Positions 1 through 64,000 of a stretch of 64,000 nucleotides of DNA are shown here, one piece after another (positions within the stretch are counted from its first letter, which is position 1; every line of letters starts with the position of its first letter). The stretch is from Chloroflexota bacterium (GTDB lineage: Bacteria > Chloroflexota > UBA11872 > UBA12225 > JAJDUF01). A program made the position numbers and the translations under genes. The stretch spans positions 101,000 to 164,999 of the forward strand of contig JAJDUF010000011.1 in the NCBI GenBank assembly GCA_022826725.1, read 5' to 3'. The notes under the pieces were generated by a model. It made no database searches and was not told the DNA's origin. It worked only from the letters and a program-made list of their open reading frames with translations.

Positions 1-280
1 CAGCTTGGCTCGCGTGCCGCAACCGAGCCACCCGATTTTACCGGGAGCGGCGGCTGCGAGCCGGGTGGCCCATCGCCGGATGCTGTGGGAGGAGTAGGTG
101 TTGCGGCAAGGGGACGGCGATACGGCTTGACCGCCTGCTTGGTTCCGACTTAGTTTCCAACCACCAGAACCGATGAGGTCTGCGGCCGCCGATACTTCAC
201 TCTGGCCTCCTAGTACGAGCCTAAGCGCTTGGAGCACAGATTTCATCCCCACTGCAACCGCTGGCGTGAAGATTCACGCT

Positions 281-1858
281 TTATGTGTAGCTGGGTGGGC
301 CGGACTGGACAAAATCAAGAACCGGGCCCCCTTCGCTGGTCACACCGTCCACCGGCATCGGCACAGTGTACGTCAGCGTCGCCGCGTCGTCCACCACCTC
401 GATCCCCTGCACGAAGTTGCGGAGCAGCGCCTTGCGGTCCGGGAACGTCCCCCGCTGCAACAAGGCCCGGAAGTCCGCCACGTACCCCGTGATCTCCGCC
501 GTGCCGGGCAACGCCACCTTTCGCTGGGCCAACTGGTGCTCGGTGGCCTCCCGCGCCGCCGCCAGCTGATCCTGCCGGTGCCGCAGGGCCAGGATGCGCG
601 GCGACAGCGCCGCCAACGTCAACGCACTGGTCTCCAGCGCCTCGTAGAGCCGCTCCAGCCGGCTGCTGACATCGGCCAACTCCGCGTCGATGGTCTGCAA
701 TCGACCAGCCACCTCCCCGGCGACGGTGTCAATCTCCTCGGCGACCAGCGTCACCAACTCGGTGATGGTCGCATCGTTCAGAATGCGGGCCTTGATCGTG
801 TCTACGATGAAGGCCTCGACCTTGGGCGCGTTTAGGTAGCGGGCGGTGCAAGTCCCCGCCCCCTCCCGCTGCAAGGTGCCACAGACGTAGTAAGCGAACT
901 GCCCGCTCTTAGCCCCCTGGCCGACATAGGCCTTCCCACACACCCCGCAGCGCAGCAGGCCACTCAACAGGAACGTGCTGCCCACCCGGGCGGGTCGCTG
1001 CACTGCTGGCGCGCGCTCTCGCAGTGCCCGCTGCACCTCAGCGAACAACTCCTGGGACACCAGCGCCGGCCAGGCCCCCGGCACGCGCACCGGGTCCGGT
1101 GCCTGCGTACCCGTGGTGGTGCGGCCCCACACCGCGGTGCCGGTGTAGGCTTCGTTGGTCAGCAGGTAGTGCAGCGCGTTCTTCCGCCAGCGTTTCCCGC
1201 GGTTGGTGAGGCCGCGATCATTCAACGCCTTACAGATCTCCTTCAGGCCGTGGCCCCGGAGGGAGCGCTGGAAGATGTCCTTGACCACCGGCGCCGCGGC
1301 CGGGTCCACCTCCAAGGTCGGCCGCTCCTTCACGCCATCGCGGACCTTGACCCGCCGGTAGCCGAACGGCGCCCGCGACCCCAGGAAGAAGCCGCGCGCG
1401 GCGGCCTCGCGCATGCCGCGGGTGACCTCCTGGGCGAGGTTCTCGGAGTAGAACTCGTCCACGCTCTCGATGATCGCCTCCATCAGCTTGCCGGTGGGCG
1501 AGTCGTCGGCGTGCTCGGTGATCGAGACCACCTTGATCCCCCTGCGCCGGAGCATGGCCTTGAAGGCCACGGCATGCTCGCGCTTGCGAGTGAAGCGGGA
1601 GAACTTCCAGACCAGGATCACCTGGAAGGGGGCCTGGGGACGGCCACCAGCTTCGAGCAGCTTGCGGAACTCCGGCCGGTCGGCCACGCGCCCGCTCTCG
1701 GCCTCGTCCACGTATTCACGGACGACGACGTAGCCGTGCTGGGCGGCGTAATTCCGCAGCGCCCGCAGTTGGGCAGCGACGGAAAGGTCCACGTCTTGGC
1801 GGTCGCTGGACACGCGGGCGTACAGGGCTGCTGGGACCGGGTTGGGTTGGTTACGCAT
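281..1858 (-). CDS. Large serine recombinase (resolvase + recombinase + zinc-ribbon domains)
   Basis: YARVSS catalytic motif, ESG...DRPEF, SRFTR, CGVCG...YYVC zinc ribbon, coiled coil; GGAGG RBS. Confidence 0.95.
   Translation of the reverse strand: MRNQPNPVPAALYARVSSDRQDVDLSVAAQLRALRNYAAQHGYVVVREYVDEAESGRVADRPEFRKLLEAGGRPQAPFQVILVWKFSRFTRKREHAVAFKAMLRRRGIKVVSITEHADDSPTGKLMEAIIESVDEFYSENLAQEVTRGMREAAARGFFLGSRAPFGYRRVKVRDGVKERPTLEVDPAAAPVVKDIFQRSLRGHGLKEICKALNDRGLTNRGKRWRKNALHYLLTNEAYTGTAVWGRTTTGTQAPDPVRVPGAWPALVSQELFAEVQRALRERAPAVQRPARVGSTFLLSGLLRCGVCGKAYVGQGAKSGQFAYYVCGTLQREGAGTCTARYLNAPKVEAFIVDTIKARILNDATITELVTLVAEEIDTVAGEVAGRLQTIDAELADVSSRLERLYEALETSALTLAALSPRILALRHRQDQLAAAREATEHQLAQRKVALPGTAEITGYVADFRALLQRGTFPDRKALLRNFVQGIEVVDDAATLTYTVPMPVDGVTSEGGPVLDFVQSGPPSYT
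294..323. repeat. Left attachment site (core + inverted arm), inside the recombinase 3' end
   Basis: ACTGGACAAAATCAAGAACC (304-323) is the reverse complement of GGTTCTGGATTTTGTCCAGT (41525-41544) with one mismatch. Confidence 0.85.
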
Positions 1859-2075
1859 CGGGGGTACCTCCTGTGTCAGCTTGCTCGGCGGCTCGACGGG
1901 CTTGGAGGCGCTCGTAGCGGATGGTCTGACGCCACTCCCGTTCTTCCATGTACAAGCGCAGGGCTTCGCGCACGAGGTCGCTCATGGTGCGGCCTTCGGC
2001 GCGCATGACGGCCCGCACCTGGGCCGCCATGGCCGGGGGTAGCGAGAAGGTGATGGTCTTCGTGGTACGCTTCAT
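1851..2075 (-). CDS. CopG/ribbon-helix-helix regulator coupled to the recombinase
   Basis: MKRTTKTITFSLPPAMAAQV...TMSDLVREALRLY; GGAG RBS; overlaps recombinase start by 8 nt. Confidence 0.85.
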   Translation of the reverse strand: MKRTTKTITFSLPPAMAAQVRAVMRAEGRTMSDLVREALRLYMEEREWRQTIRYERLQARRAAEQADTGGTPDA

Positions 2076-2105
2076 GGCCACTCCTATCATACTTAGTCTT
2101 ACATA

Positions 2106-2134
2106 ACTATGGCGCATTCGCATGGCGGTGTCAA
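2106..2134 (-). promoter_or_regulatory. Sigma70-type promoter for the RHH-recombinase operon
   Basis: TTGACA-17 nt-CATAGT on the minus strand, ~30 nt upstream of ATG 2075. Confidence 0.5.
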
Positions 2135-2411
2135 GGCGATGCCGGCCGGCACATGACCGCATGATGAGCCCGCCTCCCAGGGTGCCGATCCCCCGCCGCC
2201 GGCGTAACGTCCTGAGAGGGAGGGCGCGCGTGCCCTCCGCTAGAGGACCCACAGTTCGCGGCAGTGACACCGCTGTCATGAACGTGTGCAGAAACCTGCA
2301 CTGGAATCCGCCACCGACGCCGGACAGGCCCATGTTGCGGTACCGCGAGCTCGAGCGGCACGTCTGCTGAGATTGCAGGCACTGACTCGGTGAACTGCGG
2401 AGCGCACCCCG

Positions 2412-5400
2412 TCAGCTCAAGCGCAGGTCCAAAGCCACGTCAGCAACGCGCGTGAAGACAGTCTGGACAGAGATGGTGGTTGAAGAGTCACGTTCTCGCA
2501 TTACCGGTGCCAATCTGACATTGTTCTGAGCAATTATGCGGCGTTCGACCTCGCGGAGAAGGTCTTCGTCGAGCCCAACCGCCTCCGCGAGTAGCGATAC
2601 GAGCGCGGCTGCCCGGGAATCGGGAGTCGCCGGGTTCATGACTGCGTCCCGAACCATACCGGCGGCGACGGTATCGCTTCGCAGTCGATGGGGAACACGG
2701 CGTATGAAGGGGTCGTCGTAATACGTCTCACCAGCCCCGTCCAGCCAGTCGAGAGTGCGCTCAATCCGCTCGAAGATCTCGGAACTGTCGGCCGCCGCGA
2801 AGGCATCATCGAAGGAAGTTCGGGGTCGGAAAGGATGACCTGTAGGACACCGACTGCCTGCGATCAGCGCGGAGAGGGCCTCACGAGTGGGATCGCCACT
2901 ACTCACGGGAACGCCTCGCAGTGCATCATCCAAGCGGCCTAGTAGTTCTTCCTGCTGTAGACCGATCCGCTCGAATTGTGCGACGAGGACGCTGACAAGG
3001 CGCTCGCGTTGGTCGCCGCGGTACTGCAAGAGATGAGTAACGAGGGCATCGGTGATTGCGTCGGTGCTCGGACTATCTCCCGTGAACAGTCGAGTGACAC
3101 ACCACACCAAGACACCATTCAGCCCCAATAGACCGGGGTCGGCGGCGATTGCACTCTCAAGTTCCTGTTGAAGGGTGGTGTTTCGCCCAGCGACCAAGGC
3201 CAGCGCGTTCCAGACATCGCTCTTGGGCTCCTCTGCCCGGAGTCCAGAGAGCCGCGGAAGGAGCGTATCGCCGAACTCAGACCGCAGATCTTCCCAGCAC
3301 GAGGCGAGTTGTTGCAGCAGGGTCCCGTCCGGTCCGTGGAATGGATCGGCTAGGGAGACCCCAACGGGCAACGACTCACCGATCGTCTCCACACGGCCTT
3401 CCAACATCGACCAATCGCCGCACACGCACATGCCAACCCACGCACTGCGTCTCCGGGCTTCATGGTCCGGCCCGTAACACGATGCCTGTTTACCTAAGTA
3501 AACCAGGGCTCGATCCCATTGTTCATTATCAACGTGACCCTCCTCCCGCGCCCTAAGCAAAGCTCGATGATAAGCAAGGGAAGCGATGCTCTTATTGGGC
3601 TCGGACACCTCGTCTGCCCACCGACGGGTCAAATGCACCACGGCATCAGGTGCGATGGCCCCGTCTGCCAGCGACTGACACACCCTCGCGCGCAGGTACG
3701 CGGGTAGCGACCGGAGAATAGTCGATGCGTCTTCTAGGAATCGTTCAACCTGTTCAGGATCGTGACGGAACACGGGCAAGATTGGTTCGAGAGGGCGGTC
3801 TTCAGCCTCGGCGAGTTCAGCCAGCGCCGCCTTTGAGGCCGCGGAGGGATAGAAGGCGGCGGCGAGCATATAGCGGGGGTCACCGCCAAATGGATTGGGG
3901 CCACTTGGCATGAGTCCCAGCGCCTCTGCGGCGACCGATTCGATTTCCGGTGCGGGGCCGATCTCTTGTTCCTGGCAGGCTTCGAATATGGCGGAGGCAA
4001 GGATGTCGTAGCGCCCAGAACCGGGGTTCGCAGGTCCGGCGAGGTCGCGGAGGATCGCCAGCAGGCGAGGGATTACCTCGCCAGTGGCCAAGGCACTCGT
4101 TGCGACGTTCGCGACCATTGATGCCCGTACGGGATTACCCATCAGCACCGAGTGAAGTGCATCGCGGGCATCAGCATCTTCACCGAAGTAATCGACCAGC
4201 GCATCTGCGGACCAGTGAGGCCAGGGTGAAGTGGCGAGGTCCTCTAGCAGGGCTGTCTTCATCATTGGCCCACGATCGACTGCGGCGAGTCGCCACAACT
4301 CAGGACCATCGATTCTCTTTGTGAATGTGCGAAGGCGATCTTCAATCGCCGCTGCGACACGGCCATTGCGAGGTGATTCGGGAGGATATGCCAGCGCTAG
4401 CAACTGCCCGTTACCGAGTTTCACCCTCAGGCCTAGCGAGGAGTTTTCCTCGGACCGGAGCTGGTCGCACACGATATGCACAACCCGGTCGTCGTCACCC
4501 AGCAGGTTGAGCGCGACGGGCCAAATCAAGTCAGAGTTACGGTATGGTCCCGATGCGGACTGCAAGCTCTCGACCAAGTCTTCAAGAACTGAATGTTGAC
4601 CACGTACCGCTTCCGAGACCGCAGCGACGAGCAACTCAGGGTGAGTGTTCCCGAAACCAGGGTTCCGGAGGTGCTCAATCAGCCACTCGCGTTCGACATC
4701 GCTCAACTGCTGGATGTCGCTCGGGAGTTCTGTCGGAGAGTCGCAGAGCGTAGTTCGCAGCACGCCAAGCGCGTCGCTAAGGGCCACAATCCGGACACTT
4801 TCGTCTGCGTGCCCTCGTGCGTCGTTCAGGATATCTTCGACCAAGGGATCGTGCCGCCACTCAAGGGCCAGTGCCATCAGAGCAGCGGCCTGGGCGAGAC
4901 CAGAGGGAGGGTTGGATAGAATATGCAGCAGTTCCCTACGCAGTAGGTCGCGCTCCTTGTTGTTAACGGATCGACTGTTCGAGCATCTGCCGGCGATTGC
5001 CACCGCGCTTGCATCGGCAATCCAACCGTGTGGATGGAGCAGCGCCATCAAAAGCAGCTTGCAAGCGGTCTCTGACGGAGCCCCAACCTGTGTTATTTGA
5101 GCGATCTCCCGCACGAGTGTGCTGGATGGCTCTTGGACAAGCAGTGTCCAGCGCTCCAGGCAGTCCCGCACGATGTCTTCGGTCGCCGCTCCCTCCAAAC
5201 CCGCCAGAACGCTATCCAGAAGACGTGCGCGATGCGGTCCATACGGATGGGTTTCGATCACCTCGATAATGCCAGGAGCGCTCTTCTGGATGTCTCCGGC
5301 CGGAAGGTCGTATGGTCCAAATACCACTTCCGCAAGGATTTCACGTGCGCGTAGTCCTGTTGGGGTTTCGTCAACACGCCGCCGGATCGCCCCCATCAGG

Positions 5401-7643
5401 TCGCTCAACTCCGACGGGCGGCGAAGCCTCGACATCGTGGCGAGGAGCACTTCGCGCCATCGGGGGTCTCCGATGTGCTCTGCGAACAGTTCATTCATTG
5501 CCGCGGGAGTGAGTTGGTCTGAGATGTATTCGGCAGCGAGTTGCTCCTGTAGTATTCGATGGAGAAAGCCGAGTTCTGTCGCCCCCTTTCGGACGAGGAG
5601 TCCTAGCTCACCTTCTGCTACGTTCAGTAGCTGGTCGGCAGTTTCCGCCGCATCAGCCGCATTCATGGCGAGACGGGCGGGAGCACACAGCGCGTGGAGG
5701 AAGTCTTCGCGTAGTCTTGTCTCTTCGAGAGTCGAGATGTCGCCCCTAGCCTGGCTTACGAAGGCGACATTCGCGAGGACTGCTCTTAGTTGGCGAACTG
5801 ACAATCCCCGTCGCGGCGTCGTCACAGCTGCTGCTACGCGCCTGTTCGTGGGGTGGTCAGCGACAAGAAGCTGAACCGCTTGGTCATAGACTTCGAAGCG
5901 CTCCGCCGGCAGCGTGCCTACGCTCGATAAGCGCAGTCCCACTAGGAGCACCAGGAAGAGAGGGGTCCCACTGATTGCGCGGAGACCAGGCACATTACGG
6001 ATCTGTGACAGGAAATCGTCAATCGACCGCTCGACGGTGTCAGGCGATGATGGGCGATCTTCCGAATCGATGACCGCACGAAAGTAGTGGAGTGCGAGCA
6101 GGCGCTGCTGGTCCGGGTTCAGGGGTGCGATGCGTCGGTATGTCCAGCCGGCACCCAACGTGAGTTGGGACAGCCCGTAGGGCCGAGTCGAGACTACCAG
6201 CGGTGTTGACCGCGAGTCCGCAAAGGTTTTCAAAGCGGCGACTGCATACTGCCCCGCTTCGTCGCTGACCCACTCGTCGAGGCCGTCAACGACTAGGAGC
6301 AAGCGTTGATCGTTGAGCGCCGCTTTGACAAGAGGCCAGATCTGGCCGGCATCATGTTGTTCCAGCCATGCCTTGAGCGCCTCCCCAATGGACGCAGCTG
6401 CGCCCGTTTGGCCGGCGACCCGCTGCGTAAAGAAGTGGAATGGCAACCAGATAGGGAGATACTGCCCTAATCGTTCGGCGACAGTCCGCCACCTTGGTTC
6501 CCTGCTCAGCAGGTCAAGAACCAGGTGCCTGAGGAGGGTGCTCTTGCCGGCGCCTGGATCACCAACGATCACTTGTAAGGGTTCCACACCTATCCACTGA
6601 TCGGCCGGCCGACGATCCAACACGCGGGGGTTCTCCAGGTGACGGTGCCTCCGAGCCGCGTTCGGCGGAAACGACATCCCCTCGTCCCGTGTCAGCGGGG
6701 CCCACGCAGCTGCTTCCGCCATGGCTGCAAGTAAGTCGTGTCCGTCCGTATCTAGTTCATCCAGGTCGTCTTCAGGCTGTGGTAGGGGGGCGGCCTGCGG
6801 TGTTGTGGTCACCAGATCGGGTATCACGAACCGTTCTGGCAGTGCGACCGGGTGCGTCTCACTGAACCGGAATGCAATCATCCCAGAGTCAGCGACGCCA
6901 AACGACGCCGCGTAGATTCGGGCGAGTTCACAGCGGAGCTTGGCTACCTGCCCGGCATCAAGCCGACCGCCGAGCCGCGTAGCTGCCTCGTCGCCGCAGA
7001 ACTCCTTCACCCAATGCCGACCAAAGAAGTCATCGACCAGTTCTGGGTGGTTCTTTAGCCGCCTGGAGATCTCCTCCTGATCCCAGACCACATACTCAAT
7101 GGATCGTTGCAAAAGTTGTGCAGCTAGCTTCTCGATTTCATGCACCAGCTCGGTCGATCTAGTGGAAGCGCGTGTGGCATAAACGAATTTTCGCGATACC
7201 TTGGCCCATCGTCCTTCAAGAAACCTGTCGACGCTGGCGCTCAGCTCCGCCGTCGTCACTGTTGCGATTCGACGTGCCTGGAGGCACACGTACCTCCGCT
7301 GTGGGTGCGGCTTGCCAGGGACCAGCCTATCCCTCGCGAACAGATCAATTCCGAATTGGGCCTGGCCACGCCGACCGTACAGCCTCACGACCGGTGTGGT
7401 CGGCCGACCCGTTTGGTCCGCCGTCGAAGCATGGACGGGTTCTGCGTCTAGATCGAGAAGGCGGAGACAGAGACGCTCAAAATCCTCCCATGCAAGTTCA
7501 CCAACAGGAAGTAACGCGGATCGCGTTCTTATCGGTGGGGATACGCCCCCTCCAATCGGAGGTACGCGCAGCCATGATGGCACCGGCAACCATGTGGACG
7601 GCTGATCGGGATCGGCAGGAGGCACGCTTTTCCGCTCCCGCAC
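2412..7643 (-). CDS. NACHT/STAND NTPase with N-terminal restriction-endonuclease-like domain and helical-repeat C-terminus (Avs/NLR-like defence protein)
   Basis: WEDFERLC...YGRRGQAQFGIDL...LQAR; Walker A GDPGAGKS; Walker B LLVVDGLDE; GTPLFL; FLHRILQEQLAA; long helical tail. Confidence 0.8.
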   Translation of the reverse strand: MRERKSVPPADPDQPSTWLPVPSWLRVPPIGGGVSPPIRTRSALLPVGELAWEDFERLCLRLLDLDAEPVHASTADQTGRPTTPVVRLYGRRGQAQFGIDLFARDRLVPGKPHPQRRYVCLQARRIATVTTAELSASVDRFLEGRWAKVSRKFVYATRASTRSTELVHEIEKLAAQLLQRSIEYVVWDQEEISRRLKNHPELVDDFFGRHWVKEFCGDEAATRLGGRLDAGQVAKLRCELARIYAASFGVADSGMIAFRFSETHPVALPERFVIPDLVTTTPQAAPLPQPEDDLDELDTDGHDLLAAMAEAAAWAPLTRDEGMSFPPNAARRHRHLENPRVLDRRPADQWIGVEPLQVIVGDPGAGKSTLLRHLVLDLLSREPRWRTVAERLGQYLPIWLPFHFFTQRVAGQTGAAASIGEALKAWLEQHDAGQIWPLVKAALNDQRLLLVVDGLDEWVSDEAGQYAVAALKTFADSRSTPLVVSTRPYGLSQLTLGAGWTYRRIAPLNPDQQRLLALHYFRAVIDSEDRPSSPDTVERSIDDFLSQIRNVPGLRAISGTPLFLVLLVGLRLSSVGTLPAERFEVYDQAVQLLVADHPTNRRVAAAVTTPRRGLSVRQLRAVLANVAFVSQARGDISTLEETRLREDFLHALCAPARLAMNAADAAETADQLLNVAEGELGLLVRKGATELGFLHRILQEQLAAEYISDQLTPAAMNELFAEHIGDPRWREVLLATMSRLRRPSELSDLMGAIRRRVDETPTGLRAREILAEVVFGPYDLPAGDIQKSAPGIIEVIETHPYGPHRARLLDSVLAGLEGAATEDIVRDCLERWTLLVQEPSSTLVREIAQITQVGAPSETACKLLLMALLHPHGWIADASAVAIAGRCSNSRSVNNKERDLLRRELLHILSNPPSGLAQAAALMALALEWRHDPLVEDILNDARGHADESVRIVALSDALGVLRTTLCDSPTELPSDIQQLSDVEREWLIEHLRNPGFGNTHPELLVAAVSEAVRGQHSVLEDLVESLQSASGPYRNSDLIWPVALNLLGDDDRVVHIVCDQLRSEENSSLGLRVKLGNGQLLALAYPPESPRNGRVAAAIEDRLRTFTKRIDGPELWRLAAVDRGPMMKTALLEDLATSPWPHWSADALVDYFGEDADARDALHSVLMGNPVRASMVANVATSALATGEVIPRLLAILRDLAGPANPGSGRYDILASAIFEACQEQEIGPAPEIESVAAEALGLMPSGPNPFGGDPRYMLAAAFYPSAASKAALAELAEAEDRPLEPILPVFRHDPEQVERFLEDASTILRSLPAYLRARVCQSLADGAIAPDAVVHLTRRWADEVSEPNKSIASLAYHRALLRAREEGHVDNEQWDRALVYLGKQASCYGPDHEARRRSAWVGMCVCGDWSMLEGRVETIGESLPVGVSLADPFHGPDGTLLQQLASCWEDLRSEFGDTLLPRLSGLRAEEPKSDVWNALALVAGRNTTLQQELESAIAADPGLLGLNGVLVWCVTRLFTGDSPSTDAITDALVTHLLQYRGDQRERLVSVLVAQFERIGLQQEELLGRLDDALRGVPVSSGDPTREALSALIAGSRCPTGHPFRPRTSFDDAFAAADSSEIFERIERTLDWLDGAGETYYDDPFIRRVPHRLRSDTVAAGMVRDAVMNPATPDSRAAALVSLLAEAVGLDEDLLREVERRIIAQNNVRLAPVMRERDSSTTISVQTVFTRVADVALDLRLS

Positions 7644-8267
7644 TTCGTTCGTCGTTGGCTCGGACTTTGTTCTGACGTGGAATCCCCGGCTTGAGCCTAG
7701 CGTCCTGGGTGGCCCAAGCCACCATGCGAAGGGTACTTGAGGCCCCTATTGTATCACCGAAGCTCCGACAACTGTCATGCCCGCGATTGCCGGGGTGTCC
7801 GTCGTCCTGACGGAGTAGGTTGCCGGGTCGAAGTGTGCAATTGCAGTCCGCAGTGCCGACCATTGGATCCATGGAGCTTAAGTCTCTACAGCTTCCACAG
7901 GCGGGTCCTCGTGATACCGTCCGGAATGGACCACCCATAGGACCTACGTGGGAGGGCACGCGCGACCTCCCTTAAAAGGCCTGGTCAGCGCGGTGGTGTT
8001 ACCGCTGTAATGGACGTGTACAGGAATCGGTACTTGGGACCCCCTGGCCGCGTGGTGGGTCATAGACCCCCGCTACCAGAGAGGAAATGGGGGCACCGGC
8101 GGGGCGCGTGGCTCCATTCCAGCAAGCACCTGGGTAGTAGGGCTGGTTCCAAGGCGGTGGCTACAAACTTCCCTGGGAGCGGCCAACGGTGGCTACGACG
8201 CGGCCGGGGGGTGGTGGCCAACTGCCCCAGGGAAGCGCGGCCCTACCGGATGGCGGCCGGTGCGTAG

Positions 8268-9068
8268 ATGAGCGAGGAGCACAGCATGGAGACCCAGACC
8301 CCCAGTCTGGAGAGCGTGCTGGAACTGCGGCTGCTGGTGCTGCTGCACGACCTAGTGCGGCAAGAGGGGCGGTCGGGAGCGGCCGCCGTGTTGGGGGTGC
8401 ATCGCAAGACGGTGGCCGCGGCGGTCAAGACCGGCCGGTTGTCGCGGCGGATGCAGGACGCGCTGGGGAGACACCTGCTGGCAGGGCAGGCCGCCGACGC
8501 TGCGACCGAAAGCGCGGCGGAGGCCCGTCGGCCGTGGGAGCAGCACGTGGCAGCCGCGCTGCGGCGCCAGCGGGAGGAACTCTTGGCGGCCATCAGCGCG
8601 CAGGGCCAGCACGTGCGGGACGAAGCTGCACAGCGCACCCACGCCTTGGAGCAACGGTTGGTAGCGCTGGAGTCCCACCGGCAGGAGGGCGGTAAGGCGG
8701 CACCGCTGGGGCAGCACACGCAGGACGGGCAGCAGGTCGTCACCGCGGCACCGGCACCGGGGGAAGCAGCGGCATTTGGCGCGGCGGCCCCACTCATTGT
8801 CCAGTGGCGGCAGGCACGGGAGGCGCGGGGCGGGGCGGGAGACCCCCTGACCGCACTGCACACGGAGGTGCGGCTGCGGGAGCTGGAGCTGGCCCTGATC
8901 GGGGCCTACCACCTGACCCTGCCACCGGCGACGTATCCCTGGGACGCCCTCACCCGGCGGACCGAGGTGGACTGGCGCCGGCGGACCTTGGCGCGGGTGC
9001 GCGGCGAGCGCCGCCGGGCGGCGTGGCGACGCCGCCTGCGCCGGGTGCTCACGCTGGGATTGGCGTGA
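8268..9068 (+). CDS. Hypothetical protein with N-terminal HTH-like segment and coiled coil
   Basis: GRSGAAAVLGVHRKTVAAAV HTH-like motif; strong GC3 bias. Confidence 0.65.
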   Translation: MSEEHSMETQTPSLESVLELRLLVLLHDLVRQEGRSGAAAVLGVHRKTVAAAVKTGRLSRRMQDALGRHLLAGQAADAATESAAEARRPWEQHVAAALRRQREELLAAISAQGQHVRDEAAQRTHALEQRLVALESHRQEGGKAAPLGQHTQDGQQVVTAAPAPGEAAAFGAAAPLIVQWRQAREARGGAGDPLTALHTEVRLRELELALIGAYHLTLPPATYPWDALTRRTEVDWRRRTLARVRGERRRAAWRRRLRRVLTLGLA

Positions 9069-9722
9069 GCCGCATTGCAGCCGCATGGTTGCCCCATGCG
9101 CGCAAGCACTTGGCGCGGGGAGGCCGAAACCCCTTGTCACCGGTGCGCGGGAGCCGGAATACTGAGCGTATTGTCAGGCTTTGCCAGGTCTTCCCGCCTT
9201 AGAAACCTGGGGGTCCGGCCCTAGACCCGGGCGAGACCGCAGGGATCGAGCCTTGCTCTCCCCACGGTCCCCATGAGGGCACCGCTGCGCTGGCGGAGGA
9301 AGTAGATCCTGCGCCGGCAGTCCAATCCAGGGTGTGGCGTGCAACCGGCACGGTGCTCCTGGGGCCCGAAGGTCGGCGTGCGTCCGGCGCGCTGACCACC
9401 CGTTGCCGCCGGCCGCTGGTCTCGGACCGCACCACGACGCCGGGTGCCGATTTCCCAGCGTGCTCCCGGCGGTGCCGCTCACAATCCTCAGGCTCGGTGC
9501 AGTATCCACGGCCCGGCACCGTGGCACACCGGCTCCACTCCCCCACCACGACCTTGGTCGCACGGCAGCCACCCCGCTCGTGCATTGGCCGGGGTGCCCC
9601 TACCCACCGCGTCCCACGGATAGGCATCCGACCGTGGATAGCGCGGGTCCCGCACCAGCCGCTCCCGTCAGCAGTCCCCGTGCGCCAGATGTCCGCACGG
9701 ACCAGCCGAGAGGAGGTAGCAC

Positions 9723-9770
9723 ATGGACAGCAGCAGGCAAGGACACAAAGGAGGTGCAAGATGGTGGTAG
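9723..9770 (+). CDS. Putative 15-aa leader peptide MDSSRQGHKGGARWW overlapping the primase start
   Basis: AGGAGG at 9711-9716, ATG 9723, TAG 9768-9770; covers primase RBS and ATG 9761. Confidence 0.4.
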   Translation: MDSSRQGHKGGARWW

Positions 9771-10819
9771 CCCAGCACTACATAGACTTGGCGGCGCTCA
9801 AGCACCGGCACCCGTTGGCCGAGGTGGTGACGGCCGCCGGCGTGCAACTGCGAGGCCGGGGCCGCGTCCGCCAGGGTCTGTGCCCCTTCCACGACGAGAC
9901 CGCCGGCAGCTTCACGGTGTACGGCGACACCGCCCGCTTCCATTGCTTCGGCTGTGGTGCCAGCGGTGACGTGCTGGACTTCGTGCAGCGCGTGGAAGGG
10001 CTGACCCTGCCCCAGGCCATCCGGCGGCTGGACGGGGAGACCGGGAGAGGTCGCCAGGCTGGCGTCCGGTCAGCAACGGCCGTGACCCCACGTGGGTCCC
10101 GCACGACCCCGCTACCCCCGCGAGACCCGGCCCTGCTGACGGCCGCGGCACGGTACTACCACCGGGCGCTGTGGCGGTACCCCCAGGGTCGGGCGTACCT
10201 GGTCACGCGCGGTATCAGCGCGGCCACGGCCAAGCGGCTGGGGCTGGGCTATGCCCCAGGACGCGGGCTGCGTCGGGACCTGGCGGCTGCCGGCTTCGCC
10301 GCGGCGCGGCAGCGGGCTTCGGGACTGTTCGTCGGGCGGGGCGCCGAGCGGTTCGCCGGCATGGTGGTGGTGCCGGCAGTGCGCGACCGCCAAGTGCAGT
10401 GGCTGGCGGGGCGGGCCATCATGCCGGAACGGACCCCGCGGTTCCAGACGCTGCCCGGCCCCAAGCCGCTGCTAGGGCTAGGCCTCCTGGGTGCGGCGCC
10501 GCGGCAGGTGGTGCTGACCGAGGGGCTGTTCGACTGGCTCACGCTGGTCGAGTGGGGTCTGCCGGCGGCGGCCGTGCTGGGCACCCAGGGCCTGGAACGG
10601 GTGGCCGCCGCCCTACAGTCCTGTCCCCGCGTGGTGCTGGCCTTCGACGCCGACGACGCCGGCCGGACCGCGGCGACGCAACTGACCGAATTGCTGGGAC
10701 GGCGGGCCACCAGCGTCACCCTCCCGCCAGGGATTACGGACGTGGCCGACCTGGCCACCCGGCCGGCCGGTCGCGCGGAGTTCCGCCGCCTGTTGGCCCC
10801 AGCGCCGCCATCGCGGTAG
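9761..10819 (+). CDS. DNA primase (CHC2 zinc finger + Toprim)
   Basis: CPFHDE...FHCFGCG zinc finger; LTEGLFD and FDADDAG Toprim motifs; GGAGG RBS before ATG 9761. Confidence 0.9.
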   Translation: MVVAQHYIDLAALKHRHPLAEVVTAAGVQLRGRGRVRQGLCPFHDETAGSFTVYGDTARFHCFGCGASGDVLDFVQRVEGLTLPQAIRRLDGETGRGRQAGVRSATAVTPRGSRTTPLPPRDPALLTAAARYYHRALWRYPQGRAYLVTRGISAATAKRLGLGYAPGRGLRRDLAAAGFAAARQRASGLFVGRGAERFAGMVVVPAVRDRQVQWLAGRAIMPERTPRFQTLPGPKPLLGLGLLGAAPRQVVLTEGLFDWLTLVEWGLPAAAVLGTQGLERVAAALQSCPRVVLAFDADDAGRTAATQLTELLGRRATSVTLPPGITDVADLATRPAGRAEFRRLLAPAPPSR

Positions 10820-11175
10820 CCGGCGATCCCCCGCCGGCCCCCAGCAGCGCCGCAGTGCGCGGCACCACATCACCGGGACCCTCCCCGGAGCCGACTTGGT
10901 CGCCACCCCGGCGAGCCACGAACGCGCCCCCTCGTTGCCCCGCACCGCCGCCAACGGCGGACGCTCCCGCGTCCCACCGCCGCGCGCGCCGGCTCCCCCC
11001 AGTTCCTGCCCCTTCGGCCCACCGGGCCGCTCCCCCAGGGGTCAGCGCCGCGGCCGCTGGCCGCGCGCGATCCCCGCTCCGGCAGGGGTGGCCCGGCCCT
11101 GGGCCGCCCCGCGCGCACGCCAGCACACAGATGCCCACCCAGGACCGACAACGCAGTAAGGAAAGGAGAGCCCCG

Positions 11176-11934
11176 ATGTCCAACGCCACGCACAGTAACG
11201 CAACCCGGAACGGTGTCCCCGCCGCGCCCGCTGACCTGGTACCCCTGGCGCCTACCGCCGGAACGCCAGCCGATCACCAAGCGGCCGGTCTCGCTGCCGC
11301 CGTCATGCAGCAACTGGATGCACCGCTAGACCCCAGCCTCGTCGCCCAGCGGAAGGGCCGCGCCGGGCACACCTTCCCCTATCTCCCCGGCCGGGTCGCC
11401 ATCGCGCAGGCCAACCGCCTGCTCGGCTACGGCGGCTGGGGCTACGACCTCGTGGGTGAGGTCACCTCGCGGGACATCACCACCCGCGATGCCCAGACCG
11501 GCACGGTCGAGCACGCCACCGCCTACACCGCCACCGTCCGGCTGCACGTGCCGGGCGTACCGCCGCGCACCGACGTGGGCTTCCGGGTGGTGGCGGAGGA
11601 GAGCGCCCAGGGGCACGAGACGGCCTACAAGGGGGCCGTCACCGACGCGCTCAAACGGGCCCTCCGCACCCTCGGCGCGCAGTTCGGCAACGACCTCGGC
11701 AGCGACGGTGGCACCGCCGCCACCGACACTTGGGCCGCATCGTTGCGCCAGACGCTGCTGGCCCTGGGCGCCCAGCAGGGCTTCGACGCAGCGCAGCTCC
11801 GCACGGCGGTGCGGCGGCGGCTGGGGCAGGACCTGGACGCCGTGCCCGCCGCCAAGTTGCTGCCCTTGGTCACCGCTGCCGCCCAGAAAGTGCCGCCGGC
11901 CAGCCCGGCTGAAAGGAGTGCGCCAGCGAGTTGA
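11176..11934 (+). CDS. Rad52/Rad22-family single-strand annealing protein (Sak-like)
   Basis: QRKGRAG..FPYL...ANRLLGYGGWGY; AYKGAVTDALKRALRTLG..FGNDL; AAGGAG RBS. Confidence 0.88.
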   Translation: MSNATHSNATRNGVPAAPADLVPLAPTAGTPADHQAAGLAAAVMQQLDAPLDPSLVAQRKGRAGHTFPYLPGRVAIAQANRLLGYGGWGYDLVGEVTSRDITTRDAQTGTVEHATAYTATVRLHVPGVPPRTDVGFRVVAEESAQGHETAYKGAVTDALKRALRTLGAQFGNDLGSDGGTAATDTWAASLRQTLLALGAQQGFDAAQLRTAVRRRLGQDLDAVPAAKLLPLVTAAAQKVPPASPAERSAPAS

Positions 11935-11969
11935 ACAGCGCCCAGCGAATCGTCTTCAGGGTCCAGCCG

Positions 11970-12008
11970 GCGGGGTCGCTTCCCTAGGGGGCGGCCCCGC
12001 TTTCGTTT
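11970..12008 (+). terminator. Putative intrinsic terminator/hairpin
   Basis: GCGGGGTCGC...GCGGCCCCGC stem followed by TTTCGTTT. Confidence 0.5.
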
Positions 12009-12037
12009 CCCACCACACCGTCGGAAAGGAGCGTGCG

Positions 12038-12559
12038 ATGACCGCCACTACCTACGAACCACCCACCGCGTCCCTGCTGACCGCGCTGCGCCAAAACCTG
12101 CAGGTGCTGGGCGAGTTGGCCCTCCGCTACGAGGTCGACACCCAGCCCTCCAGTGCCGCCGCCGACTGTCCCGCGATCACCGGCCCCGCCGACGTGCAGC
12201 AGCTGGTGGGGCCGGAGCTGGCCCCGCTGGTGCAGGAGCAACTGCGGGTGCTGCTGCTCAACACCAAGCACCGCGTCATCGGCCAGCGGGTGATCTACCA
12301 GGGCACCGTCGACGCGGCGGGCATCCGCGCCGCCGAGGTCTTCCGCCCGGCCATCATCGCGGCCGCCCCGGCCCTCATCGTCGTCCACAACCATCCGAGC
12401 GGCGATCCCACGCCGAGCCCCGCGGACGTGGCCGTCACCAAGGAGCTGGCCGCCGCCGCAAAGCTCCTGGATATCGAGCTGCTCGACCACGTCGTCATTG
12501 GTAGCGACCGGGCCGTGAGCTTGCGCGAGCAGGGCCGGCTGCCCAGCGCCGGCCCGTGA
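12038..12559 (+). CDS. radC: RadC-like JAB/MPN domain protein
   Basis: QEQLRVLLLN...HNHPSGDPTPSPAD...LLDHVVIG. Confidence 0.9.
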   Translation: MTATTYEPPTASLLTALRQNLQVLGELALRYEVDTQPSSAAADCPAITGPADVQQLVGPELAPLVQEQLRVLLLNTKHRVIGQRVIYQGTVDAAGIRAAEVFRPAIIAAAPALIVVHNHPSGDPTPSPADVAVTKELAAAAKLLDIELLDHVVIGSDRAVSLREQGRLPSAGP

Positions 12560-12586
12560 GGTACCCCAGCCAACAAGGAAAGGAGT

Positions 12587-13291
12587 ATGGACATGACCAG
12601 TAGCACGCCCCCCACCGCGCCGACCACCACCCCCGACCCCGCCACGCGGTACACGATCACCGCCGGCGGCTTCACCGCCACCGCCGATGCCTTCGCCCGC
12701 GACCCGGCTACCGAGAGCCTCTGGTTCCTCTCCCTGGTCGGTGCCCAGACCGCCCTCAAGGCCATCTGGGCCGCTCTGCTCAAGCAGCCCCCGGCCGCCG
12801 CGTACCTCCTCCCCGGCGCCGAGGGCACGGCGCTCGCCGGCGGCTTCCAGCATTGTGTCATTCCCGCCCACACCGTCGGCACCTGGACCACCAAGCTCAC
12901 CCGCCTGCCGGTCTGCGGTGGTTGGCACGCCCTCGTCTACACCACGCTCGCCGAGTACGCCACGGAGCGCGAGCAGTTCCTGCTGCTGGCCCCGGACGCA
13001 ACGCAGGCCCCTGCGCTGCATCACCGCTTCCTGGACCGGCGCAGTCCGCTGCCCTTGCACCACTCCTGGGCGCCCTGGCTCTGGCAACGGGGTCTGGCCC
13101 AGGACGAGATCACCCCGCTGCAAACCACCGGCCTCGTCGCCTATGACTGCCGGCCCGATGCCGCGGCCCTGAAAGCCGACCTCGCCGCAGCCGTCGCCGC
13201 CGGCACGCTCACCCTGGATGAGGCGGCAGCGGCACCCGCACCGAGTAATCCGACCACCAACGAGGAGAAAGGAGATTCACCATGCGTCTAG
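12587..13291 (+). CDS. Hypothetical backbone protein of the element
   Basis: AAGGAG RBS, strong codon bias, overlaps the methyltransferase start. Confidence 0.7.
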   Translation: MDMTSSTPPTAPTTTPDPATRYTITAGGFTATADAFARDPATESLWFLSLVGAQTALKAIWAALLKQPPAAAYLLPGAEGTALAGGFQHCVIPAHTVGTWTTKLTRLPVCGGWHALVYTTLAEYATEREQFLLLAPDATQAPALHHRFLDRRSPLPLHHSWAPWLWQRGLAQDEITPLQTTGLVAYDCRPDAAALKADLAAAVAAGTLTLDEAAAAPAPSNPTTNEEKGDSPCV

Positions 13292-14999
13292 CAGCCCAGG
13301 CCAAAGGCGGCTTCTATCCCACCCCACCGCGCGTGCTCGATCTGCTCGCCACCCTGCTGCGCCCCCCGCCCCGCCTGCCCGCTGGCGCGCCCGGCACCGT
13401 CCGCCTACTCGACCCCTGCTGCGGCGCCGGGGCCGCCCTGGCCCAACTCGCTATCCGCCTGGACCCGTACAGCGCACTGCCCCTCAAGACCTACGGCGTG
13501 GAGTTGCACCAGGAGCGCTCCGCGCAGGCCACCGCCTGCCTGGACCACACCCTGGCCACCGACCTCTTCGCCGCCGCCATCGCCAACCGCGCCTTCGGCC
13601 TGCTGCTCCTCAATCCCCCCTATGACCGTGCGCCGCGTCACGCAGCATAGGATCCCCGGCCTAGCCGGGAGGAACTCGGAGCCTGTTCCTGGGCCAACCG
13701 ACCCACCTCAAAGCGAAAGCGGCGGGGGACCATAGCCTGTCGGTAAAGCGGCTACAGCCTGAAAGCGATGTAAGGCTGGTTCCGCAAGGCCCGCGCGATA
13801 CGGTGAAAGCTTGACTGCCTGAACCCCAGTCCCCAGCTGGTGATCGGGAGCACCCGCCGGTAGCACGCTTGTATCCCGGCGCCACGTCGTGCCCTGGCCG
13901 GTGGTCGTGACCAGGGTAACTCCGCGACGTGGACGATGACCGATGCGGTCTATTCAAGGGGGCGAACGGGGCACCTACAGTCGCGCTCGAAACGTCCTAT
14001 GCTGACGGAACGCGGGATTGCCTACGGGGGGCGACCCCTAGGGCAACGGAGTCCTCGTAGTAGTCGGCGCCGGGGAAAGCCCGGTACATGGCGAAGGAGG
14101 ACAGGTGATCGACTCGCGCGCTGTGCGGTGTCCGAGCGGGCACAGGCCAAAGCAGCGCCGCGGTCAGCCCAGCAGCCCGTACCGGCTGGCTGGGTATGGA
14201 TCACTGGAGAGCCGGGTGCGGTGAAAGCCGCACGCCCGGTTCGGGAAGGGGGGGACGGAAAAGTGGTTTGGCGTCAGCCAAACCAACTCGCCGGCCTTCT
14301 ACTTCACACGACGGGGAAGAACGGCGCAGCGAGCACCGCTTCCTACGCCACTGCACCCGCTACCTGGCCGAGCACGGTGTCCTGGTCTTTATCGTCCCCC
14401 GTCAGCGCCTACCGGTCTCCGCCCGCTTCCTCGCCGCCCACTACCGGCGTCTGGCCTGCTGGGCCTTCCCCGACCCGGAGCGCGCCGCCTTCGACCAGGT
14501 CGTGCTCATCGGCTGCCGGCGCGCCCGGCCCCAGCCCGACCCGGCCGCCGAGCAGCAGCTCCACCGCTGGGCGACGGAAGAGCTGCGGGCGCTCACCCCA
14601 GCCCCCGCACCGCTCTACACCGTCCCAGCCACCCCGGCTGGCGACCTGCTGTTCCGCACCCGCACCGTCGATCCCCTGGCCGCGGCGGCCGAAGCCCGGC
14701 GCACGGGGCTGTGGACCCACGCCACCATCACCGACGCGCTCTGGCCGCCACAGGCGCCCCGGCCCCGGCCGCTGCTGCCGCTGCGCCGCGGGCATCTGGC
14801 CATGCTGGTGGCCGCCGGCTTCCTGGACAACCTCTGCCTGGAGGCCAACGGGCAGCGCCTGCTGGTGAAGGGGCGCACGGCCAAGGAGTTGGTGCTGGTC
14901 ACCCGCACCCGCGAACAGGAAGTGCGGCGCGAGCGGCTGCACACCACCGTCGTGGCCCTCGACCTCGCCACCGGCACCATCACCGACATCGCCGCCTAA
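13282..14999 (+). CDS. Class I SAM-dependent DNA amino-methyltransferase (DUF6094-like), interrupted by a group II intron; exons 13282-13627 and 14308-14999, 345 aa spliced
   Basis: FYPTP, LDPCCGAG (motif I), YGVEL, LLNPPY (motif IV); removing 13628-14307 restores the frame NPPYD-H-DGEERRSEHRFL. Confidence 0.88.
13628..14307 (+). mobile_element. ORF-less group II intron (IIB-like), 680 nt
   Basis: 5' GTGCG; domain V GAGCCGGGTGCGGTGAAAGCCGCACGCCCGGTTC (14209-14242); domain VI ends CTACTTCAC; domain IV only ~105 nt; EBS1 GGTCGT (13903-13908) pairs with exon ATGACC. Confidence 0.93.
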
Positions 15000-15182
15000 C
15001 CTGAGCACCTCCTGTCGGCCCGGTCGCACCACACCCACGCGGCCTCGCCAGTCCCCCCAAGGGACCGGCGGGGCCGCGTCTGTTTTCCGGCCCCGGCGCT
15101 CCCGGCCACCGGTTTCCCGGCCCACCGCGTATTGCCCCCCCCTACCGACTCACCGCCACCCCACGAATGAAAGGAGAGCCGC

Positions 15183-17495
15183 ATGAACCTGAGCACGTTC
15201 CTCGACACCTACAAGGAGGCCATCGCCCAGCGCGTCGTCGCGTCCTACCCACCCCGGTACCACCCCGCCGCGGACGACCGGCCGCTGCCGCCGTTGCTGC
15301 GGAGCCCGCTGGGCGCCCAGGAGACCGCCATTCGCGGCACCGCCCACTCGCTCGCCAGCCAGCGGGGCACCACCGTCGTCGGCGAAATGGGTACCGGCAA
15401 GACCTTCATCGCCACCGCCGCCGCGCACTTGGCCGGCTTTCAACGCATCCTCGTGCTCGTCCCACCCCACCTCACCAGGAAGTGGCAGCGGGAAGTCGAG
15501 GCGACCATCCCGGACGCCCGCGCCGCCATCGTCACCTCCATCACCGCCCTGGAACGCCTGCGCCAGGCCGGCGGCCCCGGCCCGCTCTTCGCCATCCTCT
15601 CCCGCGAGCGTGCCAAGCTCTCCTACCGCTGGCAACCCGCCGTCGTGCAACGCTGGGCCACCGGCGACGGGCGGTTGCTCCGGGACGAGGACACCGGCGA
15701 GCCGTTCCGCGTCCCGACGTGCCCCGTCTGTGCGGCCCAGGTGGTCACCCCGGACGGCGTGCCGCTGACGGACGCGGAGCTGGCGCGGCGCAAGCGCACC
15801 TGTGCCGACTGTGGCGCCGCCCTCTGGCAGGCCGACCGCGCCGGCCCCCGCCGCTATCCGCTGGCCGACTACGTCAAGCAGCGCCTGAACGGCTGGTTCG
15901 ACCTGCTGATCGCCGACGAAGTCCACGAGTACAAGGGCCGCGGCAGTGCCCAGGGGATTGCCGCCGGTATTCTGGCCGACGTCTGCGGTACCTCCCTGGC
16001 GCTCACCGGCACGCTGGCCGGCGGCTACGCCAGCACCCTCTTCCACCTGCTCTACCGCTTCAGCCCGGCCCTACGCGCGGAGTTCGAACACCACGAAGAG
16101 GCGCGTTGGATCGCCCGCTACGGCTTTGTCGAGCACAGCGTGCGCCGGCCGGCCGACGAGGCCCTGGAGGACGGCCGCCACAGCCGGCGGCGGCGCTATC
16201 GCACCGTGATCCGCGAACGCCCCGGCCTGGCGCCGGCCGCGCTGTTCCACCTGATCGGCCACACCGTCTTCCTGCGCTTGGCGGACGTGGCCAGCGGGTT
16301 GCCGTCCTACACCGAGCAGGTGCGTCTGGTGGGCCTGGCCGAGACACCGGACGAGACGGGGTACTCGCAGCAGAGCGCCTACCAGGCCGTGTTTACCACC
16401 CTGCGCAAGGCGTTGGCGGATGCGCTGGCGCACGGCTCCAAGCGGCTACTGGGCGCCTACCTGCAAACCCTGCTGGCCTACCCCGACGGCTGCACCCGCG
16501 GCGAGACGGTCTTCGATCCGCAGAGCGCCCAGCCGCTGGTACAGGTCCCGCCCCTGGCGGAAGACCGCGTGTATCCCAAGGAGCAGGCGCTGCTGGACCT
16601 GGTGACGGCGGAACGGGAAGCCGGACGCCGGGTGCTGGTCTACGTCACCCACACCGGCACGCGGGACATCACGGGCCGCCTCGCGACCTTGCTCGCCCAG
16701 CACGGCAGCCGGGTAGCGGTGCTGAAGGCCGATGCCGTCAAGCCCGACCGCCGCGAGGCGTGGGTGGCCGAGCGCGTCCAGGCAGGCCTGGACGTACTGG
16801 TGTGTCATCCCCGGCTGGTGCAGACCGGCTTGGACCTGATCGACTTTGCGACCGTATGCTGGTACGAGACGGACTACTCGGTCTACACCTTGCGACAGGC
16901 CTCCCGCCGGTCGTGGCGGATCGGCCAGACGCGGCCGGTGCAGGTGGTCTACCTGGCCTACCGGCAGACGCTCCAGGCCGACGCGCTGACGCTGGTGGCG
17001 AAGAAGCTCCAGTCGTCCCTGGCGGTGGAGGGGGAACTGCCGGAGGACGGGTTGGCGGCCTATGGCGACGACGGCGACGACCTGCTGCTGGCGCTGGCCC
17101 GCCAGATCGTCAGCGGGGAGGCGCCGGCCGAGCCGGTGGAAACGGTGTTCGCCCAGGCGCAGGCCGCCGCGGCCGACGCCGAGCAGTTGCTGGTGGACGA
17201 GGGGTGGCAGCCGGTGGTCGATCCTGAGCCGGCGGTCGTCGTCGCTCCGGCCAACGGGGTGAACGGGACGGGCCAACACCCCGATGGCCAGGGAGCCGCC
17301 CCGGTCAACGGCCAGGGGCTGGACGCCGCCGCCCCGGCGCCGCAGCAAGAGGAACTGTTCTCGTGGGCGGAGTTCCTGGCGCAGGTCCCGGCCCGGCCCC
17401 AGCGCCGGCGCAAACAGCCGGCCGCGTCCTTGCCGCTCTTCGAGTGGCTACAGGCCCAGGAGCGGGAGGCAGCGTTGGTCGGCCACTCCGCCTAG
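15183..17495 (+). CDS. SF2 (SNF2-like) helicase with zinc-ribbon insertion
   Basis: GEMGTGKT, CPVC/CADC, IADEVH, LTGT, TGLDL, QASRRSWRIGQ. Confidence 0.88.
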   Translation: MNLSTFLDTYKEAIAQRVVASYPPRYHPAADDRPLPPLLRSPLGAQETAIRGTAHSLASQRGTTVVGEMGTGKTFIATAAAHLAGFQRILVLVPPHLTRKWQREVEATIPDARAAIVTSITALERLRQAGGPGPLFAILSRERAKLSYRWQPAVVQRWATGDGRLLRDEDTGEPFRVPTCPVCAAQVVTPDGVPLTDAELARRKRTCADCGAALWQADRAGPRRYPLADYVKQRLNGWFDLLIADEVHEYKGRGSAQGIAAGILADVCGTSLALTGTLAGGYASTLFHLLYRFSPALRAEFEHHEEARWIARYGFVEHSVRRPADEALEDGRHSRRRRYRTVIRERPGLAPAALFHLIGHTVFLRLADVASGLPSYTEQVRLVGLAETPDETGYSQQSAYQAVFTTLRKALADALAHGSKRLLGAYLQTLLAYPDGCTRGETVFDPQSAQPLVQVPPLAEDRVYPKEQALLDLVTAEREAGRRVLVYVTHTGTRDITGRLATLLAQHGSRVAVLKADAVKPDRREAWVAERVQAGLDVLVCHPRLVQTGLDLIDFATVCWYETDYSVYTLRQASRRSWRIGQTRPVQVVYLAYRQTLQADALTLVAKKLQSSLAVEGELPEDGLAAYGDDGDDLLLALARQIVSGEAPAEPVETVFAQAQAAAADAEQLLVDEGWQPVVDPEPAVVVAPANGVNGTGQHPDGQGAAPVNGQGLDAAAPAPQQEELFSWAEFLAQVPARPQRRRKQPAASLPLFEWLQAQEREAALVGHSA

Positions 17496-17530
17496 CTCAA
17501 GCTAGCGCGGGACACTGACCGCTGTAGCAC

Positions 17531-17565
17531 GGGGAGGCCATCGCATTGGTAGCGGTGGCCTCTCC
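17531..17565. terminator. Stem-loop after the helicase, between convergent operons
   Basis: GGGGAGGCCATCGC / GCGGTGGCCTCTCC inverted repeat. Confidence 0.5.
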
Positions 17566-17687
17566 GGCTTATCCATGTATGCGCGATTCTGCCTTCCACG
17601 TCGCACTACTTGGGGTAGCCCATCCCGAGCTGCCATATGTACGTACCTTTTCTTGTTACATCCTCTGGAGCTGACAGTGGACCACGC

Positions 17688-17714
17688 GTCTATCCCCGCG
17701 TTTGCGGGAGAACC
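17688..17714 (-). repeat. Solitary type I-E CRISPR-repeat-like unit
   Basis: Minus strand GGTTCTCCCGCAAACGCGGGGATAGAC; no second repeat nearby and no cas genes in the window. Confidence 0.5.
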
Positions 17715-17880
17715 CGATGGTCAAGTCCTTTCCTGGGCATGGTCAACACTAGCCACGCTTTAGGTAGGGCAACAGTAACCATATGCTGCTAATGTGCTCT
17801 CCCGTTCAGTGCGCGTCGTGATCTGGTTCAGTGACCCTCGGCTTGGCTGAATAGACGATGATGCAATCGGCTATTTCACG

Positions 17881-20800
17881 CTACTCGTTCTGCGACAACA
17901 CGCTCGCCGGATGCCTTATAACTTCGAACGGACTTACCGCGTCAATCTTGCAGCCCCTAAACCGCTGCGCCGCTTCCATCGCGACTGTCCGGTAGATGGG
18001 ATGGTCATCGGTCCAGAGGGGATGGCGCACGATGCTCACCCGGTTGAATCCCTTGTGCTTGTAGACCTGAAGGCAGTCAATTTCCGCCGCCTCTCCGTAT
18101 CCAAGATTTTCCAACAACACGGGAACAGGCGCATTACTGCCTCTGCAAAGTGACTGCCACGGATTGTCTTGCAGTCCCCAGGAAGAAGTAAGGTCTAGGA
18201 CAGCGTTGGGGGCTAGTGCTAACCGGGCCATCTCGGCAGACAGGCGCCAGTCCAACAGACCGTGATAGGACAGGTTGTAGAAGTCGCGCAAACACCGGTT
18301 GCACGAGGTGTCACACTCTTCACCGTGTGGTCCGCCGGCCCATATTTTGACAAGGCTCCCAGTTTTTCCGACATCACCCTCGCGCAGCAGCCTTTCGAAG
18401 TTCTCGGGTTGCCCAAGCCACCAGCAGTAACCAGCGCCATTCTGGAGCGTGTCCGATAGGAACGCCTGGCCTACCACGCGCTCGCCCCGTTCGCGGAACG
18501 GGCGGAATCCGGCATTGAACTCCAGCGTATCCACGTCCATCAGTGCGGCGGCCGAACTACGCAGGAAGAACGCAAACGAGTACCACGCCGCACGCCCAAC
18601 TGCACTCAAGGGATCGGCGAACACCCCCACGGGCCAGCTCTGAAGGCCGGTCAGCAACACGTCAGTCTTCCTGCGGGACAATAGCGCTATCTTACGCACC
18701 TCTCCCGATACAGAAACGCGACTATTTCTCCCTGGTCCAGGATCGACTGCGTAGGCTTCACTCCACTCTTGACGACCAGAGATACTAGCCCTTTGGAACT
18801 CGAATCCTCCTTGACCACCGTTGTCATTCACTGAAAGAATGTCCCCGGAGAAAGCAGATACGCCGCAGTTGCCAAGATGTTGCTCATTGGCCTCTCCGCT
18901 ATCCCAGGCAAGTGTTGGAACTGTAGAACTTGGAGTCCATTCGAATACTCCGTGATAGTCCTCTGGCGTGAAGTCGGTAAAGAACCCCTTGGGTTCTCGC
19001 GCGTCAAGAGGAGGATCAACCTGTGGGAGGTTGCAAACCTGGCAGGAATAACCCTCGGTCCCGCTCACAACGAATTGCACACTCTGGCAGTCGGGGCACA
19101 TGTGAAGAGAGGTTGGATTGGCCCCCGGAAGAGGAGGCACGAATCCAGAATCGGTACACACTCGATTTCCCCGGGGATAGAACTCCGTCACGCCACATGC
19201 GTTGTGGAGCGTCTTGTCCTTCACCGTCTGAGAACCTGGAGCAAATTGGCTGATTGCTATAGACAGGTCGCGATCTATAGTCCCATGCTCGGGAGGCCAG
19301 GGGCTGGCACGGCGGGGAACGTCAGTGTAAAGCAGACGAGAGTCCGTAGGAAACCCAAACATGGGCAGCAGACCCGCGTGCGCCAATCGCTCACTGAGGG
19401 CCTCCTGATGATAGCTTGCACCGTTCGCGATGCTGGAAATCTCATCGATGAGGGGACCCTTGGCGTATGCAATCATCTTTCTACAGAACGTGTCACCGTC
19501 GCCATTGGCCCATATGGTGCCTAGGCGCAAGGCGTCAAGGACTGCCTGGATAGTGCCTTCGTTGCGCGGAGAGTTCAACCAATCTCTGATCTCCTCGACT
19601 CGATTCGCCCAATCTGCCACCGGACCGAACTCTCCGTGGACACTGTCCCGGAATCTATCACCACCTCCTGCACCAAGCTGGACGAAGGCTAGCCGCAGTA
19701 GCTCCTTCACGAAGACGCGCTTGAGAATCGTATCGCTGGTGACGTCCACATAGGGTGCAGGCGGCGGATCACCAGTAATCTGCTCTGGCCGCTGGTAGTA
19801 GTAGTCGTCGTGGCTGCGTCCACGGCAGAATGTCACCGCCAGAGAAACACCAGCGCCGCGGCGTCCAGCCCGCCCCACCCGCTGCTGGTAGTTGAAACGC
19901 CGCGGCGGCATATTGGCCATCATCACCGCTTCCAGATCTCCGATGTCAACACCCGCCTCCATCGTGGTAGTAACGCTCAACAGGTCCACTCCGTCAACTC
20001 GTTCCGAGTTCTGCTCCTCTCCTATAAATACTTCCTGGAACCAACGCTGGCGCCTGTGTCGGTCGCCGTCGTCGGTCTGTCCAGTCAACTCTTCACAGTG
20101 CAGACGGAATCCTGGGCCGGACTCCTCGGCTAGATAAACGTAGTAGTCGAAGCTCTCGCGGGTGGTACCGGGCTCAAGTTCTACATCGGTGCAGTCCGGG
20201 CAAACAGATATCCGGCCAGTGCGATGGAGGTAGAAGGCGCTGCATCTCGGGCAACGCCACCCCTTGCACTGACCCTGCGTGTTCTTTTGGGGACCCTTTA
20301 TGATGTAAAGGTCTGTGGGTGATATTCCGAGCGTGTTTCCATCTAGAGTCCCCACGTTCGAGTTCCGCAATGTGGCTATTAATTGCTCTTTCGAAATGCT
20401 AGCGGCATCCAGAAAGCTGCGGATATTACGTGGCAAGTCAACCCCCGCTTGTGGGATCGCATCTCCACCAAAGAAATGTGCCTGGCCAGGATAGCGTCTT
20501 CTCACCCCCATCTGTCGAATTATCGATTCGACGGCGTTTACTACACCGTCGTCTGTTTCTTCAGGAGGCTTGAAGGTTGCCCACCCAGCACCAAGACTCT
20601 CCAGTGTTCTTGTCGCGTGTTGAAAAAGCGTGAACATCAACTCACTGGTTAGTGAATCATCTATCATCCCCAGCAGTCGCCGCGCTTGGGGTGGCAGTTG
20701 CGACTTCTCTTTAGGAGTACTTTCTGTCCAAGTATAGCATTCATGCCAACTGTAAGTAATTCCGTCCACCAAGTACTCGGATAGCTTGTGGGAGTTTCCT

Positions 20801-23565
20801 CCGGGATTAAACCCTAATCTTAGGAACTCTTGCTTCACTTTGTCTCTTATGACAGTGAGGGGCACACGGCCGGGATAGTCGTTCATCATGCCCAAGAGTA
20901 CATCCCGCGCAGCGGAGTCGTTGCTTGAGCCACCCAAGATCCACAGGAGTAGCTCACTGTTGAGTCGAGGGTCGAACTGTGAATCCAAGTCCCGGTCTTG
21001 TGTTCCTTTGGCCCCCGAGAGCGCCTCTCCAAGTTTCTCGTTTACCGAAAGCAACCTGTCAATCCCGCCAGCCAAATCCGTGGCAGACCTTAGCGCGGCC
21101 TCAAAGGAGTCCCAGTATTCATCCAAAGCCTTGAGCAGCAGTATCCGCACCATATCTCGGTAATGGTCCTGCTCCATACCCGAGGCAAGCTTGGCGGCGT
21201 CTTGCCTGCTATCCGTAAAAATGAGTAGCTTGCGTGCGGGCTTACCGTTCTGCTTTAAGGGCATCTCTCTGGCCAAGGCGCCTGCGACAACTTGGCAAGC
21301 CTTTTGAAACCCGGTTCGATGCGGACGCAACGGAGTATCGTATTGGCGTCTCCGGTAGTCCGCATCGCAGCGCGGGCATTTGGGAGGAAGAGCGTCCTGT
21401 TGGTCAGCGTCTTGGCCTTGTATAGAATAGACCCACCCATCTATTTGGCCAGGCCTAGATGAAGTCGAACTACGAATGAGTCGGCCGGACTTGACATTGA
21501 GTTTGGCGCGCTCCCACCTCCGGTGAATTCTGTTGTGGGAGAACTCCATGTCTTCCGGCTCTCCATTCGGTTCGTCCTTGCCCAGTGGCCAGAACACCGC
21601 GTACTGGCCGTATCTTTGGTCACCCGAGACCCAGTTAGGCATATCCTCGACGTTAGGCCGGTCCGCCGCGAGAATCTCAACCGCATGGCCAGGCAAGTCA
21701 GCTTTGCCCCGGTAGCCGCCGAGCAAGATGTCGCCACACACTTCACATACGAGCAAGTCCAGTACCCGTCCGCTGCACAAGCAGGTAATACGATGCTGGG
21801 TATGCAGAGCGCCGACGGGACCAACAGCCCCTGAAGAACCACCACCAGCCTCCAATGTCTCCCGATGCATTTTCTCATCGCAGTCCGGGTTGGCACACAC
21901 CCACATACTCTGGACATTGTGAAAAAAGAAGTGTCCACGCACCGGCTGGGGCGACGTGCCGTCTGAATCCTTACGGCTCATTCCCAGAGCCAACAGCAGG
22001 CCACGCATGGCGTCCGAGACGGCCTTGTCGGTTCCTTGTTGCCCGAAGAGCACGCTGTCCAATTTGGAAACCTTGGTTGCGCGAATTTGGCCGCTTCCGC
22101 CGGCGACTACACAAGCATCGCGGATAGCTTCATCAGCCTTGACCTTCAACAGTGCTGCTCCCAATTCGTGCGCCGATTCAACCCCTCCCTCATGCACATG
22201 TCCCAAGGACGCAGCGAGTTCTGACATCGCCCTATCCATGCCGCTATTCTCTTCGGCCGTCGGCGGCTGCATGGGTTTCGACACCTTGGGCTGGGCCTTC
22301 TGAGCGAACGCCTCGAAAGCACCTTGGAATCGGCCCATTAGCTTGTGGGAATTAGCCTTGGGAGGCTCTTGGTCCTCTGATACGATCTCGAAATTGTCCC
22401 GCCCGAAGAACTCGCGCAGGAATTTCCGGGATGCCGCAGTGTCGGTAACACTAGCCGACGTCGCCAGCAAGACCAGTTGGTCGGAATCGGCGGACAGCCC
22501 CAAACGGTCCAGTAACAAGCGCAGAATGTAGGCGACTTCGGTACCCGGCGTTCCCCGGTAGGAATGAAGCTCATCAACGATCAGGAAGAACTTGTTGGCT
22601 TGGTCGGACCTGAGCCAAGCCCTGGTCCGTTCGAACATCGCCGCTTCCACCTGCCGCATCAACATGATGTTCAGCATGTGGTAGTTGGTGATGAGAATGT
22701 CGGGCGGGGTTTCTTGCATATCCCAGCGCGACCACATCTCGCCGCCGTCGATGTTTGGGAAGTAGTAGCGCACATCGGGAGGCAGGTCGTCATCTGCCCT
22801 GACGATAGCACTCTCCTCAGCCATCTGCTTCAGCCGCTCTCTGAGTCTCCTGACAGCAGACTCATTACCTGGGACGCCGGAAACTGGGGTAACTCCGGTG
22901 TATCGCCCAAAGTTCACTCGGTTCCCGCCCCGCTCGACATCAAGCCATCGCAAAACGGTGTCAGAGTCTAAGGTTTGCCGCAGTCGCCGGAGCTGGTCTT
23001 CAACCAGCGCGTTCAGCGGGTATAGCACCATGGCCCGAACGGCGTGCAACCCTTGGGCATTCCGTTTCGTATGACCCCACTGGCTTTGCCACTCGGACAC
23101 GTCATCCTCCCACCACTTTCTGTTGGCGGGAGGAGGCGAGTTGTCAGGCCAGCCGGCGGACTCTCTAGCCAACTCGGCCAACACCGGCAGCAGGAAACAC
23201 TCGGTCTTACCGGAACCTGTACCCGTCGTGACCACCAGGTCCTTCTTGTCTCGCAGTACGGTCCTGACACTTTCCCACTGGTGCTTCCACAGCCGAACAC
23301 CCGGATTTCCCAGCAAGCCCTGCGCCAGGCTCGGCAGGTCGCGGTATTCCCGAGGAAGTTGGGTACTGGCCTCGGCTAGTGTCAGGTTTGATGAAGGGTA
23401 CACTGGCGTCGGCTCCAACAACGGCGGCTGCGACAGCGTGTCCGATGCCGCATATAGAGCCCGTCTCTCCTCGGCCATGTTGGAGTAGCGCAGAGGGAAA
23501 GCACTTTCGATGTACTTCCGATAGACTGCGGTCAAGCGTTCGTAGGCACCAACAAGATCCTGCAT
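17881..23565 (-). CDS. Large DEAD/DEAH helicase with C-terminal DUF1998 (DruE-like)
   Basis: TGTGSGKTE, YPLNAL, VDELH, TSAS, FTDSRQDAA, TTTMEAGVDIG, QRVGRAGRR, CDTSCNRCL. Confidence 0.88.
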   Translation of the reverse strand: MQDLVGAYERLTAVYRKYIESAFPLRYSNMAEERRALYAASDTLSQPPLLEPTPVYPSSNLTLAEASTQLPREYRDLPSLAQGLLGNPGVRLWKHQWESVRTVLRDKKDLVVTTGTGSGKTECFLLPVLAELARESAGWPDNSPPPANRKWWEDDVSEWQSQWGHTKRNAQGLHAVRAMVLYPLNALVEDQLRRLRQTLDSDTVLRWLDVERGGNRVNFGRYTGVTPVSGVPGNESAVRRLRERLKQMAEESAIVRADDDLPPDVRYYFPNIDGGEMWSRWDMQETPPDILITNYHMLNIMLMRQVEAAMFERTRAWLRSDQANKFFLIVDELHSYRGTPGTEVAYILRLLLDRLGLSADSDQLVLLATSASVTDTAASRKFLREFFGRDNFEIVSEDQEPPKANSHKLMGRFQGAFEAFAQKAQPKVSKPMQPPTAEENSGMDRAMSELAASLGHVHEGGVESAHELGAALLKVKADEAIRDACVVAGGSGQIRATKVSKLDSVLFGQQGTDKAVSDAMRGLLLALGMSRKDSDGTSPQPVRGHFFFHNVQSMWVCANPDCDEKMHRETLEAGGGSSGAVGPVGALHTQHRITCLCSGRVLDLLVCEVCGDILLGGYRGKADLPGHAVEILAADRPNVEDMPNWVSGDQRYGQYAVFWPLGKDEPNGEPEDMEFSHNRIHRRWERAKLNVKSGRLIRSSTSSRPGQIDGWVYSIQGQDADQQDALPPKCPRCDADYRRRQYDTPLRPHRTGFQKACQVVAGALAREMPLKQNGKPARKLLIFTDSRQDAAKLASGMEQDHYRDMVRILLLKALDEYWDSFEAALRSATDLAGGIDRLLSVNEKLGEALSGAKGTQDRDLDSQFDPRLNSELLLWILGGSSNDSAARDVLLGMMNDYPGRVPLTVIRDKVKQEFLRLGFNPGGNSHKLSEYLVDGITYSWHECYTWTESTPKEKSQLPPQARRLLGMIDDSLTSELMFTLFQHATRTLESLGAGWATFKPPEETDDGVVNAVESIIRQMGVRRRYPGQAHFFGGDAIPQAGVDLPRNIRSFLDAASISKEQLIATLRNSNVGTLDGNTLGISPTDLYIIKGPQKNTQGQCKGWRCPRCSAFYLHRTGRISVCPDCTDVELEPGTTRESFDYYVYLAEESGPGFRLHCEELTGQTDDGDRHRRQRWFQEVFIGEEQNSERVDGVDLLSVTTTMEAGVDIGDLEAVMMANMPPRRFNYQQRVGRAGRRGAGVSLAVTFCRGRSHDDYYYQRPEQITGDPPPAPYVDVTSDTILKRVFVKELLRLAFVQLGAGGGDRFRDSVHGEFGPVADWANRVEEIRDWLNSPRNEGTIQAVLDALRLGTIWANGDGDTFCRKMIAYAKGPLIDEISSIANGASYHQEALSERLAHAGLLPMFGFPTDSRLLYTDVPRRASPWPPEHGTIDRDLSIAISQFAPGSQTVKDKTLHNACGVTEFYPRGNRVCTDSGFVPPLPGANPTSLHMCPDCQSVQFVVSGTEGYSCQVCNLPQVDPPLDAREPKGFFTDFTPEDYHGVFEWTPSSTVPTLAWDSGEANEQHLGNCGVSAFSGDILSVNDNGGQGGFEFQRASISGRQEWSEAYAVDPGPGRNSRVSVSGEVRKIALLSRRKTDVLLTGLQSWPVGVFADPLSAVGRAAWYSFAFFLRSSAAALMDVDTLEFNAGFRPFRERGERVVGQAFLSDTLQNGAGYCWWLGQPENFERLLREGDVGKTGSLVKIWAGGPHGEECDTSCNRCLRDFYNLSYHGLLDWRLSAEMARLALAPNAVLDLTSSWGLQDNPWQSLCRGSNAPVPVLLENLGYGEAAEIDCLQVYKHKGFNRVSIVRHPLWTDDHPIYRTVAMEAAQRFRGCKIDAVSPFEVIRHPASVLSQNE

Positions 23566-23568
23566 GGT

Positions 23569-24888
23569 CTATTTCTCCAAGAGATCGACGTTCAGTTTAC
23601 GGCACAGTGTCCGGGCCAGGTCCAATGGTATGCGGGGATAGCTCAACCATTCGGGGTTAGCAGTCCGCCCAGGAAGTAGCCCAGAAGCCAGCGTCAACGC
23701 CCGCTCGTAAAGTAACGGCCAGCGCTGCGACGCCGGAATGAGGAGTTCTCCGGAATCCGAATCGTGGATCGCCTCCACCTTCTCTTGGTCCGCCTCCAGT
23801 GCGAGGAAGCGTAGGCCGTACCAGTCGCCACGCAACCATCGGTTGAACGGCTCGTCGAAGAACAGGGTCATGGTCCGGCTGGAACCGTCACCATCGCGGC
23901 CTAGCCGGTACATTCCCAGCTCACCGTGCCAGATGCCGTTCTGTTCGTAAAGAGTGTCGCAGGCCTGGAACCCACCTTGTCGCTGCCACCTTTTGACGTC
24001 GTAAGCCGCGATGGGCAGCTTGGGGATGGAGTGCAGCGAGTCCTTCCATCCATTCAGGTCTGGTAATAGGTGAGCCAACTGGATCGAAGTTGACCCGGCT
24101 TCGACAACCCCGAGATCGGCGCCGCCGTTAGTGTCCCGGGGAAGGCTAGACCCCAACGCAATCCGTGGCGGCCCCGGATAGTGGGTCTGGCGTTTCTCGT
24201 TCAGCGACCACCGCTCTTCGAAAACTCGAATCAGCGATTCCGTGCGCTGCCCAGTCAGGAAACCGCTTGCGGGGTCATCGGGAAACCGCACCAGGGCGGC
24301 CGGAGAAGCTGCCCACCGTGAACCATCGCTGGAACGGTCGATGTGGCCGAGGAGATTGAACCGCCGGAATACCGAGCGGGCCTCCTGCCTATCATCAGCT
24401 ACCCTAAGGATCGCGCACGCCTGTGCGAACGCTTCCCAAGTGCCCTCGCCGCGGGCCGAAACCCAGTGCAGCAATCGCTCGGAACGGGCACATACTTCGG
24501 GAGAGGCCTCCTGTGGCTGCCAGGCATCGGATTGCTCGAACGGGTCGCCGGGATCTGCATATTCCAGCCGCCTGTATTGCAGCGAGTTAAAGCCGTGTAT
24601 CCGAATGTCCTGCCGCTGCACCATACCCTTTATCTGGCCCGGCTTCAGTGGATACTCCTCGTCAAACCTGATGCCCAGGCGTTGAAGGATCCTCCCCAAG
24701 CCACCGGGAATTCGGGGACTCTCGTCATCTACTCCCAAGAATACGTAGAACTGTCCCCGGGCATTTTTCTCTAGTTTTACCAGCGGTATCCGCGCAGCCA
24801 GTTCCGCATTCACCACGGTTGTGGTGATTTTCCGGAGAACGTCTTGGGGGGACCCGACTGCTCTAGCGTAAAAGTACTTTCTCTCCAC
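23569..24888 (-). CDS. Druantia-associated hypothetical protein
   Basis: Tight operon with helicase (3-nt gap); C-terminal WPLLYERALTLASGLLP motif. Confidence 0.65.
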   Translation of the reverse strand: MERKYFYARAVGSPQDVLRKITTTVVNAELAARIPLVKLEKNARGQFYVFLGVDDESPRIPGGLGRILQRLGIRFDEEYPLKPGQIKGMVQRQDIRIHGFNSLQYRRLEYADPGDPFEQSDAWQPQEASPEVCARSERLLHWVSARGEGTWEAFAQACAILRVADDRQEARSVFRRFNLLGHIDRSSDGSRWAASPAALVRFPDDPASGFLTGQRTESLIRVFEERWSLNEKRQTHYPGPPRIALGSSLPRDTNGGADLGVVEAGSTSIQLAHLLPDLNGWKDSLHSIPKLPIAAYDVKRWQRQGGFQACDTLYEQNGIWHGELGMYRLGRDGDGSSRTMTLFFDEPFNRWLRGDWYGLRFLALEADQEKVEAIHDSDSGELLIPASQRWPLLYERALTLASGLLPGRTANPEWLSYPRIPLDLARTLCRKLNVDLLEK

Positions 24889-24890
24889 AT

Positions 24891-26618
24891 TCAGCCCCCT
24901 CCCTGGCCAGAGAAGTTACCATTATTCAGGACACTACCACGCAAGATGTAATCACCGATCGGTGTACCAAAGGTCTCTGTAGGATTGGAAGGCTCCAATG
25001 AATCCCAGGAAAGCACCCTCATGTACCGTCTGTCTACCGATCTGTCGTTTTTCAGCACTTGGACGGAATAGTCACCGGCCGCGAGATGGGATAGATCAAC
25101 CGATGTGTTCGCGGTGACCATTTCATCCAGGGCAGGTTCACTGTCCGGTTGTGAGATGTTGGTCACTCTTATCTGCCAGTTGGGATCAAAGGATGTTATT
25201 GAGAGCTCAGGCAGATGTCCCTCAAGCCAGCTATCGCGCCGCCCGGTCGTTAGCCCACCCTTCAGAGAAATGGAGGCCCTGCCGCGAGGTCGAAGCTCAT
25301 GGAACAACTCATGCATCTGTGGAATTATGCCGTCCCAGTTGGCAGACAGTACCATACACTCCCGGTACTCGAACCATTCATCATAGTCCAATGCCTCTAC
25401 TGGATCTCCATCCCAGTTCAACAGTCCTTCGTCTTTGAGGATATTCAACTGTTCCTCGCACTCCTTCCGGCACAGTAGGAGAAAGGTCTCTCCAAGCCGA
25501 GGTGCTCCCCGGCTAGCGAATGTCCCTGAGGCGCTGTCGAACCGGTCACGAACGAGCACCCAGAAGCTCCGCGCCGGTAGGTGTAGCTCTTCAATCCGTG
25601 AATCCCCGCTAATCTGGTAAGTCTTGCCGCCAGCGGGGTGGACCTGCCACAATGGCCGGAACTGGCCATCCTTCTCTTGGTGCAGGGGCTCCGGCCTACC
25701 GTCGTGTATCACAGCCAAGTCCACGCCTAGCTCTCTGGCTTGGCGTCGGGGAAATAGGTGGTAGTCTATCGTACCGAATAGAGGGTCGAATTCCCGGTAC
25801 AGGCCTGCCGTCAATCGCCTTGGGCTTCGCCAACGGGCGGAGGTACCGTCGCCGGTGCTTGGCTGGTTCCAACCTATCATTGTATAGACCCCGTAGACGG
25901 CATCAACGATGGCATCGTATCTATCCGTAGTTGCTTCCTGTGCCAGGCTTCTAATGTGACTTGTGGAGAATCCGGTAGCGCGATTGAAAAACCAGGCGCC
26001 GACCCTTTCCCGGTCGGAGTCTCTGCCCAGTCCATCCTCCGCATTTCTGAAGTCCTCCTCCAACTTCCCTTTATCTCCTTCCCTCAAGAGTGATTGGGAC
26101 AAGGGATAATTGGTAAACTTTGTCGGCCCCTCAGGGCCGCGTTCAGCCGAAGGTTGCCACTCTTTACTCAGTATCCAACTGTTGAAAGCGACCCATAGCC
26201 CCTCCTCCGGTGCGCCGGGGGGCTTCAATCCGCTAGGGCGGCCCCTTTCTCCGCCCAGGTCCAGTATTTCCCGCAGTCGCGTAAAGTAGTTTATTTCGGC
26301 AATGTCGTCTTCCGGTGCCATGCGATGCGCGGCCAACACCATTGCGCCAAGAAAAGCTACATACGGTGGAGTGTCATCTGCCTGTTCCAGAGTTGCTGTC
26401 GGCAGCACGACTCGCCCGTTGGTAACACACTCGTTTCGGACGGCCGACTCAAAGTCCCGCACGGCGCTGGACAATCTGCCCTCGGCAAAGCTGCCAGCTC
26501 CAATTTCTATCAGGGCATCGTCATCCACGCTCAGGTAAAAGACATCTCCGGGGAGCATACCCTCCGTGAAGAATTTCGCGATCGCTTCATTCCACTCGAA
26601 GTAAGAAGCCATGAACAC
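24891..26618 (-). CDS. Druantia-associated protein (DruH/DruF-like N-terminus)
   Basis: YFEWNEAIAKFF...PPYVAFL..MVLAA...NYFTRL; first gene of the three-gene operon. Confidence 0.65.
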   Translation of the reverse strand: MFMASYFEWNEAIAKFFTEGMLPGDVFYLSVDDDALIEIGAGSFAEGRLSSAVRDFESAVRNECVTNGRVVLPTATLEQADDTPPYVAFLGAMVLAAHRMAPEDDIAEINYFTRLREILDLGGERGRPSGLKPPGAPEEGLWVAFNSWILSKEWQPSAERGPEGPTKFTNYPLSQSLLREGDKGKLEEDFRNAEDGLGRDSDRERVGAWFFNRATGFSTSHIRSLAQEATTDRYDAIVDAVYGVYTMIGWNQPSTGDGTSARWRSPRRLTAGLYREFDPLFGTIDYHLFPRRQARELGVDLAVIHDGRPEPLHQEKDGQFRPLWQVHPAGGKTYQISGDSRIEELHLPARSFWVLVRDRFDSASGTFASRGAPRLGETFLLLCRKECEEQLNILKDEGLLNWDGDPVEALDYDEWFEYRECMVLSANWDGIIPQMHELFHELRPRGRASISLKGGLTTGRRDSWLEGHLPELSITSFDPNWQIRVTNISQPDSEPALDEMVTANTSVDLSHLAAGDYSVQVLKNDRSVDRRYMRVLSWDSLEPSNPTETFGTPIGDYILRGSVLNNGNFSGQGGG

Positions 26619-26996
26619 ACCTCATGGTTTCACATCTGGCCGAGCGGTGCGAGGGTGCGTGGTCCTGTTGATGTTGCTCAGGTTCCTGCACCAAACACGA
26701 CGACTCAAACTTGCCCCTCTACAGACCACAGCCACTGCTTCCAATCACGATCCCGGCCTCTTCATACCACATGCCATGTTGGTTCTGCAAGGATAGGCAC
26801 TGGGACAGGCACTCGGATCGAACAGGCCGGGGGCTAGCAGCGATGAGCTGGCTCGGAGCGGAGGGGCAACGAGCAAGGGCACGGTCTGTTGGCGTGATGA
26901 AACAATGAACGATGGCGAGACGATCAGCTTCATATCGGGTTTGGCAGACCCAATCCGCAACCCGTTCGTACTGCCGCCTTTCCCATGCCCACCACC

Positions 26997-30143
<3,147 letters not shown>

Positions 30144-30224
30144 GGCATCCGTCCTGCCCTGGACATGACAAGCTCATTCCAATTGGGCAGTTGGCTCTTT
30201 CGCCGTGGCCCTATGTAGTCGTTG

Positions 30225-30605
30225 TCACGGTGCCGCTGAACGCTCTTCAATGATGACTTCGCCGTCGGCCCATGCTTCCAGCGTTACGCTACTGTCCCAG
30301 AGCAGGTCCATGCCCAGCAGCGGGACACTATCCGATTGCAGCACCAGCGCGTCAGCCAAGCGTCCGTGCCAGGATACCGTAGCGAGGTAGGTAGTGAATT
30401 CGAACGGCTCCCCACTGGCCAGCTCGAAGACTCGATAGCCGGCCGAGGGAAGGCCCAACCGCCGAATGGCATCCGGGGGTAGTGTCAAGTAGCCGGTGAA
30501 TCCAGTGTCTAGGACGACCTCCAATCCTTGGAGGCTGTCTGCGCTGTCCATAATATCTATGGTAATCAAAGCCTGCTGGTACTGGTTTACTTTCCCTCTG
30601 ATCAT
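30225..30605 (-). CDS. Clan AA (retropepsin-like) aspartic protease
   Basis: VLDTGFTG catalytic motif; PLLGMDLL. Confidence 0.85.
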   Translation of the reverse strand: MIRGKVNQYQQALITIDIMDSADSLQGLEVVLDTGFTGYLTLPPDAIRRLGLPSAGYRVFELASGEPFEFTTYLATVSWHGRLADALVLQSDSVPLLGMDLLWDSSVTLEAWADGEVIIEERSAAP

Positions 30606-30871
30606 GGCGTGAACGTCAAGCTCCCGCCGCCCATACTGTAGGCAGCGCGATATCCAACCCGCAGTCCATAGATGACGGCTTCCGACTGCCGCTGCTGCAA
30701 CCGCAGCGTAGCCGTTGCATCGTTGGCATCCAGTTCGTAGTCACCGGTCTCGATGTCAATGACCACGAACTTGCCGTGCTCCTGCGGCTCCACCAAGTGG
30801 CGGATCTTTTCCCGATAGATGGCCTCGCCACGGGCGCTCACCTCTCCGGGGCGGTAGGTCCGGTTCGCCAT
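30602..30871 (-). CDS. Small DUF5678-like partner of the aspartic protease
   Basis: MANRTY...GKFVVIDIETGDYE; GGAGG RBS; ATGA overlap with protease. Confidence 0.7.
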   Translation of the reverse strand: MANRTYRPGEVSARGEAIYREKIRHLVEPQEHGKFVVIDIETGDYELDANDATATLRLQQRQSEAVIYGLRVGYRAAYSMGGGSLTFTP

Positions 30872-30954
30872 AGTAGCCTCCCGTTGACAGTCGCCGATGG
30901 CGCCGCGTGTAACGGCTCCATACCAGTATACCGGGGGTTCGTTAGCGGGTGGGT

Positions 30955-31069
30955 CGCTCGGCGCCGGGGGTATCGGGTGCCATATCCGCCCGTGTGCTAC
31001 CTGCCAGCCGAGGCCGGTCAGCCAGGCGAGGTCAGCGTGCTCGACATCGGCTTCAGCGATGGTGGTCAT
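30955..31069 (-). pseudogene. hsdR: Decayed duplicate of the hsdR 5' end (copy 2)
   Basis: 31038-31069 matches hsdR 30112-30143 at 31/32; [23 protein letters not shown], then frameshift. Confidence 0.85.
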
Positions 31070-31578
31070 TTCGCCCAGTCCATGACGCCAGCGATTACGA
31101 GAAGGATTATGATAGCCAAAACTACGTGCAGTGCAGCGAACAGCATCGGCACCCAGCGTTCGATGCGTGTCACTGCTCGGTAGGTCTTGCCTTGCCCCTC
31201 CTCTGCCAAATCCCACTCATGCTTGTACACCGCCGCCGGCAGATGCTGCTCCAACTCGTGGATCAGGTCGAACTTGATGCGGTTCAGGTCGGTGTGTGAC
31301 TTGATGACCAAATACCAGACTGCGGAAACGGAAACTCCAGTGATGGGAACGAGCAGCGTCCAGTAGTGCTGGCCAAAACTTGCGGACTGTAGCCCGTACA
31401 GCGCGACGAGGGCCGCGTTGATGGTCAGTAGGTACTGGCTCGAAGCGACCCGGCGTGCGCTTACGTTCTCAGCAGACTGCACGTAGAGCTTGTACTGCTC
31501 CACAAGGTCCGCATGGAACGAGCCGCCGTAGGTCTGCTCGGAGCGATGGACTACAGGTTCTCGCGCCTGACTAGCCAT
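31066..31578 (-). CDS. Multi-TM membrane effector (RipA/SLATT-like)
   Basis: LVEQYKLYVQSAENVSARR...YLLTINAAL followed by hydrophobic helices. Confidence 0.7.
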   Translation of the reverse strand: MASQAREPVVHRSEQTYGGSFHADLVEQYKLYVQSAENVSARRVASSQYLLTINAALVALYGLQSASFGQHYWTLLVPITGVSVSAVWYLVIKSHTDLNRIKFDLIHELEQHLPAAVYKHEWDLAEEGQGKTYRAVTRIERWVPMLFAALHVVLAIIILLVIAGVMDWAK

Positions 31579-31581
31579 AGC

Positions 31582-31974
31582 CTACCTCGGCTTTGCAATG
31601 AGTTCCTTTAAAGTAGGCCACGTCCAGGGATGGATTTTCTTCCTTTTAGGCGCTGACTTCGGGCACGAGCATGTCTTGTTCCTGCGGCCCTTCAGCAGGA
31701 AGTACGGTTTCCCTGCCTGCTGCACCATCGTGACTTCCGCCTCCACACCCTTCGCCTGGTGCGTGTGTTCCCCGCAGATAACGATGGTGAGGTCCGTCCT
31801 GTCAATCAGATCTCGTACCTTCTTCCGCCAGCTTTCATCAAACGGTTCCTGCACAGACCAGTCCGTGATGCTGAACGGTGAATCAGGTCTTTCGGCCTGC
31901 GCTACGAGGTTGCCTCGCAGGTCGCTATCGTGGTCGTAGTCGAAGCTGATGAATGCACTCTTGGTAACCATCAC
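31582..31974 (-). CDS. Stand-alone TIR domain (MTH538/ThsB-like)
   Basis: AFISFDYDHD, DWSVQEP, IVICGEHT, GVEAE (putative catalytic Glu). Confidence 0.85.
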   Translation of the reverse strand: MMVTKSAFISFDYDHDSDLRGNLVAQAERPDSPFSITDWSVQEPFDESWRKKVRDLIDRTDLTIVICGEHTHQAKGVEAEVTMVQQAGKPYFLLKGRRNKTCSCPKSAPKRKKIHPWTWPTLKELIAKPR

Positions 31975-32027
31975 TGCCTCCTAGTCTATTGGCAAACGTC
32001 ATCCAGTACCGCTGCGGGCCGGCTGCG

Positions 32028-32185
32028 AGTCAGTTCGGCGAGGGTGTTCCGCACCTGCCGTTCCAGAATCAGTTGTCCGCAGTCGGCCCACTCGGCGCCG
32101 GGAGTATCGGGTGCGTTGCCCGGCCCGTGCGCCACCTGCCAGCCAACGGCAGACCGTCAGGCCAAGGTGGCGGCTTCGGTGAGGA
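32028..32185 (-). pseudogene. hsdR: More decayed duplicate of the hsdR 5' end (copy 3)
   Basis: 24-nt identity CGGCCCGTGCGCCACCTGCCAGCC with 30060-30083; reads [25 protein letters not shown]. Confidence 0.8.
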
Positions 32186-32214
32186 CAACTATCGTCCATC
32201 TACCATACCTTGTG

Positions 32215-33813
32215 CTAATCCGAGCTATCGCTCTTCTGCTGCACCGCGACCATGACGACAAATCCACGCTTCCCATGAAAACCTTTCCCTCCCGGCCCTT
32301 TCCAGCCATAACTCCCAGTGTTCCCAACCCTACCTTTAAATACCTCTACTACGCTGCTACTATCACCACCTGAAACCTGGACTAGTACATGCCCGATGAC
32401 ATCATCAGGATTCTGCTCGACGTGACATTGATACTCCCGTGGCCCAATCTCTCCCACAATTCTTTCTAAAGCGCTCAGGTTTTGAACAGCACTACTACGG
32501 TCCCTCTGCTCTTGTTCCGCCTGCCGATAACACTCAACGGCTTCATTGAACCGTCCAAGAGCTACGAGCGCATTTCCTTTATTGAAAATCACTCGTTCCT
32601 CGCCTAGGGCAATTGCTTTATCGTAATCTCCAATGGCCTCTCTAAACTTCCCTAAATCCATATAAGTATTTCCGCGATTGAACAATGCCTGTTCGCGGCC
32701 GAAAGCTACAGGTTCACCCAAGCTCACTTCGATTGCTTTGCCATAGTAGAGCAATGCTTCCTCGTAATCGTCCAATGCAGCCAACGCATTTCCGCAGTTA
32801 AAGTAGACCATGACCAGAAATCGACTCCGCAAGAATTCGTTTATATCCAGAACCAGGCTAAGAAAGGGTTGGTCTTTATGGGCCATTGCTTGTCCGTAAT
32901 CTTCTATAGCATCACGATAGAGTTTCGCTTCGGACTTCGCATTCCCACGTAAAAAGTAGGGTTCGCCAATATCTGATGCAAGTTCTATGCAATTATCGTA
33001 AGCAGTAATGGCCTGTGCGTAATCACCCGACTGGAAATGATGGTTCCCCTGGACTAGGTAAAACTGGGGGTCTGTGACCCGTATGGATGACGACACTCCT
33101 TCCGATGCAGAGAATCCATAGATATCGGGGAATAAGGATGACTCGCCGATATCCAGCAATGCAAGTTCTTCAAGGAGTGAATTCTTGTCGTCCTTCGGAA
33201 TTTCTATTTCCGTTATGATCTGGCTATCGGTGGGGATTAAAGGTCGTCCAATAACAAACACTCCACGCTGCCTAAGTATCCTGGGCATCGCATCACCACT
33301 CCACATCGGCTCACAATAGAGCAAGCCGGGAGCGTTAGCCTCGCGGTAAAACACCGCGTCAATCGTTTGGCCACCTTGATCGCTTGGTACCTTGGCAACG
33401 TGAATAGTGTCATTCGTATTTAAGATGAACAGCTTCCCGTTACAATCGCTTGCTTCGCGACTGGCGAACCACAGCGAGACCAGAGGGTCCCACGTGAAGT
33501 CCAGCAAGCCAGTAGCCGCCCCGAAATGTTGCAATTTGGCGAGAAGCTGAAGATCTGAAATGTCGCGTCCGGCCTCGACTCCGAACCCGCGAGTGCGTGC
33601 GGCGTCTACAAGGGTGTTGCGGTGGTAGTCGGCATAGATATTGGCGAATCGAGGATTCTTCAAGACGTCATTCCCCAGGTTCTCAATGAGACGACGGGTG
33701 GCTGCCGAACGTAGGGGCCATGGCGACTTGGCCTGACCTCGGTAGGCGTAGATGCCCGGTCTGGAGGTAGCTTCTCTTATCTTTTGAAGGAATTTATCAA
33801 TGATGGTAGCCAT
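32215..33813 (-). CDS. FRG domain + TPR repeat protein
   Basis: YRGQ, LQHFGAATGLLDFT, RILRQRG; TPRs such as ALFNRGNTY..LG..EAI.DYDKAI. Confidence 0.85.
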   Translation of the reverse strand: MATIIDKFLQKIREATSRPGIYAYRGQAKSPWPLRSAATRRLIENLGNDVLKNPRFANIYADYHRNTLVDAARTRGFGVEAGRDISDLQLLAKLQHFGAATGLLDFTWDPLVSLWFASREASDCNGKLFILNTNDTIHVAKVPSDQGGQTIDAVFYREANAPGLLYCEPMWSGDAMPRILRQRGVFVIGRPLIPTDSQIITEIEIPKDDKNSLLEELALLDIGESSLFPDIYGFSASEGVSSSIRVTDPQFYLVQGNHHFQSGDYAQAITAYDNCIELASDIGEPYFLRGNAKSEAKLYRDAIEDYGQAMAHKDQPFLSLVLDINEFLRSRFLVMVYFNCGNALAALDDYEEALLYYGKAIEVSLGEPVAFGREQALFNRGNTYMDLGKFREAIGDYDKAIALGEERVIFNKGNALVALGRFNEAVECYRQAEQEQRDRSSAVQNLSALERIVGEIGPREYQCHVEQNPDDVIGHVLVQVSGGDSSSVVEVFKGRVGNTGSYGWKGPGGKGFHGKRGFVVMVAVQQKSDSSD

Positions 33814-33850
33814 ATACGTCTACCCCCGCGGGCGAACTGGAGAGGAACTG

Positions 33851-35407
33851 CTACATCCGCATCTCACCCGACACCAGCCTCGGCAGCAGCGTATCACGCA
33901 GCGCGGCGAGGGTGCTATTCTGTCGGCGACAGGCGAGCGTGCGGTTCAGGAGTTCGGAGGTGGCCATCTCGAACGCACGCAGAGTCGGTACTGGCGGAAA
34001 CACTACCTCTAGGGAGAGCACAGCATCTGCACGTGCTCGTTGGTGACTCTTTGATGTGCCTGTGACAAGCGCCTCGATCTGCTGCCGGAAGAGCGGCGAG
34101 CGCGCCAGACAGTAGACATAGCTCCGTGTGAACGGCGGTCGAGGGCGAAGCACCAGAAACTCGGTCGAACACACGGCCCGCTCGTCAGCTTCTACATCCA
34201 CCAGCCATACGCGCTCAATGTTCGGGTTCAACTTGGAGAGGAGGACAACGCCGGGGGGCACACGTGACTTGATACTCTTGATGCTTGCGCCTTGCTCTTG
34301 TTTGGGTGTCTGTCCATCATCGAAGGCGGGGATGCTGAAGTGGTTGAACATGGCGTTTGGCGATGCCAGCGGGTTCTCTTGGTCACGAAGTTGGGTGACG
34401 ATATCACTAAAGGGTCTCACCTCCCACCCCGAAGGTATCTCCCCCAACTCCGATTCTACCAGCCGCTCTGGGAACAGCGCCCACAGCTCCGGCGGCAGGT
34501 ACGGCGGGTGACCGGCCAGCTTGGCGCGAGTGGGGCCGAAGTCCACGAACCAGTCCTGGAAGAGGGCGCGGGCCATGGCCTCCAGCGTCTCGTTCATCCG
34601 GCGGTTCAGCTCGATCTTGTCGTCGAGCGTGCCGAGGACGTAGGCGGCGGTCCGCTGTGCGTTCTTACTCAGGCCGGGGTAAGGAATCTCTGCGAGTTGA
34701 CGCGCAGAAACGTTCGGAAAGGTCGAGCCAGTCGCTTGGACCAACAACTCTGGAAGTTCAACCTCGATTATCCCCCGCACAAATGGCTGGAGTTCGGGCT
34801 CATTCCGGTGACGAATCGCTGCAACACCGCGGCCGATCGCATACTCCTGATCCGCCCAGTTCATGCGGCCAGTGGTTGAGCCTCTAACACAGAAGAGTAG
34901 ATCACCCGGCTGTGCGAACTTGCGGGCGTCAGTAGTGTACTGGACTGGAATCGGATGGTGAGCGCCGAATTCGGTCGGTCCGTTCAGAAGAGCGAATCCA
35001 TGATGCGGTGACACTGTGTCGCCTGATGGGGACTGACCCATGACAATATCGGCAACTTCCCCCAAGGTTGTAGCCTCCCACCCACTCGCCGCTGCCGATT
35101 GCTTGTCCGTGCCTTGCTGCAACACCACGTAGTCGCGCTCTATCACCGCCCGGAAGCGCGCAGAAATCGTGTGCCAGTCAAGCACGTCCACCCGCATGGG
35201 CAACTCCGATTCCTCGAAGGCTTCTTTCAGCCGAGCGAGCCTTCGCCGCTCCAGTGGCCCTTCGCCGACAACGGCCAGGTCCAGGTCGGAGTAGTCCTTC
35301 GCGGTCCAGGTCGCACGGGAACCGAAGGCGCGTATTTCACACACCGGCACGTGCTCTGCCAGGATGCGCCGGACCGTTTCGAGGTGATGCGGGTTGAGGT
35401 CAATCAT
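33851..35407 (-). CDS. hsdS: Type I RM specificity subunit with N-terminal MNT nucleotidyltransferase fusion
   Basis: FGSRATWTAKDYSDLDL (MNT) in frame with two TRDs and LDDKIELNRRMNETLEAMARALF, LRDTLLPRLVSGE. Confidence 0.9.
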   Translation of the reverse strand: MIDLNPHHLETVRRILAEHVPVCEIRAFGSRATWTAKDYSDLDLAVVGEGPLERRRLARLKEAFEESELPMRVDVLDWHTISARFRAVIERDYVVLQQGTDKQSAAASGWEATTLGEVADIVMGQSPSGDTVSPHHGFALLNGPTEFGAHHPIPVQYTTDARKFAQPGDLLFCVRGSTTGRMNWADQEYAIGRGVAAIRHRNEPELQPFVRGIIEVELPELLVQATGSTFPNVSARQLAEIPYPGLSKNAQRTAAYVLGTLDDKIELNRRMNETLEAMARALFQDWFVDFGPTRAKLAGHPPYLPPELWALFPERLVESELGEIPSGWEVRPFSDIVTQLRDQENPLASPNAMFNHFSIPAFDDGQTPKQEQGASIKSIKSRVPPGVVLLSKLNPNIERVWLVDVEADERAVCSTEFLVLRPRPPFTRSYVYCLARSPLFRQQIEALVTGTSKSHQRARADAVLSLEVVFPPVPTLRAFEMATSELLNRTLACRRQNSTLAALRDTLLPRLVSGEMRM

Positions 35408-35822
35408 TGCGCGCTTCCAACGCCGCCAGCAGCAGCCGCGCGTCGTGTACGAACTCCCTGGTGGCGCTATAGACCAGCGCGGCCTTCGCCTCGTCGTAGA
35501 TGTGGGCGGTGACGTTCCTGGCTTCGTGGTGCTGCATCCAGAGGTCCACGTCGGGAATGAGGCGATTCTCGGCCGCGAGGCGAAATAGCTGCCGCCGCGT
35601 AACGCCATCCGCGACATCGGGGCCGACGTAGGTCCTCAGCCAGCGTGCTATCAGCTTCCAGGAAAGCTCGTAGGTGACCTCGAAGTTCTGTATGACGCCG
35701 GAGCGAATACCATTCCGCTCGACCTCAGTCAACTCTCCCATACGCGCGTCATTTTCGCTGACCGCAAGGAGGTCTGCGAGCGCTGTAATCGCGTTTCTCA
35801 GGTGGTCCAACTCCAGTGGCAT
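35400..35822 (-). CDS. HEPN toxin / nucleotidyltransferase substrate-binding protein (HI0074-like)
   Basis: GVIQNFEVTYELSWK; RNVTAHIY (RX4HXY); overlaps the MNT-HsdS start. Confidence 0.88.
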   Translation of the reverse strand: MPLELDHLRNAITALADLLAVSENDARMGELTEVERNGIRSGVIQNFEVTYELSWKLIARWLRTYVGPDVADGVTRRQLFRLAAENRLIPDVDLWMQHHEARNVTAHIYDEAKAALVYSATREFVHDARLLLAALEARND

Positions 35823-35892
35823 GTTCTTCCTCGCTACCCGCGGACGTTCTCCGCAATCACCGGGACCATGGCGAATGCTCCTCTCCCGTCAG

Positions 35893-37467
35893 CTAACGAT
35901 AGCCTAAGCGGGCCAGATTGGTCGCAATCGCCGCGTCCAGCCGCTGCGCCTCGGCTTGCTGCTCGTGCCACTCTGCCGTAAGCCGTTCCATCTTCGCCGC
36001 GAACGGCTCTCCGTCCTCCTCCGGCGCCGCGGCGCCGACATACCGGCCGGGGGTGAGCACGTGGCCGTGCTTGCGGACCTCCTCCAGGTCCGCACTCTTG
36101 CAGAAGCCGGGCACGTCAGCGTAATCGTCCCCACTGCGCCAGGCGTGGTAGGTGTCGGCGATACGGGCGATGTCCTCGTTCGTCAGCTCGCGGTGGGTGC
36201 GGTCTACCATGCGGCCCAGTTGGCGGGCATCAATGAAGAGCACCGCACCGCGCCGGTCGCGGAACTGCCCGTTGCGGCGGTTGCGGGCCAGGAACCAGAG
36301 GCAGGCCGGTATCTGGGTGGAGTAGAAGAGTTGCCCGGGCAGCGCCACCATGCAGTCCACCAAGTCGGCCTCGATCAGGTTCTTGCGGATCTCACCCTCG
36401 CCCGACTGGTTCGAGGACATGGAGCCGTTGGCCAGCACGAAGCCGGCGGTGCCGGTGGGCGCCAGGTGGTGGATCATATGCTGCACCCAGGCAAAGTTGG
36501 CGTTGCCTACCGGCGGGATGCCGTACCGCCAGCGCTGGTCCTCGCGCAGCCGCTCGCCGTCCCAGTCGGAGTCGTTGAAGTGCGGATTGGCCAGGATGTA
36601 GTCGGCCTTCAGGTCGGGGTGCCGGTCGTCATGGAAGCTGTCGCTGTGGGCGATCTGGCCCTCAATGCCTCGGATGGCCAGATTCATTTGCGCGAGCCGC
36701 CAGGTGGTGTAGTTGGACTCCTGGCCATAGATGGAGATGTCTGCCCGTGCCCGGCCGCCGTTCCCGTTGCCGCTGGCATGGGCGCAAATGAAATCCACCG
36801 ACTGCACGAACATGCCCGCAGAACCGCAGCAGGGATCGTAGACCCGGCCGCGGTACGGCTCCAGCATTTTGACCAGCAGTTGCACGACGCTGTGGGGGGT
36901 ATAGAACTCGCCGCCCTTCTTACCCTCGGCGCTGGCGAACTGGGACAGAAAGTACTCGTACACGCGACCGAGCACGTCGTTGGCGCGAGCGGCTGCATCG
37001 CCGACTCGAATGTTGCTGATGACATCAATCAACTGCCCGAGCCGCAGTTTGTCGAGGTTTGGACGAGCGTAATCCTTCGGGAGCACATCCTTGAGCGCGG
37101 AGTTGTCGCGCTCGATACCGGCCATGGCGTCGTCCACCAACTGGCCGATAGTAGGCTGCCGGGCCTGCGCTTTGAGATGTGACCAGCGTGCTTCCGGCGG
37201 TACCCAGAAGATGCCTTGGGCGCGATACTCGTCCGGGTCCTCGGGGTCGGCGCCTTGGTCCCGCTCGGCTTCCAGCTGAGTGTGGGCCTCCTCGAAGGCA
37301 TCAGAGATGTACTTGAGGAAGAGCAGGCCCAAGACGACGTGCTTGTATTCGGCGGCGTCCATGCTGCCGCGCAGGGCGTCGGCCATCCGCCACAATTCGG
37401 CCTCGTAGCCAGTGGTGGCGCTGTTACCGGACTTGGTCTCCGGCTGACGCCGCCGCACCGCGGTCAT
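35893..37467 (-). CDS. hsdM: Type I RM methyltransferase subunit
   Basis: [39 protein letters not shown]. Confidence 0.95.
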
Positions 37468-37652
37468 GGTGCTCCCCTCCCACGCTTGGTCACAGCCATT
37501 TCTGGCTGCCTCCGCACAGCCCTGCCCCATATGGTCACGGGCGCTACCCAAGCATATGCGCCGAGAAACCTTCGGTCAATGCCAATCAGGCGAAGGCCAC
37601 AATCGCTACACATGAGCAGTTCTTCGGGCAACGCCCCAACCTTGGTGAGCCA

Positions 37653-37777
37653 GTCGCAGGCGGCCACCGTGCGTGGGACGCCCCCTCCTGGGCCAACCTC
37701 CTCACCGACACCATCCGCTACGCGGGCGATACAGTTGTCGTGTGGTGGTTGAGCAACCGCGCGGCCGCCCGTCCGTT
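37653..37777 (+). pseudogene. Decayed copy of the 3' end of the chromosomal gene at 43714-45246
   Basis: ACCTCCTCACCGACACCATCCGCTACGCGGGCGATAC matches the minus strand near 43766-43802 at 35/37; LLTDTIRYAGDT..WWLSNR vs LLADTIRYAGDT..RWLTNR. Confidence 0.8.
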
Positions 37778-37972
37778 ACCGTATTTAGGATAGTAATAAC
37801 TACCTGTTGGCTACTCTAATCCCAACTCTAGGGGCTTGCCGGCTGGAGTTGAATTGCGGGTGTGAGTTTAGTGGCGCTAGCCGCCATGTCGTGGGGACCG
37901 ATTGGCGCAAGTTCTGGACTCCTCCCCACGACATTGAGCAGCCACGGGGAATACTGAAGGTGGACTATCGAA

Positions 37973-39715
37973 TTGATTGCTACGTCCGATTTACCGTACA
38001 TTGACGCTGACGACTTCGGGCGACGTTTCGCCTTGCGAGCCCGGAATCTGATGTGGCTCCTTGGTGCAGGAGCGTCTGCTGCCGCCGGTGTGCCTACTGC
38101 CATGGACATGGTGTGGGATTTCAAGCAGCAGCTATTCGCCAGTCAGAGGCGAGTGTCACTCCAGACGATCTCGGACCTATCCAGTCCCGTCGTTCGCGAT
38201 CGGCTACAAGCGCATATTGACTCATTAGGTCAATTGCCCTCAGTTGGCTCTGCTGCCGAATATGCAGCGCTTTTTGAGGCAGCGTATCCTTCTGAAGTAG
38301 ACAGAAGATCTTACTTGGACGCAAAGGTATCGGGCGCGAAACCGTCCTATGGGCACTTGGCACTCGCAACTCTCATGCATGCAGATCGCACACGACTCGT
38401 ATGGACGACTAACTTTGACGCGCTTATCGCCGACGCTTGCGCTAGAGTCTACGACACGACAGGTGCGTTGACTACCGCTACTCTTGATGCACCCGCCATG
38501 GCCACGCAGGCCATTAGCAGCGAACGGTGGCCGGTGGAAGTGAAATTACATGGAGACTTCCGTTCACGGCGTCTCAAGAATACTCCCGATGAACTACGTC
38601 AACAAGAAGCACAACTGAGACATTTGCTTGTCGAATCGTGCAAACGGTTTGGTCTGATCGTAGTTGGTTATAGTGGGCGTGATGACTCTGTAATGGACGC
38701 CCTTGAAGATGCACTGGTATCGTCCAACACCTTTCCCGACGGCTTGTTCTGGTTACATCGTGGCGATCATCCGCCTTTACCGCGGGTCGCTAATCTGTTG
38801 ACTAAGGCCCAAGCCGCACAGATAGAAGTCGGATTAGTTCCCGTAGAGAACTTCGACGAGACACTTCGTGATCTGGTGCGACTCATCAGCGACTTGGATA
38901 CATCTACACTGAATTCCCTTGCAATGGAGCGCCAACATTGGAGCAGCGCGCCACGGCTAAGTGGCAGGCGTGGGTGGCCAGTTGTCCGGCTGAACGCGCT
39001 TCCATTGGATCATGTGCCAAGTGTGTGCAGACGTGTGGTCTGTGAGATTGGTGGCACATCAGAAGTACGAGAGGCAGTTGTGAAGGCGAGGGCCAATGCA
39101 ATCGCTGTTCGCTCGAGCCGTGGTGTGCTGGCTTTTGGATCGGATCCCGAGATTCGTGCTGCCCTTGAACCCTATAATATTGTAGATTTCGATATCTACA
39201 CCCTTGATCCGAGCCGGCAGCGATACGACTCAACGGAGCGTGGCTTACTGCGGGAGGCTTTGACCCAGGCGATTGTGCGGCAGCACAGTCTGAGCGCGAC
39301 CCGGCGCCGCAGTTTAGATCTGCTAGCACCGGTTGATCCGACAGAACATGCATGGTCGCAGTTAAAGAAGATAGTGGGACCACTTACCGGAATGGTTCCG
39401 GGCCATCGAGAGTTAAAGTGGCGCGAGGGAATAGGCATTCGCCTCGATTGGGCTGATGACCGACTATGGCTGTTGATCGAACCGCGAACCGTGTTTGACG
39501 GCATCAACGCTGACAACAGGTTCGCCGCAGCGGACTTTGCCCGCAAGCGAACGGTCAGACGTTACAATAGGCAACTCAACGACCTTCTCGAATTCTGGTC
39601 CATTCGACTGGCCTCCGGCGAAAGTGACATTCGTGCTCTGGCGATTGGTGACGGTCTTGATGCTGTCTTCCGCATATCCAATAGAGCGTGTTTCTCGCGG
39701 AGAGTTGGAGCATGA
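37973..39715 (+). CDS. SIR2-APAZ NADase effector of a short Argonaute system (SPARSA-like)
   Basis: LLGAGAS, WTTNFD, KLHGD, GYSGRD; C-terminal RYNRQLNDLLEFW; coupled to pAgo. Confidence 0.88.
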   Translation: MIATSDLPYIDADDFGRRFALRARNLMWLLGAGASAAAGVPTAMDMVWDFKQQLFASQRRVSLQTISDLSSPVVRDRLQAHIDSLGQLPSVGSAAEYAALFEAAYPSEVDRRSYLDAKVSGAKPSYGHLALATLMHADRTRLVWTTNFDALIADACARVYDTTGALTTATLDAPAMATQAISSERWPVEVKLHGDFRSRRLKNTPDELRQQEAQLRHLLVESCKRFGLIVVGYSGRDDSVMDALEDALVSSNTFPDGLFWLHRGDHPPLPRVANLLTKAQAAQIEVGLVPVENFDETLRDLVRLISDLDTSTLNSLAMERQHWSSAPRLSGRRGWPVVRLNALPLDHVPSVCRRVVCEIGGTSEVREAVVKARANAIAVRSSRGVLAFGSDPEIRAALEPYNIVDFDIYTLDPSRQRYDSTERGLLREALTQAIVRQHSLSATRRRSLDLLAPVDPTEHAWSQLKKIVGPLTGMVPGHRELKWREGIGIRLDWADDRLWLLIEPRTVFDGINADNRFAAADFARKRTVRRYNRQLNDLLEFWSIRLASGESDIRALAIGDGLDAVFRISNRACFSRRVGA

Positions 39716-41145
39716 GCAGCGAGATTGCCCCGCATATCTGGCTACCTGAGCCAAAGTTGGCATTCCATCATGACCGCTTGTCAGATCACGCGATCCATCC
39801 GCTACGAGGACTTCTGAAGTTTGGCCCTTACTCGGCCGGCTTGGTGCCAGACCCAATCAGAATAGCCACGATTGTCCCCTTCGGAGATGGTGAATGTCTT
39901 TACAGGTTTATGAGAAAAATAAACTCGCAATTCTCTCCAAAGGAACGCAAGGACTATCTGCCTGAATGGCCTGGATTCCAACGTGTCTTTGGCCTTCATA
40001 TGAGGGCAGCACAACATAAGTGCCACATCGAACTACACCAAGAACTTGAAGGAGAATTCACTAGATCACCGAGACCTCACATCGTACTAGCTGAACGTCT
40101 AGTAAGAGCTATTCAACTGCTGCAGGCGCACCGGTCCGAATTCGATGTCATTTTCATCTACATACCTCAACGCTGGAGTACTGGATACGTTGGTAGCTCT
40201 GACGAAGATTTCGATCTCCACGACCACTTGAAGGCTACGACAGCTGCCCTCGGACTGCCAATCCAGCTAGTTCGAGAAGACAGCGCCCTTACTTACCACT
40301 GCCAGGCCAGCGTCATGTGGCGCATCTGTCTGGCGTTATACGCTAAGGCAGGTGGTATTCCCTGGAAGTTGGCTGATACTGAAGCGGAAACGGCATACAT
40401 CGGCATCTCTTACGCCATGCGTTCAACAGAACTAGGTATGCCGCAATTTATCACATGCTGTAGTCAAGTGTTCGATGCTGGTGGTTCCGGCCTAGAGTTC
40501 GTTGCCTACGATGCCCACGAGTTCAATGTCTACCGTGACAACCCATTCCTCTCACGGAATGAAATGTTCCGTGTAATGACTCGGTCAATAGATCTCTATC
40601 GCCGACGCCACGCTGGCAAGTCGCCCCGCCGTGTAGTGGTACATAAGACTACCGAGTTTAAGCGGGACGAGGTTGACGGCTGCATGGAGGCACTGCATCT
40701 GTGCGAGTCGGTTGACTTGATACAGGTCGTCGAAAACGTGGGATGGCGTGGTGTGCGTATCGACCGCAATCATCATGGAGCCAAGAGAGGTAAGCAAGGA
40801 AGCGCCGCCGCCTTCCCGGTCTCGCGGGGAACAGCGATAGGCCTTTCACCGCGAGAGGCACTAGTATGGACCCACGGGGACGTGAAGGGCGTAAGCACAC
40901 GGGGTTCTTTCTTCAAAGGTGCTCGGAGCACACCCAGCCCGCTTCGGTTGGTGCGCCACGCCGGCCACGGCCCATGGGACGAGACTGTCCGCTCTATCCT
41001 GGGGCTCACGAAGATGAACTGGAACAACGACTCACTATACGACACGTTGCCCGTCACCATGGCCTATGCAAAGGTGCTAGCCCGTGTAATCAAGCGCATG
41101 CCGACCCTGAGACGCACGCCCTATCAGTTCCGGTTCTTCATGTAG
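39712..41145 (+). CDS. Short prokaryotic Argonaute (MID-PIWI)
   Basis: LPEPKL.F, HPLRGLLKFGPY, DLHDHLKA, ALYAKAGGIPW, VVVHK, LTKMNWN, C-terminal YQFRFFM; ATGA overlap. Confidence 0.9.
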   Translation: MSSEIAPHIWLPEPKLAFHHDRLSDHAIHPLRGLLKFGPYSAGLVPDPIRIATIVPFGDGECLYRFMRKINSQFSPKERKDYLPEWPGFQRVFGLHMRAAQHKCHIELHQELEGEFTRSPRPHIVLAERLVRAIQLLQAHRSEFDVIFIYIPQRWSTGYVGSSDEDFDLHDHLKATTAALGLPIQLVREDSALTYHCQASVMWRICLALYAKAGGIPWKLADTEAETAYIGISYAMRSTELGMPQFITCCSQVFDAGGSGLEFVAYDAHEFNVYRDNPFLSRNEMFRVMTRSIDLYRRRHAGKSPRRVVVHKTTEFKRDEVDGCMEALHLCESVDLIQVVENVGWRGVRIDRNHHGAKRGKQGSAAAFPVSRGTAIGLSPREALVWTHGDVKGVSTRGSFFKGARSTPSPLRLVRHAGHGPWDETVRSILGLTKMNWNNDSLYDTLPVTMAYAKVLARVIKRMPTLRRTPYQFRFFM

Positions 41146-41524
41146 GGTGGCATGTTGTCGGGAAATCTGCCAGGAGCCCATCCTCTCAAGATACGGTAAG
41201 CGACTCGCAGCAACCGCAGTCCATGGCCGTGTGCATTGTCACTAAGAACGGCAGCAGCCTGCGTTTTGAGGACAGCCAGTTCGAGAGTGAGTAGCCTGGC
41301 CTGCCCAAGCGGTTCGAGAATGCGTGTGCCCTCTACGCCGCCGACCATGGATTCATTACCTTAACCCCGCAGCCGGCAAAGTCATCCGCATTCTGGATCG
41401 CAGTCCGCGTACATCGGGAGGGGCAATCGCTGTGATCTGGCAGTGGGCCTGACTGTATCGAAGGATTGCGATATTAGGGCATAGCCGGGCCGCGTTACAA
41501 CACCAGAATGAACCTCAAGGTGAA

Positions 41525-41551
41525 GGTTCTGGATTTTGTCCAGTTAGGTGG
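41525..41551. repeat. Right attachment site (inverted arm + GGTGG core overlapping the tRNA 3' end)
   Basis: Inverted match to 304-323; directly abuts tRNA-Ala. Confidence 0.85.
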
Positions 41552-41621
41552 ACCTGGCCGGACTCGAACCGGCGACCCCCGCGATGCGAACGCGATGCTC
41601 TCCCAACTGAGCTACAGGCCC
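41549..41621 (-). tRNA. tRNA-Ala(CGC)
   Basis: GGGCCTG/CAGGTCC acceptor stem with G3:U70, D arm GCTC/GAGC, anticodon loop TT-CGC-AT, T loop TTCGAGT; followed by CCT rather than CCA. Confidence 0.96.
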
Positions 41622-41769
41622 GGAGCCGCGGTGTGGTGGCTCGCTAGAGTGCAAGAGTTAGTATACGGCACCCTAGCGGTCTGCAACAAGGATGCCGTGC
41701 AATCCACTGCTCCAACTGGATTCCGCTATGACATTTACTTCTATTCCCGACGCCGCGCCTGAGACCCGA

Positions 41770-42333
41770 TCATCGTGTTGCTACACCGACCGACGCAGAA
41801 CCAACCTCCGACTGCACGTACTCGTCAAAGCAAGACTCGAGCGAATCGACAAACAGTCGAGCTTGCCTATAATGAGAGTAAATCTCCTCGCTCGTCTTTT
41901 CCAATGAAAACGTGCCAAAATCCTGATGCACTAGTCTGTTTCTGTCGTTGCCGAGTTCAAGAAATGCCCGTATAGCTTGCCTGTACTCTTCTTCTTCCCT
42001 AACGCGCCTATCCATGTGTGACTTGAAACCCCGTCCGAAAAGACCAAAGAAGGAATTGGCATTATTCCCACTCCATCCGAAGTATGAGTGAAACTGCCTT
42101 TCGACAGCTTTGTTTCGAACAAATTCTGTAACCAGATCACTGCCAGAGTTCTTTTCCACGATCCTCATAACGCAGCTCCTGATTTCCTGTTCAAAGTGGC
42201 TGAATGCCGCAAGCAATAGATTCTTCCGGAAGGCATCTCCTGCAATTGAACGAAGAGATACCTCTGTCTCATCAAGGCTGTCCATGATATCCTTAAAGTC
42301 ACGGTATAATCCATCGACTATGGTCAGTTCCAT
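41770..42333 (-). CDS. HEPN-domain protein (putative RNase effector)
   Basis: LLLAAFSHFE and RNRLVH (RX4H); 3 nt downstream of DUF262 gene. Confidence 0.8.
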   Translation of the reverse strand: MELTIVDGLYRDFKDIMDSLDETEVSLRSIAGDAFRKNLLLAAFSHFEQEIRSCVMRIVEKNSGSDLVTEFVRNKAVERQFHSYFGWSGNNANSFFGLFGRGFKSHMDRRVREEEEYRQAIRAFLELGNDRNRLVHQDFGTFSLEKTSEEIYSHYRQARLFVDSLESCFDEYVQSEVGSASVGVATR

Positions 42334-42336
42334 TTC

Positions 42337-43512
42337 TCACAATGCCTTGATAAACTGCTTCCCTTGCTGAAGCCTAGTTCGAACATTTGAAGTTTGTGTA
42401 GTTGCATAGGTCGCTGCATCAACAAAACTCCTATCGACTCCTAGCCTCTGTAGTGCCTCGCTATCTAGGTGCCCGTTCAAGAAACGTTGTTCCTCAAAGG
42501 CTTTGTGGCAGGCAGCTGTAAACACCGCTTCGATTAGAGCAATGTTAAACCTATTCGTCCTCTTACTGACAAATGCCTTGTCTGGGAGATTGCCGGTCGC
42601 ATCCAAAAAGGAGTCAAAGAGCTGTCTGAGATACCTATTCTTCTGCGAATCATGCGTCTTGCTCATGCGTGAGAATTGATTGAGAAACCTCACCATCGAT
42701 GGCGAATAGTTGTGGCCATTGATCAGCATCGCAAAGATCCGGAGAAGTATTTCAACGTCCTTAAAGTGCAGGTCTGGTTCGGAACTTCCCAATAGACTAC
42801 GCCATCGCTGATCTGTGTTCATTTGAATCAACTCGTCGTAGAATTCGGAGTGATAAAGGCTGATCCGGATTTCTTGAGGCTTGAGATTGACACCTCCAGA
42901 GTTGAGGCGGCTGAATATCTCGTAGATGGAGGAGTCATCATCTGCTGGCGAATTCTGCTTGACTACAACATTTCTTATTGGCCGTAGGTCAAGTTGAAAC
43001 TTGTGGTCGCCCAGCGACTCATAGCTCAGACCGGAAAACGGATTAGGTTGAGTTGGCAGTTGGGCTGGGAGCTGAAGGCGGAAGTTTGTGAAGTAGCGGT
43101 CGTCATGAAGAATACCCGCCGGAATGGACCCCTTGTCATTGAAGACGCGGCGAAGTTCGGCGCGAGACTCCCTGCGGGGGAATCGCTGCTTTATGAAGTA
43201 ATAGATTGACATTAGGCGTTGTTGGCCATCGATCACGAGAAATCTATTCCTACCCTCTTCGTACAGGAACAACTGAGGTACTGGCAGACCAAGAATCAGC
43301 GATTCGATGAGTTTTGACGCTCTCTTGATATCCCACACGTAGTGGCGTTGAAATCCCGGTATGACAATGGCGCCTGACTCGACAAAATTGAAGAGGGTAG
43401 AGACATTGAAGTCATTGGGTGTGGCACTCAAGTCGTAATCAATTACGTTGGCGTCGTCCTCGCTCTCTCCGTAGTCGTCATACCACGGGCTATTGATTGA
43501 CTCGGAGTTCAC
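42337..43512 (-). CDS. DUF262 (ParB/GmrSD-like) protein
   Basis: IPGFQRHYVW, SKLIESLILGLPVP, VIDGQQRL, IFSRLNSGG.NL. Confidence 0.9.
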   Translation of the reverse strand: MNSESINSPWYDDYGESEDDANVIDYDLSATPNDFNVSTLFNFVESGAIVIPGFQRHYVWDIKRASKLIESLILGLPVPQLFLYEEGRNRFLVIDGQQRLMSIYYFIKQRFPRRESRAELRRVFNDKGSIPAGILHDDRYFTNFRLQLPAQLPTQPNPFSGLSYESLGDHKFQLDLRPIRNVVVKQNSPADDDSSIYEIFSRLNSGGVNLKPQEIRISLYHSEFYDELIQMNTDQRWRSLLGSSEPDLHFKDVEILLRIFAMLINGHNYSPSMVRFLNQFSRMSKTHDSQKNRYLRQLFDSFLDATGNLPDKAFVSKRTNRFNIALIEAVFTAACHKAFEEQRFLNGHLDSEALQRLGVDRSFVDAATYATTQTSNVRTRLQQGKQFIKAL

Positions 43513-43713
43513 AATTGTACCTCGCGGATGGTTGTGGATGCTGCCGCCGAGCCTATCATGGGCCCGCTAAACTACTGGCCGATGGATTAGGTATGGCGGC
43601 TGGCCAGGTCCAGGGCTAAGTATACCGCAAGCACCCAACCTCTTACAACCGGGCTACTTGGGCAGGATTTGGCCGATATATGCAGTGGGCTGCTGGGTTA
43701 GCCGAGTTGGTGG

Positions 43714-45246
43714 CTAGGAGACGGGGTGGGCGGCGACGCGGTTGGTCAGCCAGCGCCCGACGGGGGTATCGCCGGCGTAGCGGATGGTGTCGGCGAGGAG
43801 GTCGGCGAGGGAGGGATCATCCAGCAGGCGCTTGGCCAGCAGCGTGGCGGCCTGTGACCGGACGGCGAGGGGGACGCGCGGCTCGCCTGGCTCGGGGGCG
43901 GCGGCGGATGACTGGCGCTGGGCGGAATCACCGGCCGCCAGCTCTTCCTCGCCCTCGTCGGGCATCCCGCCGGCGGCCGGGGGGTGATAGGTCAGGTCGT
44001 CCATCAGCGCCTCGGCAATCTCGCGCGACCAGCATTCGTCATCGTCGGCCAGCTCCAACATCGCCAACTGGAGAGCCGCGCCGCCCTGGCCGAGTAGGTT
44101 GGGGCCGACAAACCCGGCATTGAAGTAGAGATACAGCCAGACTTGCTCGCGGGCCGGCGGCTCTAGCTGGCTGAGGCCTTGTGCCAGGTCTTCCGGCTCG
44201 AATTCGCGTCCATCGTTCGCCAGTCCGTGCATGAACGAGGTCACGGCCGGGCCGCGCATCAGGCGGTCCGGGTGCGGCTGCACGAGGCTCTCGAAATCCA
44301 CGTAGCGACCCGTCAGGACGACGTCGCGCCACCGCTGCTGCTCGTCGGCAAACCGGGCGAGCAAGGGGAAGGGGCAGGAGGGCACTCGGCGTAGCAGTGC
44401 CACCAACGCCAGTCCCTCTTGCAAGGGCCGCTCTAGCAGCGTACCGGCGAATTCGTGACTCCAGCCAAACCATAAGGGTGCGCCTTGCAGGGCGGCCAGC
44501 GTGCCGGCGAGCAGGCGGTCGAGCGCATCGTCGGGGGCATTCTTCCGCAGGAGCCGCCGTGCCTCTGCGTAGAGCAGATTGCTCCGGCTCTCCTCCGGGC
44601 CGGTGGCTGCCGTGTTCGACCGTTCGGCCAGCCCTAGCTGCTGGACGTGCCGCTGACGCGGACTGAGTAGGTCGTCCGGTCCGTCGGCCGGCGCCGGCTG
44701 CGTAGCCTGCATCCAGGTAGCCAGGAGTAGGTGCGCGTGGAGCACCGCGGTCGCCACCGGATGGTCTTGCTGCATGTCTCCCAGCACTTGCTCCAGTAGC
44801 ATCAAGATGTCGGGGCCAAGCGCATCCAGGGCCGGGGTCGGCGCCTTGACGACCGCCGTGCCGGCGGCTACCAGTGCCCGGTAGACCGCGGGTAGCGCCT
44901 CGGGGCCGGGTGGTGTCGGCTCGGCAAAGTACCAGTCGAGATAGTCCAGCACGGCGGCTTGCGTGGCTGCCTGGGCGATGACCTCGCCCACCTCTGCCGG
45001 CCCTACGCCCTCCCAGCCGGGGTTCAGCACATGCTCCAGCATCTCACGGAGGTCGTCATTAGCTCCGATCTCGTTGAGCCGCGACCAGGTAATCGTGAGG
45101 TTTCGGCCGGTATCGCCGGCTTTGCGCTCGCCGGCAAGCGACACCCACGGCCGCTGCACCGGGACCTCGGAGGGCTTTGCCGGGGGCGGTGTGGGTGGTT
45201 CGGCGCGGTTGCGGGGGGTATCGGACGAGCGACTCGCGCGTGTCAT
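43714..45246 (-). CDS. Hypothetical helical protein
   Basis: 510-aa ORF with host-like codon bias; no recognised motif. Confidence 0.7.
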   Translation of the reverse strand: MTRASRSSDTPRNRAEPPTPPPAKPSEVPVQRPWVSLAGERKAGDTGRNLTITWSRLNEIGANDDLREMLEHVLNPGWEGVGPAEVGEVIAQAATQAAVLDYLDWYFAEPTPPGPEALPAVYRALVAAGTAVVKAPTPALDALGPDILMLLEQVLGDMQQDHPVATAVLHAHLLLATWMQATQPAPADGPDDLLSPRQRHVQQLGLAERSNTAATGPEESRSNLLYAEARRLLRKNAPDDALDRLLAGTLAALQGAPLWFGWSHEFAGTLLERPLQEGLALVALLRRVPSCPFPLLARFADEQQRWRDVVLTGRYVDFESLVQPHPDRLMRGPAVTSFMHGLANDGREFEPEDLAQGLSQLEPPAREQVWLYLYFNAGFVGPNLLGQGGAALQLAMLELADDDECWSREIAEALMDDLTYHPPAAGGMPDEGEEELAAGDSAQRQSSAAAPEPGEPRVPLAVRSQAATLLAKRLLDDPSLADLLADTIRYAGDTPVGRWLTNRVAAHPVS

Positions 45247-45454
45247 TCTTGTCCACCAGGGTAGAAGTCATACCGTTGGGCCACAGTGCAGCCCTCCCGG
45301 TACGATAATCACAGCTTACCACCCGGTACACCGCAGCGCCAACGGCCATCTACCGGAGCGGTCCACGTGGCCCGCCTGACCGGTTTGCCGGATGGTCTCG
45401 AACCGGCCGGTATACTTCGGCCTATACACGGTTTCGCCAGGTGTGAGAGGCATT

Positions 45455-46561
45455 ATGCTCCAACTGGGCATCGTCGGGTTCCCGCAGAGCGGCAAGTCCA
45501 CGCTTCTCGCGGGACTCATCGAGGGCCGGCAGCCGACGCGCTTGGGCAAGGGTGGCGCGGCGATGCACGCTGCCGTTGTCAAGGTGCCGGACCCGCGGCT
45601 CGACCACCTCGGCGCGCTGTATCCCGACCGCAAGCGCGTCTACGCCGAGGTGGAGTATGTGGACTTTCCCTATGCCAGCCTCGGTCAGCGTGACCAGAGC
45701 GCCGAGGCCGCCTGGATTGGCAGCCTCCGCACCGTTGACGCGCTGGTGGCGGTGGTACGGGCGTTCGATGACCAGTCGGATGCTCCGCAGCCGGTGGCCG
45801 ATAGCCTCGCCGGCCCGCTGGCCAACGTCGCCGATCTTCAGCTTGAGCTGGTGCTCGCCGACTTGCCGCTGGTGGAGCGCCGACTCGGGCGGCTCAAGGC
45901 AGACCTGGGTCGTGCGACGCGCGACGAGCGCCGCAGCCTGATGCAAGAGCAGGGCACGCTGTTGCAGCTTCAGACGCAGCTCGAAGCCGAAGTTCCGCTG
46001 CGGATGCTGGACCTGGATGACGAGAGTTGGCGCCGGTTGCGTGGATTCCGGTTTCTCAGCGCCAAACCGCTGCTCTATGTTCTGAACATCGGCGAGCAGC
46101 AGTTGGGAGAGCGTGCCGGCCTCGAAGCGGAGTTTGCCCGGCGCGTTGCCGGACCCGGCACTGCCGGCTTGGCGCTCTGCGCGCAAATGGAGCTGGAGCT
46201 GGCGGCCCTGGCCGAGCCTGACCGGCAGCCCTTCATGGAAGACCTGGGCCTCAGTGAGCTTGCTGCCGGGCGCGTGATCCGGGCCAGTTATCAGGTCTGT
46301 GGCTTGAGTACCTTCTTCACTATCGGCGACGACGAGGTGCGGGCCTGGAGCGTGCCTACCGGTACGCTCGCGCCGCAAGCAGCGGGACTCGTGCATACCG
46401 ACATGGAGCGGGGCTTTATTCGAGCGGAAGTGATCTCTTTCGAGGCACTGGCCGCAGCGGGTGATATGGCCGCGGCCCGCCGGCAGGGGCTACTCCGACA
46501 GGAAGGGCGCACCTACGGTGTCAACGATGGCGACGTGCTGCACTTCCTGTTCAGTCGCTAA
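45455..46561 (+). CDS. ychF: Ribosome-binding ATPase YchF
   Basis: GIVGFPQSGKST, VPDPRL, FFT.G..EVRAW, AAG.VHTD.ERGFIRAE. Confidence 0.93.
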   Translation: MLQLGIVGFPQSGKSTLLAGLIEGRQPTRLGKGGAAMHAAVVKVPDPRLDHLGALYPDRKRVYAEVEYVDFPYASLGQRDQSAEAAWIGSLRTVDALVAVVRAFDDQSDAPQPVADSLAGPLANVADLQLELVLADLPLVERRLGRLKADLGRATRDERRSLMQEQGTLLQLQTQLEAEVPLRMLDLDDESWRRLRGFRFLSAKPLLYVLNIGEQQLGERAGLEAEFARRVAGPGTAGLALCAQMELELAALAEPDRQPFMEDLGLSELAAGRVIRASYQVCGLSTFFTIGDDEVRAWSVPTGTLAPQAAGLVHTDMERGFIRAEVISFEALAAAGDMAAARRQGLLRQEGRTYGVNDGDVLHFLFSR

Positions 46562-46743
46562 TGCCGGACATGCCCGTTGTCGCTAGGAGTAACGCGGGCC
46601 AGGTCCGCGCTACCCGCTGTGTCCCCGCGAGGACCGGAGCGGTAGGCACGGCGTACACTAAACGATCTCGGGACGGCTCAACGTGGGGCGGCAAACTGGT
46701 ATCGTTTCAGGATGTACCGGCGCGAAGTCCGGGAGGAGCAAAG

Positions 46744-47064
46744 GTGGGAGTATTAGAAGCCATCCGCGACGTGGTCGTCATTCTGGTCGCGCTCGCTGCG
46801 TTGGCAGCGAACATCGCTCTAATCGTGCTCGTCCTTAAGCTGTGGGGCATGGTGAAGGCGTTGCGAGAGGAAGTCAGTCCCGTCCTCGGCTCGCTGACAC
46901 ACACCTCCAATACGGTGCGGGAGACGACGTCGCTGGTCGGTGAGCTGGTAATCGGGCCGCTGGCGCGGGCGGCGGGGCTGGCGAACGGCTTTCTAACGCT
47001 CGTGCGGGCGCTGACCACCATTGGTCGGGGCGGGCGGCACCGGGGAGATGATCGTGTACGTTAG
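46744..47064 (+). CDS. Small membrane protein (DUF948-like)
   Basis: GGAGG RBS, GTG start, N-terminal TM helix then amphipathic helix. Confidence 0.6.
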   Translation: MGVLEAIRDVVVILVALAALAANIALIVLVLKLWGMVKALREEVSPVLGSLTHTSNTVRETTSLVGELVIGPLARAAGLANGFLTLVRALTTIGRGGRHRGDDRVR

Positions 47065-47287
47065 CGGGTCCTTCTGGCGCGGCCTGTTACTGGGTGCTTT
47101 GATTGGCGCAGTGCTCGGCCTGTTGCTGGCACCGCGACATGGCGAGGAGACGAGGGCGGCGGTCCGTGCCCATCTCGCCAACGCGCGGCGCGAGGCGGAG
47201 GCTGCCCGTGCCACGGCCGAGCGCGAAGTCTTACAGCGTTACGAGGCCATTGTGGCCCCTCCGCCGAGCGAGCAGGCCGAGGCGTAG
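47048..47287 (+). CDS. YtxH-domain protein
   Basis: FWRGLLLGALIGAVLGLLLAPRHGEETR. Confidence 0.8.
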   Translation: MIVYVSGSFWRGLLLGALIGAVLGLLLAPRHGEETRAAVRAHLANARREAEAARATAEREVLQRYEAIVAPPPSEQAEA

Positions 47288-47303
47288 GACAGGAGAACGG
47301 GTC

Positions 47304-47591
47304 ATGGAAGTCCTGCGCGTCGCGTATGAAATCGCGGTCATCGTCTTGGCGCTGATGGCGCTGATCGGCTCGCTCGTCGTGGCCGTTATCATCGGCGGCC
47401 TCGCTTTTGTCGTCCATCGCTGGGGCAACAAGGCGGTGGACGGTGCCCACGTTGTGCGGCTCAAGGCAGAGGCAGCTGAGGACGCAGCTCACCGCGGTAT
47501 GCAGCGTGGCGTGATCGGGCCGGTAGCGCAGGCGCAGGGCTGGGCGCGGTGGCTGAGTACGTTCGGCCGGCGCGCCTTGGACGATTCGTAG
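47304..47591 (+). CDS. Small membrane protein
   Basis: AGGAG RBS; N-terminal hydrophobic helix. Confidence 0.65.
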   Translation: MEVLRVAYEIAVIVLALMALIGSLVVAVIIGGLAFVVHRWGNKAVDGAHVVRLKAEAAEDAAHRGMQRGVIGPVAQAQGWARWLSTFGRRALDDS

Positions 47592-47630
47592 GGCGACGTG
47601 TAACGGCCGGCGGCAATAGCTACGCGGCAG

Positions 47631-48569
47631 TTACGACAGGTTCATGAGCGTGGCGGCGAGGAGGCCGCAGGCGACGCCGACGGCCGCGCGGCCATGCAGC
47701 GGTTCCTTCCAGATCAGCCACCCGGCGCACGCGGTGAGTATCTGCGTGGCTGCGCCCGTGAGTGGGAACGCGATGGTGCCGCTGACCTGGACGAGTGCCC
47801 GCAAGAGCAGTTCGATCTGGGCGATGTTCGTGATGCCGATGGCCATGCCGAGCGCGAGGGCAGACGTGGCGGCGTGCGGCGCTTGGCTCTGGTATCGGCC
47901 GCTTTGGCTCAGAGGCTTAGTGAAGCGGTGCCGCAGCGGCCAGCTGAGTGCGGAGAGCGCCGTCGCGGTCGCAAACGTGCCGAAGTTGTAGGCCGGCCGC
48001 TGCTCCTCTTGACGTAGCTCCGCGAAGGACTTGGCGGCGAGCAGTCCCATACCGCCGAGCAGCAGCACGAGGGCAAGAAACCCGACCGTCCCGGCGCGCC
48101 TGACGAGCGGGTGCCGCGGCGTGTCTTCCGAGTCGCGTGGCTCCGAGCCTACACCGGCCTCGCGTGGCCGGCGCGCGCTGCCGAGCAAGGGCACGGCTAT
48201 GGCGGCCAGGATCAAACCCAGCGTCTGCCAGACATTGGGATATTCTTGCCAGATCACGATGGACGCTATCGTTGGGATGGCGACCGACAGGCGAAGTAGC
48301 GATACCACGACGGCTACGCCGCTGCGGCTCAACATCACGAAGAGCAGCAGGAACATCGTCTGGTACTGGAAGCCCTGGATGGCGCCGAACGCGAGTGCCG
48401 GCCAGGTCGGCACTACGCCAGACTGCACCAGCACTATCGTCGCGATCACGCACGCGGTGGCGTAGTTGGTAGCGCCGATCAGCAGGTACTGCCGTTGGCG
48501 CTGGCGGGCGAGGCGGACGGACAGGAGGAATGCCGTGTTGCCCAGGATATGCAGGAAGAGGTAAATCAC
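47631..48569 (-). CDS. DMT/EamA family transporter
   Basis: About 10 hydrophobic segments; IVIWQEYP and WLIWKEPL repeat motifs; start uncertain. Confidence 0.8.
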   Translation of the reverse strand: MIYLFLHILGNTAFLLSVRLARQRQRQYLLIGATNYATACVIATIVLVQSGVVPTWPALAFGAIQGFQYQTMFLLLFVMLSRSGVAVVVSLLRLSVAIPTIASIVIWQEYPNVWQTLGLILAAIAVPLLGSARRPREAGVGSEPRDSEDTPRHPLVRRAGTVGFLALVLLLGGMGLLAAKSFAELRQEEQRPAYNFGTFATATALSALSWPLRHRFTKPLSQSGRYQSQAPHAATSALALGMAIGITNIAQIELLLRALVQVSGTIAFPLTGAATQILTACAGWLIWKEPLHGRAAVGVACGLLAATLMNLS

Positions 48570-48913
48570 AGGCGGTAGTGTACAGTTCGGCCCACGTTGC
48601 TCCGGTGGAAGCACTGGCGCCAGCACGCAGGCAGCAGCGCCGGTCGACTGTCACGCGATTGTCACCGTGCCGCAGCCGCGCCGTCACATGGCCACCATAG
48701 AGCAGGGAGTGCCTCGTCAGTCGGACTCCCGATTGACGCCCATCCTCCTTTATAGTGCCGGGCGTCCGGTCCCCCAGTCAGCCGGATGCCCGGTCGTCTC
48801 CCCCCCCGCACACTCGCGGAGCTGTGCCGCGCACCGTGCCACCGGCGGAAGGCGGAGCGTTATAATCGGCTGACTAACCCGTGAGTATCCGACGAGTGAG
48901 AGGAGCGAGGCAT

Positions 48914-50005
48914 ATGGGCATGGCAGATGGCACCGTCCGCGTAGGGATTGTCGGCGCCGGGGGGATTGTACGGCAACGCCACTACCCCGGTCTGAGCAAG
49001 ATCGCCCGCGTCGAGCTGGTGTCGGTGGCCAACAGTACGCCGGAGAGCACGCAGCGGGCGGCCGCCGAGTTCGGTATTCCGACGACCTACGGGAGTTGGC
49101 AGGATCTGGTGGCGGCCGACGACACCGACGCTATCGTGATCGGCACCCAGCCGTATTTGCACCGGGAGATTACGGTCGCCGCGCTCGATGCCGGCAAGCA
49201 TGTGTTCTGCCAGGCGCGCATGGCGATGGACTACCAGGACGCGAAAGTTATGTACGAGCGCGCACTGGCCTCCGGTTGCACGACGATGCTCTGTCCGCCA
49301 CCGCACTATATGGAGGGAGACACGACGATTCGCCGGTTGCTGCGCCAAGGCTACGTCGGTCCGGTCTACAACGTGATCATGCGCTCCTACAGCGACAACT
49401 ATCTCGACCCGGATACGCCCATCCACTGGCGGCAGATCGGCCACATCTCCGGCTTCAATACGCTGGAAGTCGGGATGCTCTCCGAGGTGCTCCACCGCTG
49501 GCTCGGCTACGCCAAGCGGGTAACGGCCCAGACGTTGACTGCCATCCCGGAGCGGCCGGCGGCGGCCGGCGAGGGCCGTAGCGTCGTGGATAGGCCGGAT
49601 GCACTCACAGTCGTGGCCGAGCTGGAGAACGGCGGCGTGGTGACGTTCCTGTTCAGCGGCGTTGCACGAGGCGGGGCCGACCGCAACAGCGTCGAAATCT
49701 ACGGCGCCGACGGCGCCCTGCGGTACAACTTCGGCGCAGACCACCTCTCCGGGATGCGTGGCGACGAGACCGACTGGAGCACGATCCCGATTGACCAATC
49801 CGAGACGCGCGAGTGGACGGCCGAGGCGGACTGGATCGAGGCAATTCGCGCCGGGCAGTGGGGATCGCCGAGCTTCTGGGACGGCCTGAAGTATATGGAG
49901 ATGACCGAGGCCATCTTCCGCGCGGCTGAAACGGGCCAAGCACAGGTGATGCCGTTCGAGGCACTTGAGCAGCCGGCGCGCGCCCGCGCCGCTATCGGCA
50001 TGTAG
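48914..50005 (+). CDS. Gfo/Idh/MocA family oxidoreductase
   Basis: VGIVGAGGI, DAIVIGT.P..H, ALDAGKHVFCQARMA. Confidence 0.9.
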   Translation: MGMADGTVRVGIVGAGGIVRQRHYPGLSKIARVELVSVANSTPESTQRAAAEFGIPTTYGSWQDLVAADDTDAIVIGTQPYLHREITVAALDAGKHVFCQARMAMDYQDAKVMYERALASGCTTMLCPPPHYMEGDTTIRRLLRQGYVGPVYNVIMRSYSDNYLDPDTPIHWRQIGHISGFNTLEVGMLSEVLHRWLGYAKRVTAQTLTAIPERPAAAGEGRSVVDRPDALTVVAELENGGVVTFLFSGVARGGADRNSVEIYGADGALRYNFGADHLSGMRGDETDWSTIPIDQSETREWTAEADWIEAIRAGQWGSPSFWDGLKYMEMTEAIFRAAETGQAQVMPFEALEQPARARAAIGM

Positions 50006-50019
50006 GGACGGCGGGGGCA

Positions 50020-50258
50020 GGGCGGACCTCACCCCCGGCCCCTCTCCACCATGGTGGGGAGGGGGGAAGCGGCTGGCAAAGATAGGTTTCGGCGGGTGGC
50101 CGCGGCGGGGCGCGGGGGTGGTGTCGGCGTGAGAAGCCCGTACACGCGGTGGAGCAAGACCGCGGATAGGGCGGTACTTGGATGGCAGGATGCACTTGGT
50201 GGGTGGAGGGGGAGGGTATGGCCTTACCCCCGGCCCCTCTCCACATTGTGGAGAGGGG
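50020..50258 (+). repeat. Two REP-like palindromes (CCyyACCCCCGGCCCCTCTCC-loop-GGAGAGGGG family)
   Basis: Copies at ~50020-50068 and ~50222-50258; same family at ~51013, ~58243 and ~60612. Confidence 0.8.
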
Positions 50259-50449
50259 TGGCTTTCTGCTTGCGCTGGGTTGTGTTTGGCCCCCCTGAAT
50301 TTCCCCCGCGGTGCAGGGGGACGGAGAGACTTGGGAATAGCCCGCGTGAGTGGTGATCTGGGGGGCTAGTGAGTGGTTTAGGGTGCGGGGATTGGCAGGA
50401 GTGCGGGGCAAGCCTTCCTGGCGCAGCCGGTGTGGGCCGGCCGGCAAGG

Positions 50450-50770
50450 CAACGGTGGCGATGGGTGCGGCACTCGGACGGTGATGACGTGGTGCGGTGG
50501 CCGTAGTGGCCGGCACTGCGTCAGCACCCGGTGCCAGCAGGGCGGCACTCAGACGGTCACGGCAAGGCGCTCCCGCCGTAGTGGCGAGGGGCCGGCCATG
50601 ACCCGGTGCCCTAGCGGCACTCTGACAGTACTGACCCGGCGCCCGCGCTGAAGTAGCGCGGGGTATGTCAGCACCCGGTGCCGTAGAAGCGGCACTCAGG
50701 CGGCCATGCCGCGCCGCGCACAGGGCGGCGTGGGGTCGCTCATGACCCGGTGCCCTCGGCTGGGTGGCGG
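50450..50770 (+). repeat. Periodic array of ACCCGGTGCC-N3-6-GCGGCACTC units with hairpin spacers
   Basis: ACCCGGTGCC at 50526, 50601, 50673, 50745; GCGGCACTC at 50467, 50542, 50614, 50689. Confidence 0.8.
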
Positions 50771-50910
50771 TGCCACCGTCGTTGACTAGCATGATGATGC
50801 GAGTGGGTTTCCCTGCCGGGCGGTGCCCGGTGCTCCAGGAGGGACTTGCAGCTGCCACATCCCCGTCAGTGGGTACACATTGGCGGGGGTGGGGGAAAGA
50901 CAACGGCCGC

Positions 50911-50938
50911 GTCAGTGGTCAGTGGTTAGTGGTCAGCG
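50911..50938 (+). repeat. Heptamer tandem repeat (GTCAGTG x4, degenerate)
   Basis: GTCAGTG GTCAGTG GTTAGTG GTCAGCG. Confidence 0.6.
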
Positions 50939-51012
50939 GGGTGCGAAGTAGGCCTCACCCACTGATGGGCCAAAGCCGCACGGATAGTGCCAGGTGTGGT
51001 GCGCCTTTGGCC

Positions 51013-51097
51013 CATCACCCGGCCCCCTCTCCAACATTTGGAGAGGGGAGTAGGGCTGGCCCCCCTATGGTCCCCCCGCACTGCGGGGGGACGGGGA
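51013..51097 (+). repeat. REP-like palindrome plus second C-rich/G-rich hairpin
   Basis: CCCGGCCCCCTCTCCAACATTTGGAGAGGGG also present at ~60627; CCCCCCGCACTGCGGGGGG resembles hairpin at ~50303. Confidence 0.7.
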
Positions 51098-51182
51098 CTC
51101 CCAAGTGCGTGGGGATGATGGGACAGGAGGCTGGACTGTGGCTCGCGCTGCAATGACGAGGCGAGAGCCGGGTAGGAGGTGA

Positions 51183-51491
51183 GTGGGTATGGGAGATGCA
51201 GCGGGGAAGTTTCAGACGATCCACCCGGAGGCGGGTAAGCAGGGTACGAAGATAGACGTCGCAAAGTACGAGGCGATGAAGGCTGCGCTGCTGGCGGTAG
51301 TGCCGGCGACCGGAGACGGTGTGCGATTCATGGATCTCGGGGAGGCAGTGGAGCCGCACTTGCCGGCCGAGTTGTTTGCCAACGCCTCGATAAGCTGGTA
51401 TGTCGTCACGGTCAAGCTCGACCTGGAGGCGCGCGGTCTGATCGAGCGGGTTCCCGGGGCGCGGCCGCAGCGCGTGCGGCGCGTGACGTAG
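51183..51491 (+). CDS. Small winged-helix-like protein (DUF6958-like)
   Basis: KYEAMKAALL...SISWYVVTVKLDLEARGLIERV; GGAGG RBS. Confidence 0.7.
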   Translation: MGMGDAAGKFQTIHPEAGKQGTKIDVAKYEAMKAALLAVVPATGDGVRFMDLGEAVEPHLPAELFANASISWYVVTVKLDLEARGLIERVPGARPQRVRRVT

Positions 51492-51505
51492 GGCGCTGCG
51501 CCTAC

Positions 51506-53101
51506 CTAGGAGGGGCGCAACACTTGGCCGCTGCGTGCGCCGGTATGCGCGCCCTGCTCGACGGTGAGAGCGCCGTTGACGAACACGTGGGAGATACCGG
51601 ACGGATACTGCGCGGGCTGAGTGAGGGTGCCGTTGTCCTGGATGGTGGCCGGGTCGAACACGACGACGTCGGCGGCGAGGCCGGGGCGTAGCAGGCCGCG
51701 GTCGGTGAAGCCGAACTTGGTCGCGGGGACGGCGGTCATCTTGTGGACGGCTGATTCCAGGGGCATCCAGCGGCGCTCGCGGACGTAGTCGCCGAGAATA
51801 CGCGCCGTCCAGCCGAAGTTGGCAGGGTGGTTGACGAGGGGCGCGAGCGGTCCGGTGGCGCTGGCGGTCCAGGAGTCGGCCTCGAACGCATAGAGGGGAT
51901 GGGTCATCATCTCGTGTAAGTGAGGCTCGCTGTTCTCCACGCCGACGAGGATGGCATCGTTGATGGCCGCGCCCTCGTTGTGGAGGATGTCCAGGTAGGA
52001 GTCCATCGGGTCTTGGTGCAGGAGATCGCCGATCTCGACAAAGGACTTGCCAAAGAGGTGGTTGCTGTTGGCGGTGCGGGCCAGCCAGAGCTTGTCCCAC
52101 TGGCGCTCGGCGATCAGGAGCCAGTAGCGGCTGCAATCGTTCTTCACCCGCTCGCGGACGGCCGGGACGGCGAGCCGCGCGGCAGCGACGGCCGGACCCT
52201 CGTCGAATAGCCAGGGCGGCAGGACGGCTGCCATCAGCCCGAGGCCGGTCGCGTAGCTGGTCGTGTCGCAGGATACGTCGAGGCCGCGGCGGCGCGCGGC
52301 GTCAATCTGGTCCATCACGCGCCCCCAGGCGCCCGGCGGCGAGCCGCGGCGCGCGAAGTTGTGGGATAGCTGGAGGCGCGCGCCGGCTTGCTCGCAGATA
52401 CCGATGATCTCGGCGATGGACTGCTCGAACTCCTCGTTGCGCGTGCGCTGGTGACAGGCGTGGACCCGCCCGGTGCGGGCGACGACGCGGCTCATCGCCG
52501 TCAGCTCCTCGGCCGAGGCCGCGCGCCCCGGCACGTACTCCAGGCCGGTGGACAGGCCGAGCGCGCCTTCGTCGAGCGCCTGAGCCGCGAGACGCTCCAT
52601 CTGGTTGATGGCATCGGGGGTGGCCGGTATTTCGTCGTAGCCCATCACGGCGCTGCGGACGGCCCCGTGCCCGACGAGGACGGAGACGTTGCCGCCCAAG
52701 CCGCCGGACTCGAGAGTGTCGAGGTACTCGCCGAACGTGGTCCAGGTGACGGAGGCGCCCGGCGCGGAGTTGGCGAGATCGGTGCTGATGCGCTCGCGGT
52801 TGTGGGGCGTGAGCGGGGCGTGGCTGAAGCCGCAGTTGCCGAGGATTTCGGTGGTCACGCCCAGCCGGATGGTGCTGTCGCAGGCGCGGTTGACCAGGAT
52901 GCTCCAGTCGCTGTGCGTGTGGCAGTCAATGAAGCCGGGGGCGATGACCTGCCCCGCCACGTCAATAATCCGTCGGGCGGTAGCGCCGGGCAGGTTGCCC
53001 ACGGCGACAATCCGGTCGTCTTGGATAGCCACGTCGCCGGGCACCCAGGGCGCCCCGCTGCCATCCACCACCCGGCCACCACGCAACAACACGTCGAGCA
53101 T
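51506..53101 (-). CDS. N-acyl-D-amino-acid deacylase (amidohydrolase)
   Basis: GGRVVDGSG, PGFIDCHTHSD, GNCG, GLSTGLEY.PG, ADVVVFDP. Confidence 0.92.
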   Translation of the reverse strand: MLDVLLRGGRVVDGSGAPWVPGDVAIQDDRIVAVGNLPGATARRIIDVAGQVIAPGFIDCHTHSDWSILVNRACDSTIRLGVTTEILGNCGFSHAPLTPHNRERISTDLANSAPGASVTWTTFGEYLDTLESGGLGGNVSVLVGHGAVRSAVMGYDEIPATPDAINQMERLAAQALDEGALGLSTGLEYVPGRAASAEELTAMSRVVARTGRVHACHQRTRNEEFEQSIAEIIGICEQAGARLQLSHNFARRGSPPGAWGRVMDQIDAARRRGLDVSCDTTSYATGLGLMAAVLPPWLFDEGPAVAAARLAVPAVRERVKNDCSRYWLLIAERQWDKLWLARTANSNHLFGKSFVEIGDLLHQDPMDSYLDILHNEGAAINDAILVGVENSEPHLHEMMTHPLYAFEADSWTASATGPLAPLVNHPANFGWTARILGDYVRERRWMPLESAVHKMTAVPATKFGFTDRGLLRPGLAADVVVFDPATIQDNGTLTQPAQYPSGISHVFVNGALTVEQGAHTGARSGQVLRPS

Positions 53102-53316
53102 GGTGTGATCTCCCTTGTTAGCTTGTGATCCGTTCGGAACGGAGCATCATAGTTTACTGCAACGGCGGCTGAGGTGATGGGAGGGACATGGCCGGCCCCT
53201 TCGCTGCCAGAGGTCCGAGGGTCATGCTTGAGAGCGGCTGCGGCTGGTCAACCCAGATTCGCCCACGTGGCGGGTTACGATTGCGACTACAGGCGATCCA
53301 CCTGGACTGATGCTCG

Positions 53317-53721
53317 TCATATTAGCGTCTGCAATGCCTCTCGAGGAGTGATCGCAGGGATTGGTGAGCGAGTGTAGTCCTTGACGTTTCTGGTGACGAT
53401 GTGTTCGGCTCCGCACGCACGGGCGGCGGCAACTTGCAGCGCGTCCTCGAAATCGGACATGGGCAGTGCGGCGGCAAAGCGGACTGCTTCCGTACTCGTC
53501 TCCGCCACCCCCACAAATCGCGTTAGCTCGACGATGAAATCGCGGGCGCTCAATCCGCCGCGCGCTGGTGCCACGAGGTAATAGAAGTTCGACACGGTGT
53601 GCCAAGCGATGAACGCTTGCGTTGGACCGTGCTCGATCCGATCAAGTAGCTCGGCGGCCGGATCGGCGTGGGGGTGCCGGTCGAGCGCCACATCAATGAG
53701 CATGTCGGTGTCGAGCAGCAT
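53317..53721 (-). CDS. vapC: PIN-domain toxin (VapC-like)
   Basis: LLDTDMLID, DFEDALQ, IVTRNVKDY. Confidence 0.88.
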   Translation of the reverse strand: MLLDTDMLIDVALDRHPHADPAAELLDRIEHGPTQAFIAWHTVSNFYYLVAPARGGLSARDFIVELTRFVGVAETSTEAVRFAAALPMSDFEDALQVAAARACGAEHIVTRNVKDYTRSPIPAITPREALQTLI

Positions 53722-53942
53722 CAGAGGTACTTCCGCGCCAGTAGGTCGTAACGTAGGTCGTCACGGCGCGCCGCCTGGAACTGACCTCGCCACCGCGTGG
53801 CGAAGGAGGGGGGCTGCTCCCCAGCCAGCTCTCTGAGCGCTTGTTCAACGAGGGACGAGAGCGACACACCGCGAGAGCGGGCATATCGCTTGGCGTGAGG
53901 GAGTACCTCGGCATCCACGGTGATCGTGAGCTTTTTCTTCAT
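53721..53942 (-). CDS. RHH antitoxin (DUF6364-like)
   Basis: KLTITVD...AKRYA...GVSLSSLVE; overlaps the PIN gene. Confidence 0.85.
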   Translation of the reverse strand: MKKKLTITVDAEVLPHAKRYARSRGVSLSSLVEQALRELAGEQPPSFATRWRGQFQAARRDDLRYDLLARKYL

Positions 53943-54066
53943 TGCTACTCATCGCTCCGATCTTACGTATACGTAAGCCTTCTTCCAGTATACGTGTCCC
54001 TCAACGGTCATTCACGGCCCTCTGAGCCACCCGGCTCTCGCTCCACATGTGTGTAGAAACGCACGC

Positions 54067-54291
54067 CTACAGTGCTTCCGGGTCCAGCGGCTGCGTCCGC
54101 CCCGCGCGGTGCGCCGCCACGGCCTCGTCAGCCAGCTGCTCTAGCAAGTCCTCCGACTCGGGACGGTTGAGCAGTTCGGCCCAGCGCTGCTCCGCATCCA
54201 ACTCGGCGAGCAGAAACCGCGCAAAGGTATCCTGCTGCGTTTGGGGCAGCTTGGCGGCTTGCTCAAAGGCTTGCTGGAGAAGCTCGGTCAT
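54067..54291 (-). CDS. Small antitoxin-like protein, no adjacent toxin
   Basis: MTELLQQAFEQAAKLPQTQQD..A..LLAEL..E..W pattern. Confidence 0.65.
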   Translation of the reverse strand: MTELLQQAFEQAAKLPQTQQDTFARFLLAELDAEQRWAELLNRPESEDLLEQLADEAVAAHRAGRTQPLDPEAL

Positions 54292-54453
54292 CGGTGTTTT
54301 TCCTTATGCGGGGGAGCCTGGCTGGGAGCAGTTGCTCGGATACACGTTACCACGTTCGCTACGGACGCTACAATCCTAGGCAGGAGTGACAGAGTGCGGG
54401 CATCGGCGCTGTGCCGGCGAGGGCTGGGTATTGACCGTAGGGAGTTCTGAGCC

Positions 54454-54882
54454 ATGATCTATACCTACCCGTGCAAGCTTACCCCTGATGAAGCAGGCGG
54501 CCTGTTGGCTACGTTCCCCGACGTTCCCGAGGCTATCACCGGCGGAAGGGACCGGTCCGAGGCTCTGGCAATGGCGGAAGACGCCCTCGCTACGGCCCTG
54601 GCCGGATACGTCCATGAGCAATGGGAGATCCCGGCTCCCAGCGCGGCCGTCGCCGGGCAACAGCTCGTTGCGGTACCTACTATTGTTGCCGCCAAGCTCG
54701 CGCTCTACTCGGCCATGCGCGCGCAGCGCATCACGGAAGTGGAGCTTGCCCGGAGGCTGGGCATCAGCGCAGCGGCGGTGCGAAAGCTGACCAACCCGGA
54801 CCAGCACTCCTCCATCAGCCAGGTCCAGAAGGCGCTCCGGGCCGTTGGGCGCAACCTGGCAGTCGAGGTAACCGCGGCCTGA
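54454..54882 (+). CDS. hicB: HicB-family antitoxin with C-terminal HTH
   Basis: TFPDVPEAITGG....EAL.MAEDAL; ELARRLGIS HTH. Confidence 0.85.
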   Translation: MIYTYPCKLTPDEAGGLLATFPDVPEAITGGRDRSEALAMAEDALATALAGYVHEQWEIPAPSAAVAGQQLVAVPTIVAAKLALYSAMRAQRITEVELARRLGISAAAVRKLTNPDQHSSISQVQKALRAVGRNLAVEVTAA

Positions 54883-54977
54883 CGGCGCGGATTGTCTGGG
54901 GTCCCCCGATCCCGTTCAGCGGGTGAGAGGCCAGTTCATCCCCGCGCTGTTCTGTTTCCCCAGGATAATGCGTCCGG

Positions 54978-55826
54978 CTACCACTTCTTTAGGAGGATAT
55001 GGTTGGCAATTGGTATTGCACGGCTTGCTCCCTTGGGATTGCTCGCCGCAAAGAACAACTCGAAAAGCGGAGCGTTTTGTGAGTTCGTGAGTGTTCTGCT
55101 CGTAGGTGCGACTCTTTCAAAGACAGATTCGAGGCGTCTCCTATAGCAATCCGCGATTTCTTTGCTCCCGCCGTGTCGCTCTTGGCTTGGTTCTGGGTCG
55201 AGGAGTGAAGGTTGAAGAGGCGGGCCATACAGCGATTGCCAGTGCTCCTGGCCTCCGAAGACCCGATCAAGACGCTCGGAGAGGGCCAGTATCGGCTCTT
55301 TTCCTCTTGGCATCATGCGGTTAATCGCCATCAGAGGGAACAGAATCCAACAATCAATCTTCTTGGTCCGTGCAATGACCTCTACTGTCTCCCAGGCGAC
55401 CTCGGTAGCGAATGGATCGAGAAATACTACGGCCCGATCAAAGTCCCCCAGCGTGCGGCAAAATCGGGGCAACTCAATATTCGCATCGTCATTGACGACC
55501 CGGATATTGCGATTAGGGAACTCACTGCGAAGCCTCTGGAGTGATTCGCAACGCTGGGAATCCCTCTCGATGAAGAGAAATCGGTCAAAGGCTTTGTCTT
55601 GTATCTTCAGCGCAATCTGCGGCGATCCTTGGCGCAGAGTCCTGAAATCCCCATAGTCCCTATCGTATTCCTTTCCTGGTTTCCAAGACCCCTCGCCGGC
55701 AAAGGCATCCACGTATATCAGGTTGAACCGCTGTTTTTTCAGCATGGTCGTGTAGGTCTCAAGGTATTCCCTGAGAATATCGAGCTTTGCCCTGGTCCAG
55801 GGTCCACCAAATTCCCGGCCGCTCAT
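54978..55826 (-). CDS. Three-Cys-motif partner protein (TcmP-like, SAM-binding fold)
   Basis: FGGPWT..KL, YVDAFAGEG, VFLDPF; downstream of DUF5131 gene. Confidence 0.85.
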   Translation of the reverse strand: MSGREFGGPWTRAKLDILREYLETYTTMLKKQRFNLIYVDAFAGEGSWKPGKEYDRDYGDFRTLRQGSPQIALKIQDKAFDRFLFIERDSQRCESLQRLRSEFPNRNIRVVNDDANIELPRFCRTLGDFDRAVVFLDPFATEVAWETVEVIARTKKIDCWILFPLMAINRMMPRGKEPILALSERLDRVFGGQEHWQSLYGPPLQPSLLDPEPSQERHGGSKEIADCYRRRLESVFERVAPTSRTLTNSQNAPLFELFFAASNPKGASRAIPIANHILLKKW

Positions 55827-55832
55827 TGGCCT

Positions 55833-56585
55833 CTACCTCGTCACTGGCAGTTGATGCCACTGCCGACCGTCAATGGTCGCAGCTTCACCGCCGCGTTTGT
55901 TGCGAACGCCGCCAAGCTGCTTCAGGAAGAACGCGACACCCGCTTGGACGGAGTGATCGCGTACCTGTCGTGCCCAGTCCAGGTCCATCGCTCTGGCTCG
56001 GGGGCCACTCTCGCCACCGACAATTACCCATTGCAGCACGCCGGAATCCAGCCACGGCCGCAGGTCAACCGGTTCGAGCAGCGGCTCGACGGAGACGAAA
56101 CGGATGGGCGCTGGCACACGGGACAATACTGTCAGTCTCGGGGCGTATTTCTGCGTTTCTACCGATGTCCCGATCCAGATGTTGGGCGACCACCCTTGCG
56201 GGAAGTGGTGCTTGTACTGCTCCCACCAGGCAACGGCTCTCCCCGGCCGCTTGGTCAGGACTTGAAAAACGTGACCGCGTTGTTCCGCGGCCTCATCCAT
56301 CACCGAGAACATTTGATAGATGAAGTCGAATGGCACACGCGGATGAAATACATCCGACATGCTGTTGACGAACACGCGCCGGGGCTTCTTCCATGTCAGG
56401 GGTATACGCAGACGCTCAGGCAGGAGCCGGATTTCGCTTGGTACCGCCTCATACCCCGGGACCGCCATCGCCTTCAGGCGCGGATAGAGTGCGAACATGT
56501 AGCAATGGTCGCAGCCGGGGGACACACGGGTACAGCCGGTGACCGGGTTCCAGGTCTCGTCCGTCCACTCAATCGCCGAAGGCAT
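55833..56585 (-). CDS. DUF5131 (Gp37/Gp68-family) three-Cys protein
   Basis: IEWTDETWNPVTGCTRVSPGCDHCY, FVNSMSD, WVIVGGESG, FFLKQ. Confidence 0.92.
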   Translation of the reverse strand: MPSAIEWTDETWNPVTGCTRVSPGCDHCYMFALYPRLKAMAVPGYEAVPSEIRLLPERLRIPLTWKKPRRVFVNSMSDVFHPRVPFDFIYQMFSVMDEAAEQRGHVFQVLTKRPGRAVAWWEQYKHHFPQGWSPNIWIGTSVETQKYAPRLTVLSRVPAPIRFVSVEPLLEPVDLRPWLDSGVLQWVIVGGESGPRARAMDLDWARQVRDHSVQAGVAFFLKQLGGVRNKRGGEAATIDGRQWHQLPVTR

Positions 56586-59500
56586 ACTGTCGCATCCTTA
56601 TGCTGAGGCCGTAGAGGTGGAAGTAGAGGGCGTCGAGGCGGGCGCGGAGGTGGCGGCGCTGCTCGTCGTCCCAGGTGAAGGGCGGGCCGGTGTAGCCGAG
56701 GTCGCGGGCGAACGGCGCCAGGTCGTGGGCGGTGTAGGTGAGGCGCAACACGTGGTCGCGGACCAGCTCGCGGGCGGTGGTGTTGCCGAACGGCCGGTTG
56801 TAGTCGGCGGGGGCGATGATGGGGAGTTGCTCGACAATGAACCAGTTCAAGGTCGTTCCTTGGACTTTCTGCCGTACAACGTAGTCGAATGGGATGCTGT
56901 TCAGGTTGGCTATCAGGCAGCAATGTATCGCGGGGTCAGTTTCGGGCGGAAGCAGGATATTGTTGGCGTTGAATTCATAGGCGGCACGAGGCCCGACTGC
57001 CGCGATCATAGTGCGAACATTGGTTGGGGCCGCAATGCGTTTGTAGGTGAGAATGAATTCACCGGGACTACTCTTGCTGATATGAGTGTGATCAACAAAA
57101 TAACGAGTCACCGGCAACCAAGCGGGATTCTGGTGCTGCTCCAGTGTGGCCGGTGCCGGCTGGCCGGGGCGGTGTAGGTTCTCCGGATTGACCACGACGC
57201 TCGCGGCCCGATGATCGAACGCCTGGACCATCTTGCCCTCGTACAGGGGCAGGTATAGCTCATCTCCGCGCTTCCACCGATTGCCCTGGACGGGGTAGAA
57301 ACCGTCGGCTTCAAGCTGGGCCGCGGTGCGGAAGAGATGGGAGTCGTTGGTCATGTGGAACATGGTGTGGTAGCGGACGGGCCAGGTGCGGCGCTCCTCG
57401 CCGGTGGAGTGGTCTACGAGGACGGGATGGCGCTCGTAGATGCCGCGGGTGATCTCGGCATCGCGGCGAGTGCGGAAGACGGGCGCGGTGCCGGTGTTGG
57501 GGTTGACGCGGGTAAAATCGGCCGGGGCGAGCGGGAAGCAGCGTGCGAGATCGTTGATGGTGGCGGTGTCGGGGAGGAAGAAGGCGCAGTCGGTCCGGTC
57601 GAATTGCCGCTGCTCGCCGCCAAAGATGAGGGCAACGAACTTGAAGCGCCCGTCCACGTCGGGGAAGAAGGGTGGCAGGTCGGTCCCGAGGCGGCGGTTC
57701 TAGAAATCGAACAGGCCGGACACGCGGCCGTTGGTCGAAACGGTCTTGAAGAAGCGGGCGGCGGTCTTGTCGGCGTAGATGCCGGAGGGCGTGAGCAGGC
57801 CGACGATGCCAGCGGGTTTGATGAGGGTCATGGCGCGCTCGACGAACAGGGAATAGAGATTGATGTCGCCGCCGCCGAGCAAGGGGTAGTGGCCGGAGCC
57901 GCGCACCAGCTTGCCGAGGGTGTCGGCGCGCTCTTTGGCGGCATCGAACGCGGCGGCGAGGGGGCTGCCCTGCTTGCGGAGCTGCGCGATCCCGCGGCGC
58001 CGGGCCGCGGCGGTCGGCGCCCGCGCCAGCGCCAGCGAGCGCGTCGCAAACCACTCGACTTCCTGGAGCTTGATGCGGTCCCAGGGCGGATTGCCGATCA
58101 CGGCATCAAAGCCGCCCTGCGGCCGGGTGTTTTGCCAGCCGTGCCAGACGCCGGGGAAGGCGACCTCCCAGTGGAGGAAGTGCTCGCGGTCGGCGATGGA
58201 GTTGGCGGCGTGCCAGAGGCGGGCGAATGCTGGGGAGGAGTGGCCCTCACCCCCGGCCCCTCTCCCGCGGGGAGAGGGGGGAACAGCCGCCGCCGCATCG
58301 TCCGGGCCGTGGGCGAGGAGGGTGAAGGCGTCGGTGGTGGTGGAGAGGGCGTCGCCGAGGGGGGCTTCATAGGTGGCCTGTTCCTTTTTCTTCATGCCGG
58401 CGGTCTGCCAGGAGAGGCCGGACAGGAAGTCGAGCAGGCCGCGCAGGTCCTCGGTCGTGTCCTCGACGCCGCGGAACAAGATGGCCGATTCCCGCACCTC
58501 GGCAATATCGGCGTCGGATAGCGCCTCGATCTCTTGCATCGTCTTGGTGGCGGATTCGGCGCCGGCGATGGCCGAGCCGGCGAACACGCCGCCCAGGCGG
58601 TTCAGCTCGCCGATAGCTTCCCACACCGTCAGGCCGAGCAGGGAGTCGCCGCAGCGCAGGTGGTGGTCCAGGAAGGAGAGCGGAACGCCGACGGTGAAGC
58701 TGTGCAGCCACAGCGACACTTTCGCCAGCTCTACGGCCAGGGGATTTTTGTCCACGCCGTAGATGCAGCGTTTGAGCACCATGCGCCGGATGATGGCCTG
58801 GTCGGTGAGCAAGGACGTGTCCAGCACCCAATCGGCTGCCTCGGCGCGGCGGAGGATGTCCCGCCGGATTAAATCAACGCGCTCGACCAGCGGCGAGGTA
58901 TACGGGTCGGGCAGCCAGGTCAGGTCTGCCGGCACGTCCTCGATCAGGTCGGCGATGTAGTCCGAGAGGTAGTCCACGGCGGTGACGAGGAAGTGACCGC
59001 TGCCCATCGCCGGGTCGAGGATTTTCAGATCGAGGACCGCCGCGGCCGGGTCGAGTTGACGTAGCTCGGCGGTCCGTTCGGCTTGGGGCCGGCGGTCGCT
59101 CTTGAGTACGGCCGCCTTTTCTTCGAACGCCTGCTTGCGCTCCTCCACCAGCGGCCCTAGGGTGCGCTCCACGATGAGGTCAACCAACTCCTGGGGCGTG
59201 TAGAAGCTGCCGCTGTCCTTGCGGGCGTAGGGATTGGGCCGGACGGTGATGCTGCCGTCGTCGTTGCGGAGCGGCTCGCGCTCCAAGAGGCGCTCGTAGA
59301 TGGAGCCGAGCTGTTGGACGGACATATCGCGGTAGTTGATGAATCGGCGGTGACCGTCCGTCTCGGTGTGGCTCAGGTCGTAGATGATCGGGGCCAACTG
59401 CGCGTCCGGCAGGCGGACCTGCTCTAGCAGCGGCGCGGCGTCCGTGGCGAACAGCCCACCGTTGTAGGGTGGCAGGCCGATGGACTCGTCGCCCTCGTCA

Positions 59501-60519
59501 ATCAATCGCCACAGTGTCAGCAGGTGGTTGTAGTAGCCGGCGGCTCTGGTCGAGAAGAGGGCGCTTTGCTGCATACGGTCGGCAATGTGCTCGCGGACCG
59601 GTTTTCGCAGGCCGTAGTCGGCATACCGCGCGTCGTTGACGGGGAGCAGGCCGCGGTCCTCGGCGTAGAGGACGAAAAGCAGGCGGTAGAGGCAGATCAG
59701 GGCAGCATGGCGCACCGGCTCCAGGCTTGCCTCCGCCCCGGCGGAGGCGGCCAGTGCCCGGACGAGGTCGGGGAAGACGCGCTCGAACACCACGCCGGAC
59801 AGGTCCTGGGCGACTCGCTCCTCGTAGCGGCGCCCCTCGGCGAGGGCGTCTTCCAGGAACGTGGTGGTCGCGCCGGCTTGGCGGATGAACGAGGCGCGCC
59901 GGAACAGCAGGAAAAAGGTCCGCAGGTCGGTTTCCCGCTCCGGCTGGAGGATTGTGGCTAGGTCGGCTTCGTAGTAGCCGGTGGCGCGTGGTCGGGCACG
60001 GTAGTCGTAGAGCCGCCAGGTGCGGCCGTTGGTCAGGATGCCCCAGCGGATGGCGCTCTCGGAGGCGATGTCGGCGGTCGCCAGGTAGCGCAGAATCTGA
60101 CCGTGCGGGGTCCTGGCTTGGCCGCCGGCGTCCTCGTCGCGGGCGTCGAGGGCCAGCCCAAAGCGTTTGCTCTCCTCGACGACCGCAGCATCTTGGTACC
60201 GATCCTCAGCGCGGGACCTGCCGGCGGCGCGCTCCTTGGCCGCGCCATCGGTGAAGAGGAGGTAATCCGGGATATCTTCGTTGCGGTTGGCGCCTTGCTG
60301 CGGGAGATAGTCGGCCCAGCCCAGGGCCTCCAGGACGGGCCGGATCAACTCTTGCTCCGTGACGGCCTCGTTGGGTGGCTGCCGGCCGGCGGTGACGGGC
60401 GCATACGCCGGGGCGGCGGCGCTGCGAAAGGCGGCCACTGCTGCGTCCACCGACCGCCACTCGGCGGTGGCCTTGATGCCGGTGGTCAGGAAGTAGTGGG
60501 TGAAGAGCTGGCCGGGCAT
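56569..60519 (-). pseudogene. Type IIG/Eco57I-like restriction-modification enzyme with internal amber stop and apparently truncated C-terminus
   Basis: ILTNG, GSFYTP, LDPAMGSGHF, IGNPPW; single in-frame TAG at 57700-57702 (LFDF*NRR); ends LYGLS-IRMRQ overlapping DUF5131. Confidence 0.85.
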
Positions 60520-60611
60520 GGCACATCCTATACGTGGGCGGCGGCACGATAGCAACCGGCGATCCGTTTGGTGAACGGTACCCCAACGGGTGGTGAGCCG
60601 CCGCCTGGGCG

Positions 60612-60705
60612 GGGCGGACCTTACCCCCCGGCCCCCTCTCCAACATTTGGAGAGGGGGAGTAGATTCCCGCTTTCGCGGGAATGACGGGGGTGAGGTGGG
60701 AATGA
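60612..60705 (+). repeat. REP-like palindrome followed by ATTCCCGCTTTCGCGGGAAT (dRS3-like) palindrome
   Basis: Same family as the 50020/51013 copies; ATTCCC-N8-GGGAAT at 60664-60683. Confidence 0.75.
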
Positions 60706-60849
60706 CAACCTTTCCGACGATCTGCTCAGGGTGAAGGGTCGGCATCAGCGGCGCGGTGTGTGATAGCAGGCCCGTTGCCCCAGGAGTGGGAGGTGGGTAC
60801 TATCAGGGCGGATAGTACGGGCGGCGTCACGTCGCGTAAGGAGTAGCAG

Positions 60850-61869
60850 ATGCGTATTGCGATCAACGGCTTCGGGCGCATCGGTCGGCAGGCATTCAAG
60901 GCGCTGGGCGAACGGCATCCTGACCTGGACGTTGTCGCCATCAACGATCTCTTCGACAGCGACACCAACGCGCACTTGCTGAAGTACGACAGCAACTACG
61001 GCACGTTCGACGGCACGATTGAAGCGACCGACGCGGGCCTGGTCGTGAACGGGCGGGAGATACAGGTCTTCTCGGAGCGCGAGTGGACCGACCTGCCGTG
61101 GGGTGCGCTGGACATTGATCTGGTTATCGAGGCGACCGGGGTGGGGACGGCACGGGAGATGGCGGCAAAGCACCTGACGGCGGGCGCCGGGCGGGTGCTG
61201 ATCTCGGCTCCGGCGACGGACGAGGACATTACGGTGGTGCTGGGCGTGAACGATGAGCAGTACGACCCTGAACAGCACCGGATCATCTCGAATGCGTCCT
61301 GCACGACGAACGGGCTGGCGCCGGTGGTGAAGGTACTCTGGGACAACTTCGGGATCAGCAAGGGCGTGATGACGACGATCCATGCCTACACCAATTCGCA
61401 GCAGGTACTCGACGTGGCGGGGCCGAAAGGGGCGGCGGACCGCGAGCTACGCGCTGGCGCCATGAACATCATCCCGACGAGCACCGGCGCAGCGCGGGCC
61501 GTGGCGCTGGTGCTGCCGGAGGTGAAGGGGATCGTGGACGGGCTGGCCTACCGGGTGCCGACGCCGACGGTGAGCATCGTCGAGTTCATCGCGACGGTGG
61601 AGCGGGCGACGGCGACGGATGAGGTGAACGACGCGCTGCGGGCGGCGGCGGCCGGCCGGATGGAAGGCGTGCTCGATGTGACCGACGCACCGCTCGTTTC
61701 GATGGACCTGAAGGGCAACACGCACTCGTCCATCGTGGATTCGCAACTGACGATGGTGATGGGTGACGATCTGGTGAAGGTCGCGGCCTGGTACGACAAC
61801 GAGTGGGGCTATGCGTGCCGGGTTGCCGACGTGACGAACCTGATTGCCACTCGCGTGGCGGCGGCGTAA
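60850..61869 (+). CDS. gap: Type I glyceraldehyde-3-phosphate dehydrogenase
   Basis: INGFGRIGR, SNASCTTN, WYDNEWGY. Confidence 0.98.
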   Translation: MRIAINGFGRIGRQAFKALGERHPDLDVVAINDLFDSDTNAHLLKYDSNYGTFDGTIEATDAGLVVNGREIQVFSEREWTDLPWGALDIDLVIEATGVGTAREMAAKHLTAGAGRVLISAPATDEDITVVLGVNDEQYDPEQHRIISNASCTTNGLAPVVKVLWDNFGISKGVMTTIHAYTNSQQVLDVAGPKGAADRELRAGAMNIIPTSTGAARAVALVLPEVKGIVDGLAYRVPTPTVSIVEFIATVERATATDEVNDALRAAAAGRMEGVLDVTDAPLVSMDLKGNTHSSIVDSQLTMVMGDDLVKVAAWYDNEWGYACRVADVTNLIATRVAAA

Positions 61870-61933
61870 GGATGCCGGCCTGCGCTTCCCGGCGGCGTAT
61901 GGCAATAGGAAGATTGGCCATCGGAGACGCGCA

Positions 61934-63115
61934 GTGAACAAGCAAACGATCCGCGACGTGGCGGTAGCCGGCAAGCGCGTGCTGGTGCGCGTGGACTTCA
62001 ACGTGCCGCTCGACGGCACGGGGATCACGGACGACACGCGCATTCGCGCCGCGCTGCCGACGATCAACGCACTGCGGGATGCCGGGGCGCGGGTGGTGCT
62101 GCTGTCCCACCTCGGCCGGCCCAAGGGCACCGTCGTCGCGGCGCTGCGATTGGCCCCGGTGGCGGAGCGCCTGAGCGAGCTACTGGGCACTTCGGTCGCA
62201 ACCAGCACTGCCTGCATCGGTCCGGAAGCGGAGGCGGTCGCGGCCGGCTTGCGGCCGGGCGAGGTGGCGCTGCTGGAGAACGTGCGCTTCCATGCCGCAG
62301 AGGAGCGCAACGATCCGGCCTTTGCGCGTGCGCTTGCCGAGCTAGGCGACCTCTACGTCAACGACGCCTTTGGCGCAGCGCACCGCGCCCATGCCTCGAC
62401 GGAGGGGATTGCTCACGTGCTGCCGGCCGTCGCCGGCCTCCTGCTGGAGCGCGAGTTGGCGGTGTTGGGCAGCGCCCTAGAGCAGCCGGAGCGGCCGTTC
62501 GCGGCGATCATCGGCGGCGTCAAAGTCTCGGATAAGATCGAGGTCATTGATCACCTGCTGACACGCGCGGACGAGCTGCTGATCGGCGGTGGCGTGGCCA
62601 ATACGTTTCTCCGCGCCCAAGGCTACGAGATCGGTCGCTCGCGGCACGAACCGGACAAGGTTGCGCTCGCCGCCGAGCTATTGGAGCGAGCCGGGCAAAG
62701 CGACTGCGAGCTGCTGCTGCCGACCGACGTGGTAGTGGCGCCAGAGGCGGCGGACGACGTGCCGCATCAAGTGTTTGCCGTGGACCAGACACCGGCCAAC
62801 GGCATGATCCTGGACATCGGACCGCAGACGGTCCAACACTACGTCCAAGCGGTGGAGTCGGCGCACACCGTCATCTGGAACGGCCCGCTGGGACTGTTCG
62901 AGATCGAGCCGTTCTCCGCCGGTACCCGTGCGCTGGCCGCCGCCGTCGGCCACTGCCCCGGCACGACGATAGTGGGCGGTGGCGATTCGATTGCAGCCAT
63001 CGAGCAAGCGGGGTTGAGCGACCGGATTACGCACGTCTCGACCGGCGGGGGCGCTTCGCTGGAGTTCTTGAGCGGGCGGATGCTGCCCGGTGTTGCGGCC
63101 CTCGCGGAGAGGTAG
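61934..63115 (+). CDS. pgk: Phosphoglycerate kinase
   Basis: RVDFNVPL, SHLGRPKG, NDAFGAAHRAHAS, STGGGASLE. Confidence 0.97.
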   Translation: MNKQTIRDVAVAGKRVLVRVDFNVPLDGTGITDDTRIRAALPTINALRDAGARVVLLSHLGRPKGTVVAALRLAPVAERLSELLGTSVATSTACIGPEAEAVAAGLRPGEVALLENVRFHAAEERNDPAFARALAELGDLYVNDAFGAAHRAHASTEGIAHVLPAVAGLLLERELAVLGSALEQPERPFAAIIGGVKVSDKIEVIDHLLTRADELLIGGGVANTFLRAQGYEIGRSRHEPDKVALAAELLERAGQSDCELLLPTDVVVAPEAADDVPHQVFAVDQTPANGMILDIGPQTVQHYVQAVESAHTVIWNGPLGLFEIEPFSAGTRALAAAVGHCPGTTIVGGGDSIAAIEQAGLSDRITHVSTGGGASLEFLSGRMLPGVAALAER

Positions 63116-63191
63116 CCGGCCGCGCACACTTTCTGCCGGTAGCGGCTTGCTCTTTAGGGCCAGGCGGTTGTAAGCTGGCCATTTGGTTAGT

Positions 63192-63596
63192 ATGGAGAGT
63201 AAGGCGATGGTTGCCGAAGAGAAAGCGGCGATTCAAGGTCTCATCGAACGCATAGCGGACCTGAAACGTAAGCGTGTCGAGTTGAGGCAGGAAAGACGCG
63301 AACTCGAAGATAGGGTCGTAGTGATCCAGGCTAGGACCAGAGCGAGCGTTGTCACTGCCACAGATGCCAAGGGAAGAGCGCGCTACACGAACGAACAGAC
63401 AAGACAGGCGGCGCTGGCCCTGAAGCTCCAAGAACATGAAGACTATCAGCGGTTCCAGAAGACAATACGGGAATCGGAAGACGAAGAAGCCTTACTCGTC
63501 ATTGAGATCGAGAGGCTTGAGAGCACGCAGCGGCTCTTGATGGCGACGTTGCGTATCCTCCATGCCCAATCTCCCACAGGGAACAATGATCTTTGA
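63192..63596 (+). CDS. Hypothetical coiled-coil protein
   Basis: Charged heptad-rich ORF; start uncertain. Confidence 0.55.
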   Translation: MESKAMVAEEKAAIQGLIERIADLKRKRVELRQERRELEDRVVVIQARTRASVVTATDAKGRARYTNEQTRQAALALKLQEHEDYQRFQKTIRESEDEEALLVIEIERLESTQRLLMATLRILHAQSPTGNNDL

Positions 63597-63786
63597 CCTG
63601 TATCGTGAAGTGGCACTGGCTTACGACCTGCCAACCGAGGGACTGCGCCGCGGCGACGTGGCGCTTGATGTCTTCAATGCCGTTGGCGAGACCGTAAAGG
63701 TGATCGTGGTACCGGCCTCGGCTCTTGCGCCGCTGACGGCCGACCAGGTGTGGTCGGTGCGACCGCTGACGACCGCTAGTCGCTGA
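63586..63786 (+). CDS. DUF4926-like small protein, possibly with an internal deletion
   Basis: LY.EVAL..DLP..GLRRGDVA and VFNAVGET..V..VP motifs joined directly. Confidence 0.55.
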   Translation: MIFDLYREVALAYDLPTEGLRRGDVALDVFNAVGETVKVIVVPASALAPLTADQVWSVRPLTTASR

Positions 63787-63806
63787 CAGTTGCGAGGACG
63801 CTACCG

Positions 63807-64000
63807 ATGCAAGTGACGATACCGGACGAATTGCGCCGATTTCTGGATGACGGCGATCAGACGGTGGATGCTGCCCTGACCTACTATGCCGTGCTTGGCC
63901 TCTACCAGGCCGGGCGAATTTCCGGCGGTAAGGCGGCCGAGTTACTGGGTCTGCCGAAGTGGGATTTCCTGGCGCAAGCGGCCGCTGCCGGAGTCCCATA
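63807..64000 (+). CDS. UPF0175-family antitoxin-like protein (runs off window)
   Basis: GLYQAGRISGGKAAELLGL...DFL; GAGG RBS. Confidence 0.7.
   Translation, partial: MQVTIPDELRRFLDDGDQTVDAALTYYAVLGLYQAGRISGGKAAELLGLPKWDFLAQAAAAGVP

Follow-up and report, generated by a model that had tools for sequence, protein, structure and literature searches.

A serine recombinase gene that spans its own attachment site in a Chloroflexota island, with a conserved tail encoded at the far end

Does a recombinase whose gene contains the element's attachment site end in the same way before and after integration and, if it does not, what does the exchanged C-terminus do? We took up this question in a 64,000-nt stretch of DNA from a Chloroflexota bacterium (GCA_022826725.1, contig JAJDUF010000011.1, forward-strand positions 101,000 to 164,999; hereafter the window), for which an earlier note had proposed that integration rewrites the recombinase C-terminus. 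Our analysis confirms the observation in that note and partly supports its interpretation.

Recombinase gene, junctions and empty site

The recombinase gene overlaps the left junction of an integrated element whose right junction lies at a tRNA gene. The features of the element and its two ends are as follows:

281..1858, minus strand: large serine recombinase gene, integrated short isoform, 525 aa (ORF and Pfam)
272..291, minus strand: host-derived half-site B′, giving the last codons AGC TAC ACA TAA (SYT and stop); matches the empty site of genome G002
292..303, minus strand: recombinase-side junction spacer, 12 nt, CCGGCCCACCCA, with the CCACC core at 298->294
304..322, minus strand: attP-type left arm P, 19 nt, within the last recombinase codons, encoding VLDFVQ, GTTCTTGATTTTGTCCAGT (arm search)
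299..41549, no strand: integrated element, ~41.25 kb (arms, junctions and empty site; cargo by Pfam)
41526..41544, plus strand: attP-type right arm P′, GTTCTGGATTTTGTCCAGT, whose minus strand encodes (N)WTKSR(T) (arm search)
41545..41556, minus strand: tRNA-side junction spacer, 12 nt, CAGGTCCACCTA, with the CCACC core at 41551->41547
41547..41621, minus strand: tRNA-Ala(CGC) (ARAGORN; identical tRNA in the G002 empty site)

The encoded protein has the domain order of a serine integrase, with a resolvase catalytic domain (Pfam Resolvase, 3.4e-33, residues 10–156), then a Recombinase domain (1.9e-24), then a zinc ribbon with an embedded coiled coil (Zn_ribbon_recom, 1.3e-15). It contains the motif YARVSSDRQ, the serine of which we take to be the nucleophile. 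The short isoform terminates in ...VLDFVQSGPPSYT, with the stop three codons beyond the CCACC core. The claim that the integrated gene ends VLDFVQSGPP-SYT with final codons supplied by the flank is borne out by the ORF and by the empty-site flank of G002, in which the B′ sequence directly adjoins tRNA-Ala.

G002, the genome of a sister species in the same genus, has an empty site in which tRNA-Ala (L003 1428-1502) is followed directly by TAGCTACACATAAAG..., and its flank is 92% identical to the left flank of the window; the element boundaries are thereby fixed. [quoted passage not shown] The base after CCACC is C at the left junction of the window and T in the empty site, a difference compatible with crossover at the leading CC of CCACC together with a flank SNP.

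Joining the two ends at CCACC rebuilds, as had been predicted, a symmetric attP, here a 19+12+19 dyad whose arms differ at one of 19 positions and lie 41.2 kb apart in the integrated state. A search for the arm with up to three mismatches returned only two matches, versus 0 expected in 100 shuffles, and the arm count per genome in nine genomes of the genus is 4–14, versus 0–1 for a reversed control. The rebuilt site is thus of the short attP type, ~50 bp long with inverted arms and a CCACC shared with attB, and its centre is the first CC of the shared core. Specifically, the central crossover dinucleotide would be CC at 298-297, a cut position read from the symmetry. The DNA between the junctions carries a NACHT STAND NTPase, a primase, Rad52-like and RadC proteins, helicases, type I restriction-modification, ThsB-TIR with 8xMP, and SIR2 with a Piwi-like protein (all by Pfam).

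The detached tail and its conservation

In the rebuilt circle the recombinase frame continues over the join because the spacer is 12 nt, and it stays open into the right end, as the earlier note had read. The crossover therefore lies inside the integrase ORF, upstream of the stop used in the circular form. The segment that is detached by integration is:

41495..41545, minus strand: tail-coding segment, 16 codons NWTKSRTFTLRFILVL followed by TAA, in the recombinase frame only after the ends join (read 41545->41495)

To the arms we could assign 63 unique hits: 34 right ends with a recognisable tail, 15 left arms in recombinase genes, and 14 degenerate or chance matches. The 34 right ends were chosen by a pattern on tail residues 2–12, so that codons 13–17 and the fall-off alone are free of choice; in 26 of them the first stop comes after exactly 16 codons, and directly after codon 17 the per-site entropy climbs to ~1.9 bits. 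Conservation of RTFxLxF among reconstructed tails, a check set in advance, is upheld: the residues are kept while the codons vary synonymously. Leu10 is encoded by TTG (15), CTG (11), CTC (3), TTA (1) and CTA (1), Arg11 by CGG (14), AGG (14), CGT (1) and CGC (1), and Leu14 by five different codons, and the stop is TAG (20), TAA (5) or TGA (2). The tail frame has the lowest pN/pS of the six frames, at a modest 0.49 that is by itself not separable from the in-register antisense frame (0.53); the two can be told apart because the Leu codons TTA and CTA are antisense stops. The codon pattern points to selection on the peptide rather than a chance open frame, and about 10 of the 16 tail residues appear to be under such selection.

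The recombinase bodies are themselves under purifying selection (pN/pS 0.09–0.25 at pS ~0.35). Paralogues 86–94% identical to the window enzyme sit at other sites, and the host-encoded ending after ...SG(PP) differs in each, so that integrated copies encode C-termini that differ from that of the circle, SYT here and other endings elsewhere. Distant relatives, 30–55% identical, likewise end within antisense tRNA genes.

Long forms also occur naturally. Among the best 120 database relatives, 17 end ...SGPP(N/D)(W/L)TK(S/T)RTF.(L/I)RF.L.., and those of full length have 538–540 aa; one of the natural long forms, P0002, is 73% identical to the window enzyme without a gap. Furthermore, in three Dehalococcoidia sequences (L073, L078 and L079) the recombinase ORF crosses an intact arm-12-arm site into the tail. 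Damage was seen in all three of these inspected chromosomal copies that retain an intact attP: the L079 frame is interrupted by a stop at YARVSSDR, L073 covers only part of the gene, and the conserved stop is missing from L078. They come from public arm-12-arm scans that found 17 sites, ten of which (L065-L072, L077 and L080) show the short pattern only, with no recombinase, and were judged chance palindromes or unrelated repeats. Taken with the conserved reconstructed tails, the natural long-form proteins sustain the proposal that the recombinase C-terminus encoded in the excised state differs from that of the integrated state. The existence of two isoforms, of 525 aa when integrated and 538 aa on the circle, is well supported at the level of sequence.

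In G000 C3, L035 and L053 the tail is joined in frame to short remnants that end ...VVLCTVPLGLP. They suggest that a second recombinase family, a sister family 55–60% identical whose genes read into antisense tRNA genes, shares the tail; no intact gene was found upstream of these three remnants. A 193-aa ORF reading into the tail on contig C17, considered as a second recombinase type, proved to be the antisense of a GNAT-like gene.

The excised circle was sought directly. Intact attP was found neither in G000 nor in nine genomes of the genus, nor in viral contigs (0 hits). Logan contigs of four runs (X1-X4), which drop rare forms, contain no circle junction and no loose ends that match the other element end; the contigs break at the arm, and this result is no evidence that the circle is absent. 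In the best match, X1, labelled a sponge metagenome, they do so with a depth of 15 in the flank and ~250 over 301-350. No RNA datasets containing the sequence are listed.

Predicted structure and possible roles of the tail

The AlphaFold2 model of P0002 has a mean pLDDT of 86. Residues 502–528 fall below 50, and the last block, with a mean of 75, contains a strand at 530–536; the residues encoded by att are thus modelled as a disordered linker, and those of the tail as a beta-strand. Folded alone, the C-terminal 100 residues give a poor model (mean pLDDT 57) in which the tail is not a strand. The P0002 model matches the solved chains 9dxh, 9iu2 and 4kis with VIA-align 2 Z of 18.5, 15.8 and 18.4; the rmsd is high, 10–11 Å over 300–458 residues, because the domains are hinged. 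Solved serine integrases align to the model only up to about residue 503. When the tail peptide was docked on the enzyme body, the score was 0.40, versus 0.00 for the best of three controls. Of 80 solved complexes, 58 reach the docking mark, as do 2 of 110 mismatched pairs, and among those passing, scores of 0.60 or below occur in only 7 of the 80 solved complexes and in both mismatches; contact agreement between runs was at least 57% and partner pLDDT at least 44, with no interface given. These values hint that the tail may dock on the body.

We propose the following model, which we hold with a little better than even confidence: the island carries attP inside its recombinase gene, and integration exchanges the tail and alters the enzyme. 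The island would be moved by the large serine recombinase, whose gene has the 50-bp attP (19+12+19, crossover at the central CC) within its 3′ end. Translation in the free circle would continue across attP, yielding a disordered linker (...VLDFVQSGPP, then NWTKSR), and from there into the conserved C-terminal strand (TFxLRFxLx, a hydrophobic residue and stop). The resulting 538-aa enzyme would be the form on hand when the element must integrate. Integration at the 3′ tip of tRNA-Ala would then carry the strand-coding DNA 41 kb off, and the resident gene would yield a tail-less 525-aa enzyme with three host-encoded terminal residues. We infer that the strand docks on the body of the enzyme, which would need it for activity or be tuned by it; loss of the strand would most likely weaken or redirect the enzyme, so that the inserted state is stabilised. 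The full length would be regained in the circle, or beside an adjoining second copy.

The earlier note had offered two roles for a hydrophobic tail, a degron or an extra strand, and the strand in the full-length model leans towards the latter without settling the matter. If the tail were a tag for proteolysis, the circle-encoded long form would be short-lived, the integrase would be limited to a brief window after entry, and integration would stabilise the enzyme, by a logic analogous to integration-dependent immunity in mycobacteriophages. Such a tag would suit the hydrophobic tail termini (LVL, LAL, LTV, LAV) and the position of the tail behind a linker that AlphaFold2 leaves disordered, as well as its lack of structure in the isolated C-terminal fragment; C-terminal ssrA-like tags on the integrase and on the attP-holding repressor provide a precedent in the available text of the Hatfull review (PMC9262239). 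We nevertheless think it unlikely: conserved residues occupy every second position (F.L.F.L), the spacing of an amphipathic strand, there is no fixed terminal motif of the -LAA type, the last two positions are the most variable of the tail, and the full-length model shows the tail as a strand at pLDDT ~75, with a weak docking signal (0.40 versus 0.00 for controls). We give no better prospects to the reading that the tail has no regulatory role and that attP merely sits at the gene end in a compact module. The long form would then be the ordinary enzyme, and the short form might function equally well, since the canonical fold would need nothing beyond about residue 503, the point up to which every solved large serine integrase aligns. 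Host-encoded endings are arbitrary (3 to >40 residues), yet the integrated genes are intact and under purifying selection, and McMurdie et al. give, in the text available, a similar 'trivial explanation' for DsiB (PMC3146451). Against this, residues, length and stop codon of the tail are kept across copies with ~35–60% synonymous-site difference.

Conservation past the right arm might instead act on DNA or RNA, by lengthening the site bound by the recombinase or by the ribbon-helix-helix (RHH) protein described below, or as a hairpin or terminator for converging cargo genes. There is indeed a terminator-like hairpin, GAACC(T)...(A)GGTTC then TGGATTTTGT, at 41510-41529 on the plus strand (1 found versus 0.4 expected), with a stem built from the end of the arm and the Arg-Phe codons. 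However, the conserved Leu10 and Phe8 fall in the hairpin loop, Leu codons vary in their first and third bases without a change of residue, three stop codons are used at one position, GGTTC changes without a compensating change in GAACC (for example in L079, L047 and L055), and the left arm has no matching extension. We regard this explanation as very improbable.

The statement that no separate directionality factor is evident is not safe, since a small gene, which is also conserved upstream in relatives, overlaps the start of the recombinase:

1851..2075, minus strand: ribbon-helix-helix (CopG-type) gene, 74 aa, 8-nt overlap with the recombinase start (Pfam RHH_1, 1.8e-07)

An RHH-type ORF lies upstream of relatives in near-identical form (L006, L008, L023, L009 and L018), more divergent (L010 and L073) or frame-broken (L007), and none was found upstream in L011, L013, L017 and L079. 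The RHH gene is a candidate regulator or directionality factor. Among 27 chosen element ORFs of at least 74 aa, Pfam gave no second Resolvase hit.

A bolder extension of the tail-exchange model, possible though rather doubtful in our view, is that the strand serves as an inherent control of direction: the enzyme that has it would perform attP x attB only, and integration would strip the strand to leave an excision-competent or poised form. The DNA product would then rewrite its own catalyst and a classical directionality factor would be unneeded. Such a device could extend to the whole tRNA-targeting clade, because the relatives of 30–55% identity also end in antisense tRNA genes, and genome-engineering enzymes mined from integrated copies would be the 'wrong' isoform.

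Implications and comparison with known systems

Mining pipelines take the chromosomal ORF as found, and in this clade the end of that ORF is arbitrary host sequence; the integrating enzyme can be read only after the element ends are joined. In addition, the locus extends the range of serine-integrase targets to tRNA genes, which according to the available text of a 2014 paper these enzymes were not known to use (PMC4383910). In uncultured Chloroflexota the elements carry large defence-gene cargoes and stack at tRNA sites. Neither 'tRNA' nor a remark on attP within coding sequence occurs in the main text of Durrant et al. 2022.

The enzyme shares its domain order and fold with the integrases of Bxb1, phiC31 and Listeria LI/A118 (Foldseek E 2e-18 to 3e-11; VIA-align 2 Z 13–18, full chains), and its attP resembles theirs in being ~50 bp long with inverted arms and a short shared core. 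In those systems, as far as the available sources describe them, a separate factor, bound to the zinc-ribbon/coiled-coil region, sets the direction. The present locus bears on this control of direction, for which recent structural papers, in their accessible parts, invoke separate factors. The available portions of the literature on Bxb1, phiC31 and LI/A118 make no mention of attP inside the integrase gene, whereas it is present here.

Three groups of tyrosine systems show related arrangements. In Mx8, integration replaces a much longer C-terminal stretch than here, and IntP is a tyrosine recombinase of other chemistry and site structure, whereas the enzyme here is a serine recombinase. The likeness, as given in the consulted part of a review (PMC6070905), is that attP of Mx8 lies inside the int coding sequence (IntP/IntX) and integration gives a new 3′ end; the prophage-form integrase is reported there to be still active, with changed properties. 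The SSV-type archaeal 'suicidal' integrases likewise have the site inside the integrase ORF and the gene disrupted by integration, in the descriptions available (PMC7253208 and the Islander paper). In these tyrosine recombinases, however, the gene falls into two large parts and is inactivated, whereas here only the last 16 codons are exchanged. In BPs-type mycobacteriophages, a coding sequence at a tRNA site contains attP, the protein loses a C-terminal peptide on integration and thereby behaves differently, and no separate directionality factor is evident, according to the text available (PMC9262239). There the repressor is rewritten, the integrase is a tyrosine enzyme and the peptide is an ssrA-like degradation tag (PMC9262239), whereas here the integrase gene itself is rewritten; the tail removed here has a hydrophobic end, not -LAA.

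Our literature search for a serine integrase with attP in its own gene gave none. One case is on record, DsiB of Dehalococcoides (PMC3146451), for which McMurdie et al. 2011 noted the overlap of gene and att site. In the available text they suggest that DsiB is perhaps fully functional only on the circle or beside an island with 'the requisite 3′ gene fragment' (PMC3146451). The window enzyme resembles DsiB, the recombinase of ssrA-specific islands, in being a serine recombinase of ~540 residues from the same bacterial class with tandem islands. It differs in that the target of DsiB is the tmRNA gene ssrA and here it is tRNA-Ala(CGC), and in that DsiB is paired with a small co-transcribed serine recombinase, DsiA, whereas here the 74-aa RHH gene lies upstream. 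The likeness to DsiB is by description, and a conserved 3′ fragment, found here, does not figure in the text of McMurdie et al. as available. The 2011 suggestion is thus advanced to a defined 16-residue tail encoded on the far side of attP: the design of an att-spanning serine recombinase is not new, and the evidence of selection on the tail appears to be.

Recombinase gene, attachment sites and island boundaries

The 525-aa protein of the window is a large serine recombinase, because it carries Resolvase, Recombinase and zinc-ribbon domains, and its minus-strand ORF ends in ...VLDFVQSGPPSYT*. The gene and its surroundings contain the following features.

281..1858, minus strand: large serine recombinase gene (525-aa ORF; Pfam Resolvase, Recombinase, zinc-ribbon)
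304-322, minus strand: left arm GTTCTTGATTTTGTCCAGT, 19 nt, the codons of VLDFVQ (sequence match)
1851-2075: ribbon-helix-helix (RHH) gene, 74 aa, overlapping the recombinase start by 8 nt
41545 down to 41495, minus strand: tail-coding segment, the right end in the recombinase frame (NWTKSRTFTLRFILVL, then TAA)
41547-41621, minus strand: tRNA-Ala(CGC) (ARAGORN), the single tRNA found in the window

The sole other arm match in the window lies at 41526-41544 on the plus strand, inverted and with 1 mismatch, at a chance expectation of 0. Each of the two arms is followed by a 12-nt spacer containing the core CCACC, which at the right junction is the 3′ end of tRNA-Ala(CGC), ...GGTCCACC. The 12-nt length of the spacer keeps the recombinase frame intact across the joined ends, and the frame runs through NWTKSRTFTLRFILVL to TAA, giving a predicted joined form of 538 aa. 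The earlier note had read the recombinase as crossing the att site, with the element ends joining at CCACC and the frame staying open; that reading of the sequence proved exact.

For the boundary search, the 295 nt left of the element were compared with 41 genomes, the window's own included. Apart from that genome, matches occurred in two, both of the same genus. In one (G002), the flank (92% identical) directly follows an identical tRNA-Ala, ...GGTCCACC TAGCTACACATAAAG...; this site is an empty attB and fixes the boundaries. In the other (G001), the same site is filled by a related element, whose recombinase is 86% identical and has the same host-encoded SYT* and another spacer. The flank comparison with both genomes therefore places the element at ~299 to 41549, roughly 41.25 kb. 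The 19+12+19 dyad is centred on the first CC of CCACC, which, judging from this centre, would be the crossover dinucleotide, and the last tRNA-Ala bases are regenerated from the element's own DNA. At the base following CCACC, the window's left junction and G001 have C where the empty site of G002 has T, consistent with a flank SNP, given a cut at the central CC.

The element is a defence island carried by an integrative backbone. A Pfam scan covered 27 element ORFs and 3 ORFs right of the tRNA, and the cargo is as follows.

2412-7643: NACHT STAND NTPase, 1743 aa (Pfam)
17881-26618: 1894-aa helicase and two neighbours
26997-37551: complete type I restriction-modification set (Pfam)
31066-31974: ThsB-like TIR protein beside an 8xMP membrane protein (Pfam)
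33851-35617: type I restriction-modification specificity subunit with a nucleotidyltransferase domain
37973-41145: SIR2 protein, then a weak Piwi match (Pfam)
Within the element: DnaG-type primase, Rad52-like protein, RadC and helicases (Pfam)

Nearly all cargo genes at 2412-41145 are of defence type. Just outside the element, past the tRNA (41770-43512), lie genes for a RiboL-PSP HEPN protein and a GmrSD-type restriction enzyme, so the host side of the tRNA site is also bordered by defence genes. Upstream of related recombinases, the RHH-type ORF is near-identical at five loci (L006, L008, L009, L018, L023), more divergent at L010 and L073 and frame-broken at L007; a search did not find it at L011, L013, L017 and L079. 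A hairpin resembling a terminator (GAACCT...AGGTTC, then a short T-run) at 41510-41529 on the plus strand coincides in part with the arm and with the tail-coding DNA of the other strand; it lies downstream of the SIR2/Piwi genes, which are on the plus strand as well. Diverged direct repeats at 29936-32171 (175 nt at 70%, 85 nt at 87%), over the starts of hsdR and small neighbour ORFs, suggest paralogous small genes between hsdR and the TPR/FRG protein. A GC-rich palindromic repeat (CCCCGGCCCCTCTCC...GGAGAGGGG) occurs four times in the host DNA right of the island (50010-60658), and a tandem array of three 72-nt copies lies at 50467-50685.

The recombinase family and its far-side tail

Counting the window's own genome, 12 of the 41 genomes carry relatives of the recombinase at E <= 1e-30. 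Of the 8 further members of the genus, 7 have such relatives, with up to 10 matches in G001. All 9 genomes of the genus carry arm copies, 4 to 14 per genome (reversed control, 0-1). The window's own genome has 9 arm matches versus one recombinase gene, so most of its arms belong to remnants. Purifying selection acts on the recombinase bodies (pN/pS 0.09-0.25; synonymous-site difference ~0.35). Among close paralogues, 86-94% identical, ...VLDFVQSG(PP) is retained and the sequences diverge at the core. Beyond it, the window has SYT* and L008 has LSLRDRST*; L021 and L023 read antisense tRNA, and L006, L007 and L017 run into a second, converging recombinase gene in antisense. Antisense-tRNA endings also occur in relatives 55-60% identical (genome search) and in many of the 76 full-length representatives at 30-55% identity, from which the whole recombinase clade appears to target tRNA 3′ ends, with attP within the gene's end.

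At L006, L007 and L017 (G001, G005), and in most of the 120 best proteins of a separate search, two facing serine recombinase genes share one core and each reads into the other's antisense (53-58% identical in the genome search, a figure without the L017 partner); such pairs look like insertions stacked at one site. The tRNA-Ala(CGC) region occurs twice, a few kb apart, in G001 (L028/L030) and G004 (L029/L031), one copy adjoining an element right end and being degenerate in G004, as would fit recurrent insertion and decay there. On contig C3 of the window's genome (near 26081) and at L035, L053, L057 and L058, short remnants ...VVLCTVPLGLP, resembling the C-terminus of a sister recombinase family, are fused in frame to the same NWTKSRTF... 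tail; the sister family may therefore share this far-side fragment.

The tail is the 16-residue C-terminal peptide encoded on the far end. All unique arm matches with up to 4 mismatches, from the window's genome and the collected loci, numbered 63: 15 left arms in recombinase genes, 14 degenerate or chance matches and 34 right ends with a recognisable tail. Since these 34 were picked by a pattern on tail residues 2-12, evidence free of choice starts at codon 13. Leu14 is present in 32 of the 34, residue 16 is hydrophobic in most, and the first stop follows exactly 16 codons in 26; the stop position holds TAG (20), TAA (5) or TGA (2), and per-site entropy leaps to ~1.9 bits straight after it. 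Within the chosen part, Leu10 is encoded by TTG (15), CTG (11), CTC (3), TTA (1) and CTA (1), and Arg11 mainly by CGG (14) and AGG (14). Codon changes at conserved residues match the prediction of peptide constraint, and the residues between them (9, 13 and 15) show changes at every codon position. Some of these synonymies hold for the in-register antisense frame too, but there each TTA or CTA Leu codon creates a stop; pN/pS reaches its minimum in the tail frame (0.49) and is barely higher in the antisense (0.53). We conclude that translation of the tail and selection on it as a peptide are current, or were so until recently.

Naturally occurring long forms and the proposed role of the tail

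An intact arm-12-arm site was found in none of the 9 genomes of the genus. A 20-letter pattern of this site gave 17 loci in public collections (4 metagenome, 13 genome) and 0 in a viral collection. Full 19-nt arms are present at 7 of the 17, all in Dehalococcoidia genomes; at the other 10 the short pattern is the sole likeness. At L073, L078 and L079 the recombinase ORF crosses the site into the tail (L079 ends ...DWTKSRTFVLRLRLML*), and L081 is a short remnant. All three read-through genes show damage or depart from the norm: in L079 a stop interrupts the frame close to the catalytic serine, L073 is incomplete, and L078 lacks the stop at its usual position. At L074-L076, also in Dehalococcoidia genomes, the order is tail-arm-core-arm-tail without a recombinase gene, and the two tails of each site differ in DNA and keep the peptide. 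Such sites may have arisen when two right ends recombined.

A protein search with the last 88 residues of L079 retrieved 612 proteins (E <= 1e-5). Tail endings occur in 17 of the 120 best, the full-length ones being 538-540 aa (P0002 and P0003 end ...NWTKTRTFVIRFTLAV), and the majority of the other 103 continue into a tRNA or a recombinase gene that converges on them. On large chromosomal contigs, long forms would be expected if a new copy had inserted beside an old right end.

P0002 is 73% identical to the window enzyme, without gaps. Its AlphaFold2 model (79-sequence alignment; mean pLDDT 86, pTM 0.71) closes the canonical fold with a beta-hairpin at 484-499; residues 502-528, covering all attP-encoded residues, have pLDDT < 50, and the last block (mean pLDDT 75) contains a strand at 530-536 (TFVIRFT). 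Alignment with solved serine integrases (9dxh, 9y66, Bxb1 9iu2, phiC31 9rah, LI 4kis) stops at about residue 503, and for two Bxb1 sub-regions it reaches 530-531. Folded alone, the C-terminal 100 residues gave a poor model with an unstructured tail. Docking of residues 505-539 against 1-503 scored 0.40 (best of 3 controls, 0.00; contact agreement at least 57%, partner pLDDT at least 44), which lends weak support: among 80 solved complexes, 58 pass the docking mark, as do 2 of 110 mismatched pairs, and only 7 of the 80 complexes and both passing mismatches score 0.60 or under.

In the most likely mechanism, the anatomy and the selection signal imply a gene design in which a short functional strand lies beyond attP and attP itself is translated as a flexible linker. 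The circle, or any right end after the gene, supplies the complete enzyme in the state in which it must integrate, and integration removes the strand. The earlier note had suggested that excised and integrated states make different isoforms, which could control directionality or stability. That suggestion holds in part: the reconstructed tail is conserved and under peptide-level selection, and integrated endings are host-encoded (SYT*, LSLRDRST*); its functional side is hypothetical.

We lean towards tail loss acting as a functional switch through a structural strand, the tail-less enzyme presumably differing by lower activity, by direction or by stability. Orphan right ends and broken recombinase genes, numerous in these genomes, fit, without proving, a handicap of the integrated enzyme. 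That long and short forms do not differ in function seems unlikely, and it is about as improbable that the tail serves as a degron. A DNA- or RNA-level reason for the conservation, to be set against the codon pattern of the tail, is the least credible account, with only a slight chance of being correct.

Comparison with known systems

A 2014 paper (PMC4383910) states that serine integrases are not known to target tRNA genes, and we found no later statement for or against. According to McMurdie et al. 2011 (PMC3146451), dsiB encodes a 540-residue serine recombinase of Dehalococcoides ssrA islands, its 3′ end always overlaps attL, with the stop outside the island and divergent endings, and DsiB may reach full function only on the circle, or next to an island supplying the 3′ fragment; thus the design and the idea were already published there for a serine recombinase from the same bacterial class. 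DsiB targets ssrA and is partnered by a small serine recombinase, whereas the window element targets tRNA-Ala and its recombinase is partnered by the RHH gene. A further difference is the evidence presented here for conservation and selection of the far-side fragment as a peptide, which did not turn up in the literature consulted; the added value lies in this selection signal on a detachable tail and in a practical caution about reading integrase genes off integrated copies. Among other systems, Mx8 IntP/IntX is described as a tyrosine-integrase precedent (PMC6070905), SSV-type integrases have their own gene split on integration (PMC7253208), and in integration-dependent immunity the rewritten gene is the repressor (PMC9262239).

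Follow-up and report, generated by a model that had tools for sequence, protein, structure and literature searches.

An ORF-less group II intron in a methyltransferase gene of a Chloroflexota integrative element: signs of recent spread and a candidate for splicing without a resident maturase

Nearly all group II introns of bacteria are retroelements encoding their own protein. Ll.LtrB with its protein LtrA, for instance, is located in the relaxase gene of a conjugative element of Lactococcus. At physiological Mg2+, introns of such LtrA-type lineages normally depend on their maturase, and the region DIVa is where the LtrA-type intron proteins bind. Furthermore, compact ORF-less introns of about 600 nt are known from mobile DNA, and their mobility is proposed to proceed via the reverse transcriptase (RT) of another intron. 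In the example described, an RT-encoding intron is present in the same phage genome, and a methyltransferase is not mentioned as host gene.

Two further ORF-less systems are comparable to the case presented here. According to the available part of a 2015 review (PMC4424553), C.te.I1 of Clostridium tetani is the only ORF-less group II intron known from a bacterial genome free of IEP-related genes. The second system comprises the ORF-less TeI3 introns of Thermosynechococcus elongatus, for which the accessible sections of the original study describe a single deletion followed by spread to new sites by retrohoming, and which ORF-bearing relatives can drive in trans (Mohr et al., 2010; PMC2882425).

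The window, i.e., the whole stretch of 64,000 nucleotides of a Chloroflexota bacterium analyzed here, contains an ORF-less group II intron in the DNA methyltransferase gene of an integrative element. Like C.te.I1, it is located in a protein-coding gene, and no IEP gene was found elsewhere, neither in the draft genome to which the window belongs (G000, 96.7% complete) nor in a congener assembled as a single contig (G005). It differs from C.te.I1, as far as that intron is described in the part of the review available, in showing a signature of recent lateral spread and in giving no suggestion of alternative splicing. As for TeI3, the ORF appears to have been lost once before the ORF-less form spread. 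However, T. elongatus encodes drivers in the same genome, shows remnants of the ORF ends and keeps DIVa, going by the same sections, and none of these was found for the host of the window intron. Like Ll.LtrB, the intron occupies a conserved gene carried by a mobile element, and the proteins of its relatives, though not one of its own, are LtrA-like; since it has no ORF, an LtrA-type protein is missing and its lineage is assigned by descent only. Like the compact introns of about 600 nt it is a small ORF-less intron in mobile DNA, but unlike in their phage example no RT-encoding intron was found with it. It is a second candidate for the known, rare kind of ORF-less bacterial intron without a resident maturase.

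The element and its split methyltransferase gene

The intron is part of a conserved element module (7950-17583, forward strand), which was delimited by Pfam matches and by blastn against the contigs C3 and C14 of the same genome (82-87% identity). The module genes encode, in this order, a hypothetical protein, a primase, a Rad52-like protein, RadC, a second hypothetical protein, the methyltransferase and an SNF2-type helicase, and G000 contains three diverged copies of the module. A large serine recombinase encoded at 281-1858 on the reverse strand (Pfam Resolvase, Recombinase and Zn_ribbon_recom) is likely the integrase of the element. It adjoins an RHH gene (1851-2333), of which the segment 1975-2312 recurs at the start of both C3 and C14 (blastn), contigs that both begin inside element copies. 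The methyltransferase genes of these two copies are uninterrupted (C3:5657-6691 and C14:8336-9370).

In the window, the methyltransferase gene is split on the forward strand into exon 1 (13282-13627; Pfam DUF6094, E = 2e-14, profile positions 128-228) and exon 2 (14308-14999, stop codon included; DUF6094, E = 9e-11, profile positions 236-343). Both exons match the DUF6094 profile (PF19587), and the NPPY motif is present. Exon 1 consists of 115 codons and one additional nucleotide, ending in NPPYD plus a C; the intron follows the codons for NPPYD immediately and is inserted in phase 1. Exon 2 is 93% identical to uninterrupted homologues of 345 amino acids. The gene product is a DUF6094 protein and a predicted DNA methyltransferase of N6-adenine type; scans with defence-system and NCBIfam models gave no name beyond a weak match to mad2. 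A literature search on DUF6094 yielded nothing related, and in the literature on group II introns combined with methyltransferase genes and Chloroflexi no such intron was found.

The unspliced frame (ORF 13282-13650) ends at a TAG codon (13648-13650), the stop already named in a first-pass annotation of this DNA. Joining 13627 to 14308 in silico results in 1038 nt coding for 345 amino acids plus stop, with a predicted ligated junction in which TATGACC is followed by ACGACGG. The spliced product (NPPYD-HDGEERRSEH) aligns without indel to the uninterrupted homologues, and the restored frame of 345 amino acids claimed earlier is indeed colinear with them. That both exons look intact, as the annotation had stated, was seen again at the 140 columns conserved to at least 95% among 107 full-length homologues, where neither the window copy nor the copy in G005 shows a deviation. 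Between these two copies dN/dS of the exons is 0.17. On the branch of the window copy, dN is about three times longer than on the branches of C3, C14 or G005 and omega is near 0.24 versus about 0.07-0.14, all of these branch values being hand estimates from pairwise values without a tree. If the intron is as young as suggested below, the intact exons say little about splicing.

The annotation had further proposed that production of the methyltransferase depends on self-splicing or on a maturase supplied in trans. This holds in so far as a full-length product from this copy needs removal of the intron, but a trans-acting maturase was not found, and with two intact paralogues in the genome methylation in the cell need not depend on splicing.

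Intron structure and exon recognition

The intron (13628-14307, forward strand) is complete, with 680 nt, six domains and no ORF. Its extent is defined by the RF00029 match, the fold, the consensus pairs and the empty site in the paralogues, which ends at exactly these bases: the blastn alignment to the intron-free paralogue breaks at 13627/14307. The 5′ end reads GTGCG (from 13628) and the 3′ end AC (14306-14307). RF00029, which covers DV and DVI, matches 14207-14307 with 64.3 bits (gathering score 40), as the sole match in the window and in the whole assembly. The minimum free energy (MFE) fold of the intron shows the six domains with z = -3.98 relative to 20 shuffled sequences. The earlier view of a complete ribozyme, based on its GTGCG start, DV and a DVI ending in AC, is thereby confirmed.

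All domains are on the forward strand. Domain I (13633-14015) was assigned by the MFE fold and consensus pairs, and Domain II (14018-14046), a short hairpin with a GCGA loop, as well as Domain III (14051-14102) by the MFE fold and the intron consensus. The consensus of 12 related introns, of which two rows are the window intron and its copy in G005, comprises 107 pairs in DI-DIII, 74 of them with compensatory changes. The window intron keeps 104 of the 107 pairs and the ORF-bearing relatives keep 104-105. The Rfam model D1D4-1 matches 14022-14099 weakly, and no intron class can be called from the Rfam D1-D4 models, since this best score of 16.1 bits is below the cut-off of 35; a putative assignment to RNA subclass IIA comes from the protein of the relatives alone.

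Domain IV (14104-14205; MFE fold) measures 102 nt, close to the approximately 105 nt given previously, and contains neither an ORF nor a recognizable remnant of one. The stem at its base, GGTGATC/GATCACT, has a covarying counterpart, GGTGTCA/TGACACT, in an intron relative from G014. Neither tblastn nor local alignment to the intron of G426 revealed ORF remnants in DIV, and no similarity was found to the DIVa region of relatives, represented by the same G426 intron. Domain V (14209-14242), 34 nt long in the RF00029 alignment, has its AGC triad at 14210-14212 and is capped by a GAAA loop. A14301 is the bulged base of Domain VI (14245-14305; MFE fold), 7 nt away from the 3′ splice site, and both stems of this domain covary with two introns of G014.

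The last six bases of exon 1 (IBS1, ATGACC, 13622-13627) pair with EBS1 (GGTCGT, 13903-13908) in the loop of the hairpin 13892-13916, as the first-pass annotation had recognized; the six base pairs include one G-U. The pairing covaries in the G014 relative, where the aligned loop GTGAAT faces the exon end GTTCAC; in three other relatives, read by eye, the pairing extends to no more than 5 of 6 or 6 of 7 positions. Among the relatives the EBS1 loop is hypervariable and the stem is retained. The paralogue on C14 has the same IBS1 and the same +1 base as the window copy, yet is empty. For EBS2, the best candidate is GGGA (13846-13849) opposite UCCC at -14 to -11, which with only 4 bp is unconvincing; the introns of G014 and G426 have 5-bp pairings at the aligned place. 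IIA introns use a delta-delta′ pairing next to EBS1 instead of the EBS3 found in IIB introns. A candidate for delta is T13902, which faces A14308 and could pair with it; in an intron on contig C96 of G014, the aligned U faces a C, and pairing is impossible.

Relatives and recent lateral spread

Relatives from the same class are 67-84% identical to the window intron in DI-DIII. They encode a protein with the domains PF00078, PF01348 and PF21368 (RT, X and HNH), which aligns with LtrA along 561 residues (E = 4.9e-113). Genomes of the same order and of the same class harbor related introns with intact proteins, such proteins are encoded in the introns of G426 and G372, and in G372 ORF-bearing relatives are located inside the helicase gene of the same element family. 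A survey of homologous methyltransferases for introns at the same site, which the annotation had proposed, was productive: 14 of 120 short homologues end in NPPYD[RCS]AP..., the read-through of the 5′ end of this intron, and four more have a tail of this type (APR[NYH]A[AP]) after FLT[HQ], all 18 being known from protein sequences alone. From this we infer that the window intron descends from a lineage encoding an LtrA-like RT/maturase/HNH protein, and that this lineage has probably colonized conserved-motif codons of this element family. Its sites in the methyltransferase are NPPYD and FLTH-C; in the helicase they are Walker A, YLQTL and an LxGG stretch. That the family inserts into codons for catalytic motifs in the genes of one element shows how introns ride integrative elements.

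The intron in G005 occupies the same site, in the only methyltransferase copy of that genome. G001 has five intact copies of the gene, whereas G008, G002 and G004 yielded none. Over 682 aligned positions, 673 are identical between the two introns (98.7%), whereas the exons are 88.2% and 89.2%, the neighboring genes 84-85% and the spacer 53% identical, and the exons have diverged by 0.32 at synonymous sites. The intron is thus about ten times less diverged than its own exons, which indicates that the ORF-less form spread laterally and recently and shows that loss of their gene does not stop ORF-less introns from spreading among the copies of a mobile element. The nine differences between the two introns all fall in DIV or spare the consensus pairs of DI-DIII. 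Between the two versions of DIV there are only three differing sites, as would follow from a single ORF deletion event. A third intron-bearing allele is known at the protein level (P0121/P0005).

It had also been suggested that the intron makes methylation of the element conditional on host or environment. This idea finds no support: the low divergence of the intron and the insertion of its family into conserved motifs form the pattern of a selfish recent insertion and not of a control device.

Between -70 and +13 the window copy and the G005 copy do not differ, and from +14 onward the exon identity falls. Co-conversion of the flanks is not supported by this, as -70 to -20 hardly varies among the four copies and the remainder belongs to the target site of the intron. 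Two pattern scans of JGI metagenome contigs, for the DIV/DV junction and for the junction of NPPYD and GTGCG, revealed no further DNA copies, and a pattern scan of IMG/VR revealed no further copies of the intron. Distant matches were found in 207 plasmid records, none of them covering 80% of the intron. A DV-pattern scan of genome contigs detected 13 loci, and only at the G005 locus do element genes adjoin. No RNA run turned up among the sequencing runs listed for 13282-14999. One form skipping 680 nt and two forms with replaced junctions, which came from contigs of two runs recorded as DNA and two of unrecorded kind, were considered as spliced RNA and rejected, since they match intron-free alleles like those on C3 and C14.

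Helper protein, splicing and alternative explanations

That the window contains no reverse transcriptase, as noted before, was confirmed by the absence of PF00078. A search of the genome for a related RT-encoding intron, which the annotation had proposed, yielded none in the assembly, with the single RF00029 match and no PF00078 in a profile search. PF01348 and PF08388 were likewise absent from this assembly, from which, at 96.7% completeness, plasmids may be missing, and tblastn with the intron protein of a relative against it gave nothing better than E = 2.1. In the single contig of G005, where plasmids may be missing as well, there was one DV match and no match to PF00078 or PF08388, the only IEP-related trace being an X-domain remnant of 97 amino acids. 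In the congeners G001 (one contig) and G008 (two contigs) no RT was found. Solo DV/DVI pieces in G001 and G008 represent, together with the X-domain scrap in G005, fossils of such introns in the genus. As in the case of C.te.I1, an IEP-related gene was found nowhere in the genomes G000 and G005.

On balance, we lean toward an intron of an LtrA-like lineage that lost its ORF, retrohomed recently and is spliced without a maturase in its present hosts. The ORF would have been deleted once from the ancestral intron, after which the ORF-less form would recently have inserted at the exact site into diverged methyltransferase alleles, with retrohoming as the most likely route. The protein of a relative, none of which was found in the present hosts, would have driven this step in a cell that possessed one; the missing DIVa-like region makes such helper-driven mobility less straightforward. 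In the pre-mRNA, the folded intron would hold the exons by EBS1 and possibly also by delta, the bulged A14301 would attack the 5′ splice site 13627/13628, and the exons would be ligated at 14307/14308. The weakest step is that the methyltransferase of this copy would be made only via self-splicing that is protein-independent or assisted by the host. That such splicing reaches a useful level in vivo is about as likely as not. If it does take place, methylation by the element in genomes of the G005 type would depend on an RNA-only step.

A more demanding version, which we regard as unlikely, is that a compact ribozyme without ORF or DIVa, splicing alone or with a host factor, keeps the sole methyltransferase gene of the element working in RT-free genomes, yet has moved precisely into diverged alleles. 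If true, it would be a second, independent case like C.te.I1 and a natural intermediate between a retroelement and a splicing-only intron. The case is tractable, as it offers a ribozyme of 680 nt, an exact junction, a chromosome-level host with the split gene as its only copy, and ORF-bearing relatives as possible helpers.

The strongest competitor to maturase-free splicing, though itself rather improbable, is a dead-end insertion, in which the intron stays unspliced in hosts without maturase and the methyltransferase copy is a fresh pseudogene tolerated beside two intact paralogues. The negative searches for an RT/maturase in G000 and G005, the loss of the DIVa-like region, the raised dN on the branch of the window copy, the two uninterrupted paralogues in the same genome and the intron fossils in G001, G008 and G005 would all fit this explanation, and the intact exons do not speak against it in a young intron. 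However, the ribozyme shows no decay, with 104 of 107 consensus pairs kept and the nine differences to G005 avoiding the pairs of DI-DIII or falling in DIV, and the split gene of G005 is the only copy there and retains all 140 conserved columns. Moreover, C.te.I1, likewise ORF-less and without an IEP gene in its genome, self-splices in vitro according to the available part of the review (PMC4424553).

With considerably lower probability, the maturase is encoded elsewhere in the cell, i.e., in the unassembled 3%, on a plasmid or in an unbinned second element, comparable to the situation in Thermosynechococcus. Repeats are often missing from draft genomes, and introns present in several copies are frequently lost in assembly. 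G000 has a completeness of 96.7%, C3 and C14 start inside element copies, related introns with intact proteins exist in genomes of the same order and class, and the recent spread required a helper at some time. This explanation has to face the single-contig chromosome of G005 with its one DV match and no RT, as well as G001 and G008, which in one and two contigs are also without RT.

Finally, old vertical inheritance, with an intron as old as the allele divergence and kept near-invariant by strong selection on the RNA, would agree with the identical site in both genomes and with core helices conserved across the family, but it is hardly credible, as DIV and the peripheral loops differ at few sites against an exon synonymous divergence of 0.32 and a spacer identity of 53%, and as the 67-84% identity of the same-class relatives in DI-DIII shows that the ribozyme evolves faster than that.

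An intact ribozyme in an exactly restorable reading frame

Positions 13628-14307 form a group II intron, which splits a methyltransferase gene. The Rfam DV/DVI model RF00029 matches at 14207-14307 with 64.3 bits (gathering score 40), the sole match in the window and in its whole assembly (4.14 Mb, 23 contigs). The minimum-energy fold (z = -3.98 vs 20 shuffles) gives a six-domain layout with DI at 13633-14015, DII at 14018-14046, DIII at 14051-14102 and DIV at 14104-14205, which is 102 nt long and lacks an ORF. DV (14209-14242) carries an AGC triad at 14210-14212 and a GAAA loop, and DVI (14245-14305) a bulged A at 14301, 7 nt before the intron end. The GTGCG start, the intact DV and the 3′ end AC after DVI, all named in the first-pass annotation, were found in place.

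DNA searches for relatives gave matches in 7 of 61 related genomes and in 12 of the full set of 98 genomes of the class. An exact DV pattern, scanned over one genome per GTDB species, hit 13 loci, which belong to Chloroflexota, Planctomycetota and Actinomycetota. Twelve introns were combined into an RNAalifold consensus of DI-DIII with 107 pairs, and compensatory double changes occur at 74 of these. The window intron forms 104 of the 107 pairs and the ORF-bearing relatives 104 and 105, in a consensus that leans towards the window intron and its near-identical copy in the congener G005, which make up two of the 12 rows. Covariation was also found in the basal stem of DIV and in both DVI stems. 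Judged by its predicted pairing, the window ribozyme is free of structural decay.

The proposed EBS1, GGTCGT (13903-13908), indeed lies in a hairpin loop (hairpin 13892-13916), and its pairing partner is ATGACC at the end of the exon. This loop is hypervariable across the relatives while its stem is kept; on contig C96 of the related genome G014 it aligns as GTGAAT, and the exon there ends GTTCAC. The best candidate for EBS2 is a pairing of only 4 bp. T13902 is able to pair with A14308 in the δ-δ′ style, and the aligned pair in G014 is unable to do so. Another ORF-less relative, with about 70 nt from DIII to DV, was found in a Planctomycetales MAG (CAVVZJ010000001.1, locus L054, 3032-3693). 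It keeps only 85 of the 107 consensus pairs and may therefore be decaying.

The unspliced reading frame ends at TAG 13648-13650. Once 13627 is joined to 14308, the sequence is 1038 nt long and holds 345 codons and a stop, so that both the stop and the exact 345-aa frame read in the first pass hold. The two halves match DUF6094, an uncharacterised methyltransferase family of Pfam, at profile positions 128-228 (exon 1) and 236-343 (exon 2). With exon 2 as the query, 850 of 8000 candidate proteins scored at E ≤ 0.001, and 107 of the 120 listed are 340-350 aa long. The in-silico spliced product was aligned with 35 of the 120. Its junction reads NPPYD-HDGEERRSEH and needs no indel relative to the uninterrupted proteins; of the 30 best homologues, 27 run continuously across it. 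Conservation reaches 95% or more at 140 alignment columns of the 107 full-length homologues. The spliced product deviates at none of these columns, and the exons are intact as first described. When the window is compared by blastn with a copy of its own genome that lacks the intron, the alignment stops exactly at 13627 and picks up again at 14307, with an ambiguity of 1 nt.

Protein-bearing relatives and no helper found in the present hosts

A coding sequence similar to an intron protein is present at 11 of the 13 DV-pattern loci, the exceptions being the G005 copy and L054. The intron protein on G014:C96 consists of 642 aa with RVT_1, Intron_maturas2 and an AI2M-like HNH domain. Over residues 24-584 it matches LtrA of Ll.LtrB (E = 4.9e-113), and it matches other solved intron RTs only in the RT part (E near 1e-33 to 1e-38). 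The closest ORF-bearing relative, in the genome G426, is 84% identical over intron positions 1-480 and has a 596-residue match to the G014:C96 protein. From these relatives we infer that the window intron, itself without an ORF, descends from an LtrA-type (mitochondrial-like) lineage. No ORF remnant was detectable in its DIV.

In the window's own assembly (96.7% complete), no match was found to PF00078, PF01348 or PF08388, which extends to this assembly the absence of a reverse transcriptase noted in the first pass for the window. A tblastn search with the G014 protein gave nothing better than E = 2.1 there, and no second intron copy was found. G005, a single 4.28-Mb contig, shares both the intron and its site, here in the sole copy of the methyltransferase gene. 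It has one RF00029 match in all and showed no match to PF00078 or PF08388. Its only X-domain-like ORF (97 aa, PF01348 25.9 bits; L065 4095-4388, minus strand, about G005:C1 1958594-1958887) stands alone in an intergenic stretch flanked by unrelated genes, and no intron RNA lies close to it. The ORF resembles the X/maturase domain of the LtrA type and is probably a fossil. No RT was found in the congeners G001 and G008. They hold a solo DV/DVI piece (L006 1506-1575) and a DV-only piece (L007 1492-1538), respectively, for which no upstream intron domains were found; these are remnants of introns lost in the genus.

In the review PMC4424553, bacterial ORF-less introns are described as rare and as nearly always sharing the genome with a related intron-encoded protein (IEP), and C.te.I1 is named as the sole known exception without one. 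The window intron belongs to a known but rare kind, and its mechanism is not new.

Recent lateral arrival of the intron

The introns of the window and G005 are identical at 673 of 682 aligned positions (98.7%), whereas exon 1 is 88.2%, exon 2 89.2%, the flanking genes 84-85% and the downstream spacer 53% identical. Synonymous divergence of the exons is 0.32 (dN/dS 0.17). Same-class relatives of the intron are only 67-84% identical, and a ribozyme as old as the divergence of the alleles would differ far more in its loops and DIV. The ORF-less intron therefore entered already diverged alleles recently. Only three differences separate the two copies of the 102-nt DIV, so one ORF deletion is ancestral to both.

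Identity between the window and G005 stops at +14 in exon 2 with a wholly different codon, which fits a precise insertion better than homologous exchange. No co-conversion of the flanks is claimed, as conservation of the gene and the target requirement of the intron otherwise account for the identity between -70 and +13. The codon at +14 (14321-14323) is CGG (Arg) in the window, AAA (Lys) in G005 and AAG (Lys) in both uninterrupted paralogues of the window's genome, a change of two or three bases directly beside a very young intron.

A third allele, known from protein only (P0121/P0005, one contig), shares with G005 111 of 122 residues in the exon 1 ORF and 216 of 229 in exon 2, and carries the same intron-derived read-through peptides. 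Contigs from the sequencing runs X2 and X3 hold the intron-bearing form; their difference counts match the G005 type and they are therefore not independent evidence.

The best 120 short homologues of the exon 1 ORF include 14 that end in NPPYD[RCS]APR[HNR]AA or ...APLNAVWNP tails, i.e., the translated intron 5′ end after the same codon. These alleles, known from protein alone, are only 52-89% identical. Four further homologues (P0135, P0175, P0176, P0228; likewise protein alone) end in ...FLT[HQ][CS]APR[NYH]A[AP], which suggests that this intron family also inserts at a second site, 15 codons downstream of NPPYD. In G372 (L080, G372:C4:122000-141500) the helicase gene of the element is cut by two ORF-bearing relatives, after ...SLMGG and ...YLQTL, and a third, truncated copy follows Walker A codons (...GEMGAGKSF) about 10 kb away; all share the codon phase of the window intron. 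The match to the helicase skips from residue 432 to residue 562, and the gene may be damaged. On G014:C153 (L015, about 1103) a related intron lies directly after the RYADD codons of another intron's RT, by its position a nested, twintron-like arrangement.

Possible splicing of the intron, and the surrounding element

A relative's protein would have mobilised the ORF-less form while the element resided in some earlier host, and in the present hosts the gene would be expressed only if its RNA splices without its maturase. We hold this account as a whole to be slightly likelier right than wrong, and useful splicing within it to be about evenly balanced. LtrA-type introns normally need their protein, and the DIVa-like region appears to be gone from the window intron. 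The raised dN on the branch of the window copy, estimated by hand from pairwise values without a tree as about threefold that of the paralogues, also counts against splicing. The predicted absence of structural decay and the retention of the intron in the only gene copy of G005 speak for it. The intact exons are uninformative here because the intron is young. As a candidate for maturase-independent splicing in a bacterium, the locus is clean and lends itself to testing. It also shows a clear gap in divergence between the intron and its host gene, and the intron comes from a family bound to a single element family.

The conserved module of the element (7950-17583) encodes a hypothetical protein, primase, Rad52-like protein, RadC, a second hypothetical protein, the methyltransferase and an SNF2-type helicase. 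Three copies with 82-87% nucleotide identity exist in this genome, the other two opening contigs C3 and C14 with uninterrupted methyltransferase genes at C3:5657-6691 and C14:8336-9370. Methylation in this cell therefore need not depend on the intron, which undercuts the conditional methylation proposed in the first pass for this genome but not for G005. A regulatory reading of the intron has no support. The methyltransferase has a homologue in 30 of 401 sampled genomes of the phylum and, among the matches listed, is split at this site only in the window's genome.

Upstream of the module lie a large serine recombinase gene (281-1858) and an RHH gene, separated from it by a NACHT/STAND NTPase gene (2412-7643, minus strand, 1743 aa) with a lower third-position GC (0.63 vs 0.85-0.92). 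The C3 copy has nothing at this position and the C14 copy other DNA, and the gene is therefore variable cargo. What looks like a Druantia-type defence locus directly adjoins the element: an 1894-aa protein (17881-24888, minus strand) matches DruE models end to end (PADLOC up to 1569 bits), and the next gene matches DruL weakly. A defence island follows at 27000-37551 and 42340-43512, all on the minus strand. It holds type I restriction genes, namely hsdR (27000-30143), hsdS fused to a nucleotidyltransferase domain (33854-35617) and hsdM (35896-37551), a ThsB-like TIR gene (31585-31974) adjoining an 8xMP membrane protein gene (31069-31578), and a GmrSD-type endonuclease gene (42340-43512).

Follow-up and report, generated by a model that had tools for sequence, protein, structure and literature searches.

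How do additional defence genes enter a type I restriction-modification (RM) operon, and is the route of entry still legible in the DNA? Defence genes embedded in such operons ("guilt-by-embedding") are known from PMC11411939, PMC12255303 and the Payne preprint (bioRxiv 10.1101/2024.01.29.577857), with TgvAB in Vibrio cholerae VPI-2, DarTG2 in EPEC and the PADLOC PDC candidates as examples, and PrrC is embedded in EcoprrI (PMC12707154). The available portions of these papers treat the content and function of the cargo, not its entry; PMC12255303 names the hsdS-hsdR site "a potential recombination hotspot", while the words "hsdR" and "recombination" each occur zero times in the main text of the preprint. 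The operon described here lies in a 64,000-nucleotide stretch of a Chloroflexota contig, referred to as the window, and its source bacterium is probably sponge-associated. It holds three stacked cassettes, and the steps between them are marked by dead hsdR starts. No hsdR-start scars of this kind were found in the published literature searched.

The operon and its embedded genes

The order claimed in the original prediction, namely hsdS, FRG-TPR, hsdR-start copy 3, TIR and membrane effector, copy 2, small protein and protease, and intact hsdR, was recovered with all of its parts on the minus strand. In transcription order, the features are as follows.

35893..37551, minus: hsdM, type I methyltransferase subunit (PF02384, E 4.4e-109; PF12161)
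35400..35822, minus: HEPN-like NTase_sub_bind gene, HI0074 family, embedded between hsdM and hsdS (PF08780, E 1.3e-30; TIGR01987, E 9.4e-21)
33851..35407 (open from 35617), minus: MNT nucleotidyltransferase and HsdS specificity subunit, a single ORF (PF01909, aa 80-152; PF01420 from aa 178; PADLOC Specificity_I, E 4.4e-80)
32215..33813, minus: cassette 1, FRG domain with TPR repeats, 532 aa (PF08867, E 1.4e-12; TPR families; PADLOC candidate PDC-S15, E 4.2e-24)
~31984..32192, minus: hsdR 5' copy 3, the older scar (repeat search, alignment, nhmmer)
31582..31974, minus: cassette 2 gene 1, ThsB-like TIR protein, 130 aa, likely ATG at 31971 (PF08937, ThsB_TIR, E 9.6e-09; PADLOC ThsB, E 6.7e-05)
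31066..31578, minus: cassette 2 gene 2, 8xMP family membrane protein, 170 aa (PF24838, E 3.2e-36)
30953..31069, minus: hsdR 5' copy 2, the younger scar (repeat search, 87% over 85 nt; nhmmer)
30602..30871, minus: cassette 3 gene 1, small protein, 89 aa (small ORF)
30225..30605, minus: cassette 3 gene 2, clan AA (DTG) aspartic-protease-like protein, 126 aa (TIGR03698, E 3.1e-12; PF13975, E 0.0024; LDTGF motif)
26997..30143, minus: intact hsdR, 1048 aa (PF04313, PF18766, PF22679, PF11867)

The genes for HsdM, HsdS and HsdR are all present and apparently intact by Pfam and PADLOC, which identifies the locus as a type I RM system. HsdR retains its nuclease, motor and C-terminal domains and shares 65-83% amino acid identity with its counterparts at 80 loci in other genomes. 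No stop codon separates the MNT and HsdS parts, and the same single frame occurs in a related locus (L083).

The embedded non-RM genes between hsdS and hsdR, given as six, are all on the minus strand and thus co-oriented with the operon. Defence-domain matches among them (FRG/PDC-S15 and the ThsB-like TIR) place the locus with the known embedded systems, which it resembles in carrying co-oriented defence genes between hsdS and hsdR; its FRG protein matches PDC-S15, itself a candidate defined from embedded genes. The small 89-aa protein has no family match in Pfam, PADLOC or NCBIfam, its Atlas neighbours are unnamed clusters, and its pairing with a protease homologue recurs in L006. The TIGR03698 match of the protease-like protein (46.8 bits) lies under the family cut-off of 57.35, and its translation contains the LDTGF motif. 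The 8xMP protein matches no PADLOC model.

Thoeris consists of a ThsB TIR protein and a ThsA effector of the SIR2-SLOG or Macro-TM type. Cassette 2 is similar in that a ThsB-like TIR is paired with a second, putative effector gene, but the partner is an 8xMP membrane protein and not a SIR2 or Macro ThsA. With a weak ThsB_TIR match (E 9.6e-09; PADLOC 6.7e-05) and no match to ThsA, an assignment of cassette 2 as Thoeris was rejected.

A consensus scan returned a sole promoter-like site on the minus strand, at 37579-37551, just upstream of hsdM. Together with the gene order, it suggests that the cassettes are probably co-transcribed with the RM operon; some of them may carry a promoter of their own as well.

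Dead hsdR starts in the window and in related loci

Copy 2 matches hsdR nt 1-117 (nhmmer E 5.5e-19) and is identical to the intact start at 99 of 115 aligned bases. At 86% it is similar only, not near-identical as had been claimed; its coupling to the upstream gene and its frameshift, on the other hand, were borne out, the retained ATG overlapping the 8xMP stop codon as ATGA and a 1-nt deletion disrupting the frame. Copy 3 matches hsdR nt 27-213 (nhmmer E 4.6e-20), and here, too, the expected stop codon and deletion were found: it carries two in-frame stops (one TGA, one TAG) and a 12-nt deletion, has also lost its start codon (ATG to ATA), and retains 53% amino acid identity. The ribosome-binding site of the TIR gene begins about 5 nt past the end of copy 3. 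The break points fall at hsdR nt ~117 and ~222 rather than within the predicted ~115-160, and the genome has no copies of this hsdR start beyond these three.

The idea of progressive decay with age held for part of the alignment. Over nt 1-116, copy 3 is the more degraded, with an identity of 73% compared with 86% for copy 2, an indel, the lost start and the stop codons; over nt 61-116, however, all pairs are ~86% identical, and the two other loci with three copies (L010 and L044) show no ordered decay with position. As read from the sequences, the age order of the scars is only modestly supported.

A metagenome-type assembly in 23 contigs with 5.3% contamination calls for some caution, the more so as one Logan contig departs from the path of the window within the TIR gene. 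Yet Logan contigs, built by a second assembler from the probable source run, bridge each scar without differences, although they derive from the same sample and hence do not count as independent evidence. A coral-metagenome run from a separate study contributes a 222-nt contig that extends over 30856-31077 with 8 differences, so that copy 2 is covered together with its two junctions. With repeats of only 117-210 nt that share no more than 73-86% identity, the assembler is unlikely to have been misled, and the same architecture is seen in 17 other loci, many of them on chromosome-scale records. The scars are therefore not peculiar to this assembly, and an artefact or a chimeric bin is extremely unlikely.

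Comparison was made with 80 related loci in other genomes, and the hsdS-hsdR gap could be measured in 65 of them. Same-strand fragments of the hsdR 5' end upstream of an intact hsdR occur in 17 of the 80, distributed over many phyla as judged from the record titles. A profile search of the 80 loci and the window, through ~0.72 Mb of upstream and ~0.64 Mb of downstream sequence, returned 22 partial copies; all lie upstream of hsdR in its orientation, and the downstream side and the other strand gave none. The gap ranges from 24 nt to 5.6 kb, and its cargo (148 gap ORFs, 115 of them co-oriented) is highly varied and rich in defence domains by Pfam. Gene content in this slot is accordingly not fixed among relatives, and the anticipated combination of variable cassettes and hsdR-5' scars is found. 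Scars are present in 14 of the 54 loci with a cargo-bearing gap versus none of the 11 without cargo, and every scar sits at a boundary between cassettes. In the 40 cargo-bearing loci in which no scar is detectable, either scars were lost over time or most cargo arrives otherwise, for example by a clean double crossover.

The TIR-8xMP pair occurs in nine such operons (the window, L005, L006, L007, L010, L059, L078, L083 and L089). In six of these, further cargo lies between 8xMP and hsdR, and in five of the six a scar begins at the 8xMP stop codon. In L006, L007 and L083, TIR-8xMP directly adjoins intact hsdR, with the identical ATGA overlap in L006 and L007. The block formed by TIR, 8xMP and copy 2 in the window is colinear with TIR, 8xMP and intact hsdR of these three loci, which identifies copy 2 as a former true hsdR start. 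The claim that the cassettes were stacked sequentially agrees with this comparison, as it does with the scar at each later cassette.

Mirror-image scars were found at other core genes, with hsdM 3' ends downstream of inserted cassettes in L004, L043, L052 and L079, and hsdS 3' ends in L012 and L041. Seven of 18 scars are closest to the intact start of their own locus (among 78 alleles), as would be expected if homologous pairing required a nearly identical donor start; the same effect could result from gene conversion acting between a scar and the intact start. The relatives, all only 70-80% identical at the DNA level, included no close "before and after" pair.

Possible routes of entry

Taken together, these observations make it likely that the type I RM operon serves as a scaffold for embedded cassettes and that its two dead hsdR starts were left by two duplicative insertions that entered the hsdR 5' end in succession. 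Serial duplicative insertion, anchored by homology in the core gene, is the overall reading that fits best. The incoming DNA would have consisted of a cassette followed by an hsdR start, presumably from a related type I operon, so that each cassette would have brought its own replacement start. On the right side, homologous recombination would have taken place within hsdR; on the left side, an illegitimate joint would have formed in the resident hsdR, some tens to some hundreds of bases from its start. A circle integrating via a single crossover would be an equivalent route. Either way, the upstream side would keep the resident start as a stranded scar, the downstream side would regain a complete hsdR, and in repeated events the newest cassette would come to adjoin hsdR. 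For the window, FRG-TPR (or its slot) would have come first, a second event would have delivered TIR-8xMP and left copy 3, and a third, with the arrival of the small ORF and the protease-like gene, would have left copy 2. A site-specific recombinase would play no part.

Homology-facilitated illegitimate recombination, in which the illegitimate joint forms at short microhomology, and Campbell-type single-crossover integration each require homology on one side only. In either process, part of the anchor gene ends up duplicated next to the inserted DNA, as seen here at hsdR 5', hsdM 3' and hsdS 3' ends; both are defined in the laboratory, whereas the events in the window are read from old footprints alone. 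According to PMC545071, homologous DNA gives cointegrates and partial duplications, and circular DNA with homology yields cointegrates in E. coli.

The latter observation also speaks for a cassette cycle without integrase, in which recombination between a scar and the intact start pops out a circle with one hsdR start, which then integrates into another hsdR through one RecA-type crossover. Such a cycle would produce the same final structure as serial duplicative insertion, the cassettes are flanked by direct repeats of 50-650 nt, and both VapBC (L005, L010, L052) and DUF4365 with a ~378-aa gene (L039, L044, L089) occur at differing positions in the stacks. A cycle predicts, however, a constant scar end for each cassette, and the ends differ between loci for VapBC (~nt 103 and ~nt 88) as well as for DUF4365 (~nt 35, ~165 and ~295). 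No joined or popped-out form was present among the contigs, which cannot reveal rare forms. We regard the cycle as unlikely; were it true, the hsdR start would act as a recombination arm carried along with the cassette, and there would be genuine traffic of cassettes between operons. The same island encodes a Rad52/22 domain protein (10171-11934) adjoining a primase, which the original prediction had put forward as the possible builder of the array, and annealases can promote recombination with short homologies. Its gene is ~18 kb from hsdR in an apparent mobile-element replication module, and none of the 80 related loci, the 17 scarred ones included, has a homologue within 10 kb of hsdR; the proposal has no support and is very unlikely.

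Site-specific insertion, as in integrons or in integrase islands that duplicate a gene end, would account for the integron-like appearance, in which cassettes share one orientation, are separated by repeated sequence and probably have no promoters of their own. Across loci, however, scar ends are spread between hsdR nt 35 and ~645, and scars occur at hsdM and hsdS 3' ends too. By Pfam, the genes from hsdM to hsdR are all free of recombinase domains; among the window genes scanned, which included the small ORFs only in part, a serine recombinase at 281-1858 was the sole recombinase. The region 30100-33900 holds no inverted repeats of at least 12 nt within 150 nt and no attC-like hairpins, no Rfam families were found in the region, and conservation of hsdR is lowest at its 5' end. 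Site-specific insertion is therefore scarcely probable. With neither an IntI beside the array nor attC-type imperfect inverted repeats, the operon was rejected as an integron, and an integrase-mediated island with a fixed att core does not fit the varying ends (~117 and ~222 in the window). Of the "integron-like" array once proposed, the absence of an integron integrase from the operon stood, together with homology-based recombination as the best fit, but the likeness is one of analogy. Integron arrays likewise consist of ordered, short, co-oriented cassettes with repeats between them and the newest at a fixed end; in the operon, by contrast, no IntI, attI, attC hairpins or fixed junction were found, and new cassettes adjoin hsdR at the promoter-distal end, whereas integrons take them up at the promoter-proximal end. 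Tandem genomic islands at tRNA genes, which use an integrase and a fixed att site, also replace the end of the target gene and leave partial gene copies between successive inserts; again, the varying end points and the missing integrase set the operon apart.

It may also be asked whether scars are kept for a function, either relaying translation from one cassette to the next or providing the upstream gene with its stop codon. Since hsdR begins with ATGACC, the ATGA of copy 2 supplies the 8xMP stop, for which the scar must be retained. From the ATG of copy 2, furthermore, a frame of 155 aa continues in phase into the small protein, and scar ORFs of L044a, L059, L078 and L011b end at or near the start of the next gene. 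Frameshifts, stops, deletions and very unequal lengths among the scars, the missing start codon of copy 3 and the many stacks without a detectable scar argue against a maintained function, which seems unlikely on balance and would be a secondary role, not a replacement for an origin by insertion.

What stranded gene ends may record

Nested defence genes in restriction, BREX and similar operons have already been used to discover immune systems, with the route of entry left open. Serial duplicative insertion would turn stranded gene ends into a readable record of the entry site, of repeated independent entry and of the relative order of acquisitions, and they point to entry without a dedicated recombinase. 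A wider reading is conceivable, if doubtful: the core-gene ends (hsdR 5', hsdM 3' and hsdS 3') might act as portable homology arms, each cassette travelling with a piece of its neighbouring core gene, by which cassettes are stacked, popped out and exchanged among type I RM operons of distant phyla through the general recombination of the host alone, with stranded starts doubling as stops and translational relays. This would amount to an integrase-free counterpart of the integron. A simple scan for partly duplicated core-gene ends could mark out cassettes precisely, help to find new defence genes and date turnover in uncultured communities.

Composition and surroundings of the operon

Every family-matched long ORF between 37551 and 26997 resides on the minus strand, where three cassettes of cargo genes precede the complete hsdR (cassette 1, FRG-TPR; cassette 2, TIR and 8xMP; cassette 3, a small ORF and a DTG protease-like ORF). 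The cassettes are separated by two additional hsdR-start copies, dead and partial and referred to as scars, namely copy 3 after FRG-TPR and copy 2 after 8xMP. In transcription order the operon comprises:

37551-35893, minus strand: hsdM (PF02384, E 4.4e-109)
35822-35400, minus strand: HEPN-like NTase_sub_bind gene (PF08780)
35407-33851, minus strand: MNT nucleotidyltransferase and HsdS, single open frame
33813-32215, minus strand: FRG-TPR protein (PADLOC PDC-S15)
about 32192-31984, minus strand: copy 3, hsdR nt 1 to ~222, start codon changed from ATG to ATA, 12 nt deleted, in-frame stops present
31974-31582, minus strand: ThsB-like TIR protein
31578-31066, minus strand: 8xMP membrane protein (PF24838, E 3.2e-36)
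31069-30953, minus strand: copy 2, hsdR nt 1-117, ATG kept, one base deleted
30871-30602, minus strand: 89-aa small protein, family-less by Pfam (loose threshold) and protein atlas
30605-30225, minus strand: DTG aspartic-protease-like protein (TIGR03698, score below cut-off)
30143-26997, minus strand: complete hsdR

Expression as a single operon is suggested by gene order and short spacers, together with a consensus scan that placed one promoter-like site ahead of hsdM and a sequence scan that returned no terminator-like site on the operon strand. The MNT (MntA-like) and HsdS parts are read without an intervening stop (33851-35407, minus strand), likewise in the related locus L083 (5720-7353), and the MNT part is also covered by one PADLOC Specificity_I model; the frame may represent a true fusion that ties the HEPN/MNT module to the specificity subunit.

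Divergent beside hsdM lie a SIR2-APAZ-like protein and a short pAgo (37973-41145, plus strand; PADLOC E 4e-188 and 2.3e-196), and a Druantia-like set follows immediately downstream of hsdR (17881-26618, minus strand), with a DruE-like helicase of 1894 aa and DruL- and DruF-like genes. The regions around (281-13123, 41770-43512, 57700-60708) hold a serine recombinase, an RHH protein, a 1743-aa NACHT NTPase, a primase, a Rad52-like ORF, GmrSD_N with a RiboL-PSP HEPN gene, and an Eco57I/PglX-like methylase. Taken as a whole, the surroundings of the R-M operon look like a large mobile defence island.

That defence genes reside between hsdS and hsdR was already established, as the respective papers record for PrrC (PMC12707154), TgvAB (PMC11411939), and DarTG2 (PMC12255303), with the site described by the authors of the last as a potential recombination hotspot. 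The guilt-by-embedding survey (bioRxiv 10.1101/2024.01.29.577857) likewise deals with embedded defence genes, and the words 'hsdR' and 'recombination' do not occur in its main text. Supplements aside, literature searches on partial hsdR copies, and on one-sided recombination in connection with cassette insertion, turned up no account of such scars, and a search on 8xMP returned nothing relevant.

The hsdR-start scars and their support in the assembly

The start codon of copy 2 and the stop codon of 8xMP overlap as ATGA, and copy 3 ends about 5 nt 5' of the TIR ribosome-binding site. Beyond these, the genome itself carries no copy of the hsdR start, and this hsdR family is represented in it by a single gene. 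From the start codon of copy 2, a 155-aa frame continues past the 1-nt deletion and in frame into the small protein (30602-31069, minus strand); scar ORFs in several other loci stop at the start of the following gene or close to it. Such scar ORFs may serve as a translational relay.

In the probable source run, two Logan contigs (29900-31972 and 31779-33900) between them bridge both scars. One of the two contigs shows zero differences from the window; the other is identical over 29900-31746, then carries 56 differing positions inside the TIR gene (31747-31972), and, further upstream than the TIR start, no longer resembles the window. A second such TIR or hsdR is absent from the genome itself, and the divergent end is probably another organism's cassette, a community cassette variant, or else a graph crossover. 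Since this run possibly comprises the same data as the assembly, it checks the assembler and not the sample. In a coral-metagenome run of another study, a 222-nt contig spans 30856-31077 with 8 differences and includes the 8xMP end, all of copy 2, and the small-ORF start, and two other sequencing runs yielded only short contig pieces with 90-99% identity to the window. No cassette joints appeared among these pieces, a kind of data in which popped-out forms would be missed.

Variable cargo and scars in related loci

The comparison covered 80 loci at 65-83% HsdR identity, out of about 610 relatives reported, which stem from MAGs of many phyla (as labelled in the records), among them Dehalococcoidia, Binatia, Acidobacteriota, Latescibacterota, Gemmatimonadota, Spirochaetia, Nitrospirota, gamma- and alphaproteobacteria, and others. 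The gap between the hsdS end and the hsdR start, both of which could be located in 65 loci, ranges from 24 nt to 5,654 nt, and in 11 of these it is cargo-free (≤167 nt). The original prediction named fixed gene content in relatives as grounds for refutation; the 148 gap ORFs, 115 of them co-oriented, instead show a wide assortment of Pfam domains: Abi_C/AbiJ, TIR_2, Trypsin_2, RhuM-Fic, PIN/VapBC-like, AAA_21+DUF4276, OLD+UvrD, SIR2, SIR2+HerA, KwaB, GmrSD, Mrr_cat, AbiEii, KAP NTPase, Schlafen-like, DUF4365, DUF1828/1829, and others. Three metagenome contigs (L088:6608-7510, L091, L092) carry the TIR-8xMP pair without this family's hsdR in the flanks, and the pair therefore looks like a self-contained module.

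A DNA profile built from the window and 77 of the relatives, covering the first 330 nt of hsdR, identified partial additional hsdR-start copies at 17 of the 80 loci; L068, with its two complete systems, was set aside in the count. All 22 partial matches (20 in relatives, 2 in the window) precede hsdR and share its strand, and a search of both strands in the 80 loci and the window returned none downstream of hsdR or on the opposite strand. Scars are found in 14 of the 54 cargo-bearing loci, compared with 0 of the 11 cargo-free ones. Three hsdR-start copies, as in the window, are present in L010 and L044, L059 features one more scar, a long one of about 645 nt, and in the metagenome locus L089 the order is TIR-8xMP, scar, DUF4365 with a 378-aa gene, hsdR. 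An hsdR-5'-like fragment was also noted directly upstream of hsdM in L011 (1274-1359), outside the hsdS-hsdR gap. With the HsdR N-terminus as query, a plasmid collection returned only distant matches (<47% identity); the scar survey describes one hsdR family.

Order and proposed route of cassette entry

Additional cargo is found between 8xMP and hsdR in six of the nine TIR-8xMP operon loci (small ORF and protease, VapBC twice, Abi_C, Schlafen-like, DUF4365), and in five of these six a scar begins at the 8xMP stop. In L006, L007, and L083, TIR-8xMP directly adjoins an intact hsdR, and in the first two the overlap between the final 8xMP codon and the hsdR ATG is identical to that with copy 2 in the window. 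Window positions 31979-30966, comprising TIR, 8xMP and copy 2, align as a single block with TIR-8xMP-hsdR of these three loci; from this alignment and the shared overlap it follows that copy 2 is the hsdR start that formerly came after 8xMP. Entry of the small-ORF/protease cassette, behind hsdR nt ~117, would have come afterwards. The TIR gene, too, is preceded by scars (window, L083, L006, L010), and thus TIR-8xMP itself was inserted into an earlier hsdR. In an alignment of eight loci, homology upstream of the TIR gene begins only some 10-15 nt before the ATG; the scar register there seems common to the window and L083 and not to the others, with indels blurring the alignment. L083, the nearest locus (amino acid identity: HEPN 83%, MNT 75%, TIR 87%), has two ORFs without assigned family at the place of FRG-TPR and contains neither copy 2 nor cassette 3.

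The proposed age order of the array is thus backed by these comparisons and by the lesions that copy 3 carries. Sequence identity supports it only modestly: within nt 1-116, copy 2 agrees with the intact start at 99/115 bases (86%) and copy 3 at 76/104 (73%), with the 12-nt gap in addition, and over nt 61-116 all three pairwise identities are about 86%. In the other three-copy loci, L010 and L044, ordered decay was not seen, the fragments being short or equally diverged.

As to the route of entry, the likeness to an integron failed on both features tested, as the operon contains no recombinase gene and its inter-cassette stretches contain no inverted repeats; in contrast to an integron, new cargo here enters at the promoter-distal end. 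The Rad52-like protein put forward as a possible builder is not borne out either: its ORF (10171-11934) lies beside the primase, about 18 kb from hsdR, and 0/80 loci have a homologue within 10 kb of hsdR. A conserved 'att-like' hsdR start was likewise rejected, the 5' end being the least conserved part of the gene (mean column identity 0.61-0.64 over the first 240 nt vs mostly 0.65-0.85 for most of the remainder). Scar ends range from hsdR nt 35 to about 645 across loci. DUF4365 cassettes join hsdR at ~35, ~165 and ~295, with junction sequences highly divergent between loci, and VapBC cassettes at ~nt 103 and ~nt 88 (L010, L052), at unequal distances from a palindrome. This operator-like palindrome (TAGTCTA...TAGACC) lies upstream of vapB in L010 (9220-9250), L052 (9240-9270), and L005 (9260-9290), and a regulated promoter is probably part of the VapBC-like cassette type itself.

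Mirror-image scars occur as well: in L004, L043, L052, and L079 a second copy of the final 60-70 nt of hsdM lies downstream of an inserted cassette (cargo HicB-like, MNT/HepT, AAA_21+DUF4276), while the hsdS 3' end recurs in L012 and twice in L041, there between a KAP NTPase and a SIR2 gene. An hsdR 3' fragment was observed in L023 (19404-19667), about 6 kb downstream of the intact hsdR. Seven of 18 scars are nearer to the intact start of their own locus than to any of the other 77 alleles (own start vs best other: L049, 95% vs 76%; L017, 89% vs 78%; window copy 2, 85% vs 78%). Together, the variable ends, the absence of recombinase genes and repeats, the mirror-image scars, and the likeness to the own start point to a homology-anchored event, in which homology in the core gene would anchor recombination and a second, non-homologous joint would form near the end of that gene; a single crossover of a circle would be equivalent. 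If such recombination requires near-identical homology, the similarity of young scars to the resident start would be accounted for. We infer the individual steps from relatives only 70-80% identical at the DNA level, the closest for the reading of joints in the genome and metagenome collections. The scars are a real and recurrent footprint, which explains the nesting and stacking of cargo in one widespread type I family.

Follow-up and report, generated by a model that had tools for sequence, protein, structure and literature searches.

Genes and features of the locus

The window analyzed here, a stretch of 64,000 nucleotides (positions 101,000 to 164,999 of contig JAJDUF010000011.1 in the Chloroflexota assembly GCA_022826725.1), contains on its minus strand a complete type I restriction-modification (RM) set, with hsdM upstream and an intact hsdR downstream of a gene in which an MNT nucleotidyltransferase domain is fused to the specificity subunit HsdS. 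Reading of the open reading frames (ORFs) together with Pfam matches gave the operon order hsdM, HEPN, MNT::HsdS, with hsdR further on, and bore out the order of the first three genes given in the initial annotation, including the HEPN motif RNVTAHIY. The interval assigned there, 33851-35822, contains the HEPN and MNT::HsdS genes, but hsdM lies just outside it. The following features were assigned:

37551..35893, minus strand: hsdM, type I methyltransferase subunit (Pfam N6_Mtase 4.4e-109, HsdM_N 2.7e-27)
35822..35400, minus strand: predicted HEPN toxin gene, 140 aa, HI0074 family (PF08780 NTase_sub_bind 1.3e-30)
35407..33851, minus strand: MNT::HsdS fusion gene, 518 aa (ORF and Pfam)
35108..35407, minus strand: MNT nucleotidyltransferase domain, fusion residues 1-100, HI0073-type (PF01909/PF18765; PDB 1NO5, HI0073, 4.8e-23)
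35081..35107, minus strand: linker, residues 101-109 (DKQSAAASG; pLDDT <50 at residues 102-110)
33851..35080, minus strand: HsdS part, residues 110-518, with two target recognition domains (TRDs) and central and C-terminal conserved helices (PADLOC Specificity_I, PF01420)
33813..32215, minus strand: cargo cassette 1, FRG+TPR (Pfam/PADLOC)
31974..31066, minus strand: cargo cassette 2, ThsB-like TIR and 8xMP membrane protein (Pfam/PADLOC; PDC-S15 and ThsB are among the PADLOC matches of the cargo)
~30900..30225, minus strand: cargo cassette 3, small ORF and retropepsin-like protein (Pfam)
30143..26997, minus strand: hsdR, 1048 aa, intact (HSDR_N, SWI2_SNF2, T1R_D3-like, T1RH-like_C; TIGR00348 2.3e-167)

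The longest hsdM ORF comprises 552 aa and begins with a TTG codon (37551), but the true start is likely an ATG about 28 codons inside this frame, near 37467. The protein matched the NCBIfam hsdM model with a score below the cut-off. A scan of 33600-37900 found one promoter-like site before hsdM, compared to 0.8 expected by chance, and no terminators, compared to 2.8 expected; these counts are at chance level, and reading the genes as one operon is compatible with them. Between hsdS and hsdR, the three cargo cassettes are stacked in 30225..33813 (minus strand; Pfam, PADLOC), and remnants of the hsdR 5′ end follow cassettes 1 and 2 at 31997-32171 and 30955-31069 (direct repeats D1, D2, and D4).

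Re-assembly with a different assembler (run X1) yielded a 4667-nt contig that spans 33851-35822 with 0 differences and no indels. As X1 is probably the source sample, this contig does not represent an independent sample. The MNT-HsdS junction was also bridged without gaps by a contig of another study (X3 record 27).

Properties of the HEPN protein

The HEPN protein scored 74.1 bits against TIGR01987, the NCBIfam model of the HI0074 family, which is above the cut-off of 55.8. Among PDB sequences, it matched 1JOG with an E value of 1.4e-13 and 8XDJ with 2e-7, and its AF2 model (pLDDT 93.6) superimposed on 1JOG with a TM score of 0.90 and on 8XEH/8XDJ with 0.76-0.79. The motif Rx4HxY is intact as RNVTAHIY at residues 102-109, with R102, H107, and Y109 in the key positions, and the pair Q45/E48 occupies the position of the Mg site in the Legionella pneumophila relative. 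This agrees with the earlier proposal that HEPN and MNT form a pair of the kind shown to act by AMPylation of the tyrosine of RX4HXY (PMC11586414). PF08780 was the sole Pfam match of the 140-aa protein; as an N-terminal ABC ATPase domain is absent according to Pfam, membership in the PrrC/RloC group was rejected.

The HEPN stop codon (TGA 35402-35400) overlaps the ATG of MNT::HsdS (35407-35405) by 8 nt (35400..35407, minus strand), which suggests that translation of the two genes may be coupled. The identical overlap of -8 was present at 9 related loci, and the spacing was small at most others.

One explanation of the pair is that HEPN is no longer a toxin but a substrate-binding partner, with MNT nucleotidylating an RM subunit, DNA, or RNA in order to tune restriction or modification. 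HI0074 was in fact first described as the substrate-binding subunit of a nucleotidyltransferase, as the family names still indicate, and repeated domestication of such pairs, with regulatory enzymes as the outcome, has been proposed by Anantharaman et al. (PMC3710099). According to the same source, however, domesticated fused HEPNs usually lose the residues in question, whereas here R102 and the acceptor Y109 were each conserved in 27 of 27 sequences and H107 in at least 90%. The free relatives, moreover, resemble ordinary toxin-antitoxin (TA) pairs. We therefore consider domestication very unlikely.

Architecture of the MNT-HsdS fusion protein

We place the start of the fusion protein at ATG 35407 (MIDLNPHH..., 518 aa); a 588-aa version starting at 35617 merely represents the longest open frame and was rejected as gene start. 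The MNT and HsdS parts lie in a single frame with no stop in between, and the motif GSX10DXD is intact (GSRA...SDLD, residues 29-43), as originally proposed. Pfam matches to NTP_transf_2/Polbeta cover residues 10-94 and those to Methylase_S residues 108-276. The score against the NCBIfam MntA model was 38.8 bits, under the 60-bit cut-off. The key residues of the MNT domain, G29, S30, D41, D43, D74, and D77, were invariant in 120 of 120 fusion proteins. Unlike the small free antitoxin of type VII TA pairs, the MNT here constitutes residues 1-100 of a 518-aa HsdS fusion.

For the HsdS part, PADLOC Specificity_I matched residues 107-517 with 2.9e-80 and PDB 3OKG/5YBB with 5e-28, and the conserved long helices were located at residues 248-288 and 473-512 of the AF2 model. 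The model of the whole fusion had a mean pLDDT of 66 and a pTM of 0.37, with poorly predicted TRDs, a separate MNT domain (pLDDT ~80-86), and a floppy linker; it gave no confident packing of MNT on HsdS.

The linker varies in length and sequence among relatives. In the window, it contains no in-frame ATG, GTG, or TTG, and HsdS can therefore hardly be made apart from MNT. In a survey of possible internal starts, V, L, or M codons were found in or beside the linker in 39 of 48 relatives, mostly within the last MNT strand, and 15 of the 39 had a Shine-Dalgarno-like stretch. As an ATG is kept 3-4 codons before a conserved Trp (GMAGEW), separate translation of HsdS is possible in a subset of these relatives.

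Distribution of the fusion

A search with fusion residues 1-130 gave 1200 proteins of 284-907 aa at E<=1e-3; of the 120 matches listed, 119 carried PF01420. At 80 genome loci of the same RM family, which were chosen by likeness to the query and thus form a biased sample, the fusion was present in 42, distributed over 12 phyla, and the module was absent from 35. A HEPN gene was located directly upstream in all 42 fused loci. A cultured organism with the fusion is Zymomonas mobilis, on plasmid pZMOB01. Among the best 150 representatives of MNT clusters, taken without a length filter, 68 were MNT+HsdS proteins of at least 400 aa and 16 more were MNT+HsdS pieces; in such counts it must be considered that hypervariable TRDs break fusions into many clusters. 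Within fused loci, the MNT motif was intact in 61 of 61 cases and Rx4HxY in 58 of 61 neighboring HEPNs.

At the sequence level, these data confirm that the MNT-HsdS fusion is real and recurrent and that its catalytic residues are intact. The initial annotation had called for a check of recurrence and had listed a one-off or an assembly artefact as possible objections; both are removed by the recurrence and the identical re-assembly. A frameshift or misassembly that joined two genes is extremely unlikely, given the indel-free re-assembly from the probable source run and the presence of the fusion in hundreds of independent records.

We found no published description of an MNT-HsdS fusion in the literature searched, which included text of Anantharaman 2013 and Payne 2024. 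Lal et al. (2021) deleted the plasmid gene hsdSp of Z. mobilis ZM4 and observed no growth cost (PMC8432527). The deletion primers had no match in pZMOB01, no ZM4 plasmid was present in the plasmid collection, and the available text of PMC8432527 does not mention a nucleotidyltransferase. This deletion was therefore set aside as a test of the loss of MNT::HsdS and counts neither way.

Free and split forms of the pair

Free HEPN-MNT pairs, with the HEPN gene first, accounted for 41 of 102 rows in our comparison, and an hsd gene was present in the locus for just 3 of the 41. The surroundings of six free-pair loci consisted of ordinary metabolic and regulatory genes; this occurrence among housekeeping genes indicates that the pair needs no RM system. 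On Acetobacter plasmids, hsdS follows a separate MNT gene at a distance of 4 codons and without a change of frame, with one in-frame stop dividing the two, which shows that the fused and split states are one mutation apart and both viable.

In a tree of HEPN+MNT, at least 7 to 11 switches between the fused and free states were required, and the deepest branches included the fused state, which persisted as HEPN identity dropped to a median of 29-32%. A single split into fused and free proteins was rejected with a p-AU of 5.8e-5, for groups that were named after the tree had been seen. The module label changed 15-16 times on the HsdM tree. HEPN and MNT identities co-varied (r=0.70), but neither tracked HsdM (r=0.02 and 0.06), as expected for a cognate pair.

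These observations bear on the possibility that the fusion is neutral, that is, that a cargo pair entered a permissive gap between hsdM and hsdS, lost the MNT stop codon, and was tolerated since the HsdS N terminus is free. The pair would then work like its free relatives and would not communicate with the RM complex; once the own start signal of hsdS was lost, the fused state would act as a ratchet that is hard to undo. In agreement with this assumption, free pairs of the same clade share gene order and overlap with the fused ones, the in-frame split form of Acetobacter is one codon away, and the module is frequently gained and lost relative to hsdM. The flexible linker, for which the model predicts no interdomain packing, and the unrelated cargo nested in the same operon, a common phenomenon (bioRxiv 10.1101/2024.01.29.577857), point in the same direction. 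On the other hand, most of the nearest relatives of the MNT domain are fused (at least 84 of the best 150 representatives), and the fused state spans the deepest branches and 12 phyla. Rx4HxY is also kept at least as well in fused pairs (58/61) as in free ones (32/41), although this comparison is no test because the free losses cluster in one shallow clade. We regard a neutral origin and function as a serious but somewhat doubtful alternative. Some coupling would be unavoidable even then, because any fusion ties antitoxin supply to HsdS synthesis.

Proposed mechanism

The reading to which we give about an even chance is that of an active type VII TA pair in which the supply of antitoxin is bound to that of HsdS, which would provide both addiction and a backup in the event of HsdS failure. 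The pair, of the HI0074/HI0073 family, lies between hsdM and hsdS within a complete type I RM operon. As the toxin gene comes first in this subfamily, the antitoxin C terminus faces hsdS; no stop separates the two, and the antitoxin thus forms the N-terminal domain of HsdS, joined to it by a flexible linker of ~9 residues. By analogy with homologues, the MNT domain is expected to AMPylate Tyr109 of the HEPN Rx4HxY motif with ATP and thereby to hold the RNase inactive; both this enzymatic neutralization and the toxicity of HEPN are predictions drawn from those relatives. Every antitoxin molecule being an HsdS molecule, supply depends on ongoing translation, folding, and stability of HsdS.

If the supply of MNT::HsdS stopped while HEPN synthesis went on, new HEPN would presumably stay unmodified, cleave RNA, and arrest the cell. 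Candidate triggers would be an operon that is lost or silenced, a rearrangement or nonsense mutation in hsdS, a gene that often recombines, breakdown of HsdS, and shut-off by a phage. The specificity gene and the operon would thus become addictive, and failure of restriction would be backed up by an abortive response. Direct sensing of anti-restriction proteins would not be required. As AMPylation is covalent, modified toxin would stay silent, and release would need new toxin synthesis or de-AMPylation; no de-AMPylase was recognized in the locus.

A stronger version, close to the guard function suggested by the initial annotation, is that the antitoxin works only on a healthy M2S (or R2M2S) complex and is switched off by DNA mimics of the Ocr/ArdA type, Stp-like peptides, or attack on HsdS, so that fresh HEPN is not AMPylated and translation is shut down. 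The interpretation in the initial annotation is supported by our data as far as the kind of pair and the fusion are concerned, whereas control of the antitoxin by the restriction complex and triggering of the RNase by anti-restriction proteins are hypothetical. A strict guard reading is weighed down by the free pairs, the split forms, the module-free loci (35/80), the flexible linker, and the covalent mode of neutralization, and we judge it unlikely. If it were true, this would be the first enzymatic antitoxin built as a domain into the very immune complex under its guard, and an arms race would explain why HEPN and MNT diverge fast and in step while HsdM is conserved.

A related possibility, the strong form of the proposal in the initial annotation, is a dedicated sensor, in which Ocr, ArdA, or Stp-like peptides bind M2S and block or displace the tethered MNT, so that new HEPN remains unmodified and the infection is aborted. 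By analogy, an attack of Stp on EcoprrI releases PrrC (PMC3710099), and in the Ronin system HsdMS restrains the effector RonA, which ArdA, Ocr, and Aop1 set off (bioRxiv 10.1101/2023.04.06.535777); in the window, the antitoxin is physically attached to the subunit to which such inhibitors bind. The sequence data, however, gave no sign of allostery, the linker is flexible, and the free and split forms work without HsdS. Catalytic, covalent AMPylation also means that a block of MNT would affect newly made toxin only. We consider such a sensor quite improbable, and the preferred reading, in which antitoxin supply is linked to HsdS, does without it.

Significance

Restriction systems are the commonest form of bacterial immunity and are routinely disarmed by phages. 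To our knowledge, detection of a disarmed restriction enzyme is known for few cases, such as PrrC, PARIS, retrons, and Ronin. An antitoxin enzyme that is covalently part of the specificity subunit would physically connect a restriction complex with a predicted suicide RNase in a way that can be tested, and this widespread arrangement may couple the RNase to the condition of the restriction system. It also bears on the question for type VII TA systems of what releases a covalently silenced toxin. Because the fused form (Zymomonas pZMOB01), the split form (Acetobacter plasmids), and the free form all occur in nature, the effect of the fusion is directly testable, and this in harmless bacteria that can be grown in culture. 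If the fusion proved to be neutral, the locus would be a clear example of nested cargo welded to core restriction genes. In current annotation pipelines, the antitoxin is masked by the product name "restriction endonuclease subunit S".

Comparison with known systems

The best sequence and fold matches of the pair are HI0073/HI0074 of Haemophilus influenzae (1NO5 and 1JOG; 4.8e-23 for MNT, 1.4e-13 and TM 0.90 for HEPN). HI0073/HI0074, the subject of work by Lehmann in 2003, reportedly form a free two-protein pair of a nucleotidyltransferase and its substrate-binding subunit. We know of no link of this pair to HsdS.

The closest tested relative is HEPN-MNT of L. pneumophila (PDB 8XDJ, 8XEH, 8YUF; Jin et al. 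2024), in which a short MNT without helix alpha4 binds as one monomer per HEPN tetramer and poly-AMPylates the motif tyrosine (PMC11586414). In both pairs, the HEPN comprises ~140 aa and contains RX4HXY as well as a Q..E pair where the Mg site is located, and the MNT is short (~100-108 aa), carries GSX10DXD, and lacks helix alpha4, whereas HEPN identity is low, about 20%. The L. pneumophila MNT is a free protein, and no RM genes are reported for that pair, in contrast to the window, where MNT is the N-terminal domain of HsdS. The Shewanella HepT-MntA and Aphanizomenon HEPN-MNT pairs (DUF86 class; 5YEP, 7AE8) are expected to use the same chemistry, AMPylation of the tyrosine in Rx4HxY, but their HEPN belongs to another family (TM about 0.6 to that of the window) and their MNT is long and contains helix alpha4. 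As the antitoxin gene comes first in these pairs, a C-terminal fusion of the antitoxin to a downstream gene is impossible.

PrrC is a HEPN RNase encoded in a type I RM operon and is proposed to be silent while the EcoprrI complex is intact (PMC3710099). This large protein combines an ABC ATPase with HEPN and is kept silent through non-covalent binding, no antitoxin enzyme being involved, whereas the HEPN of the window is a 140-aa single domain predicted to be AMPylated by a domain of HsdS. The parallel drawn in the initial annotation is one of logic and does not extend to family membership, the ABC ATPase domain being absent. In the "decoy" system Ronin of Escherichia coli ECOR55, a linked toxic effector is kept in check by HsdM/HsdS, and cell death follows when anti-restriction proteins act (bioRxiv 10.1101/2023.04.06.535777). 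There, the effector RonA is a 61-aa membrane peptide, hsdR is absent, and neither enzyme-based neutralization nor a fusion is involved; the window, in contrast, encodes a soluble HEPN and a present and intact hsdR. PrrC and Ronin can serve as precedents, by analogy, for HsdMS complexes that restrain a toxic effector.

Payne et al. described defence genes that lie inside other systems, type I RM among them, and treated these genes as separate systems (bioRxiv 10.1101/2024.01.29.577857). The window shares with these cases the nesting of extra genes between core hsd genes (FRG-TPR, TIR+8xMP, and others between hsdS and hsdR); the main text of that study, to which our search was confined, mentions neither MNT nor nucleotidyltransferase (0 mentions).

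Operon structure and the fusion gene

A type I restriction-modification (RM) operon with additional genes lies on the minus strand of the window:

37551..35893, minus strand: hsdM (N6_Mtase 4e-109, HsdM_N)
35822..35400, minus strand: HEPN gene, 140 aa (PF08780 1.3e-30)
35407..33851, minus strand: MNT::HsdS gene, 518 aa (PF01909/PF18765 and PADLOC Specificity_I)
between MNT::HsdS and hsdR (upstream of hsdR), minus strand: three cargo cassettes
30143..26997, minus strand: hsdR, intact (HSDR_N, SWI2_SNF2, T1RH-like_C)

The order hsdM, HEPN, MNT::HsdS proposed in the initial annotation was confirmed by gene calls and domain matches, as was its claim that the MNT antitoxin lies in one frame with the whole HsdS. 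The single 518-aa protein comprises a minimal nucleotidyltransferase (residues 1-100; PF01909/PF18765), a 9-residue linker without in-frame start codons, and a complete HsdS (PADLOC Specificity_I 2.9e-80, residues 107-517). Its ATG overlaps the HEPN stop codon by 8 nt. A 588-aa ORF from 35617 was rejected as the true gene extent, as it is merely the longest open frame, and the ATG at 35407 was preferred. Both previously claimed motifs were present, Rx4HxY as RNVTAHIY in HEPN (residues 102-109) and GSX10DXD as GSRATWTAKDYSDLD in MNT (residues 29-43). A contig assembled independently from the probable source run was identical to the window over 33851-35822, and a related contig from another study spans the fusion junction gap-free, which argues against an assembly artefact.

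Recurrence of the fusion

A search with residues 1-130 of MNT::HsdS, restricted to subjects 284-907 aa long, retrieved 1200 proteins (E<=1e-3). Among the 120 matches listed, 119 combined the HsdS domain PF01420 with nucleotidyltransferase domains, and all 120 had the GS..DxD motif and invariant G29, S30, D41, D43, D74, and D77. Scanning a single genome for each species yielded 603 candidate places, of which 599 were confirmed. The best 80 of these 599 loci comprised 42 in which MNT and HsdS share an open frame, 3 with a separate MNT, and 35 with the same HsdS family without MNT. The fused loci represent 12 phyla (Chloroflexota 12, Pseudomonadota 11, Actinomycetota 4, Acidobacteriota 4, and eight more), which excludes a one-off event. 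A HEPN gene was immediately upstream in 42 of 42, with its stop codon -34 to +47 nt from the projected MNT start in 41; hsdM was located farther upstream and hsdR usually downstream.

We also searched a library of 1.84 billion proteins with the MNT domain without length filter and classified the best 150 cluster representatives: 68 were MNT+HsdS proteins of at least 400 aa, 16 were MNT+HsdS pieces, 19 were free MNTs of <=130 aa, 38 of 131-250 aa were unclassed, 8 were longer without an HsdS match, and 1 had a HEPN domain. The fused share is overstated here, because hypervariable TRDs break fusions into many clusters. MNT::HsdS is real, conserved, and widespread. At some collected loci (L041 (576-1902), L059, L065, L037, L024, L043, L110), a single MNT::HsdS is preceded by HEPN paralogues in tandem (two or three) or by an additional free MNT.

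Relationship to tested HEPN/MNT pairs

The window HEPN scored over the cut-off of NCBIfam TIGR01987 (HI0074 family) and matched 1JOG (HI0074, 1.4e-13), 1WTY, and the L. pneumophila HEPN toxin (8XDJ/8YUF, about 1e-7) in the PDB. Its AF2 model (pLDDT 93.6) superposed with a TM of 0.90 on 1JOG and 0.76-0.79 on 8XEH/8XDJ, versus just about 0.6 on the DUF86-class toxins 5YEP and 7AE8. For the MNT part, the matches were HI0073 (1NO5, 4.8e-23) and, with a weak score, the MNT of L. pneumophila. Of the pairs that have been tested, that of L. pneumophila is the most closely related. PMC11586414 describes its MNT as short (108 aa, without helix alpha4), with a single monomer associating with one HEPN tetramer; the Tyr of RX4HXY is poly-AMPylated, and a Q44/E47-Mg site is required for RNase activity; Q45 and E48 of the window HEPN (IQNFE) match the position of this site.

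Free and split forms

A search for shorter relatives (30-283 aa) gave 795 proteins. Among the 120 listed, 56 of 100-124 aa were true free MNTs (64-84% identity), and many longer ones were truncated fusions. When metagenomes were scanned with one of the free MNTs, 248 places were confirmed; the best 80 yielded fused operons plus two-gene HEPN->MNT modules without an hsd gene within 5 kb. Six free modules adjoin ordinary genes, e.g., those for GatB, an MFS transporter, a sigma-54 activator, transketolase, beta-galactosidase, and succinate dehydrogenase. In the free modules, too, the toxin gene comes first and its stop overlaps the MNT start. The window's genome contains a second, distant free MNT (G000:C11:50448-50762, 37% identity, 120-aa frame) and only one PF08780 HEPN.

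A tblastn search of 72,556 plasmids matched 261 records, 12 with >=80% query coverage. On plasmid pZMOB01 of Zymomonas mobilis ATCC 10988, a cultured example, the annotation names an 'HI0074 family' gene at 3-392, a 'restriction endonuclease subunit S' of 528 aa at 389-1972, and hsdR; translation confirmed the 528-aa protein as an MNT::HsdS fusion. Acetobacter plasmids have the order HEPN, separate 100-aa MNT, hsdS, and hsdR. There, four codons separate the MNT stop from the hsdS ATG without a change of frame, so that the fused and split forms differ by a single codon.

Evolution of the module and proposed function of the fusion

In a HEPN+MNT tree of 102 rows (61 fused and 41 free; 7 contig-end-cut rows left out), the fused/free label required 11 changes, at least 7 of these being forced by well-supported branches. 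A tree with all free forms together was rejected (delta lnL 923, p-AU 5.8e-5; groups named after the tree was seen). Deep branches were mostly fused. Free forms occurred in shallow clades, the latter being partly a sampling effect. In an HsdM tree of 61 rows, module presence switched 15-16 times. That the pair is nested cargo whose fusion arose by a neutral, ratchet-like process is possible, though we consider it rather unlikely; this main alternative is supported by the existence of free and split forms, by frequent gain and loss of the module, and by a floppy linker (AF2 model: pLDDT below 50, pTM 0.37).

Across 31 fused loci whose HsdM is full-length, pairwise identity had a median of 29% for HEPN, 42% for MNT, and 71% for HsdM. 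HEPN and MNT identities covaried (r=0.70) and neither tracked HsdM (r=0.02 and 0.06, respectively); the two therefore evolve together, as cognate partners. These sequence comparisons indicate rapid evolution or frequent exchange of HEPN/MNT within a far more uniform restriction family. Rx4HxY was kept in 58 of 61 fused versus 32 of 41 free pairs, which is no test of retention, because the free losses (including Tyr->Asp) are confined to one shallow clade. This clade of free HEPNs (L108, L116, L141, L145, L160) has RNLTSHID, with Asp replacing the AMP-acceptor Tyr; in the free HEPNs L112 and L115, His is replaced by Leu.

Metagenome contigs from other runs match HEPN+MNT (35078-35822) and the central conserved HsdS region (34417-34658) and break at the borders of the latter (loose ends 34417-34419 and 34638-34646), which fits TRD shuffling around conserved joints.

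We favor, at about an even chance, a type VII toxin-antitoxin pair in which the antitoxin and the specificity subunit are tied together. The pair has a fixed site between hsdM and hsdS, and catalytic and acceptor residues are conserved. Judging from tested relatives, the MNT domain would AMPylate Tyr109 of HEPN and silence the RNase. Since MNT is fused to HsdS, antitoxin supply equals HsdS supply. If HsdS were lost, silenced, truncated, or degraded, or translation generally halted, new HEPN would be active. The cell would then be addicted to hsdS and the operon, and would have an abortive backup. Locus L014 (5503-6846) carries an in-frame deletion after which HEPN, kept up to about residue 118, continues into the final MNT strand and then HsdS; the catalytic core of MNT has been lost along with the C-terminal helix of HEPN. 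This single case would be expected if the antitoxin can only disappear along with its toxin. The stronger form in the initial annotation, in which anti-restriction proteins would be sensed, is an argument by analogy and appears improbable; it would need to account for the covalent nature of AMPylation. The natural fused, split, and free forms make the functional meaning of the fusion directly testable.

Surrounding island

GC content is 53-64% over about 18-44 kb versus 66-75% in the adjoining flanks (8-18 kb, 44-54 kb). Further features are:

17881-26618, minus strand: Druantia-like three-gene unit directly after hsdR (DruF-like 575 aa, DruL4-like 439 aa, DruE4 1894 aa, E=0)
31066-31974, minus strand: ThsB-like TIR protein (130 aa), directly followed by an 8xMP octameric membrane protein (PF24838 3e-36)
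37973-41145, plus strand: SIR2-APAZ protein and short prokaryotic Argonaute, overlapping genes divergent from hsdM (PADLOC Aga_SIR2-PNTD1-PNTD2 4e-188; pAgo_I 2e-196)
41547-41621, minus strand: tRNA-Ala(cgc), just beyond the Argonaute gene
41770-42333, minus strand: RiboL-PSP-type HEPN protein, beyond the tRNA

Pfam gave zero matches for the DruF-like and DruL4-like proteins. The TIR and 8xMP genes look like a two-gene module, and the tRNA gene may be the island's edge. The hsdR 5' end occurs in three places: the real start (29936-30143) and two extra copies at 30955-31069 and 31997-32171, one matching at 87% over 85 nt and the other at 70% over 175 nt. On the minus strand, each extra copy immediately follows one of the cargo cassettes that separate hsdS from hsdR, as though the cassettes had come by recombination bringing a piece of hsdR.

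Comparison with known systems

The fusion protein is already in databases, with the fusion unnamed: PGAP calls it 'restriction endonuclease subunit S', and one PADLOC Specificity_I model includes MNT, as its alignment covers residues 1-118. No description of an MNT-HsdS fusion was found in the running text of the literature on HEPN/MNT with HsdS, HI0073/HI0074, and embedded defence genes, and within this text it is apparently undescribed. Passages of Anantharaman et al. 2013 (PMC3710099) put forward HEPN RNases in RM operons as PrrC-like second lines and report RM-linked HEPN domains fused to nucleases, helicases, and ATPases. 'HsdS', 'specificity subunit', and 'S subunit' have zero matches in the text available from that paper; Figure 5 bears the label 'RM_TRD', and a depiction there is possible. 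The usual HEPN/MNT order given there is MNT first; the toxin-first order and a short MNT without helix alpha4 make the present subfamily fusible to a downstream gene. In Ronin, as outlined in a preprint (bioRxiv 10.1101/2023.04.06.535777), a toxic peptide is held by HsdMS and freed by anti-restriction proteins. The operon described here joins two known kinds of system, a type VII toxin-antitoxin pair and defence cargo nested in a type I RM operon.
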